This document shows positions 1 through 26,680 of a stretch of 26,680 nucleotides of DNA, piece after piece. A program made the position numbers and the translations under genes. The DNA lies in IMG/VR virus record IMGVR_UViG_3300011727_000001, positions 83,900 to 110,579 of that record. The stretch is one strand, 5' to 3'. Below the pieces are notes generated by a model. That model searched no databases, was not told the origin of the DNA, and saw nothing but the letters and a program-made list of their open reading frames with translations. The DNA comes from a virus (Duplodnaviria > Heunggongvirae > Uroviricota > Caudoviricetes). Every line of letters starts with the position of its first letter. Positions within the stretch are counted from its first letter, which is position 1.

Positions 1-566
1 ACTGAAGGAAAGTGCGTGGAAGTGCACACGGCAAGTTCCAGCTTATCTTTCATATTACGCTTGTCGATTTCACGCGGTTTGCCCTTATCATCATAGAGCA
101 GGGCGTGCGGCGTCATTGCTGCAAGAGAGTCCCAGACCCAGCAAATTGGCGCATCTGGGGCAATCAGTTTCTTGTCGCGAATGGTTTTTACAGCTGTGGC
201 AAAAATCGCAATCGATTGCTCGAATGTTTCCGGCTTACGATAAACCAAACGACCAGGCGTTGTGTCCAAACCGAGACGCGGTGCCAGTTTCAAAGAGAAC
301 GAGCGTTCGTGATCCATAAAGCCGGCAATACCACCAAGCTTTTGTGCAGCAGCCATTGCGGCGGTCGCGATTGCTGTTTTACCGGAAGAGGGCGGGCCGG
401 CAATTTCAACCATACGACCAACCGGAAAGCAGCCATTCCACGAGGATGAAGAAGCGTGATTAAGAGGTGGGAAGCCGCTATCAAGCCAGTGTTTAACGGT
501 CGCTTCATCGTCATTTTCACCGATTACGCCAAACAGTGTCTTTGCGATATCCTTAGCAGAAGCCAT
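1..566 (-). CDS. recA: RecA-family recombinase, 5' part (runs off the window edge; absent from the ORF track)
   Basis: Manual translation from ATG at 566 (purine-rich RBS AAAGGAA upstream): MASAKDIAKTLFGVIGENDDEATVKHWLDSGFPPLN...FPVGRMVEIAGPPSSGKTAIA...GFMDHERS...WVWDSLAAM. Matches RecA 'G.P.GRIVEI.GPESSGKT', 'F.D.E' and Walker B 'VVDS.AA'. Confidence 0.93.
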   Translation of the reverse strand, partial: MASAKDIAKTLFGVIGENDDEATVKHWLDSGFPPLNHASSSSWNGCFPVGRMVEIAGPPSSGKTAIATAAMAAAQKLGGIAGFMDHERSFSLKLAPRLGLDTTPGRLVYRKPETFEQSIAIFATAVKTIRDKKLIAPDAPICWVWDSLAAMTPHALLYDDKGKPREIDKRNMKDKLELAVCTSTHFPS

Positions 567-579
567 TTTCTATTCCTTT

Positions 580-939
580 CTATTCATCCAAGAAACCGAC
601 GCCATCATCATCGTCGTCTTCGGGTGGAACTTTTGGCGCACGCTTTCCTTGGCCAACAAGGCGCTCTGGGCGTGCGGGACGCACCGTGGGTGACGTCACG
701 TCATATTCTTTATCGAGAGAGAACCCGCCGTTTGCAGCGAGTGCGGTTTTCAGGGAGAGATTGGCTTTCTTGCTGCTGTCCTCATGGACGCCGGATAAAA
801 AGCCAAAAGCTTTGTCCACATGAGCTTGCTCAATATCGGAGCTATTCTCGATCAGGCGGATAAGGTCTGCATAGGTCTTGGCAACTTTACCAACCGCGGC
901 CTCGAACTTATCTCGCCCATTGGTCTTTTTCTCGCTCAT
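580..939 (-). CDS. Hypothetical protein, 119 aa, with acidic C-terminal tail (EDDDDDGVGFLDE)
   Basis: Open frame whose ATG overlaps the exonuclease stop (ATGA) and which ends 13 bp before recA; no family recognised. Confidence 0.8.
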   Translation of the reverse strand: MSEKKTNGRDKFEAAVGKVAKTYADLIRLIENSSDIEQAHVDKAFGFLSGVHEDSSKKANLSLKTALAANGGFSLDKEYDVTSPTVRPARPERLVGQGKRAPKVPPEDDDDDGVGFLDE

Positions 940-1886
940 GCTGCCTCCTGCATAGACGCTTGATACGCCGGAAAGACTTCAGTCCAACCCGCGAGGTCAG
1001 CCGTTAGCGAACGAAACATAAGCTTGTCGCAAAAGGCTCGCAGCTTATCGATATTCGGCTCACCCTTAGTGACTGTGAGATTGATTGGGGCGGGGCGACG
1101 TGTGGTTTTAAGATCCATCAGATCCAGATTACGCCGGAAAATGATCGCCTTTTCCTCATCTTCGATAAGAGCGCGATACTTCTTATGAAGGGAGTTGATA
1201 TCGATGCTCTTTTCAAGGATCACTGCATTGGTGAAATCCGCGACCGAGCCGTATGTTTGTAAAAAGTCCTTCGCGCCCTTCTCACCGATACCGCCAACGC
1301 CGGGAATATTGTCACCCATGTCACCCATTAACGCCTTCAATTCGAGAAACTGTTTTACGTCTTTGACGCCGTATTTTTCAGGCAGAAGGGAAGGGGTGAT
1401 TTTTCGGTCATTAACCGGATCGAACCATGTGACGGTCGGGCTGACGAGTTGAATCCAATCCCGGTCACCGGAGACGAGAACGATTTTATCGCCGCGCGGC
1501 TCAAAGCGCTGAACCATAATACCGGCAAGATCATCAGCCTCCATATTAACGGCGCGCACTTGATTAATACCAAGCAATTGAACGCCGATTTCAATCAGAC
1601 GTGATTGCTTTTTAAGGTTTTCACGCTGCTTTTTCAGCTCGACTTCTGCCGCGGTATCCTCTCTGTCACGATTTGCTTTGTAATCTGGAAATTGCATTTT
1701 ACGCCACGAAGCGCCGTCCCAGAGAACAGTCGGTGTAAAGAGATTTCCGTAAACAGACATAAGTCTGCGAAGGGTGCGCATCACGCCGAAAACAGCTTGC
1801 ACCTGTGTCTGACCAACAGTCAAAGTTGTGCCAGCATTTGCAGCATGTGCGATATTATTTCCATCAATGAGAAGATGGCGTTTCAT
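936..1886 (-). CDS. 5'-3' exonuclease / flap endonuclease (PolA N-terminal, T4 RNase H / T5 D15-like)
   Basis: Motifs LLIDGNN, FPDYKANR, MEADDLAG, VSGDRDWIQL and H3TH 'LMGDMGDNIPGVGGIGEKGA'. Confidence 0.95.
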   Translation of the reverse strand: MKRHLLIDGNNIAHAANAGTTLTVGQTQVQAVFGVMRTLRRLMSVYGNLFTPTVLWDGASWRKMQFPDYKANRDREDTAAEVELKKQRENLKKQSRLIEIGVQLLGINQVRAVNMEADDLAGIMVQRFEPRGDKIVLVSGDRDWIQLVSPTVTWFDPVNDRKITPSLLPEKYGVKDVKQFLELKALMGDMGDNIPGVGGIGEKGAKDFLQTYGSVADFTNAVILEKSIDINSLHKKYRALIEDEEKAIIFRRNLDLMDLKTTRRPAPINLTVTKGEPNIDKLRAFCDKLMFRSLTADLAGWTEVFPAYQASMQEAA

Positions 1887-1902
1887 GATCGTCCTTTCGT
1901 GG

Positions 1903-1945
1903 AAATAGAAAGGCCGGTATGCAGAGGTGCCATTGCATACCGGCC
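1903..1945 (-). terminator. Probable rho-independent terminator after ssb
   Basis: 12-bp perfect stem GGCCGGTATGCA (1912-1923) / TGCATACCGGCC (1934-1945), followed on the minus strand by TTTCTATTT. Confidence 0.6.
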
Positions 1946-2017
1946 AGCCGATCCGTTAGTTGGAGCTAAGTGAGGATCGGCGAGACGCGCCGCTTGTATG
2001 CCGGCGGCGCGATCCGA

Positions 2018-3034
2018 TTAAACGATCAGACCATCAAGCTCGGCGAGAACGTCATCCACCTCTGCAGAAGAAAGTTCAGCCTGCGCGGGAGTGGCCGCAG
2101 GGGTCGCTGCAGCGGGCGCCGGATCTTCGATTCCAGCAACAGCTGCGTCCAGCTCGGCATCACTGATTTCACCATCCCCGGTTTGGACAGCACCTTCTAC
2201 AGCCGCGGCTGTGGAGGTCAGTGCAGCGGCAGGGGTGCGCGTGGCTGTTTCGCTACCGGCGGTCGAGCCTGCTGCCATGAGTGCAGCGGTATTACCGGAT
2301 GCAGCGCCGCCAGCAATCGCAACCAGCTGAGCCTGCGGAATACCGGCGATCTGTCCAATCGCGTTAAGAGCTTTTGTTTCATCACCGCGGAAGAATTCCT
2401 TCGCGATATGCTCATGCAAGTCATGACACTTGGTGAGCGCATCTTTAGCGACCGGCTTGGAAACACCAGGCTTCACATTGACCGTGTATTCGGTATTGAG
2501 ACCTTTGCCGGAACGGGTGACGACAATATCAACACCGGCAGACAGATCGGTAATATCCATGCCTTCGTCGTCATACTGTTCCATCAGATCGAAAATCTGC
2601 TGTGCGACAGTTGGGCGAACTTCAAGGATTTCAATTTCCTGGGCTTCTGCATCGGACGAGCGGTCGATCGCGTTGAAGAGGACGTTCTTCGAGACTTTCC
2701 ATTCTTCGAAAATGCCCTTTGTCTGTTCATCATGCGCATACTTGCTGATAGCAAGATCAATCGCGGTGCCGACAGGACATGGTTCCTGATAACAAACGTC
2801 ACGGGAGCCGACCACAGCGAGAGGCTTGCCGTTCTTTTCAGCTTTAATCCAGTGAGTGCCAAGATCAGCCCAGAATTTACCAGATTCACCAACCCAAGGT
2901 GCGGTGGCTTTGGTAGGGGCGAGAATGCGATAGACGTTACGTCCTTCTTTAGGGCGAATACGTTTACCGTCGCTACGGCCGTATTTATTTTTAGCTTCGC
3001 TTACAGACTTACGGAGTGCTGGGGACAGTGCCAT
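2018..3034 (-). CDS. Single-stranded DNA-binding protein, T4 gp32-like
   Basis: gp32-type core (YRILAP...THWIK...PCPV...FNAID...DITDL..GVDIVVTRSGKGLNTEYTV), Ala-rich linker, acidic tail VDDVLAELDGL; lies in a replication/recombination cluster. Confidence 0.75.
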   Translation of the reverse strand: MALSPALRKSVSEAKNKYGRSDGKRIRPKEGRNVYRILAPTKATAPWVGESGKFWADLGTHWIKAEKNGKPLAVVGSRDVCYQEPCPVGTAIDLAISKYAHDEQTKGIFEEWKVSKNVLFNAIDRSSDAEAQEIEILEVRPTVAQQIFDLMEQYDDEGMDITDLSAGVDIVVTRSGKGLNTEYTVNVKPGVSKPVAKDALTKCHDLHEHIAKEFFRGDETKALNAIGQIAGIPQAQLVAIAGGAASGNTAALMAAGSTAGSETATRTPAAALTSTAAAVEGAVQTGDGEISDAELDAAVAGIEDPAPAAATPAATPAQAELSSAEVDDVLAELDGLIV

Positions 3035-3085
3035 TTGAGAATTCCTTTATTCATTCGTTAGTTCGTTTGGTCGTTCATGCAGAAA

Positions 3086-3120
3086 GCTATTTAGCTATTT
3101 AGCTAAATATATTTATAGCA
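3086..3120 (-). promoter_or_regulatory. ssb promoter: extended -10 TGCTATAAA plus TTTAGCTA repeats/palindrome
   Basis: TTTATAGCA at 3112-3120 (minus: TGCTATAAA); perfect palindrome TATTTAGCTAAATA 3096-3109; direct repeat GCTATTTA. Confidence 0.6.
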
Positions 3121-3156
3121 TTTACGCAGCGGAGTTCGTGTTTATTTTCAGGGTTT

Positions 3157-3363
3157 TTAGGAGTATTTGGCCGCGAGGCGATCGGCTTCCTCAGCCTCTT
3201 GACGCAGATTTTGAGCGCGGATCGCTGCAGCTTTTGCATCTGCATCTTCCATTTCTGCTTGGCTCAAAGCGCGTTCGCGAAATGCACGAAGTCGATCCAC
3301 GATCTTCGTCATTGGACGCATGATATCGGCGATGCTTTCTTCCTTACCAATGCTCAGTCTCAT
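3157..3363 (-). CDS. Small helical hypothetical protein, 68 aa
   Basis: AGGA RBS before ATG at 3363; preceded by operator and -10 element; coiled-coil-like composition. Confidence 0.7.
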   Translation of the reverse strand: MRLSIGKEESIADIMRPMTKIVDRLRAFRERALSQAEMEDADAKAAAIRAQNLRQEAEEADRLAAKYS

Positions 3364-3380
3364 ATTCGTTTCCTGTATTT

Positions 3381-3407
3381 TAAGTAACTGATTACTTATT
3401 TATAGCA
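3381..3407 (-). promoter_or_regulatory. Perfect 18-bp operator TAAGTAACTGATTACTTA abutting -10 TGCTATAAA
   Basis: Palindrome 3381-3398 (7-4-7); TTTATAGCA 3399-3407. Confidence 0.8.
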
Positions 3408-3427
3408 GTAAAAAAAAGGGATACGCG

Positions 3428-3976
3428 TTATTCTTCGCTACCATTTTGACGATCACGCCGACGATCCAAAATGCGCTGCTGCTGACCGCGACTTTCTTCA
3501 TCACGCGCATTTTTAACAGCCACGGCTAGCTCGCCCTTCATTTCCTCACGAGAAATCAAACCTTGCTGAACCAGCATATCTCGTCTGTGCCGGAAAGCTT
3601 CTACTGCCGTTTTTGCAACGGATTCAATTTGTTTAGCTTCGTTCAAGGCTTGCTTTGCCGCTACAACACGCGGATGACGCGTGACAATGGCGGCCAACTG
3701 CGGCTCGGTGACCTTTTCACCTTTTAGAGCTTTAGCATCACGCTCACGGCGAGAGATTTCCGCCTCGGTATTATCCAGAAGCAGTTTCATTTTATCGACC
3801 TGCATCGACGCTTTTGCAGCTCTGACACCGTAATCAGCAAACATAGCCGCCTGATCCTGCATAGCAGATGAAAGATCGGCTGTTGAATAGGCGAGATCGC
3901 GTCTCAACTCTGCGCCATCCACGTATTCAATAACTTTGATTACGCGCGGCGATCCTTTTTTTGCTTCCTCACTCAT
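3428..3976 (-). CDS. Coiled-coil protein, possibly a UvsY-like recombination mediator
   Basis: All-helical 182 aa with '...AVEAFRHRRDML' C-terminal segment reminiscent of UvsY; clustered with SSB and RecA. Family call is inference. Confidence 0.55.
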   Translation of the reverse strand: MSEEAKKGSPRVIKVIEYVDGAELRRDLAYSTADLSSAMQDQAAMFADYGVRAAKASMQVDKMKLLLDNTEAEISRRERDAKALKGEKVTEPQLAAIVTRHPRVVAAKQALNEAKQIESVAKTAVEAFRHRRDMLVQQGLISREEMKGELAVAVKNARDEESRGQQQRILDRRRDRQNGSEE

Positions 3977-3993
3977 AGCGAGGTTCCTTTCTT

Positions 3994-6900
3994 TTACGGG
4001 AGAAGATTTTGAACGGAATAGAACACGTCATCCATGTTCTTTTGTTTTTCAGGTGAGAAATAAATTTCCCCTGGTGCGAAACCAATTACCAAATTGGCAT
4101 CGAGTTCTTTCGAATAAACCACCTTACCGGCTTGATCCGACGCCTTGCCTTTAAAGTCTGGGAAGAAGTGTCGAACTGTGGTCGATCCGAGCAATACAAT
4201 GACCGGTGGTTTGATGGTGTCGATCTCTCTTTGGAGATAAGGCTCGTATGTTGCGATTTCCTCAGCCGACAACTGTTTATCGGCTTTGGCGCGTTTACAG
4301 AGCGCTGTCCAATAAGCATCCTCACGAGCGAGCCCATGAGTAGACATGGCGTCAATCACGCAACCAACAGCTTGGCTCCAACCCATAAGGCCAACTTCTT
4401 CTTCCTGCGCACCCGGACAGTCCTGAATAATCATAAACCGAGCGTCACGTCCAAAGTTCGGCTTAACCGGCAGACCGTCTGATGAACCACCTGGGCCATG
4501 TTTTTCGCGATATTCATGCGCAATAGCGCCGATATCATCTTTGGCGTGCTTGCTAGTATCCAGATCGCGATTAACCGGGACATTCGCGGTGATCAGTCCG
4601 GGAATGAGTTCAATCAAATCACGGACACGAGAGGGATCGGTCGCTGGCAACTGATCGCGCTCGATCCGACAGAATGCCCCGACACGATCAAGCGCATCTT
4701 GGTGCTTAATATTGCACTTGCGCTTCTCCACACGAGCGAGAAAATCCGCTTTATTACGGAATGGCCCGCTTTTGCGCGCTTCGAGGATTGCATTCGTCGT
4801 GTTGCCCGAAATCCCTTTAATACGCTGGAACGGGATAACCAATCGAACATCGGTCGCAATCTCAAAACGATCCGTGGAGATATTGATATCGGGCATAGAT
4901 ACATCAATGCCGAATTTTCCAGCATCACGAATAATACCCGGCAGCTTATCTTCATCCATCAGCGTTAGCGCTGCGGCGAAGAACTCAACCGGATAGTTTA
5001 CCTTCAGCCACATGGATTGATAGGAAATGAGCGTGTATTCAACCGAGTGGCTTTTATTGAACCCGTAACCGGCAAAGCCTTCGATCTTATCGAACAACTG
5101 GCCAGCCCATTCAGGATTGGCGCCGATCTTCGCCACGCAGCCATCGACGAACTTACCGCGTTCCTTCTTCATTTCTTCGGGTAGTTTCTTACCCATGATT
5201 TTGCGAAGTTTATCAGCATCAGCGGCGGAATAACCGGCGATAACCTGAGAAATCTTCATAACCTGTTCCTGATAAACAATCACACCGAAGGTTTCTTCGA
5301 GAACCGGCATCATGTCGGGATGGTCGTATTCGACGTTCTCATATCCCTGCTTGCGCAGATAAAAGCTTTCCATCATTCCTGACTCCATCGGCCCAGGGCG
5401 ATAGAGAGCGGTTGCGGCTGTGATATCATCAAAAGTAATAGCACCGCCTTGACCCAACTGCTTGAGCAAGCCGCGCATACCACCGGATTCAAACTGAAAA
5501 ATACCAGTCGTCATGCCGTTGGCGAAGTTTTCCAGCACCTTCTGATCATCCAAAGGAATACGCATAAGATCCGGACGCGCACCATGACGCTCTCGAACAT
5601 AGTCAAGCGTCAGATTGATCAAATCCAAGGTCGAGAGACCCAGAATATCCATCTTGACCAAACCCTGATCCTCAACGATGCGCTTATCCCAATTTACGAC
5701 AGAGCCTTCCTTTCGGCGCTCGATAACGGCACGCTCCACCAGATCGACCCCGCCAACAATCATGCCAGCGGCGTGTTGTCCGTAATTTCGCATGGTGCCT
5801 TCAAGACGTGTCATAACCTCCCAAAGATCTGAGTGCTTCTCTGAAAAAGCCTTAATTTCTGTTACCTGTTCGGCGCAGTCTGGCAAAGGGACGTTGGCGC
5901 CATGCAGCTTAGGCACGTATTTCGAGCAAACATACTCGCGCTCCGACAAACCAGCCACACGCCCGACGTCACGAATAGAGGATGCAGCCGCGAGTGCGGA
6001 GAAGTTGGAAACACCAGCAACTCGATCGGTTCCGTATTTGTCGTATAAATATTGGAAAATCTCATGACGGCGTTGAGACATGAAGTCCAAATCGGCATCG
6101 GGCAAGTCGATACGATCTGGATTAATAAAGCGTTCAAAAAGCAACCCAAAACGGATTGGATCGCATTCAGTAATGCCCATCAAGTAAGCGACCAGAGAAC
6201 CACCGACACTGCCGCGACCAGGGCCGACCAGTATCCCGCTTGATTTAGCGAACCGAACAACGTCCTCGACGAGAAGGAAATAACCGGAGAAGTTGAGCTT
6301 TTTGAGGATCTCAAGCTCATATTTGAGCCTTGGTTGATAGATGGTTGCAAGTTCTTCTTTGGTTGGTTGGTGACCGAAGACTGGCTTTGAGAATCTTTCA
6401 GCCCAGCCTTTTTTGCATGACGCCACGACGCTTGCGAATTCATTCTCCGACATCTGCGGGAGTGTGACTTCGGCTTTGCTCCATTCATAACTGACTGCAT
6501 CCACGAGTCCTTTTGTGTTGAGGAGACCTTGTTTAAAATACGCACCGGCGCTCGTGTTTCCGCGCTCGACAAAACGCTGTGACGCCTTGCCGACCTCTTT
6601 CGCCAGATCGGAAAAACCAATCAGGTGGAAGTCACGATTAAATGTTGATTTGTGCCAAGGATCTGCAATCTTATTGTTGTTGCAGATTGCCGACATGAAC
6701 TCCGCCGCATCTGCTTCACCTTCGCGATAGAATGCGGGACGCACGACAAGAGCTTCCGCGCCGCGACCGATCGCTTCAACCGACAACTCATTCAGTCTTG
6801 CAAAATACGGCGTATCGACAGGGATCATTGTTGCGTAAACATGACCAAGGCGCGATTGAATATTTTCCTGAATAATTGCGAAATCAGGATGCGTCATTAC

Positions 6901-7350
6901 GGGGTTTGAGTCCCCAAGAGTGAGGCGAATATCGTCTTTCGTGAGATTATCCAACTCGGCGTAAAGATCGGCGAAGTCCAAGCGGGACACGTAATAAAAT
7001 CGCGGTTCCGCATTGGCCAGGGTCAGCAATCGGAATACCGCCTTCAAGCCCTTTTCTGACAAAATATAAGCCGTCGCATGATAAATCGGCTGGCCTTTTT
7101 TATTCTTCTTATCCGCCTTGTCAGCGCGCCATGTGTGATCATCAACCAAACGCAAACGAACACCAATAACAGGCTTTAAATCCGCCTTTTTACACCGATT
7201 GGTAAAATCAATCATGGCGGTGATCGACATAGTGTCGGTGATCGCGACAGCTTTCTCACCAAGGGCTTTAGCCGTTTCTACGAGATGGCTGACCTGCAGA
7301 ATGGATTCACCAATGGAAAAATCCGTTTTCGCGGCGAGAATAGAATGCAT
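3994..7350 (-). CDS. dnaE: DNA polymerase III alpha (C-family) with degenerate PHP domain and C-terminal UDG-family-4-like domain
   Basis: GPGRGSVGGSLVAY, LLFERFINPDRIDLPDADLDF, GQHAAG, VKMDILGL, GIFQFES, LYRPGPM, VYQEQVM, YGFNKSHS motifs. Confidence 0.97.
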   Translation of the reverse strand: MHSILAAKTDFSIGESILQVSHLVETAKALGEKAVAITDTMSITAMIDFTNRCKKADLKPVIGVRLRLVDDHTWRADKADKKNKKGQPIYHATAYILSEKGLKAVFRLLTLANAEPRFYYVSRLDFADLYAELDNLTKDDIRLTLGDSNPVMTHPDFAIIQENIQSRLGHVYATMIPVDTPYFARLNELSVEAIGRGAEALVVRPAFYREGEADAAEFMSAICNNNKIADPWHKSTFNRDFHLIGFSDLAKEVGKASQRFVERGNTSAGAYFKQGLLNTKGLVDAVSYEWSKAEVTLPQMSENEFASVVASCKKGWAERFSKPVFGHQPTKEELATIYQPRLKYELEILKKLNFSGYFLLVEDVVRFAKSSGILVGPGRGSVGGSLVAYLMGITECDPIRFGLLFERFINPDRIDLPDADLDFMSQRRHEIFQYLYDKYGTDRVAGVSNFSALAAASSIRDVGRVAGLSEREYVCSKYVPKLHGANVPLPDCAEQVTEIKAFSEKHSDLWEVMTRLEGTMRNYGQHAAGMIVGGVDLVERAVIERRKEGSVVNWDKRIVEDQGLVKMDILGLSTLDLINLTLDYVRERHGARPDLMRIPLDDQKVLENFANGMTTGIFQFESGGMRGLLKQLGQGGAITFDDITAATALYRPGPMESGMMESFYLRKQGYENVEYDHPDMMPVLEETFGVIVYQEQVMKISQVIAGYSAADADKLRKIMGKKLPEEMKKERGKFVDGCVAKIGANPEWAGQLFDKIEGFAGYGFNKSHSVEYTLISYQSMWLKVNYPVEFFAAALTLMDEDKLPGIIRDAGKFGIDVSMPDINISTDRFEIATDVRLVIPFQRIKGISGNTTNAILEARKSGPFRNKADFLARVEKRKCNIKHQDALDRVGAFCRIERDQLPATDPSRVRDLIELIPGLITANVPVNRDLDTSKHAKDDIGAIAHEYREKHGPGGSSDGLPVKPNFGRDARFMIIQDCPGAQEEEVGLMGWSQAVGCVIDAMSTHGLAREDAYWTALCKRAKADKQLSAEEIATYEPYLQREIDTIKPPVIVLLGSTTVRHFFPDFKGKASDQAGKVVYSKELDANLVIGFAPGEIYFSPEKQKNMDDVFYSVQNLLP

Positions 7351-7877
7351 TACAAATTCTCCTTAAGAACCGCTCCCGCTTCTGTGTCAACGATGACACC
7401 GATATGGGCGAGCGCTTGAAACGCCATACGCGCGTGAGCGTCGGCTGTGTTTTTTTGCCAGCCAAGTTTTTGAACCAAGGCTTGAGCCAATAACGGTCTT
7501 GGAAGAGGGCGGCCGAGGCGCATGAGCAAATGACAAGCCACTTGCATAAAAGGGCTTCTGCCTTCGAACGGATTAATTCCCTGCTTGATTTTTTCAGTGA
7601 TACGGAGATCTGAAATATCTAATTTCTCAATCAGGCGGCGAACCTTCACAGGAAGAACCATTGATGCGGGATCATCAGTGGGACTTGCCGCCGGCTTTAG
7701 CTTAGGCCCTCTACGCGTTGGTTGAATACCAAAGCGCTGCCGTAAGGCTGCGAGGTTTTGTTCGTGAAGTGGCTGGCACTGGCTGTTAAAAGGACATGCC
7801 TGACAAATTGTATTATCCGGCTGAAACGCGAGTGCTGAACCAAAGCAACCTGGAGCGAAATTAGGAATATCTGTCAT
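7350..7877 (-). CDS. Hypothetical protein with N-terminal 4-Cys cluster and possible C-terminal winged helix
   Basis: PGCFG...CQACPFNSQC; translationally coupled to neighbours (ATGA overlap upstream, TAATG overlap with dnaE). Confidence 0.8.
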   Translation of the reverse strand: MTDIPNFAPGCFGSALAFQPDNTICQACPFNSQCQPLHEQNLAALRQRFGIQPTRRGPKLKPAASPTDDPASMVLPVKVRRLIEKLDISDLRITEKIKQGINPFEGRSPFMQVACHLLMRLGRPLPRPLLAQALVQKLGWQKNTADAHARMAFQALAHIGVIVDTEAGAVLKENL

Positions 7878-8527
7878 CTGGACATAGCCTCACACATGCG
7901 CTCCCCAAGGGCGCGAATTTCTTTCATTATTTCGGTGCGTTCTGGATTGGGCGCATCCATAAGATCGAAGATCATCCACGCGGTTAGACGGTTGGTGGAC
8001 GAGGCCGTCATCCCCATTTCATCACGAGCGTATTCGGCTTTTTTCTTCATCCGGATAACCTCATTCAGAAGCTCTTCCGGCTGTTCTCGCAGCAGTGTGA
8101 TAAAAAGCTGGGCGCGCGGTTTTAGTTTCCGAATGGCGTGCTTAAAATGCTGATCTTCTTCAAAATCGGTTTCCGTTTTGATCGTTTCATCTGCAATCGC
8201 ATCGGCAAGCGTAATCGGCTTGTCGCCGGAATTAGACATGCTTGCGTCCAGAGACATTGCGATAACTTCGGTATGACGGCGCTCAATGTGTTTTTCGATC
8301 ACTCGGTTGATATGCAGTCGCATACCGTTCAAGAGATAAGCCTGAAATGGAACACCTAATTCCGGAGAATAGGCTTGTGATGCTTTCACCCAAGCCATTC
8401 GCAGTTCTTGCTGAATATCTTCCATGCTGAATGCGCGGCCGCCATCGCCGGCGGCACACAAACGCTTCATCACACGCCATGAGAAGGCTTTAATTGCCTT
8501 CTCACTTTTTTGAGGCTCCAGCAGCAT
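7874..8527 (-). CDS. Sigma-70-family-like factor (region 2-like and region 4-like segments)
   Basis: 'EDIQQELRMAWVKASQAYSPELGVPFQAYLLNGMRLHINRVI' resembles region 2 (D..QE..I....A...FD..G..F.TY); SLDA...TLAD linker; 'AIRKLKPRAQLFI' resembles the start of region 4. Confidence 0.65.
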   Translation of the reverse strand: MLLEPQKSEKAIKAFSWRVMKRLCAAGDGGRAFSMEDIQQELRMAWVKASQAYSPELGVPFQAYLLNGMRLHINRVIEKHIERRHTEVIAMSLDASMSNSGDKPITLADAIADETIKTETDFEEDQHFKHAIRKLKPRAQLFITLLREQPEELLNEVIRMKKKAEYARDEMGMTASSTNRLTAWMIFDLMDAPNPERTEIMKEIRALGERMCEAMSR

Positions 8528-9759
8528 TAGCCGAACACTCGCTGGGCGTATTCTTCAACCGCTTGTTTATCAATGCGAGACAAGCGGTTGGAGAATGACA
8601 GTTTCAAACCTTCCTTCCAGTCACCACCGAAATACATGCCGAGATCAGCAGCATTAATCAGCTCACGCGGTGAGATAGTCATAGAGATCCGACTATCTTT
8701 AAAGCTATCGCGAACATTCTTGGCGAATTTGACGATCTTTGCGGCCGTAGACTTATCGACGCCGGTTTTCGAAACAAGGATGGACTCTTCTACCGCCGCA
8801 TCCATGTATTCGACCTCTTCAACGATCGGAAAACGCGAATAGTTGGCAGCGTTCTGAATCAAGGTGCCTTGATACAGACCAGTTTCGTCACCAACACCGT
8901 TGGTGTTGCCGGTGGCTACGAAACGGAAGTTCGGATGAGGTTTGATCACGCGTAACTCAGGCGGGGCGTCTTTAATGACAAGCGGCTTACCTTCAAGCAC
9001 CGGCTGATAAACGGCGGTCACAGACGGCATGGCGAAGTCGTATTCGTCGGCGCAATAGACCCACCCATTCATCATAGCCATCGGAAGAGGGCCGAGCTGA
9101 AATTCGGTTACTGTGTGTGGTTTTTGAAGTGTTTCGCGCTGGCCGTTTTCGCCAAGAACTTCTTCTTCCGAAAGCTTCGTGCGAACCGAGTATTGGCCGA
9201 GAATATGAGCCTCTTCGGTATTGATAGTATGCTGAACGCGAACGAATGGGCGACCGGTGCGAGCGCAAACCTGCTCAAGAGCAGTCGTCTTACCAGTGCC
9301 GTGAAATCCCCAAAGATAAACCGGCTTGTTGATTTCCAGACCAATGATGATCTTTTTCACAAGGTCGATATTGAACACGTAATCGTGATCGACGGCTTGA
9401 ATATAAGGAAGCGCCTGTTCGGATTTATCTTCGATAACGGCGATTTCAATTGGATTACCAATCGAACTACGCGCCGCGCGCGCATCGCCAAACTCAAAGA
9501 TATCATGGAGATAGTTCTTCTTACCAGAAGTCACGATGTTATCACCTGACTGCGCCTGTGCTTTCGCTTGGAGACGCTGCAAGATTGCTGCTTTGGCTTT
9601 ATCCGAAAGGATCGGCGCGTCAGGAAACTCTTTCTGGTAACGCTCGATAGACCAGTCGGGATGATTGTCGCGCAAATGAGCTTGAATGGTATGAACTCTT
9701 GCACCATCAATCTGACAGACGATTTTTCCATCTGAATTTGTGTTGGCCTGATCAGCCAT
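8527..9759 (-). CDS. MoxR/CobS(CbbQ/NirQ/NorQ)-type AAA+ ATPase with N-terminal C2H2-like element
   Basis: Walker A GFHGTGKT, Walker B YCADEYD, 'HPNFRFVATGN', C-terminal 'ISPRELI'. Start moved to ATG 9759 (RBS AAGAGG 8 nt upstream). Confidence 0.92.
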   Translation of the reverse strand: MADQANTNSDGKIVCQIDGARVHTIQAHLRDNHPDWSIERYQKEFPDAPILSDKAKAAILQRLQAKAQAQSGDNIVTSGKKNYLHDIFEFGDARAARSSIGNPIEIAVIEDKSEQALPYIQAVDHDYVFNIDLVKKIIIGLEINKPVYLWGFHGTGKTTALEQVCARTGRPFVRVQHTINTEEAHILGQYSVRTKLSEEEVLGENGQRETLQKPHTVTEFQLGPLPMAMMNGWVYCADEYDFAMPSVTAVYQPVLEGKPLVIKDAPPELRVIKPHPNFRFVATGNTNGVGDETGLYQGTLIQNAANYSRFPIVEEVEYMDAAVEESILVSKTGVDKSTAAKIVKFAKNVRDSFKDSRISMTISPRELINAADLGMYFGGDWKEGLKLSFSNRLSRIDKQAVEEYAQRVFG

Positions 9760-9794
9760 GTCTTGCACCTCTTTCTCTCTCTCGCGTGTTGCGA

Positions 9795-9850
9795 TATGTA
9801 ACTAATTACTTACTGTTAATTTCAGCGGGTATCAAGTAAGGACTTACTTA
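9795..9850 (-). promoter_or_regulatory. Tandem pair of 18-bp operators upstream of the AAA+ gene
   Basis: TATGTAACTAATTACTTA (9795-9812) and CAAGTAAGGACTTACTTA (9833-9850). Confidence 0.75.
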
Positions 9851-9874
9851 TTTTTGTTGATACCCGCTGAAAAT

Positions 9875-12574
9875 TTAATTGGTAAGAATAGCCTTCAATT
9901 CGCGCATCACCTCAGTAGGGAGATCCTCCACGCGATTAAGGACGATATGGTTTTTATAGAAACGACGCACCGCCTGATCCATGATGCCGATACCAACCAG
10001 ATCAATGCCGATTTTTTCGAGTTTTTCCGTGGTCTGCTTCAAATGACCAGCCGCGTTTCTCGCGCCAGCTGGCTGCCCATCAGACAGAACGAGCATCACT
10101 TTCCGCTTTTCACGCCTACGCATAAGACGAATAGCCGCGTATTCGAGGGACTCGCCGTCCACGTTCGTAACCATGCCGTTTTGAGCGTTAGCCATATACG
10201 CGATGCGTTTTTTAACTTCGGAATTAATCCGTTCGTCAAATTCTTTGTAAATTGGCATCACGATCGGAACTGTGCGGTGATAGGTAATTCCCTTCTGCGC
10301 GTCTTTCCAAATTTGCTGACTTGCTTCTTCCATGGCCTTGCGAGAACCGGTGCCGCGATGATCGCCGGTTGTAAAGCCCATTAGCTCGCAAGGAATACCC
10401 ACACGCTCAAGCGTTTGAGCAAGCGCATATGAGGCGACCATAGCCGTCTCAATCTTTGCGCCACCCATTGAGCCGGAGTTGTCCACCAAAAGCGTTACAG
10501 CAGTTTCCTTCGACTTATGTTCCTGTTTTCGATTAAAAAGACGATCATCGCCTTGGACGATGCGGTGAAGAGACGGGCCATTTAAACGACCTGCTCTGAA
10601 GCCTGGAACGCGAATGACATGACTTTGCGAAGCCATCATACGCTCAATATCCTTCTGCATTCTTCCCGTCATAGAGCGAGTTTTCTCGTCTAGCTCCGGC
10701 ACCCATGCAGGATTGATTGTGGGCGGCTGAAGCACCTCAATACGGTCGAATTCACGGGTGTAGACGTTATAGTCATTGTCCTTCAGAAGATCGACCGCCT
10801 CATTTGCAATCAGAACAGCAAGCTGGCTAGAAACATCGGCTTTATCAAAAGCATCATCCGAGAAATCGAAAAGCGATTTACCCAGTCCGCCACCAACGCC
10901 ACCTCCGGAATTATCCGTGTCGTCTTCCGCTACACCAATATCACCAGCCTCGTGATCATCCGTCTGAATTGCTAAACGATCGGCTTTTTGCCCTTCTTCA
11001 CGCGATGAGCCTTCTTTATCTGGATCATCTTCGTCGTCACCATTCTCTTCACTTTCGCCATCTGATGAAAATTCATCATCCTCATCGTGGCCGCTTCCCG
11101 CATCGGACTCGTCGCCTTCCTGCGCTTCATCATCGGTGGCATCATCAGCATCTGGCGCATCCTCTGGATCACCCGACGTGTCGTCGTCACCTTTGTCGTT
11201 TTTCTCCCCATCTTCATCAGGTGATTGGTCTTCGATGTTGCCGTCATCTTCCTCTGCCTGATCGTCGCTATCGGACTTTTCGTCGGCGTCTGGATCTTCG
11301 ACTTCATCATTCTCCGGCCGCTCTCCTTCAGCCTCGTCATTTTCTGATCCGGATTGCTCACCTTCCTGCTTATCGTCCGCATCATCTTGCAATTCCTCCT
11401 TATCACCTTGCGATGCAGCCTTAGAATCCTCAACGTCGGCGTTATTGTTCGCTTCGCCGTTAGCATCCTCATCAGATGCCTCATCATCAGAAGGTTGATG
11501 ATCACGCTCCCCGGTTCCATCACCTTTACTTGCTTGCTTATTCGGTTTGTCCTGAGATTCGCTATCGGACTGCTGATCCTGGCTTTCACCACTCTCCGAA
11601 CTGTCTTCGGAACTTTTACTGCTGCTACAAGGTGACGGCGGGGGCGTTATGTATTCGAAAGCGTCGACCTTGCTTCCGAGGCCATGCTCGGTTTGAATTT
11701 CTACAGTCACGAAACCAGCCGCGTGAGCCGGGGTCTCCACAACGACGTTCCGCACATCCTGATGCGCAAGAATTTTAGCAAGGCTGCCGTCAAACTTGAC
11801 CCACTCGATATCCTGAAAGTTCGTGCCTGTGATTTTGACCGGATCGCCACCAACAGTGAAACCCTGATTAGGAGTTACCGCCGTGATAGTTGGCCGTGGA
11901 ATGACAGGATAAAGAATGCTGTCCAGAACCTTGGCAACTTCAAGAGTTTCGCGTGTGGTGCGAGCCTTTAAAAGACTCTTTTTAACCGGAGCTGAGAGTT
12001 TACCAACCAACTCTTTAACAAGCGGATTATCCCAATGATTTTCATCATCCATATAATCCTGGAATTCTGTATGACCGGCGAGGGCGCGCATCAGCACGAC
12101 AAGAAGATAACTAAACTTCTCCTTATCGTTTTTTGCTACAGCGACAGCCGGCTTGGTGATTTTTGCAATAAAGTGGCGACGAAGATCGCCAATATTCTTT
12201 TTCGACCCAGGAAAGATGCGCTCCATTTCGCGCTCAATCATGGTGTCCTCAATGATGTTGTGAAGGGAGCGCAAACGCTGCACCTTTTTATCCATCAGCT
12301 GCTGCTGCGTCACGCGATAACCAGCAACCCAATCCCAATCGGTAATGAGAACGTGGCCTACCTCGTGATCGATAAAACCCTGGATAGCGCGAACGAAACT
12401 AGGCTCGGCCGTATCCGGTATGTTGGGAATATTCACCTGTTCGGGTTTGCGAGTTACAGGGTTTGCAATGACATACGCTTCTGAACCGCGTTGTGTAACC
12501 CTTAATCCCTTACCGACGAGCATCGGAATGAGCTTCGTGACAACCTCACGAAGCTCTACAATCTCACGGTTCAT
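9875..12574 (-). CDS. CobT-like vWA protein: HExxH domain + IPT/TIG domain + acidic linker + vWA
   Basis: DHEVGH...HNIIED near the N-terminus; PTITAVTP..G...GG..V.ITGTNF (IPT/TIG); ~240 aa Asp/Glu-rich region; vWA MIDAS LLVDNSGSM...DGES...VLSDGQP. Confidence 0.9.
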   Translation of the reverse strand: MNREIVELREVVTKLIPMLVGKGLRVTQRGSEAYVIANPVTRKPEQVNIPNIPDTAEPSFVRAIQGFIDHEVGHVLITDWDWVAGYRVTQQQLMDKKVQRLRSLHNIIEDTMIEREMERIFPGSKKNIGDLRRHFIAKITKPAVAVAKNDKEKFSYLLVVLMRALAGHTEFQDYMDDENHWDNPLVKELVGKLSAPVKKSLLKARTTRETLEVAKVLDSILYPVIPRPTITAVTPNQGFTVGGDPVKITGTNFQDIEWVKFDGSLAKILAHQDVRNVVVETPAHAAGFVTVEIQTEHGLGSKVDAFEYITPPPSPCSSSKSSEDSSESGESQDQQSDSESQDKPNKQASKGDGTGERDHQPSDDEASDEDANGEANNNADVEDSKAASQGDKEELQDDADDKQEGEQSGSENDEAEGERPENDEVEDPDADEKSDSDDQAEEDDGNIEDQSPDEDGEKNDKGDDDTSGDPEDAPDADDATDDEAQEGDESDAGSGHDEDDEFSSDGESEENGDDEDDPDKEGSSREEGQKADRLAIQTDDHEAGDIGVAEDDTDNSGGGVGGGLGKSLFDFSDDAFDKADVSSQLAVLIANEAVDLLKDNDYNVYTREFDRIEVLQPPTINPAWVPELDEKTRSMTGRMQKDIERMMASQSHVIRVPGFRAGRLNGPSLHRIVQGDDRLFNRKQEHKSKETAVTLLVDNSGSMGGAKIETAMVASYALAQTLERVGIPCELMGFTTGDHRGTGSRKAMEEASQQIWKDAQKGITYHRTVPIVMPIYKEFDERINSEVKKRIAYMANAQNGMVTNVDGESLEYAAIRLMRRREKRKVMLVLSDGQPAGARNAAGHLKQTTEKLEKIGIDLVGIGIMDQAVRRFYKNHIVLNRVEDLPTEVMRELKAILTN

Positions 12575-12590
12575 CTTTCTCTCCGATATA

Positions 12591-12619
12591 TAAGTAATCT
12601 ATGACTTATTTTTATAGCG
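12591..12619 (-). promoter_or_regulatory. Operator TAAGTAATCTATGACTTA with adjacent -10 CGCTATAAA
   Basis: Operator 12591-12608; TTTATAGCG 12611-12619; immediately upstream of the vWA gene start. Confidence 0.75.
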
Positions 12620-12842
12620 TCAATTTTTGGGCTTCAAATGGATAAATAAGGATTGAGTTTCCAAATGCTGGAATGACCACGAAAACAAGTCCGTCTTCGT
12701 TATGCTCTCCCGAATAGACAATAACGCCGCCGCCATCGGTTTTATGAAGATTGGTGAGTTGATCTACTTTTGCCTCTGCTTCTTCCTGAGTTACAGAGAC
12801 CATTACCTTCTTGCTCAATTCTACCATTAACGTATCTTTCAT
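12612..12842 (-). CDS. Hypothetical protein, 76 aa
   Basis: Fills the gap between XRE and vWA genes; operator TCAGTAAGCCATTACTTA (12847-12864) just upstream. Confidence 0.7.
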   Translation of the reverse strand: MKDTLMVELSKKVMVSVTQEEAEAKVDQLTNLHKTDGGGVIVYSGEHNEDGLVFVVIPAFGNSILIYPFEAQKLTL

Positions 12843-12878
12843 ATTGTCAGTAAGCCATTACTTACTATTAATAGAGCT

Positions 12879-12908
12879 AAAAAACCGGCCAAATACGCAG
12901 GCCGGTTT
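12879..12908 (-). terminator. Rho-independent terminator after the XRE gene
   Basis: AAACCGGCC / GGCCGGTTT stem followed by a T run on the minus strand. Confidence 0.75.
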
Positions 12909-12929
12909 AGTGCGACTGCAAATTAAAAA

Positions 12930-13337
12930 TCATGCTTTGGAAGCGAAAAGTTTCGTCAATCCGTCTTTCAACTCAACGGTCAAATCTGGATTTGTGCCAT
13001 TCGAGGCTTCGCGAATTGTATCGAGAATCTCTTTTTCGTTTTCCGTGATTACCGAGTTAAAGAGGGGCATAAGCTCCTTCAAAACGGCTTCATCAAAGAA
13101 TTGCTCCAACGCGAGGCGGAATAAAAACGCCGGATCTGCTTCAAGTGCCTTAGCCATACTTGGAACACGATCCAAAGCCAGCTTAGAGCGACCTTTTTTC
13201 AACATCGAAATGAAGTTTGGATTAGCAAAACCTGCTTCTTCCGCGATAACCAGCTGAGATTTTCTATACTGCAGCTGGTTAAGTCTCTCATTAAGATATT
13301 TCTGTAGATTCGACTGACTGTTTCCGGCAGTCTCCAT
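12930..13337 (-). CDS. XRE/Cro-CI-family HTH regulator (candidate repressor)
   Basis: 'KSQLVIAEEAGFANPNFISMLKKGRSKLALDRVPSMAKALEAD' is a typical XRE HTH; -10 TGCTATAAA at 13382-13390; own terminator. Confidence 0.85.
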   Translation of the reverse strand: METAGNSQSNLQKYLNERLNQLQYRKSQLVIAEEAGFANPNFISMLKKGRSKLALDRVPSMAKALEADPAFLFRLALEQFFDEAVLKELMPLFNSVITENEKEILDTIREASNGTNPDLTVELKDGLTKLFASKA

Positions 13338-13461
13338 ATTAAATTTTCCCTTTTTCTATCTCTATCGCGTTGTGTAATTTATTTATAGCAGCTGGCGATA
13401 GGGGCTCTATGAAATAAGAGCCGTAAAAGAATATGGTCGAGTGTTCCCATAGCGGCAATAA

Positions 13462-13479
13462 TAAGTCAATAGCTACTTA
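13462..13479. promoter_or_regulatory. Operator copy TAAGTCAATAGCTACTTA between divergent XRE and RHH-repC units
   Basis: Two mismatches to the consensus palindrome. Confidence 0.6.
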
Positions 13480-13644
13480 TTTAAGTTCAGCGAGTTCCAT
13501 AATAAGGGTTATGCACTCCAGTTGAAAACCACATCTTAAAAAGGGGTTATGGTTAAATATGCTTTAAAAGTTACACGTAACCCTTGCCAAATCAGTCAGA
13601 ATCGCGGTTACTCGCACCGTTGTAATTTGTATGTGGAGATTCGT

Positions 13645-13845
13645 ATGTCTGCTGAAAAAGCTGAAAGGCTTCGTGAGCGTCGTCGAGCCAAAGGTATGAA
13701 AGAAACTACGATCTGGTTGACGCGTGAAGCGGATCAGACGATCTCCAACATTGTTGAGTTAAAGGGCCTCAAAAATCGTTCCGAGGCCATACAGTATGCG
13801 TTGAGCCGGCTTTCCTTCAACGAGGAGACCCAATCGAGGAACTGA
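13645..13845 (+). CDS. Ribbon-helix-helix (CopG/ParG-like) protein, 66 aa
   Basis: GGAG RBS before ATG 13645; beta strand 'ETTIWLT' then helices '..ADQTISNIVELKGLKNRSEAIQYAL'. Confidence 0.7.
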   Translation: MSAEKAERLRERRRAKGMKETTIWLTREADQTISNIVELKGLKNRSEAIQYALSRLSFNEETQSRN

Positions 13846-13850
13846 CAAAA

Positions 13851-13930
13851 GGAAAAAACCCCAAGGCTGCAACCAAGGGGTTTTTGAAACTCATCGCTGC
13901 ATTGGCAACGTGATTCGGCATACGCTTCCG
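13851..13930 (-). ncRNA. Candidate counter-transcribed RNA (ctRNA) of the repC replicon; ends approximate
   Basis: Minus-strand TTGACA at 13954-13959 pointing away from repC, and hairpin AAAAACCCC...GGGGTTTTT (13854-13885) with A/U tails on both sides; same layout as repB-repC intergenic ctRNAs. The -10 match is weak. Confidence 0.55.
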
Positions 13931-13959
13931 TTTTTCACACGCCTACATGCTGTTGTCAA

Positions 13960-13980
13960 CACTGAATCACCGATTCAGTG
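13960..13980 (+). promoter_or_regulatory. Stem-loop in repC leader (S-element-like)
   Basis: CACTGAATC-ACC-GATTCAGTG perfect 9-bp stem containing two GANTC sites, 35 nt before the repC ATG. Confidence 0.6.
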
Positions 13981-14015
13981 AATGAGATCCTTTGTCCAAA
14001 AGGGTAAGAAATAAC

Positions 14016-15119
14016 ATGCAGACGGTAAATTCCGGCTGGCGGCGACCTGCGCGCATCGCTCAGCCCTCTACCCCGCCGCCGGAGGTAGGGCTGAAGGAAC
14101 TATTTGCTGCCTCACGTTTAGCTGTGACGGCGTTATCACTGCGTTCCAGTCAGCGCTTTGTTCTCGATCAGCTGGTGGGCTGTTTCAGAGGCGAGCTGAT
14201 TCATGGTCGCTATTTAGTATGGCCATCTAACGAATTTCTGATGGAACGCACCGGACTTTCCGAGCGCGCTGTTCGTTACGCTATCCGTGGATTGATTGCG
14301 GAGGGCGTCATTACTTCCAAGGAGTCGGCGAATGGCAAGCGTTTCGCAGTGCGCTCTAAAAGCGGTCAGATTACGGACGCTTATGGCATAGATTTATCCC
14401 CTCTTCTGCAGCGTCAGGCTGAATACAGCGAACGATGTGAGGAGATTAAGGTCGCTCGTGAATACCGGAGACGCCAATTCGACGAGATCACCATCTGCCG
14501 ACGGTCTACGCAGGAAATGCTTAGCGTTCTGTCACGCGTGACGGATAAAGAGCCAATTGATGACCTTCTGAGGGAATTTGACCGTCAGGTTGAAATGTTA
14601 CCGCGACGGGATAGCCTAGCCAGCCCTGAAGCCGCTCTTGCATCATGGCGTGCTCTCTTGGAAGTTACACAATCAAGATATGATGCCGCCTTTGGGGGCA
14701 ATAACAGCCGTATCATTAAAGACAACAACGAGAATCCTGACCAGTCTTGTTACAAAGGCTTTGAGGATATTAAGCAAAAGCGGACAGAGCCAACCATGGT
14801 CGAGATCGCAGATGCTTGTCCAGACGCAATGCAGTATGTGACAAATGTGAGAACGGAACGCGACCTTATAAATGAAGCAGGAAGATTGCGCGGCGTTTTT
14901 GGCACACATGAAAGCGCGTGGCACGAGGCAATAGAGTTATTGGGGCCGGCGCGCGCCGCAAAGGCGTTTTTCGTAGTGCTGCAAAGATATTCCGATGATG
15001 CCGGTCAAACCATTAAGAACTTCGGCGGTTACTTCCGCGCTTACGTTCGCATGATTGACACTGGCCGCGTTGATCTTAACGAGGAGGTGCGCGGGATGCG
15101 CCGACGACGAGCGAATTAA
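14016..15119 (+). CDS. repC: Plasmid replication initiator RepC (repABC family)
   Basis: 'SGWRR' N-terminus; 'VWPSNEFL...SERAVRYAIRGLI.EGVITSKESANGKRFA....AYGIDLSPL' matches RepC HTH and 'RDSPNGKRY..FGFDLSPL'; C-terminal 'IKNFGGYFR'. Start set at ATG 14016. Confidence 0.9.
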   Translation: MQTVNSGWRRPARIAQPSTPPPEVGLKELFAASRLAVTALSLRSSQRFVLDQLVGCFRGELIHGRYLVWPSNEFLMERTGLSERAVRYAIRGLIAEGVITSKESANGKRFAVRSKSGQITDAYGIDLSPLLQRQAEYSERCEEIKVAREYRRRQFDEITICRRSTQEMLSVLSRVTDKEPIDDLLREFDRQVEMLPRRDSLASPEAALASWRALLEVTQSRYDAAFGGNNSRIIKDNNENPDQSCYKGFEDIKQKRTEPTMVEIADACPDAMQYVTNVRTERDLINEAGRLRGVFGTHESAWHEAIELLGPARAAKAFFVVLQRYSDDAGQTIKNFGGYFRAYVRMIDTGRVDLNEEVRGMRRRRAN

Positions 15120-15150
15120 AAAAAAAGGAGGTGCATTGTAAGCACCTCCT
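15118..15150 (-). terminator. Strong rho-independent terminator (minus strand)
   Basis: AGGAGGTGC / GCACCTCCT stem (15126-15150) followed by a run of T on the minus strand. Confidence 0.85.
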
Positions 15151-15195
15151 GAGAGAGAAAGTGTTGCTTTAACCCAGCAACGGGGTATCTGATGT
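15118..15195 (-). ncRNA. Candidate ~77-nt sRNA
   Basis: Consensus extended -10 TGCTATAAT at 15201-15209 lies after the ligase stop, followed by a hairpin (15163-15181), a CU-rich stretch and the terminator; no plausible CDS in between. Confidence 0.45.
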
Positions 15196-15230
15196 TGTAT
15201 ATTATAGCAGAATATCAATCGGATACGGGA

Positions 15231-16661
15231 TTATTTTGATTTTTCTCCCGCTTTATCATCACGAAAGCATTTAAATCGTGGATGTCGAAGCGACCCGTCA
15301 GGCGTTACTTCGTGATACTCGACCTCGATCATTCGTCCGAGCAGCTTATATTCATGGTCGTTTTGAAGGCGTCCGAAAGGAATTGAGTGACCTGGTTTGT
15401 AGCCGACCATTGGATTAATTTTCAAATGGCGAGCATCCTCGCACCAGAGTTCCCACAATTCTTGACGCAATTCTTTTGAATAACCGCCACCAACACGCAC
15501 TTCTACGCCGTTACGATTGACGATCAAACCGCCAATGGTGTTTTCGAACTCTTTATTAGGTTCACCATTGTAAACACCAACGATGTAAAGATCGTCAGTC
15601 TCTTCCGCTTTGATCTTCAACCAACCATAGGATTTTTTCTTGTCGTAAAGCCCCTTTGGATCTTTCACCATCGCGCCTTCAAGACCGCGCTCCTGAAACT
15701 TGTCATAAAGCTCCATGATCTCGGCGTGACTATTGACCAAATAGCGCGGCGTCTTGGTGATGATTTTGTCGTCTGCATGGCTAACAAACTGCTCAACCAG
15801 ACTTCTTCGGCTCATATAAGGGCTACCAACCGAACCGGTAGCGTCGAAATCCGCGAATGACATAATGTCAAAGACGTTGAAAAGCGCATCTTTGGCCGTT
15901 TCGCTTGTTCGGCGCAAAGCTCCCGTTTCCGCGAAAGTATCATTCACGGTCATTTCACCATCAACCATGAAATTAAGACTAGAACGCGTATAAACACCCA
16001 AATGCCCAGGCTTGCTGCTGAGCGTATAAGAAAGATCGCCTCTTACCTTATCATTTTGCAACGCGGTAAGCGCTGTCTGGATCATTGGTTCAACCAGATG
16101 CTCTGCAGCTGGAGCACGTTTGCCGGATCGGGTAAAGAAGCCACCGCTTCCTTCGCGGCACAGGAACGTAAACCGATAACCGTCCAGTTTAGGCTCAACC
16201 ACTTGCGGCCAAGATTTGATGCGTTTTTCTTCATAATGATGGGCGCGCATCACAGCGAATACCGGAATAAGACCTGGCATTACCGTCTGAATAGAGGACT
16301 CTGCAATTCCGCAGCGAAGATCCTTATTAAGGATACGGAACAAAAGATCTGCGCCATCATCAGTTGATGCCTCAAAAGCAACACGCACAACATCCGCCGC
16401 GGCATTACCCGTCAACTCTCGCTGTGACAGCTTATGTAAAAGCGGCTCAATATTTTGAATGGTGAATTCTGTTTTCGTCGTGAAATTGGAACCAGCCTTA
16501 ATGGGTTTCAGGCCATAGGTGATGAATGGATCATACGCCCATTTAACAATGAATTTTCCAATATCGGTTGTCAGCAGTTCCGCCAGTAGCTCTTGTTTTC
16601 CAATTCGGGAACTTTCGGCTGCAATCTGCTCAACTTTGGCGAGAGCTTCAGAGGCATTCAT
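15231..16661 (-). CDS. ATP-dependent DNA ligase
   Basis: Adenylation motif EPKLDGYR, MVDGE, LFNVFD, EGAMVK, KIK, C-terminal OB 'EVEYHEVTPDGSLRHPRF..FRDDK'. Confidence 0.95.
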   Translation of the reverse strand: MNASEALAKVEQIAAESSRIGKQELLAELLTTDIGKFIVKWAYDPFITYGLKPIKAGSNFTTKTEFTIQNIEPLLHKLSQRELTGNAAADVVRVAFEASTDDGADLLFRILNKDLRCGIAESSIQTVMPGLIPVFAVMRAHHYEEKRIKSWPQVVEPKLDGYRFTFLCREGSGGFFTRSGKRAPAAEHLVEPMIQTALTALQNDKVRGDLSYTLSSKPGHLGVYTRSSLNFMVDGEMTVNDTFAETGALRRTSETAKDALFNVFDIMSFADFDATGSVGSPYMSRRSLVEQFVSHADDKIITKTPRYLVNSHAEIMELYDKFQERGLEGAMVKDPKGLYDKKKSYGWLKIKAEETDDLYIVGVYNGEPNKEFENTIGGLIVNRNGVEVRVGGGYSKELRQELWELWCEDARHLKINPMVGYKPGHSIPFGRLQNDHEYKLLGRMIEVEYHEVTPDGSLRHPRFKCFRDDKAGEKSK

Positions 16662-16678
16662 ATGTAACTACTTCCTTA
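16661..16678. promoter_or_regulatory. Operator-like copy TATGTAACTACTTCCTTA overlapping the ligase RBS/start
   Basis: Two mismatches to consensus; fills the short intergenic gap. Confidence 0.5.
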
Positions 16679-17233
16679 TGCATTAATAGCCGCGGCAAGA
16701 TCGCCGGTGATAGCAGCCTGATTAATGTTTTGATTAACTGATTGTTTTGAAGGAGAATTCTCGGCTTCGATTTTCTTGCGTGGTTGGCTTTTAATCGGCT
16801 CGAATTCACTCGCGACGCGGCTTGGCTTACCGGGAGCGGTTCTCATCTGTTCATCGATCCGAGTATTCGCCGACAACAATAGAGCGCGTTCAGCGTCAGG
16901 AACGCGATATTGATCCATAATATTTTCGCGCATCATTACCGGCCGGATACGCTCCAGCAGAGACAGCATCAACTTGCCGTCTTTTGGCGCTTTCGAACCA
17001 TGATGATCATTATCCCAATCGCTATTATAAGCGTATCGGCGAACCATTTCAGAAGCGGGACATTTCGAGCAAGCCATTGCAGCTTGACATCCGCGACGCA
17101 CTTCGGTTCTGACACCTGCATAAAACATATCCCTGAGCTTGACACAGGCGCCCATACGGGTCGTCGTGTTGAAAAGGGGGCATGTGAATTGAAACTGATT
17201 ACTGTATGAGAGACTGTCGAAGGTTTTAGGCAT
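16676..17233 (-). CDS. Cys/His-rich hypothetical protein
   Basis: CP...C...GC..A..CSKCP...DHHG; coupled to the upstream gene. Confidence 0.8.
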   Translation of the reverse strand: MPKTFDSLSYSNQFQFTCPLFNTTTRMGACVKLRDMFYAGVRTEVRRGCQAAMACSKCPASEMVRRYAYNSDWDNDHHGSKAPKDGKLMLSLLERIRPVMMRENIMDQYRVPDAERALLLSANTRIDEQMRTAPGKPSRVASEFEPIKSQPRKKIEAENSPSKQSVNQNINQAAITGDLAAAINA

Positions 17234-17760
17234 CAGAACCTCCCAAATTTAGGATTTGAGCGCAGAACGTCCAGCTCTTTCTCTCGCTCTGCTCTTTCCA
17301 CAGCCGCCACCGCGTCCGGGTCAAATTTTACCCGACGACGATATTCACCAATGTAATTATCATCATCGTCGCGATTAGACTCCGGCTCTCGCATTCCTGC
17401 GGTGTCATAATTGGGATCAAGATGAGTGACATTCGATGCGCCAATTTTCGGGAACACAGTTCGACCGATGACCAGGCTTAGCTTTTCAGGCGCATCAACA
17501 CTAACAATCTTTTCGTCGGTTATTTGATAACCTTTAGAGCTGGATTGGCGCTTCATTACCTCTTTTGTGTAATCGTTTTCGGCCTCGGCTACAGTGTCAA
17601 ACTTTGCAACTCTTACCTGCCCGATTGCGCCCTTTGCGCCCCATCTTCGAACCACAATTGCTTTGCCCTGGGCGTTAGCCATCAGAGTGATAAAATATTC
17701 TTTTGTCCCACCTTTATGGGTCAAAGAACACTTCGTTCCTTCCATTGGATAAACAGACAT
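17233..17760 (-). CDS. WGR-domain protein
   Basis: 'KEYFITL....AIVVRRWGAKGAIGQ...F...AEAE.....K.....KGY' fits the WGR pattern. Confidence 0.75.
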   Translation of the reverse strand: MSVYPMEGTKCSLTHKGGTKEYFITLMANAQGKAIVVRRWGAKGAIGQVRVAKFDTVAEAENDYTKEVMKRQSSSKGYQITDEKIVSVDAPEKLSLVIGRTVFPKIGASNVTHLDPNYDTAGMREPESNRDDDDNYIGEYRRRVKFDPDAVAAVERAEREKELDVLRSNPKFGRF

Positions 17761-17802
17761 ATCTTTTCTCTCTCTTTGCAGCGTGTTCGCGCTTATGACT
17801 GT

Positions 17803-17843
17803 TTTATAGCGAAAGCTGATAGGGATAACTAACTAATTACTTA
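17803..17843 (-). promoter_or_regulatory. Promoter for WGR-ligase unit with operator over the -35 region
   Basis: -10 CGCTATAAA 17803-17811; operator TAACTAACTAATTACTTA 17826-17843, overlapping the primase stop. Confidence 0.7.
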
Positions 17844-18929
17844 TTGTTTTGATTTGCCATAAGGGTTTCGCAAGCGCCATTGAATATCCAGCGTCGGCGT
17901 CCAAACTTTTGCATCCTGATACGCTCTAACCACGACCTCCGGAAGCACCTCGTTGGGGTCTTTACCAGCCGGCAATAGAGCTATTTTAACAACCAACCCG
18001 ATACCGGTAAGTAACTTCGCGGCATTTAGCGCTGCTGTAAGAGCGTTCTCTTCCCCGTCCCACATTATAGTTACTTGGCGAACACCCCTTGCCTTAAGCT
18101 GATTAAAGCGACCTAGCTGATCGTTACCATCCATTGCGCCATAGGAGAGGTGTTTACCAAAGGAGCCAACCGCAACGACATGCCTTAAAGAGACCTCCTC
18201 ATCGAAAGCTATTTTCATTGCAGCAACGTCGAAGAAGCCCTCTCCCATCGCGACTTCCTGCGTTGCGTGAACATTTTGACCATTCAAGAGAAAGCGACCG
18301 GTGCCGGGAAGCATTTTAGGAAAGAGATATTTCCGCTGACTTGCTCCGGTTATATCGCGCCCTTGAAAAGTCATGAGTTTGCCATCGAGATCGTAAACTG
18401 GAATAATCACTCGATTATCGAACGGCTGCCGCTTTTTCTCGCCGTCTTCCTCGAACTGCCACCAGCCAAATTCGCAATAACTTAGACCAAAATATCGCGA
18501 ATATTCAGCCGTAATGCCTCGCTGTTCCAGATACTGAAGATTTGACCCATCTTCTGTTGGTAGTTCAAGACTGTATGGAAGGGCGACTTCGCCATGATCA
18601 ACCATTACAGCAGCAATACGCTTTGGCCGCCAACCCTGTTCTTTAAGCAACTCCTGCGCTCTATCAAACGCTTCACGCCATTCGAGCTGGAAATGCTCCT
18701 TGATAAATTTCATCTTTGTGTAGGGAAAATTGCATACGAAACAGTTCCCAACACCGGAATCGGCATTCAGATAAACGCGCCAACGACTGTCACCACACGC
18801 AGGGCAGTGCTTGGCGTTAAGCTGCATTCCTGACGCGCCGCGAGACATCTTGTAAGGAAGGCTTTCGCGTTCAAAAAGGAACTCTATATCGAGCTCCTTT
18901 CGAATTTCATCTGCATCGATCCTAGACAT
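17841..18929 (-). CDS. DNA primase (Zn ribbon + TOPRIM)
   Basis: CPACGD...CFVC; RVIIP...FQGR...KY; TOPRIM EGFFD ... MWDGE; KDPNE. Confidence 0.93.
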   Translation of the reverse strand: MSRIDADEIRKELDIEFLFERESLPYKMSRGASGMQLNAKHCPACGDSRWRVYLNADSGVGNCFVCNFPYTKMKFIKEHFQLEWREAFDRAQELLKEQGWRPKRIAAVMVDHGEVALPYSLELPTEDGSNLQYLEQRGITAEYSRYFGLSYCEFGWWQFEEDGEKKRQPFDNRVIIPVYDLDGKLMTFQGRDITGASQRKYLFPKMLPGTGRFLLNGQNVHATQEVAMGEGFFDVAAMKIAFDEEVSLRHVVAVGSFGKHLSYGAMDGNDQLGRFNQLKARGVRQVTIMWDGEENALTAALNAAKLLTGIGLVVKIALLPAGKDPNEVLPEVVVRAYQDAKVWTPTLDIQWRLRNPYGKSKQ

Positions 18930-20260
18930 TATTCACGCCCAATTACTTTGTTCAGAAACTGCATTTTTTGACGATTTTGCTTAATACGCAGCGAGAACCC
19001 ATCTTCAGTGTTACGTGAAAGCGCCCAATACAAACGCGCCTCACCCGCTGCTTTTTCCGCATCAGTGGCGTTAATGCCGATCAAAATGTCCACGGTGCGA
19101 GCTTTATTCCAATCATCGCCAACATCTGTGGCCTTAGCAGTTGCGGCCTTCGCACCGTCGCGATTAGTTTGGGTTGCCGTTAAAAGCGCGGCGTCAAACT
19201 CATGTGCAATCGCGCGGAGATCAATATAGATTGTGCGGAGATTTTCCTGAAGGTTATCTGAACGGTATTCCGAGGCCATAATGTCAGCGTAATCGACCGT
19301 AATCAGGTCAAAAATAATACCGTCATTCCGGTATTCTTCTATGATGCGATACAGCTGAGACGGCTTCAATGTCCCTGAAGCAAAGTCACGCATTTTGAAC
19401 GCGCCGGATTTTGCTTCTACAGCCTGAATTTTAGCCTTAACTTGAGCGGGATCGACCGCCAGATCCTTAATCATCGTATCGGATAGAGCGGCGTCAATGC
19501 GCTCGGCGATAATCCAACTCGCGACTTCGCACGATCCATAAAAGGCGTTAAATCCAGCCAATGAGGCGTTTTTGGTAAAATCGCCCAAACCAAGCGATTT
19601 ACCTGCTTTCGCCGCCCCCATGAGACAGGACAATTCGCGCCGCCCCCAACCTGCATGGAACAGACAGGCGTCAATTCCTGAGTATCCGGTGGTAATGCCG
19701 CGCTTAACAAGCCTGCCGGCCTTAATATCCTCACGGCGCTGAGTTCGGCTCACGATCTCTTTAAAGTAATCGTAATCTTGGCTCTCAATTTCATTTCCGA
19801 CTGAGAGCGCTTGCTTCATCAACTTCTCAATCGATTTCCAGTCTTTCTTTTCGAGAGCCGGAAGCGATGCCATGATAGCTTGTTCAACCGCCTGGTGCCG
19901 AGCAAAGTCGCGCACTTTGTCGATCACAAAGTTGGAATTCGAAAGATCGACATTTTTTCCAATCGCGCTTTTTACAACAGCGAGAACGTCATCCTTCATA
20001 TCCGCACGAATACGCTTTTGACCAAACGCGTCTTTCAGTAGCGTTGGTAGAATACGAACATCAGGTGCGCTTTTATAGGTTTTGAGGTAATCCTGAACCA
20101 TATTAATCACGGCGCCGTCAGCGGCTTCGGTGAAATATTCAGCCTTAATCAAATCCTTGGTGCGCATAGCGAATTGGGTATCGCGCATAAACAGAGAAAC
20201 GACTTTACTCTGGAACGCTCGATCAAATTCGTATGTGGGTTGCTCAAATTCATCACTCAT
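18929..20260 (-). CDS. Replicative DnaB-like (T4 gp41-type) helicase
   Basis: Walker A GAAKAGKS, ITVDYADI, TATQTNR motifs; coupled to primase. Confidence 0.93.
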   Translation of the reverse strand: MSDEFEQPTYEFDRAFQSKVVSLFMRDTQFAMRTKDLIKAEYFTEAADGAVINMVQDYLKTYKSAPDVRILPTLLKDAFGQKRIRADMKDDVLAVVKSAIGKNVDLSNSNFVIDKVRDFARHQAVEQAIMASLPALEKKDWKSIEKLMKQALSVGNEIESQDYDYFKEIVSRTQRREDIKAGRLVKRGITTGYSGIDACLFHAGWGRRELSCLMGAAKAGKSLGLGDFTKNASLAGFNAFYGSCEVASWIIAERIDAALSDTMIKDLAVDPAQVKAKIQAVEAKSGAFKMRDFASGTLKPSQLYRIIEEYRNDGIIFDLITVDYADIMASEYRSDNLQENLRTIYIDLRAIAHEFDAALLTATQTNRDGAKAATAKATDVGDDWNKARTVDILIGINATDAEKAAGEARLYWALSRNTEDGFSLRIKQNRQKMQFLNKVIGRE

Positions 20261-20523
20261 TACAGCACCATGAAATAAGTAAGCGATGACTTATAATATA
20301 CGCTAAAATAAGCGCTATCATTCCGGCTCAATTTCAGCGAAAACTGATCCGCAGCCACCAATGTTCCTTCGATCGGATCACTTTCATCAAGAGTCTTAAT
20401 ACGGATCTTTTTGCCAATCGCAGCTTGAAGATCATCCTGATGCGACCACGTTTTCGGTTTTGATGCTTTAAATGTGATTGTTTGATTTTTTGGGCGATAA
20501 CCGTCCCGACGAAAACCTGTCAT
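20260..20523 (-). CDS. Hfq/Sm-like RNA-binding protein
   Basis: 'HQDDLQAAIGKKIRIKTLD...IEGTLVAADQFSLKL....VYYKSSLTYF' aligns by eye with the Hfq core (QD..L; G.I..FDQF.I.L; YKHAIST). Confidence 0.65.
   Translation of the reverse strand: MTGFRRDGYRPKNQTITFKASKPKTWSHQDDLQAAIGKKIRIKTLDESDPIEGTLVAADQFSLKLSRNDSAYFSVYYKSSLTYFMVL
20276..20303 (-). promoter_or_regulatory. Operator TAAGTAAGCGATGACTTA and -10-like GCGTATATT inside the Hfq-like CDS
   Basis: Operator 20276-20293 (one mismatch) just upstream of the helicase ATG; -10-like element 20295-20303. Confidence 0.6.
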
Positions 20524-20541
20524 TTCTAAACTCTCTTTGTG

Positions 20542-20573
20542 CTATTTAGCTACATAGCTTTATAGCTAAATAG
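20542..20573 (-). promoter_or_regulatory. 11-bp inverted repeat CTATTTAGCTA-N10-TAGCTAAATAG around -10 AGCTATAAA
   Basis: Arms 20542-20552 and 20563-20573; same TTTAGCTA word as in the ssb promoter. Confidence 0.6.
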
Positions 20574-20581
20574 TTAAGGGG

Positions 20582-21340
20582 TTAGTGAATATAAGAACGA
20601 GCGATTTCGAAGACGCCCTCTTCCACCCTGCTTTTAATTTTTTCAACGGATAGACGATCTTCATTCACGAAACGACCAAGCATTTCACCCGGATTCGAAC
20701 GTAAATTCGCCTGCTTAAAAAGCCACTCATGATAATCTTTTTGATGCGGCAATTCGTTATAGTTTTCAATCATATAGGCCGGATGGTCGCTCGTGTATAA
20801 TCGCGATGCCTGTAGCTCTGGCCAACGCTGCTCAATTCGGTTTACCACCAAATCGGAATAAAGATGCTGCGGTTGAGGAAGATAATTCCGATTCCAATAA
20901 CGAAGGCGATATTCGAAGGCGAGATCGAGATAAATTTCATAAGGCATACCTAGTAAATCCGCCATTTGTCGGCCATGCCAACAAGCAGTAAATTGCATTT
21001 TCGCCTTTTTATGAGTTGAGCTTTCAGGAGCGGCCAGTCCGTTAAAAATATCGTCGATATTAACCGTTCTGACGTATTTGGCCGCTGTATGATCAATGTT
21101 CTGGGCGTAATGACGACGATAAACTTCATCATATGCCTGAATATAAAGACGCGTAGCCTGCAGCGGTGTCAAATGACGATAATCAAACCACTTTTGACTA
21201 AAAAGCTGCGTTTCAAACTTTAGGGTCTCTTCGTTTTGTATAAACTGATAAGCGACAACATCATCCTCAAACGGGGAATTTCGTAGCGGAATATCCCCGT
21301 TTGAGGAGTTTTCATTTTGGAAGTCCATCATAATAATCAA
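20582..21340 (-). CDS. Hypothetical protein, ~250 aa, upstream of helicase cluster
   Basis: Long open frame with own -10 (TGCTATAAT 21361-21369) and operator (21374-21391); exact start uncertain among three ATGs. Confidence 0.85.
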   Translation of the reverse strand: MIIMMDFQNENSSNGDIPLRNSPFEDDVVAYQFIQNEETLKFETQLFSQKWFDYRHLTPLQATRLYIQAYDEVYRRHYAQNIDHTAAKYVRTVNIDDIFNGLAAPESSTHKKAKMQFTACWHGRQMADLLGMPYEIYLDLAFEYRLRYWNRNYLPQPQHLYSDLVVNRIEQRWPELQASRLYTSDHPAYMIENYNELPHQKDYHEWLFKQANLRSNPGEMLGRFVNEDRLSVEKIKSRVEEGVFEIARSYIH

Positions 21341-21360
21341 CCATTTTGTTATTTCTGTTC

Positions 21361-21391
21361 ATTATAGCAGAAATAACTAGGTGATTACTTA
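21361..21391 (-). promoter_or_regulatory. Extended -10 TGCTATAAT with operator TAACTAGGTGATTACTTA
   Basis: Seen directly in sequence. Confidence 0.7.
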
Positions 21392-21395
21392 TTGA

Positions 21396-22145
21396 TTAAG
21401 GCCGCTCATACACCTCGACGATTTGCTGACAAAGACCGGAGCGCACAATTTCATCACGGGAAAATTCAATCACACTTACGGAATCCAGATTTCGGGTGCG
21501 ATCAATAGCATCTTTCAATCCTGACAAAACACCATCATCTACCTGAGAAGTGTCACCGTTAATTACAAACTTTGCGTTTTTACCGATACGCGTAAGAAAG
21601 GCTTTAAATTCCGCCTTTGTTGCGTTTTGCATTTCATCTGCAATCACCCATGCATCTTTAAGCGTTCGTCCGCGGATAAACGCCAAAGGAATTGGCTCAA
21701 TTTTTCCAGATTTGAGACAATACTCGTAAAATCCCGAACCAAGCGCTTCAACGAATGCTTCTTTGACTGGAATGAGATACGGAGCGAACTTTTCATCCAA
21801 TTCGCCAGGAAGGAAGCCCATTCCTTCGCCCACCTCTACAGCCGGACGTGTAACGTATATTTTGTTAATCTTACCACTTTTCAGCTCTTCTGCCGCCCGC
21901 TGAATGGCGAACCAGGTTTTACCCGTCCCAGCCGGCCCTACTCCGTAAATAATATCGCTTGTTTTAAAAGCAGCATCATATGCACGCTGACCACCAGTCA
22001 ACGGTTTTACAGGTGTCTGACGTGCAGGAACTGGCGGTGTCGGAAGGGATCGATCGAGGGACGCAACGAGGCGAGAATTATCACGAGCAGATTCACGCGC
22101 ATCTCGACGGGTCTGTCGTGCGTGGGCTTTCTTCTGTTTTGCCAT
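21396..22145 (-). CDS. phoH: PhoH-family ATPase
   Basis: GPAGTGKT, TRPAVE, GFLPG, RGRTL, DEMQN, GD..QVD, VRS motifs. Start set at ATG 22145 (GGAG RBS, promoter at 22182-22190). Confidence 0.93.
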   Translation of the reverse strand: MAKQKKAHARQTRRDARESARDNSRLVASLDRSLPTPPVPARQTPVKPLTGGQRAYDAAFKTSDIIYGVGPAGTGKTWFAIQRAAEELKSGKINKIYVTRPAVEVGEGMGFLPGELDEKFAPYLIPVKEAFVEALGSGFYEYCLKSGKIEPIPLAFIRGRTLKDAWVIADEMQNATKAEFKAFLTRIGKNAKFVINGDTSQVDDGVLSGLKDAIDRTRNLDSVSVIEFSRDEIVRSGLCQQIVEVYERP

Positions 22146-22181
22146 GAGGAGCTCCAGTGGAGAGATAATCAATACCTCTCC

Positions 22182-22221
22182 ACTATAGCGAGCTTTCAAC
22201 TAATAAGTAAGCAAATACTTA
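22182..22221 (-). promoter_or_regulatory. phoH promoter (-10 CGCTATAGT) with operator TAAGTAAGCAAATACTTA
   Basis: -10 22182-22190; operator 22204-22221. Confidence 0.7.
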
Positions 22222-22230
22222 TTATTGTTA

Positions 22231-23310
22231 TTAATTTGGTATAGTTTTACCAACCAGACGACCAGATCCTGTGAGGCTAATACGCTGAACGCCCCAAATA
22301 GAGAAGCTGTCGCCACCAGCTGCGCCACCTGATCCAGCCCCGACGTTACCAGCTGCGCCGGTGGCTCCAGCTCCGCCAGGTTGACCCCAGTCACCACCGT
22401 CGCCGCCGCGACCGCCGCGACCAGCATTGGTTCCACCCCACTGACCATCCTGTCCGTTAGTTCGCGCAATACCGTAACCGACACCGACACCACCGGCGCC
22501 ACCCGCTCCGCCGTTAGTTCCATACCAATCAGTTTTATCTCTAACGATACCGCTAGCTTGATATGTTCCCTGATAGCCCATTTCTCTAGGAATATTATAA
22601 GTGCCAACTTTGTGATAAGCCCAACCGTCGCCGGGGTAAAACGGAGATGGCGGCAACCAACTGCTGGAGTTATGCATCCGCCAGCCATTCCATACGATAA
22701 TCCAACGTGACCACTCGCTGTAATCACCGCCGCCTGATCTTTCGTAATATCTTTCTTCACCGTAATGGAACGAGCCTTTACTGAAATGCTGACCGTTTAC
22801 AGGCTCACGAGTATAAACGGAATAATTACCGGCGCCGCCTTTACCACCAGCACCACCGTTACCGCCGCGACCTCTAATGATCCCGTTATTAATCACCGGA
22901 ACGATAGACGTCACGCCTTGGTCGATAGCCAAACCTTCGACAACAGTGCCACCTGAAAGAATGCCAGTCGGTGTAATTTCAAGGATAAATTCACCCCCAT
23001 ACTGCGTATCAATACGCAGGGAGTTTCTTTCACCAGTAACCCGTAGCCGCTTCTTCTTATTGGAGCTCCACAAACCAGCTTCGTAATTATTGAAGATGGC
23101 AGAACACAGATTAAGGCCATTACCCAATGGAGCATCGATAACGATTTCGGAAGATTTACCGCGAAGGTCATTAAATGAGATAGGGCCGCTTGGCTTCTCT
23201 GCTAAGGCGCGCACCGCTGCGTCATTAAGATTGAAAGGCGCATTCTGCGCGCGCCCAAGCTCAATATTAATCATAGCGGCAGTGATAATACCGGAAGACG
23301 GAAGTGTCAT
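22231..23310 (-). CDS. Gly-rich tail-tip adhesin / receptor-binding protein (gp38-like)
   Basis: Short N-terminal cap MTLPSSGIITAAMINIELG; repeated GRGGNGGAGG motifs flanking an aromatic-rich (W/Y) insert; ATGA-coupled to the fibre gene. Confidence 0.7.
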   Translation of the reverse strand: MTLPSSGIITAAMINIELGRAQNAPFNLNDAAVRALAEKPSGPISFNDLRGKSSEIVIDAPLGNGLNLCSAIFNNYEAGLWSSNKKKRLRVTGERNSLRIDTQYGGEFILEITPTGILSGGTVVEGLAIDQGVTSIVPVINNGIIRGRGGNGGAGGKGGAGNYSVYTREPVNGQHFSKGSFHYGEERYYERSGGGDYSEWSRWIIVWNGWRMHNSSSWLPPSPFYPGDGWAYHKVGTYNIPREMGYQGTYQASGIVRDKTDWYGTNGGAGGAGGVGVGYGIARTNGQDGQWGGTNAGRGGRGGDGGDWGQPGGAGATGAAGNVGAGSGGAAGGDSFSIWGVQRISLTGSGRLVGKTIPN

Positions 23311-25775
23311 GCTTGCCCCCGCTTCAACTCATTCACCTCACTTTTCAGCTCTTTAACCGCCTCGATGAGAATACCCACGATGTTACCATAAGATACGGAA
23401 AGCGTTTTTTGCTCATCCTCACCCTCATGAACAACTTCAGGGGCGACCTTTTTCATCTCCTGCGCAATTACGCCGATGTTACTCTCGCCATTCATAGTGA
23501 AGCGCACGCCACGCATCCTGACAATCATAGCAAGAGCATCTGTGATGGTTTCAATATCCGTCTTAAGCCTTTCATCTGAATAGGCTGAGATGTTGCCAGC
23601 TGCCGTCAGCGAGCCACGCATTCCCATGTCACCATTGCGAGTATTAAACCAGTGTGAGTATTCGCCAGCAGGCACAGGCGAGCCCTCAATACTTGGAGAA
23701 AGACCGATGCCATACCATGAGACGAGCTTCAAATTATTGGTCGTGGAGGTTGCGCCATCACCATTACCGCCACCAATCCACTGAGTCGCGGTAGTATTAC
23801 CGTCGCGAAGGAAGCGGACATTTCCCCTAACCGTTCCACCTTCAATACTAAACTTATTGTTCAGCGCCTCTTGAAGACTGCTAACACCGGCAATCGTATG
23901 AGTATGTGTCGCCCCAGCATAACGCGCATCGTAACTGATTTGCAGATTGTTTTTGATATCATTCCAAGAGGCTCGAAACTTACCACCGGCCAAGTCAACC
24001 CAGGGAAAACGAGCTGTGTCGGCGGTCATATCTACAGCCGAATACGTCCACGCCTGAATAAGAGTTTCATAGGTTGACGCCGCAAGCGAACTGCTCAGCT
24101 TAGCATCGAGTGCCGTCTGTAGACCGGAAACACCACCGATTGCCAGGTTAGTGCTGAATGCCGAAATAGCAGCCGTCACAAATGCGGTTGTGGCAATTTG
24201 TGTTGTATTGGTGCCTGGGGTTGCTGTCGGGGCTTTAGGCGCGTCAGTAAACGTCGGAGATGATGTCGGGGCTTTAGCATCCAAAAGAGCCTGCAGGCCG
24301 TCAACACCTTCAACACCGTGCGTATGGCTCTTTTCAGCCTTACTAGCCATTCCGTTATTCAAAGCGGTAGCGACAAAAGCTGTTGTCGCGATTTCGGTAT
24401 TCGAAGTTCCGGATGCTGGTGTAGGTGCTGTTGGCTTGCCGGTTAGCTCCGGACTTGCCAATGGAGCTTTATTTTGACCTAGCGCTGTGAGCCCGGCGTT
24501 GATGTCGAGGAGATCCTGAACCAACCCCTCAATATCGCTCTTACCGTGCTTATGTCCCTCAACGGATAAACCAGACGCCAAAATTGCGTTCTTTACGAAT
24601 TCGGTGCTCGCAATGCGCTTCGAGGTGTCTGCTGTTTCTTGGGTTTTAACGGTTGGATCGCCAGTAAAAACCGGGCTAGCCAAAGGCGCCTTCGCTTCTA
24701 AAGCTTCAGGCAGGCCGTTGACGTCAATAATTCCGTGCTTGTGATTTTTATCCGCTTTCGTGTTGATAAGTGAAAGCAGTGTTTCATGCTCACCCTCACC
24801 TGCAACAATACGATCAGCGATTTCCTTAAGGGTGTCGAGATCCTCCGGCGCCATGCCAACAATTCGTTGAATAGCGGCCACAACAAAGGCTGTATTGGCG
24901 ATTTGATCGCTATCCGTGCCTGGCGCTGCGGTTGGAGCTGTAGGAACGCCTGTAAGAGCCGGTGAGGCTAACGGCGCCTTGTCAGAAACCGCTTGCTTAA
25001 CACGCTCCGCCGTCCAGTTCCGTGGCGTTACTGAGGTGCCGGCTTTGGCTTCAGTCTCGGACACAGTTTCCAATTTTTCGCCAGCGCCAATATTCTCACG
25101 AACAGCGGCTGGATTGGCGAAATCCGAGCCATTATTGGCGCTTTTGATATAATCCGCTGGATTAAAAAGCGATGCTCGATCAGCCGCCTGCTCGGCGCGA
25201 ACTGCAGCATCTTCGGATCTATTGGCATTTTGACCTGATGAGATTTCGTGTCGAGATGATCCAAGCTCATGCTGTTCCGCAACAGCAGCAGCTGTTTGAG
25301 CGGCATCGCGAGCGAGACTGGTTTGCTCATTTAGAGTTACGACAACTTGCTTGGCCGCATTCGTATCATCTCGCGCCGCGCGTGCTTCATTTCGCAACAG
25401 CTCTGTAGCCGCACGCAATCCTTCGGTCGCGTCACGTTTCGATTCAACCTCGGTTGCCGTTTGACTTACAGCGTGAGCCGTCTGATTGACAGCTTGCTGC
25501 GTCGCCACAACATCCGATTTAATTACTTTCGCCTCGTCTCGAAGCGCGAGCGTATTGGCGTGAAGCGTCTGCATCTCAGGAGTAACAATAGCATCCTTAC
25601 CAGGATTGCCCTGTATTCCCTGAATACCTTGCTTGCCCTGTGGCCCTTGAATACCTTGCTTACCCTGTGGCCCCGGCGCACCCACGCCTTGCAACTCAAC
25701 CGAAGGCGCGTCATCACCAAAATATTGAATTTCGATGAAATCACTTGCCGGTGTGATAACGATTTGATCTGCCAT
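23307..25775 (-). CDS. Long tail fibre with collagen repeats, internal tail repeats and C-terminal peptidase S74 chaperone
   Basis: (GPQGKQGIQ)n; coiled coil; 4x KAPLASP.LTG.PTAPT...T.QIA.TAFV; several H.H.I..V.GL..AL..K repeats; YSDERLK...GVIAQE...VSY..IVG.LIEAVKEL. Confidence 0.92.
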   Translation of the reverse strand: MADQIVITPASDFIEIQYFGDDAPSVELQGVGAPGPQGKQGIQGPQGKQGIQGIQGNPGKDAIVTPEMQTLHANTLALRDEAKVIKSDVVATQQAVNQTAHAVSQTATEVESKRDATEGLRAATELLRNEARAARDDTNAAKQVVVTLNEQTSLARDAAQTAAAVAEQHELGSSRHEISSGQNANRSEDAAVRAEQAADRASLFNPADYIKSANNGSDFANPAAVRENIGAGEKLETVSETEAKAGTSVTPRNWTAERVKQAVSDKAPLASPALTGVPTAPTAAPGTDSDQIANTAFVVAAIQRIVGMAPEDLDTLKEIADRIVAGEGEHETLLSLINTKADKNHKHGIIDVNGLPEALEAKAPLASPVFTGDPTVKTQETADTSKRIASTEFVKNAILASGLSVEGHKHGKSDIEGLVQDLLDINAGLTALGQNKAPLASPELTGKPTAPTPASGTSNTEIATTAFVATALNNGMASKAEKSHTHGVEGVDGLQALLDAKAPTSSPTFTDAPKAPTATPGTNTTQIATTAFVTAAISAFSTNLAIGGVSGLQTALDAKLSSSLAASTYETLIQAWTYSAVDMTADTARFPWVDLAGGKFRASWNDIKNNLQISYDARYAGATHTHTIAGVSSLQEALNNKFSIEGGTVRGNVRFLRDGNTTATQWIGGGNGDGATSTTNNLKLVSWYGIGLSPSIEGSPVPAGEYSHWFNTRNGDMGMRGSLTAAGNISAYSDERLKTDIETITDALAMIVRMRGVRFTMNGESNIGVIAQEMKKVAPEVVHEGEDEQKTLSVSYGNIVGILIEAVKELKSEVNELKRGQA

Positions 25776-26125
25776 TACGCCCTCGTGATTGGCTTCTGCA
25801 CTGGCACGGCGAGACGAAAACCAAGATGTGTTGGTTCGCTCAAGTCGGTTCGTGCAATATCAATAAAAGCGGTGCGCGCCGGCCAGCTTGCCGTAACATC
25901 ACCAGGGATCATAAGTTCAAGCGTGGTTTCATCGATACGCCTGACCCCACCATTGTCGGTGGTAAGCTCGTGAAGAACATCATTGACGTCTGGAGAGCGT
26001 CTCATTTGCGCACGGAATGTGGATGCAGCGGTAAAGGCGCCATTTGTGATCTTCAGACGCATAACCCAAACGTAACCGGCGATAATAACTTTACCCGGAA
26101 CCTTTTCCGATGATGAACACAGCAT
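25775..26125 (-). CDS. Small tail/baseplate-associated protein (fibre adaptor-like), 116 aa
   Basis: AAGGAG RBS; TAATG coupling to fibre gene; beta-rich composition. Function inferred from position. Confidence 0.7.
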   Translation of the reverse strand: MLCSSSEKVPGKVIIAGYVWVMRLKITNGAFTAASTFRAQMRRSPDVNDVLHELTTDNGGVRRIDETTLELMIPGDVTASWPARTAFIDIARTDLSEPTHLGFRLAVPVQKPITRA

Positions 26126-26148
26126 ACCATTCTCCTTTGTGGAGATTA

Positions 26149-26166
26149 TAAGTAAGTGGTTACTTT
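26149..26166. promoter_or_regulatory. Operator TAAGTAAGTGGTTACTTT upstream of the tail-fibre module
   Basis: One mismatch to consensus. Confidence 0.7.
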
Positions 26167-26273
26167 TTGTCGAGCCGGAAGTGTCTTCCCTGATCCTCTT
26201 GCATACTAATAATCTTATTATCTAATAAGATATAAATACTTAGAATGAAGAAGGATGAGGGAAACACTCCGGT

Positions 26274-26579
26274 TCAATAGGATTTCCACACTTCGTCGTA
26301 AAAAGCTTCACAACGATCTTGCCGGTCATACTGTCTCTGCAGTGCTTTACGTTCATTTCGCAGCACTGTTCGAACCTCAGTTCCGGCAATTAAATTCGCG
26401 TGCGCCTCTTTGTGGCGTTCAGCGCATTCACTTGGTCGCGCCGGTAGACTTACATTAGCTTCTGCCACCGCTTTGGAAACGCTTGCTTCAATTAGGCGTT
26501 TTTCATGATTTGCGCAGCCAGTTAATGTCATCAGCATCAAGCTCACAACGGCGACCGGCTTCATTGAGACGAGCTTCAT
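26274..26579 (-). CDS. Outer-membrane spanin (Rz1-like lipoprotein)
   Basis: Signal peptide with lipobox LTG-C, then Pro/Cys-containing helical domain; start at 26579 or 26564; overlaps the upstream gene in another frame. Confidence 0.75.
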   Translation of the reverse strand: MKLVSMKPVAVVSLMLMTLTGCANHEKRLIEASVSKAVAEANVSLPARPSECAERHKEAHANLIAGTEVRTVLRNERKALQRQYDRQDRCEAFYDEVWKSY

Positions 26580-26680
26580 AATCAGCGTTCTCCTGTTCAA
26601 GACGAGCCATATCCGCTTGGTTCTGCTTAGTGGCTTTGGCGAGTGCGTTTGCGTGATTAGCTGAAATTCGCTCAGCTGCT
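26503..26680 (-). CDS. Inner-membrane spanin (Rz-like), 3' end only (not in ORF track)
   Basis: Manual translation ...AAERISANHANALAKATKQNQADMARLEQENADYEARLNEAGRRCELDADDINWLRKS*: coiled coil with a C-terminal Cys, overlapping the lipoprotein gene. Confidence 0.7.
   Translation of the reverse strand, partial: AAERISANHANALAKATKQNQADMARLEQENADYEARLNEAGRRCELDADDINWLRKS

Follow-up and report, generated by a model that had tools for sequence, protein, structure and literature searches.

The interval between positions 12930 and 15119 of the window (the whole 26,680-nucleotide stretch of DNA analysed here) is very probably the plasmid-maintenance replicon of a siphovirus-type phage-plasmid of Hyphomicrobiales, a member of the RHEph10/pLM21S1 group that has an SSU5-collinear backbone and carries its own initiator at its own locus. 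Phage-plasmids shuttle genes from phages to plasmids and back, and detailed work on them has been almost entirely enterobacterial. The window is the final 26.7 kb of a complete, circularly assembled viral contig of 110,579 bp, an element that encodes virion, replication and partition genes. The interval and its flanks contain the following features.

3994-7350, minus strand: DnaE, a replisome gene on the cobT side of the module
8527-9768, minus strand: CobS/MoxR AAA protein, on the cobT side of the module
9875-12574, minus strand: CobT-like vWA protein carrying an IPT/TIG insertion (Pfam CobT_C 2.3e-41, TIG 2.3e-11), the left flank of the module
12612-12842, minus strand: conserved ORF of 76 aa, with homologues in RHEph10 and a Shinella plasmid and none in SSU5
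12930-13337, minus strand: XRE-type HTH regulator of 135 aa (PHROG transcriptional regulator, 2.7e-5; homologues annotated XRE/HTH)
13462-13479, no strand: in the region of the divergent promoters, one copy (2 mismatches) of the element-wide 18-bp palindrome TAAGTAA-N4-TTACTTA
13645-13845, plus strand: ribbon-helix-helix (RHH, CopG-like) protein of 66 aa, first gene of the rep operon
13846-13924, minus strand: predicted counter-transcribed (antisense) RNA of ~79 nt, from a conserved minus-strand promoter and terminator
13854-13885, minus strand: hairpin H1, an intrinsic terminator with a U-rich tail, which reads best on this strand
13931-13959, minus strand: predicted antisense promoter (-35 TTGACA at 13959-13954, 17-nt spacer, -10 GAAAAA at 13936-13931)
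13960-13980, plus strand: hairpin H3 in the repC leader, whose two 9-bp arms match perfectly across a 3-nt spacer
14016-15119, plus strand: replication initiator RepC, of 367 aa if read from the ATG (a TTG at 13992 opens the longest ORF)
about 14667-14766, inside repC: A+T-rich block with dyad symmetry, a candidate oriV by nucleotide conservation
15231-16661, minus strand: ATP-dependent DNA ligase (Pfam DNA_ligase_A_M 8.4e-18; 29% identical to SSU5_044), the right flank of the module

An earlier, sequence-only reading of this DNA had placed RepC, in opposite orientation, between the ligase and a block of XRE, vWA, AAA+ and dnaE genes. This arrangement holds: repC is an intact ORF on the plus strand, and the ligase on one side and the XRE, CobT, CobS and DnaE genes on the other all read oppositely. 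The CobT-vWA protein is kept in SSU5 (30% identical to SSU5_049) and is 64% identical to its Shinella plasmid homologue. The neighboring 76-aa ORF matched no Pfam or PHROG family and, judging from its homologues, is specific to the RHEph10/pLM21S1 lineage. A sigma-like protein is also encoded on the cobT side of the module. The window further encodes RecA, a 5'-3' exonuclease, a gp32-like SSB, a primase, a DnaB-like helicase, PhoH, a WGR protein and a tail fibre. The earlier description of virion and lysis genes alongside a complete replisome survives in part. Virion and replisome genes are present; no lysis gene could be identified inside the window, a CHAP-domain endolysin candidate being located just beyond its end across the circular junction (genome positions 859-1368), and 'complete' was an overstatement, as neither a clamp nor a clamp loader was seen among the replisome genes.

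RepC matches Pfam RP-C (PF03428; 4.2e-37, profile positions 21-172 of 175), Pfam RP-C_C (PF11800; 3.5e-16, profile positions 4-100 of 102) and a PHROG replication protein family (5.8e-57), and the presence of both domains in one intact ORF places the predicted product in the RepC initiator family. It is 45-68% identical to RepC of RHEph10-group phages and plasmids. Neither repA nor repB is found upstream; RepB-like ORFs precede repC only at the Microvirga repABC loci taken for comparison. The locus does not constitute a repABC operon, because the sole upstream gene is that for the 66-aa RHH protein and an intact ParA and ParG cassette lies ~65 kb away. By its gene content, it belongs with the solo 'repC family' replicons. 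The annotation of plasmid pRlX6 splits repC into two ORFs; should this reflect a genuine frameshift, that plasmid may not need RepC.

The likely origin of this replicon is the predicted oriV in the A+T-rich block inside repC. The 120-nt segment of lowest GC content coincides with repC nucleotides 631-750 in 10/10 homologues. Identity at third codon positions is 0.70-0.74 within the block versus 0.42 overall, and invariant residues have invariant codons in 5/5 cases inside the block and in 1/63 outside; in silico, the block is under selection at the nucleotide level. In the window's own repC the A+T dip is shallow, from 53% to 45% GC. For the repABC plasmid p42d, oriV has been located within repC and RepC is sufficient for replication; its RepC gene likewise contains an A+T-rich element in its middle (PMC3155836).

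The assignment of the 66-aa protein draws on several lines of evidence. Searched against the PDB, a profile of 11 homologues matched a designed RHH protein, NikR, CopG and ParD at E values of 3.7e-4 to 2.4e-2, including the CopG structures 1b01 and 2cpg (E about 7e-3). Pfam RHH_1 was detected in 6 of the 11 homologues, and those of the relatives carry RHH/CopG annotation. An AlphaFold2 model reached a pLDDT of 87; a Foldseek search with it gave 0 matches at E<=0.001, and the best-ranked entries were all RHH proteins. In silico, the RHH gene is joined with repC in one rightward unit.

Between these two genes, an antisense RNA gene of ~80 nt is predicted with strong in silico support, its product being complementary to the repC leader. 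Applied to the complete MAFFT alignment of the leaders, RNAalifold returned almost nothing (-0.26 kcal/mol); since the variable middle was misaligned there, the leader elements were analysed one by one. The stability of H1 favours the minus strand in 19/20 relatives (mean -22.1 versus -16.8 kcal/mol). Across 17 distinct H1 sequences, 89% of cells pair and two-sided changes occur in 11 of 14 pairs, a level that 0/500 shuffles reached. GTCAA is constant in 20/20 leaders, the spacer of the antisense promoter is free of indels, and in most relatives the minus-strand sequence is TTGACA-N17-GATAAC; the -10 of the window (GAAAAA) is weak. A hairpin is present at the position of H3 in nearly all relatives, with a different sequence in each, and a small hairpin after H3 takes in the ribosome-binding region. 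A plus-strand repC promoter with a TTGTCA box was also considered and dropped, as no -10 is conserved at the correct spacing. Neither a ctRNA nor any other credible family emerged from Rfam searches at E<=1 with the window's module and seven related loci. With blastn, the RHEph10 leader matched only plasmids of the Rhizobium leguminosarum complex and two phage-plasmids, and it was absent from pRmeGR4a-like records.

The arrangement recalls the copG-repB region of pMV158, where a small RHH repressor gene directly precedes the initiator gene and an antisense RNA acts against the initiator leader. The likeness is confined to control logic, since the rolling-circle initiator RepB and RepC differ in family and replication mode. 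The repC-family plasmids of the pRmeGR4a type resemble the window's replicon in having repC without repA and repB and a counter-transcribed RNA gene upstream, which is predicted in our case. That RNA is given there as 55-59 nt, versus about 80 nt predicted in the window, where an RHH gene precedes it. For the repC family (Izquierdo 2005, cited in PMC10194956) an antisense RNA regulator is described, and repC-family modules are said to lie beside a repABC cluster in every case (PMC10194956). In contrast, no second plasmid replicon is recognisable on the element described here.

The XRE gene is divergent from the rep operon. It is present in all phage-plasmid members and missing beside the solo-repC cassettes of ordinary plasmids. 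Its matches to Pfam HTH_37/HTH_3 are weak, and we regard it as a candidate prophage repressor. The TAAGTAA-N4-TTACTTA palindrome occurs in 12 copies in the window versus 0.08 expected; the copy at 13462-13479 is positioned just downstream of a minus-strand promoter-like site (13528-13499).

The ends of the parent contig overlap by 77 bp, so that it closes on itself. Circularity of the assembly is compatible with a plasmid and with a terminally redundant virion genome alike; the genome of B1VFA ends in direct repeats of 3.6 kb (PMC12509600). As the sequence-only reading had stated for the window, there is no integrase: neither a tyrosine integrase nor a serine recombinase or resolvase was found in the window or across the 110,579-bp genome. 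No tRNA genes were found in this genome either, and a 263-aa protein it encodes gave no informative match in an Atlas look-up. Its GC content is 49%, versus about 60% in RHEph10-group relatives.

Outside the replicon, the genome resembles that of the Salmonella phage SSU5. Reciprocal best hits between the two number 32, all collinear, with identities of 22-56% (TerL 56%, portal 51%); they cover terminase, portal, capsid and tail genes, a ParB-like pair and a helicase, RecA, 5'-3' exonuclease, SSB, DnaE, CobS, CobT, ligase, primase and DnaB. The earlier assignment to an SSU5/pHCM2 gene set is borne out by these genes with the exception of PhoH, which tblastn did not find in SSU5. Homologues of the window's XRE, RHH, RepC, sigma-like and WGR proteins are likewise missing from that phage. 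SSU5 does use a RepA-type initiator (IncFIB type), as the earlier reading had stated. It is encoded at another locus, beyond recA, and the space between ligase and cobT holds only small ORFs and a tRNA. The description of an SSU5-like backbone carried on a RepC replicon is correct. The element falls outside the SSU5 supergroup, having RepC instead of RepA and a wGRR to SSU5 of 0.084, a value from crude ORF calls that is an underestimate and unlikely to reach 0.23; wGRR between SSU5 communities is 0.23-0.59 (PMC7969092).

The suspected kinship with RHEph10 was well founded. By sequence, the element is a divergent further member of the RHEph10/pLM21S1 phage-plasmid group, which includes RHEph10, the Sinorhizobium plasmid-prophage pLM21S1, B1VFA, V1VFA-S and RHph_X66 (PMC4447125, PMC12509600). 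The module occupies the identical place in RHEph10, B1VFA, RHph_ phages and pLM21S1; in RHEph10, B1VFA and a Shinella plasmid, a leftward XRE gene and a rightward RHH-RepC pair are situated between cobT and ligase. Members have siphovirus-type genomes of about 110-122 kb with a gene order like that of our element throughout, ParA and ParB-like genes, cobST, DnaE and no integrase. Collinear reciprocal best hits number 37 with RHEph10 (crude wGRR about 0.11) and 53 with the Shinella plasmid. RepC is 45-48% and DnaE 64% identical to those of the RHEph10 group. The nearest relative is this Shinella zoogloeoides plasmid (RepC 62%, TerL 90% identical), whose DNA shows 73% identity over 23% of the window. 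The best megablast matches of a 25-kb query in phage and plasmid collections had 73-74% identity over 2% and 23% of its length, and a near-identical characterised element therefore does not exist in these collections. DnaE tblastn against phages matched 1415 records and was too unspecific for placing the lineage. A scan of genome contigs returned 0 relatives with single-protein patterns and 20 with an alignment-based search. Four circular plasmids from Shinella, Sinorhizobium, Pararhizobium and R. beringeri (115.6-119.4 kb) carry the module, and so do contigs of 70-118 kb from Phyllobacterium, Faunimonas, Ancylobacter and Chelativorans, all Hyphomicrobiales. Some relatives are phages and others are plasmids, and the locus is unchanged in about 20 divergent members.

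By analogy with p42d, Ti and pRmeGR4a for RepC and with pMV158 for CopG, we infer the following mechanism. The RHH protein would autorepress the rep operon, and the antisense RNA would pair with the repC leader and reduce RepC synthesis, keeping copy number low. RepC might open the origin within its own gene, in cis, and recruit the replisome, and the distant ParA and ParG could segregate the plasmid copies. The XRE protein is the best candidate for a repressor acting on the 18-bp palindromes before the leftward replisome and structural operons; if it does, the phage DnaE, helicase and primase would be off in the plasmid state and on at induction. Dual replication, by the host replisome via RepC in lysogeny and by the phage's own replisome in lysis, is a plausible inference.

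Alternatively, one origin could serve both modes, with RepC and the internal oriV as sole initiator and origin, loading the host replisome in the plasmid state and the phage DnaB, primase and DnaE during lytic growth. We consider this possible, at well below even odds. No other initiator is recognisable among the window genes, PHROG groups the window's RepC with phage replication proteins, and the repC module is kept in the midst of the replisome gene block in every member; against this, the scan for initiators outside the window covered only part of the genome. It is improbable that the element is a strictly virulent phage that is never a plasmid, with RepC as its lytic initiator and the par genes as remnants or serving another purpose. 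The contig does come from a viral collection. RHEph10, B1VFA and the RHph_ phages were isolated from plaques, none of them is proven to form lysogens, mitomycin C did not induce pLM21S1, and no single member has been shown to be both plaque-forming and plasmid-maintained (PMC4447125, PMC12509600). However, cultured bacteria harbour close relatives as circular plasmids, and predicted copy control by an RHH protein and an antisense RNA, along with intact ParA and ParG, would suit low-copy upkeep and not runaway lytic replication. That repC was picked up from a rhizobial plasmid as a passenger and is decaying, or that the element is an integrated prophage, is very remote: RepC is by far commonest on alphaproteobacterial plasmids, with 2316 matching PLSDB records, and the Faunimonas contig has a RepC of a different lineage, so cassettes do get exchanged, yet the ORF is full-length with both domains, sits at the same locus in about 20 divergent members and has an internal block with synonymous sites under selection, and the contig closes on itself without an integrase or resolvase.

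The preferred reading remains a phage-plasmid maintained by its own RepC replicon. Such elements are already known, having been described as RepC plasmid-like prophages or phage-plasmids in 2015, 2021 and 2025 (PMC4447125, PMC7969092, PMC12509600); novelty as a kind of element is not supported, and the picture is unchanged. What this genome adds is breadth, since at 49% GC, with a RepC only 45-68% identical to those of its relatives, it extends the sequence range of the alphaproteobacterial RepC branch. The comparison of about 20 members also provides testable coordinates for a predicted RHH repressor, a predicted antisense RNA and a predicted repC-internal origin. The solo RHH-repC cassettes of large Rhizobium leguminosarum plasmids nest within the phage-plasmid RepC clade. 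Tentatively, and with more doubt than confidence, we propose that the phage-plasmid lineage could be the natural home and donor of RHH-ctRNA-repC replicons and the only setting in which a repC-family module is the sole replicon, that the R. leguminosarum cassettes, given their nesting, would be captures from phage-plasmids, and that a single RepC and oriV might pass from the host to the phage replisome once the XRE repressor is lifted. Our findings suggest an exchange of replicons between phage-plasmids and large rhizobial plasmids.

A Pfam map of the window bears out the arrangement proposed in the sequence-only reading, in which repC lies between the ligase gene and the HTH/CobT/CobS/DnaE genes, in opposite orientation.

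Features of the window (Pfam assignments, except the 76-aa ORF, the HTH protein and the small ORF)
3-566, minus strand, RecA
936-1886, minus strand, 5'-3' exonuclease
2018-3034, minus strand, gp32-like SSB
3994-7350, minus strand, DnaE with C-terminal UDG-like domain
7874-8527, minus strand, sigma-70 region-2-like protein
8527-9768, minus strand, CobS/MoxR AAA+
9875-12574, minus strand, CobT-vWA with TIG insert
12612-12842, minus strand, 76-aa ORF
12930-13337, minus strand, 135-aa HTH protein
upstream of RepC, plus strand, small ORF
ending at 15119, plus strand, RepC (RP-C 4e-37, RP-C_C 3.5e-16)
15231-16661, minus strand, ATP-dependent ligase
between ligase and tail fibre, WGR protein (17233-17760), primase, DnaB-like helicase and PhoH
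23307-25775, minus strand, tail fibre

That reading had also placed virion and lysis genes here; the tail fibre is present, but no lysis gene is identifiable within the window, and a CHAP-domain lysis candidate lies directly past the circular junction (genome 859-1368). IMG/VR rates the 110,579-bp viral contig, of which the window is positions 83900-110579, as 100% complete. Its first 77 bases equal its last 77, which is the assembler outcome expected from a circular or circularly permuted molecule. The absence of an integrase, first remarked for the window, extends to the whole genome: neither Phage_integrase nor Resolvase gave a match, while the same searches detected both families in most control genomes. 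Partition genes, sought elsewhere on the contig, were found at genome 32615-33515 as a 219-aa ParA and, after it, a ParG-like RHH protein, and the genome also has two ParB_N proteins and a helicase, like SSU5. No tRNA genes were found in the genome, and relatives carry 1-4. Its GC content is 49.1% (relatives 56-63%; Shinella plasmid and RHEph10 both 60%), and a typical high-GC member of the Rhizobiaceae is an unlikely host.

Several proteins deserve mention in their own right. The UDG-superfamily domain occupies aa 968-1069 of DnaE (Pfam UDG 3.9e-11), a fusion likewise mentioned in the RHEph10 annotation. An IPT/TIG domain is inserted at aa 228-308 of the CobT-like vWA protein, which forms with the CobS/MoxR ATPase a pair kept from SSU5 to the window's lineage; no CobN accompanies the pair. 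An 87-aa ORF (20260-20523) overlapping the helicase start shares 53% identity with an ORF of the Shinella plasmid, with no Pfam or PHROG match and no counterpart in RHEph10 or SSU5. Outside the window, a 263-aa gene (genome 36555-37346) drew no informative match from either Pfam or the protein atlas.

For comparison with the Salmonella phage SSU5, the SSU5, RHEph10 and Shinella plasmid records were rebuilt from loci with crude ORF calls and matched by reciprocal best hits. The genome shares 32 such hits with SSU5 (mean identity 35.6%, crude wGRR 0.084), 37 with RHEph10 (45.8%, 0.114) and 53 with the Shinella plasmid (66.9%, 0.22), all three wGRR values being underestimates because the ORF caller sometimes chose the wrong strand. 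The SSU5 matches form a single unbroken collinear series from the small and large terminase to the helicase: terminases, portal, capsid and tail genes, then a ParB-like/helicase block and nuclease subunits, then RecA, exonuclease, DnaE, CobS, CobT, ligase, primase and helicase. The series includes the terminase and capsid genes looked for outside the window (TerL 56% identical, portal 51%, capsid 48%). Within the window, 12 of 27 genes have SSU5 homologues, in identical order; none was found for the XRE, RHH, RepC, sigma-like, WGR, PhoH and 76-aa genes. The sigma-70 region-2-like (7874-8527) and WGR proteins are kept in the rhizobial lineage. Where the window has the RepC module, the ligase-cobT gap of SSU5 holds four small ORFs and a tRNA, and the SSU5 RepA is located beyond recA on the opposite strand, a different locus from that of RepC. 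Given the collinear backbone and the different initiator locus, the proposed description of an SSU5-like backbone with its initiator replaced by RepC is therefore accurate. Judged by published wGRR ranges, however, the genome is a distant relative of the SSU5 supergroup rather than a member.

The closest relatives are phages and plasmids that carry RepC. In tblastn searches, RepC matched 45-47% identical proteins in ten Rhizobium phage records, including RHEph10, RHph_N1_10, N1_15, N2_6, X66, Y2_11, Y2_17_1, B1VFA and V1VFA-S. The top four PLSDB matches were circular plasmids of 115.6-119.4 kb, from Shinella zoogloeoides (62% identical), Sinorhizobium sp. LM21 (pLM21S1, 47.7%), Pararhizobium qamdonense (44.7%) and R. 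beringeri (pRlX6, 45.7%). The window agrees gene for gene with annotated neighbourhoods in RHEph10, B1VFA and the Shinella plasmid, down to the divergent layout between cobT and ligase, with HTH leftward and the small ORF and RepC rightward; the Shinella plasmid bears terminase, major capsid, tape measure, ParA and ParB genes. Four bacterial contigs also carry this cobT-HTH-RHH-repC-ligase module, from Phyllobacterium myrsinacearum (118 kb), Faunimonas pinastri (109 kb), Ancylobacter rudongensis (114 kb) and Chelativorans composti (70 kb), as do three more IMG/VR contigs of ~116 kb each. No close DNA match was found among public phage and plasmid records, the best having 73% identity over 23% of the window.

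This group has been described before. pLM21S1 was reported as a plasmid-like prophage that lacks an integrase and has a replication system of RepC type, sharing 83 genes with RHEph10, and both were named archetypes of a new group (Dziewit et al. 2015, PMC4447125). RHEph10 was later placed at the edge of the Acinetobacter 'AB' community, itself shown to be a remote relative of the SSU5 supercommunity (Pfeifer et al. 2021, PMC7969092), and B1VFA and V1VFA-S, with parA, parB and repC, were called possible prophage-plasmids (Gunathilake et al. 2025, PMC12509600). The suspicion that RHEph10 is related, voiced as a caveat to novelty, was justified, since the literature already describes the group, and RHEph10 carries the same module at the same place. 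The kind of element is not new; what the window's genome adds to it is a new and divergent member.

The small ORF likely starts at the ATG at 13645, giving 66 aa, as in its homologues. A profile built from 11 homologues matches RHH regions of a designed RHH protein (E 3.7e-4), NikR (1.7e-3) and CopG of pMV158 (7e-3), as well as ParD antitoxins; six of the 11 reach Pfam RHH_1, and homologues carry RHH or CopG annotation in public records. Its AlphaFold2 model (pLDDT 87) has a helix at the N-terminus, then an extended segment and two more helices, and its top Foldseek neighbours are RHH proteins, none significant. In none of the phage-plasmid members is repC preceded by repA or repB, unlike in the Microvirga repABC loci, where the same scan found RepB upstream of repC. 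The RHH-repC pair also occurs without phage genes on large Rhizobium leguminosarum/beringeri and Microvirga plasmids.

The 170-nt RHH-repC spacer keeps its architecture across 20 sequences. A strong hairpin (H1) directly follows the stop codon of the RHH gene, and after it come a variable part and a block in which GTCAA is invariant. Next are a second hairpin (H3), a GCTTTG-type element that is conserved, and a small hairpin including the ribosome-binding region. The sequence of H3 varies from member to member; in the window, at 13960-13980, it is a 9-bp inverted repeat with perfect pairing. On the minus strand the invariant block reads TTGACA, a 17-nt spacer free of indels in all 20 sequences, and GATAAC in most members (GAAAAA in the window), and is a predicted sigma-70-type promoter directed leftward. 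In 19 of 20 sequences H1 has its more stable form on the minus strand (mean -22.1 versus -16.8 kcal/mol on the plus strand), minus-strand G-U wobbles being A-C mismatches on the plus strand, and only on the minus strand is it followed by a long U-rich tail. Across 17 distinct sequences, 89% of H1 alignment cells pair and both sides have changed in 11 of 14 pairs, values matched by none of 500 shuffles; slid registers fall to 28-64% paired. From the conserved promoter and the strand asymmetry and covariation of H1, we therefore conclude that a counter-transcribed RNA of ~80 nt is predicted, running roughly from 13924 to 13846. It matches no Rfam model. The predicted layout corresponds to the published rhizobial 'repC family' of solo repC with an antisense RNA; a passage of PMC10194956 citing Izquierdo 2005 describes that RNA as a negative regulator and incompatibility determinant.

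Within repC, the lowest-GC 120-nt stretch falls at nucleotides 631-750 in all ten homologues, a dip of 8-16 points. Third-position identity in the codon alignment reaches 0.70-0.74 at codons ~218-240; the overall value is 0.42, and most other windows give 0.26-0.48, with a smaller peak of 0.56 around codon 291. Amino-acid identity over codons ~218-240 is only average. All five invariant residues within codons 222-250 have an invariant codon, compared with one of 63 outside. Short dyads of GCCGCC-N3-GGCGGC type and an A-rich run lie within the block, whose counterpart in the window is at about 14667-14766. In repABC plasmids, oriV is in an A+T-rich mid-repC region and RepC alone is sufficient (PMC3155836); apparent DNA-level selection at the mid-repC block fits that position and would make it a candidate origin.

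In a maximum-likelihood tree of 28 RepC proteins, the window's RepC clusters with those of an IMG/VR contig and the Shinella plasmid (support 100/99). Solo cassettes of the R. leguminosarum complex nest in a clade otherwise of phage-plasmids alone, beside B1VFA/X66 and pLM21S1, and the RepC of the Faunimonas phage-plasmid clusters with the clade of Microvirga plasmids (100/100); these placements indicate that RepC replicons may occasionally be exchanged between phage-plasmids and plasmids in both directions, direction being only suggested because the proteins were sampled for their similarity to the query and the tree is midpoint-rooted. The Faunimonas pinastri contig (locus L024, 4608-6128), which retains the cobT...ligase frame with extra DNA flanking the RepC cassette, appears to record a replicon swap inside the phage-plasmid lineage. 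Three R. leguminosarum-complex plasmids (L027, L049, L050; 260-290 kb) carry a solo RHH-leader-repC with no phage genes nearby, one adjoining a transposase, and their leader has ~75% nucleotide identity to that of RHEph10. The annotation of R. beringeri pRlX6 (locus L045, 1483-2629) splits repC into two overlapping ORFs, one with the HTH domain and the other with the C-terminal part of RepC, reflecting either a frameshift or a sequencing error; a real frameshift would question the need for RepC in maintenance there.

An 18-bp palindrome, TAAGTAA-N4-TTACTTA, occurs 12 times in the window (3381-26166) against 0.08 expected. Eleven copies directly precede leftward genes, among them cobS, cobT, ligase, the helicase operon and PhoH, and nearly all copies stand in front of leftward replication, chaperone, PhoH or tail-fibre genes. 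One copy (13462-13479) sits between the HTH and RHH genes, directly downstream of a minus-strand promoter-like site. The palindrome looks like a putative element-wide operator, with the product of the adjacent XRE gene a candidate binder. Every phage-plasmid member has the XRE-type HTH gene, which does not accompany the solo RHH-repC cassettes on ordinary plasmids; this distribution makes the product of the gene, we infer, the best candidate repressor gating the lytic and replisome operons. RepC would use the host replisome in the plasmid state, and upon induction the phage replisome would take over.

Collectively, the RepC module is real and its reading essentially right, but the group was previously published. 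Our analysis adds coordinates and comparative evidence for an RHH/antisense-RNA/internal-origin replicon organisation that, as far as we know, has apparently not been set out for these phage-plasmids in the group's literature.

Follow-up and report, generated by a model that had tools for sequence, protein, structure and literature searches.

The gene P0001 is carried by a rhizobial phage-plasmid of ~110 kb and lies on the minus strand at 20260..20523 of the window, that is, of the whole 26,680-nt stretch of DNA that was analysed. It encodes a protein of 87 aa from an ATG start, with a Shine-Dalgarno-like GAGAG located 7 nt 5' of this start. The TAA stop of P0001 shares its final A with the ATG of the following gene (TAATG), which encodes a DnaB-like replicative helicase (18929..20260, minus strand; PF03796, E 5e-9; phrog_19, E 5e-65), and the helicase gene in turn overlaps by one base, likewise as TAATG, with the start of a gene encoding a DnaG-type primase (17841..18929, minus strand; PF08275 and Toprim; phrog_47, E 2e-54). 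Directly 5' of P0001, in this as in every other locus, lies the gene for a conserved phrog_2500 protein, p2500 (20582..21340, minus strand), for which fold searches returned no usable match and no recognisable loader fold. The conserved block opens with the gene for a PhoH-like ATPase (21396..22199, minus strand; PF02562, E 2e-64). An earlier note had described an 87-aa reading frame with a basic N-terminus and a stop overlapping the helicase ATG, and all three features were recovered (ORF call; charge +6 over residues 1-25; TAATG). The motifs it quoted, GTLVAADQFSLKL and VYYKSSL, were found as written, with VYKHAI of E. coli Hfq at the aligned place. Judged by its sequence, whose conservation across the family goes far beyond chance, the P0001 ORF is a real gene.

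The gene also contains regulatory DNA. The window contains 12 copies of a phage-wide 18-bp operator palindrome, TAAGTAA-N4-TTACTTA, where 0.08 would be expected; one of them, with a single mismatch (20276..20293), lies within P0001 codons K78-Y83, 33 nt before the dnaB ATG. An equivalent palindrome was present inside the Hfq-like gene in 14 of 23 related loci, and the codons used there are rare ones: TCA in 15 of 18 and ACT in 16 of 18, compared with 7% each in the adjacent dnaB genes. Phage B1VFA, which has no Hfq-like gene, carries a perfect copy 35 nt before dnaB. By its codon usage, the palindrome is held in the 3' codons of the gene by rare codons; such an operator, kept within coding sequence over deep divergence, offers a clean example of dual coding and regulatory constraint. 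Its position inside the Hfq-like gene suggests that dnaB may also be transcribed independently.

Directly upstream of the P0001 start, a second palindrome (CTATTTAGCTA...TAGCTAAATAG; 20542..20573) could form a 13-bp hairpin and contains GCTATAA-type -10-like elements, which makes it a candidate promoter/operator. This motif is enriched (6 copies against 0.31 expected), recurs in the maintenance regions of the genome and also precedes, at 3087-3110, the gene for a gp32-like single-stranded DNA-binding protein (SSB; 2018-3034; PF08804, E 2e-12); relatives have GCTATAA/T elements at the equivalent place. The sequence that the earlier note had cited for phage sRNAs, 15118-15209, begins with a strong intrinsic terminator (15118..15150, minus strand; a 9-bp GC stem, then a U9 tract; fold z = -3.4) closing the gene block that runs from PhoH through the helicase to a ligase. 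Within the window, an Rfam scan found no family and a tRNA scan was empty.

Hfq is the central bacterial RNA chaperone, and the relationship of P0001 to it was visible only at the family level. Searched alone against Pfam, P0001 gave matches that were all below threshold, the best being RimP_C (15.8 bits, E 0.017) and LSM (13.8 bits), and Hfq was absent at E<=1; the gathering threshold of Pfam Hfq (PF17209) is 27 bits. At least 134 clusters (50% identity) among 1.84 billion representatives matched the P0001 family at E<=1e-3. Among 133 members, sub-threshold matches to Hfq were found in 20 and to LSM in 24, while a precomputed PF17209 domain was present in only 1 of 120 clusters. PF21979 (Hfq_1) was matched, again sub-threshold, by 4 of the 133 members (best E 2.4e-5); one cluster has a precomputed PF21979 domain, and a PF21979 search of the phage genome itself gave no match. 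No PHROG was matched by P0001 or by any of the 133 members, tblastn with P0001 and P0059 against 50,697 GenBank phages found nothing, and megablast with the P0001 region was likewise without match. The family is sizeable and unnamed, and its members are nearly all annotated as "hypothetical". Three candidates were set aside: P0005, a repeat protein of 818 aa matched over 12 short stretches, is not a family member, and L021 and L039, which are short matches within long ORFs, are not family loci.

A profile from 3 sequences retrieved only chance antibody matches from the PDB, and the family profile retrieved 42 PDB sequences, all of them Hfq, Sm or LSm (best E 2e-4; Hfq chains 2e-4 to 5e-3). Profile-profile alignment by hhalign matched the family to E. 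coli Hfq (86%, E 5e-6) and to four canonical Hfqs (88%, E 3e-6) over 61 columns, the entire Sm core. The AF2 monomer of P0001 (mean pLDDT 85.5; core >90) presents the Sm/LSm fold, an N-terminal alpha-helix followed by five strongly bent beta-strands, and its core comprises residues 26-87 (20263..20448, minus strand) with the helix at 28-34. The best structural matches of this model in both Foldseek and VIA were Hfq/Sm; the RimP C-terminal SH3 domain heads the structure-based list from the Atlas, with TM-scores (0.62/0.39) no better than those of the Hfq and RimP-SH3 cluster rows that come after it. The core carries W-S-H-Q, an Sm1-like G..L..ADQF and an Hfq-type Sm2 motif, [YF]-K-[HS]-A-[LI], here Y-K-S-S-L. 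Based on the homology and the modelled fold, we are highly confident that P0001 is a divergent member of the Hfq branch of the Sm superfamily. The central claim of the earlier note, an Hfq/Sm-like protein coupled to helicase-primase genes, is borne out by profile, fold and synteny together, and its predicted-fold check came out in favour of an Sm-like monomer.

Compared with classic bacterial Hfq (PF17209; E. coli 1HK9, S. aureus 1KQ1, Listeria 4NL2), P0001 has the same helix and five strands and the Sm1 Gly/Asp, although identity is only ~15-20% and the score falls below the Pfam gathering value. The alignment maps Q29 to Q8 of E. coli Hfq, D59-Q60-F61 to D40-Q41-F42 and Y77-K78-S79 to Y55-K56-H57. 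These positions are widely conserved among the 133 aligned sequences (Q29 in 119, D59 in 133, Q60 in 103, F/Y61 in 132, F/Y77 in 122, K78 in 133 and H/S79 in 125), and equivalents of Q8, Q41, F42, Y55 and K56 are kept in the family. Its Sm2 motif is of Hfq type but reads [YF]-K-[HS]-A-[IL], compared with [YF]-K-H-A-[IV] in Hfq; W26, H28, D59 and K78 are invariant. At the level of residues, P0001 retains four of the five equivalents of the proximal uridine pocket (Q8, Q41, F42, K56, H57); at the H57 position it has Ser, as do 74 of the 133 members, with His in 51. The equivalents of the distal face (Y25, I30, K31; variable aligned positions 43, 49 and 50) and of the arginine rim (R16, R17, R19; aligned columns I/K/V - G - K) are missing. 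No other part of the protein is as well conserved as the strands of the beta4/beta5 interface, which is consistent with a ring.

Instead of the C-terminal tail of classic Hfq, P0001 has a basic N-terminal tail (residues 1-25; 20449..20523, minus strand) with a net charge of +6, predicted to be disordered (pLDDT 55-67 over residues 1-20) and closing with K-P-K ahead of the invariant Trp. Tails in the family have a mean length of 27 aa and a mean charge of +6, against a mean of -1 for the core, and K22-P23-K24 is kept in ~100 of 133 sequences. The basic disordered tail and the invariant W-S-H-Q are specific to this family.

The genomic setting is equally constant. The search for related loci used a subset of 23 sequences, the full family alignment being too gappy, and drew on viral, genome and metagenome collections. 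The order p2500, Hfq-like, DnaB was found in 26 of 26 informative loci, and the block of PhoH, phrog_2500, Hfq-like, DnaB and DnaG in those extending far enough (n=26), with -8 to +10 nt between the Hfq-like stop and the dnaB start. Classic hfq sits instead in a miaA-hfq-hflX neighbourhood. Identity of the Hfq-like core correlates pairwise with that of DnaB (Spearman 0.51). The elements carrying the family are alphaproteobacterial phage-plasmids of ~110-120 kb, and related ones occur in Phyllobacterium myrsinacearum AN3 and Magnetospirillum molischianum DSM 120. The genomes of the closest cultured Rhizobium phages, B1VFA and RHEph10, contain no copy of the Hfq-like gene anywhere. Their DnaB proteins are the closest to that of the element (68% and 60% identity), and the two phages are nested within the gene-positive clade of the DnaB tree (support 99/97 and 100/100). 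Because these close relatives lost the gene, we regard it as accessory and as dispensable for DnaB function as such. The adjacency can also reflect an insertion hot spot for accessory genes; a Stenotrophomonas phage has a 69-aa ORF in the same slot before dnaB, whose relationship to the family is not demonstrable (hhalign 1.6%).

The position of the Hfq-like cistron directly before dnaB-dnaG, and the upstream motif common to it and the SSB operon, point to an RNA-binding factor, accessory and specific to the element, that takes part in the replication/maintenance programme. We propose that P0001 most likely assembles into an Sm-type ring. The ring would contact U-rich nucleic acid in single-stranded form, with RNA 3' ends as the likeliest target, through the pocket equivalent to the proximal face of Hfq, and the basic disordered tail may replace the missing arginine rim as a second, non-specific nucleic-acid contact. 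Candidate ligands would be the RepC replicon's antisense RNA/leader, primers and the mRNA of its own operon; a role with the RepC-replicon antisense RNA is possible and unsupported. The protein would not duplicate the global sRNA matchmaker of the host. To this mechanism as a whole we give about an even chance.

The protein might also act on DNA or on DnaB without any RNA role, either binding unwound T-rich ssDNA or docking on the helicase, where it would serve as loader, clamp or primase-handoff factor; translational coupling would set its ratio to DnaB. Hfq and DnaB are both hexamers. The dnaB adjacency and the start/stop overlap are invariant, the neighbouring phrog_2500 protein has no recognisable loader fold, and the same helicase/Hfq-like linkage exists on archaeal plasmids; moreover, there is a crystal structure of E. 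coli Hfq on dsDNA (PDB 5uk7). However, the nearest DnaB relatives work without the gene, and the losses in the DnaB tree led us to down-weight an obligatory loader in particular. The element also encodes its gp32-like SSB already, and the conserved residues are those of the Hfq uridine pocket. Longer fused forms of the Hfq-like protein, including fusions to helicase or primase domains, were sought and none was found, which is weak evidence. We consider a purely DNA- or DnaB-directed role unlikely. That P0001 is itself the SSB of the element was rejected in view of the gp32-like protein; P0001 matches neither gp32 nor the OB-fold SSB family PF00436, which is absent from the whole element. A related idea, to which we assign a still smaller probability, is that the ring is a physical partner of hexameric DnaB or of DnaG, a ring-on-ring accessory capturing primer or origin RNA or ssDNA. 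Such an accessory would have arisen separately in the phage-plasmids of bacteria and the plasmids of archaea, and its gene would be tied into the control of dnaB, the operator governing dnaB being written into the codons of the beta4/beta5 strands.

The earlier note had proposed that the protein serves phage sRNAs or forms mixed rings that rewire or poison host Hfq. In its broad form, this reading has the phage protein taking over the host sRNA network, either as a global chaperone of host or phage sRNAs or by poisoning host Hfq through co-assembly. Alphaproteobacteria have Hfq-dependent regulation, and the Hfq-like fold and conserved proximal pocket agree with such a role; PMC11607428 also describes a "mobile Hfq" clade whose spread it ascribes to phages and plasmids. 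Against this, E. coli-type Hfq needs its distal face and arginine rim to bind and anneal mRNA, and neither surface is conserved here, which makes a complete sRNA-mRNA matchmaker doubtful; the gene also keeps strictly to the replication block and does not lie with early host-takeover genes. Host genomes with such elements carry their own canonical Hfq (108-110 bits), to which the element protein of the same genome has no pairwise similarity (BLASTP, E=10). Mixed or poisoned rings are therefore improbable, which weakens that part of the earlier proposal, and on the same result a recent capture of host hfq was rejected. Overall, we doubt that the protein takes over host sRNA regulation.

Least probable of all is a scaffold with no nucleic-acid function, for example an adaptor between proteins, in which the Hfq-like motifs would serve folding and ring assembly only. 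Sm/SH3-like barrels have many purposes and many uncharacterised phage proteins have this fold, RimP C-terminal SH3 was the best single-sequence Pfam match and headed the Atlas list, and BB0268/FlgV was once wrongly annotated as Hfq (PMC11607428), though FlgV lacks the Sm fold. Against this, the conserved positions of the family go beyond core hydrophobics to those contacting nucleotides in Hfq, and a tail as basic as this one is typical of proteins that bind nucleic acids.

More family members match PF17209 than PF21979, the group of the mobile Hfq clade (cyanobacterial 3HFO/3HFN; M. jannaschii 2QTX), all of them sub-threshold. The dnaB linkage, W-S-H-Q, basic tail and embedded operator are unmentioned in the available text of PMC11607428 and in the literature searched, where phage- and plasmid-borne Hfq relatives appear only in passing and no study of their function was found. 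The analysis thus delimits a large, coherent family, in which the Hfq uridine pocket is kept, the other RNA surfaces appear to be replaced by a basic tail, and the gene is locked to that of the replicative helicase.

By gene arrangement, an independent precedent for the link to replication is found on Thermococcales and Methanococcales plasmids, mobile replicons on which an Sm/Hfq-like gene likewise adjoins a replicative helicase gene, within one transcription unit. A replication role has been proposed for these zinc-finger/Hfq-like proteins (PMC3543421). Those genes differ in being archaeal and downstream of a different helicase type, and most encode an N-terminal C2H2 zinc finger rather than a basic tail. 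The family itself includes gp117 of Pseudomonas phage nickie (YP_009620715.1, "hypothetical protein"; hhalign 95%, E 4e-8; profile E 8.6e-8), which matches Pfam Hfq (E 4.4e-5) and ranks second among the structural matches in BFVD. Its gene occupies the same slot as P0001 and overlaps the dnaB start, although the protein has G-H-Q without the Trp of W-S-H-Q and the host is a gammaproteobacterium. Together with the elements of P. myrsinacearum AN3 and M. molischianum DSM 120, nickie gp117 provides a culturable system for private Sm rings that may act in replication control.

The Hfq-like gene (20260..20523, minus strand) lies in the terminal 26.7 kb of a 110,579-bp IMG/VR virus record, which has terminal repeats and a GC content of 49%. 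The earlier note had described an 87-aa ORF with a basic N-terminal extension and a stop overlapping the helicase ATG, and this observation was confirmed: translation of the ORF gives an 87-aa protein (P0001), the TAA stop and the dnaB ATG have one base in common, residues 1–25 carry a net charge of +6, and the quoted motifs occur in P0001 exactly as given. A Shine-Dalgarno-like GAGAG is located 7 nt 5′ of the Hfq-like ATG. The genes that follow encode a DnaB-like helicase (18929..20260, minus strand; PF03796, phrog_19) and a DnaG-type primase (17841..18929, minus strand), the start of the latter overlapping the dnaB stop as TAATG. Downstream of the primase gene, a 175-aa protein (17233–17760, minus strand) has a WGR domain (PF05406, E 1e-6), and its counterpart in Rhizobium phage RHEph10 carries the same annotation.

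Single-sequence searches were nearly blind to the Hfq/Sm kinship of P0001. Only sub-threshold Pfam matches were obtained (RimP C-terminal SH3, E 0.017; LSM, E 0.047), neither PHROGs nor PDB sequences gave a match, and a word-indexed search returned three close homologues only. When 1.84 billion cluster representatives were searched exhaustively with phmmer, 134 clusters matched P0001 at E ≤ 1e-3, almost all of 75–120 aa. In the family alignment (133 sequences, P0001 numbering), W26, H28, D59, and K78 are invariant, and S27, Q29, L32, G37, K38, G53, L55, A58, Q60, F61, T62, K64, and F77 are nearly so. Sub-threshold Pfam matches among family members were to Hfq (20), LSM (24), and Hfq_1 (4). The family profile matched 42 PDB sequences, all of them from Hfq, Sm, or LSm proteins, with Listeria and S. 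aureus Hfq as the best (E 2e-4), and hhalign aligned the family with residues 4–63 of E. coli Hfq (probability 86%, E 5e-6) and, over 61 columns, with an alignment of the E. coli protein and three Hfqs from Alphaproteobacteria (88%, E 3e-6). The Sm-like fold proposed earlier was supported by profile comparison and also by the AlphaFold2 monomer, modelled with the family alignment (mean pLDDT 85.5, core >90), which has a disordered N-terminus, a helix at 28–34, and then five strands. All PDB matches listed by Foldseek were Hfq (probability 1.0, target-normalised TM 0.63–0.81, rmsd 1.4–2.5 Å). Because of this topology and these matches, the predicted fold of P0001 is Sm; ESM Atlas neighbours agree with the Sm/Hfq placement, and sequence motifs assign the protein to the Hfq branch.

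Residue equivalences with E. coli Hfq were read off the hhalign alignment and counted in the 133 sequences. The residues of the proximal uridine pocket are conserved: Q8 corresponds to Q29 (119/133), D40 to D59 (133/133), Q41 to Q60 (103/133), F42 to F/Y61 (132/133), Y55 to F/Y77 (122/133), and K56 to K78 (133/133), and at position 79, equivalent to H57, 51 sequences have His and 74, including P0001, have Ser. In contrast to E. coli Hfq, the family is without the surfaces behind sRNA-mRNA matchmaking; the positions equivalent to the distal face (Y25, I30, K31) are variable, and I/K-G-K stands in place of the rim arginine patch. Specific to the family are a K-P-K-x-W-S-H-Q motif just N-terminal of helix 1, with invariant Trp and His, and an N-terminal tail averaging 27 residues with a mean charge of +6 (core, −1), and this basic tail could plausibly stand in for the missing matchmaker surfaces. 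The residue pattern predicts a ring able to hold U-rich single strands, and we infer both the ring and the binding. In the leading explanation, to which we give about an even chance, P0001 would be an element-private, ring-forming Sm protein that binds U-rich RNA within the replication/maintenance programme; it might bind the RepC leader/antisense RNA, primers, or the mRNA of its own operon.

The source element belongs to the phage-plasmids of the RHEph10/B1VFA/SSU5 type. Besides a RepC initiator (13992–15119; PF03428 and PF11800), its products include a Pol III alpha-like polymerase, an ATP-dependent ligase, a 5′-3′ exonuclease, a gp32-like SSB, a sigma factor, and CobS/T-like proteins. Among 26 informative related loci from IMG/VR, GTDB genomes, and JGI/ENA metagenomes, every locus of sufficient reach is arranged as PhoH, phrog_2500 protein, Hfq-like protein, DnaB, DnaG, with −8 to +10 nt between the Hfq-like stop and the dnaB start. 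Fused forms of the Hfq-like protein were sought and none was found. The identity of the Hfq-like core correlates with that of DnaB (Spearman 0.51, pairwise and over non-independent pairs), consistent with co-inheritance.

Judged by DnaB, the nearest phages in culture are those of Rhizobium, B1VFA (68%) and RHEph10 (60%); they have the same replication block but lack the small Hfq-like gene, and no family member was found anywhere in either genome; the gene is also absent from SSU5. The DnaB tree places the window as the sister of B1VFA (support 99/97) and RHEph10 inside the same clade (100/100) as gene-positive loci, which implies at least two losses. The gene is therefore accessory, which makes an obligatory structural role unlikely, for instance that of the only helicase loader or of the SSB. 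An accessory of the replisome, aimed at DNA or DnaB, would sit well beside the constant dnaB linkage, and we consider it unlikely alongside the conserved uridine pocket. The family also includes gp117 of Pseudomonas phage nickie (hhalign 95%, E 4e-8), whose annotation is hypothetical protein. In Stenotrophomonas phage BUCTxx99, a 69-aa ORF (L024:2790–2999) occupies the same slot, overlaps the dnaB start, and shows by eye an Sm1-like G-x-[FL]-x-G-Y-D pattern; its kinship with the family was not demonstrable (hhalign 1.6%).

The source organisms named for family members belong without exception to the Alphaproteobacteria, namely Shinella (56% identity), Bradyrhizobium, Methylobacterium, Phyllobacterium, Magnetospirillum, and Methylocystis, and members often lie on phage-sized contigs of 112–139 kb. 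Isolate assemblies of Phyllobacterium myrsinacearum AN3 (L026; 118,187 bp) and Magnetospirillum molischianum DSM 120 (L027; 112,764 bp) each contain a whole phage-sized contig of the element family, which fits episomal (plasmid-prophage) carriage, and these isolates provide culturable hosts. Three element-bearing host genomes have one canonical Hfq apiece (108–110 bits), and in Phyllobacterium the host Hfq and the protein of the element have no pairwise similarity (BLASTP, E=10). We regard takeover or poisoning of the host Hfq network by the Hfq-like protein as quite doubtful. A scaffold without nucleic-acid function is improbable.

An 18-bp palindrome, TAAGTAA-N4-TTACTTA, occurs 12 times in the window, against 0.08 expected. 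One copy (20276–20293) covers codons K78–Y83 of the Hfq-like gene, 33 nt before the dnaB ATG. Of 23 related loci, 14 (L002, L008, L011, L012, L014, L016–L019, L025, L029, L035, L036, and L038) have an equivalent palindrome, AGT[AC]A-N4-T[TG]ACT, 27–61 nt ahead of the Hfq-like stop. Inside the gene the related loci have 2.1 palindromes per kb, and outside it 0.14 per kb, mostly at intergenic sites. The palindrome is maintained through rare codons: the S-x-x-T motif has TCA for Ser in 15/18 cases and ACT for Thr in 16/18, and in adjacent dnaB genes each makes up 7% of its own amino acid's codon usage. Its position forces Ser (TCA) at the His-57 equivalent in the window's clade. In B1VFA, without the Hfq-like gene, a perfect copy (L005, about 3460–3477) precedes dnaB by 35 nt, an arrangement that looks like deletion of the ORF with the operator left intact. 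An operator of its own, and perhaps also a promoter, is therefore probably present for dnaB within the Hfq-like beta4/beta5 codons.

In our literature search no paper dealt with the P0001 family, with its linkage to dnaB, or with the operator inside the gene, and we therefore rate the family as apparently undescribed. Hfq relatives of phages and plasmids are already known: one paper mentions a ‘mobile Hfq’ clade spread by phages and plasmids (PMC11607428), Hfq-like genes adjoin helicase genes in Thermococcales plasmids (PMC3543421), and the predicted fold of gp39 from mycobacteriophage Adephagia is Hfq-like (PMC11373665).

A second palindrome, differing from the TAAGTAA type, lies upstream of the Hfq-like gene (20542–20573). 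This repeated motif, TAGCTAAATAGC with GCTATAA-type −10-like elements, also occurs at 3087–3110, before the gp32-like SSB/exonuclease operon, and in the plasmid-maintenance region (genome positions about 34387, 39418, and 40505), and it may be a shared promoter or operator separate from the TAAGTAA regulon. The region 15118–15209, where the earlier note had placed an sRNA, starts with a strong intrinsic terminator (15118–15150, minus strand; a 9-bp GC stem, then a U9 tract), which lies between the convergent repC and ligase genes and ends the minus-strand block. No Rfam family was found in the window. A bidirectional terminator hairpin (13848–13885; A6, GC stem, T5) is located between a small ORF (13549–13845) and the repC leader (13890–13991), and the layout of 13848–13991 would fit a repABC-style antisense ctRNA terminating at this hairpin.
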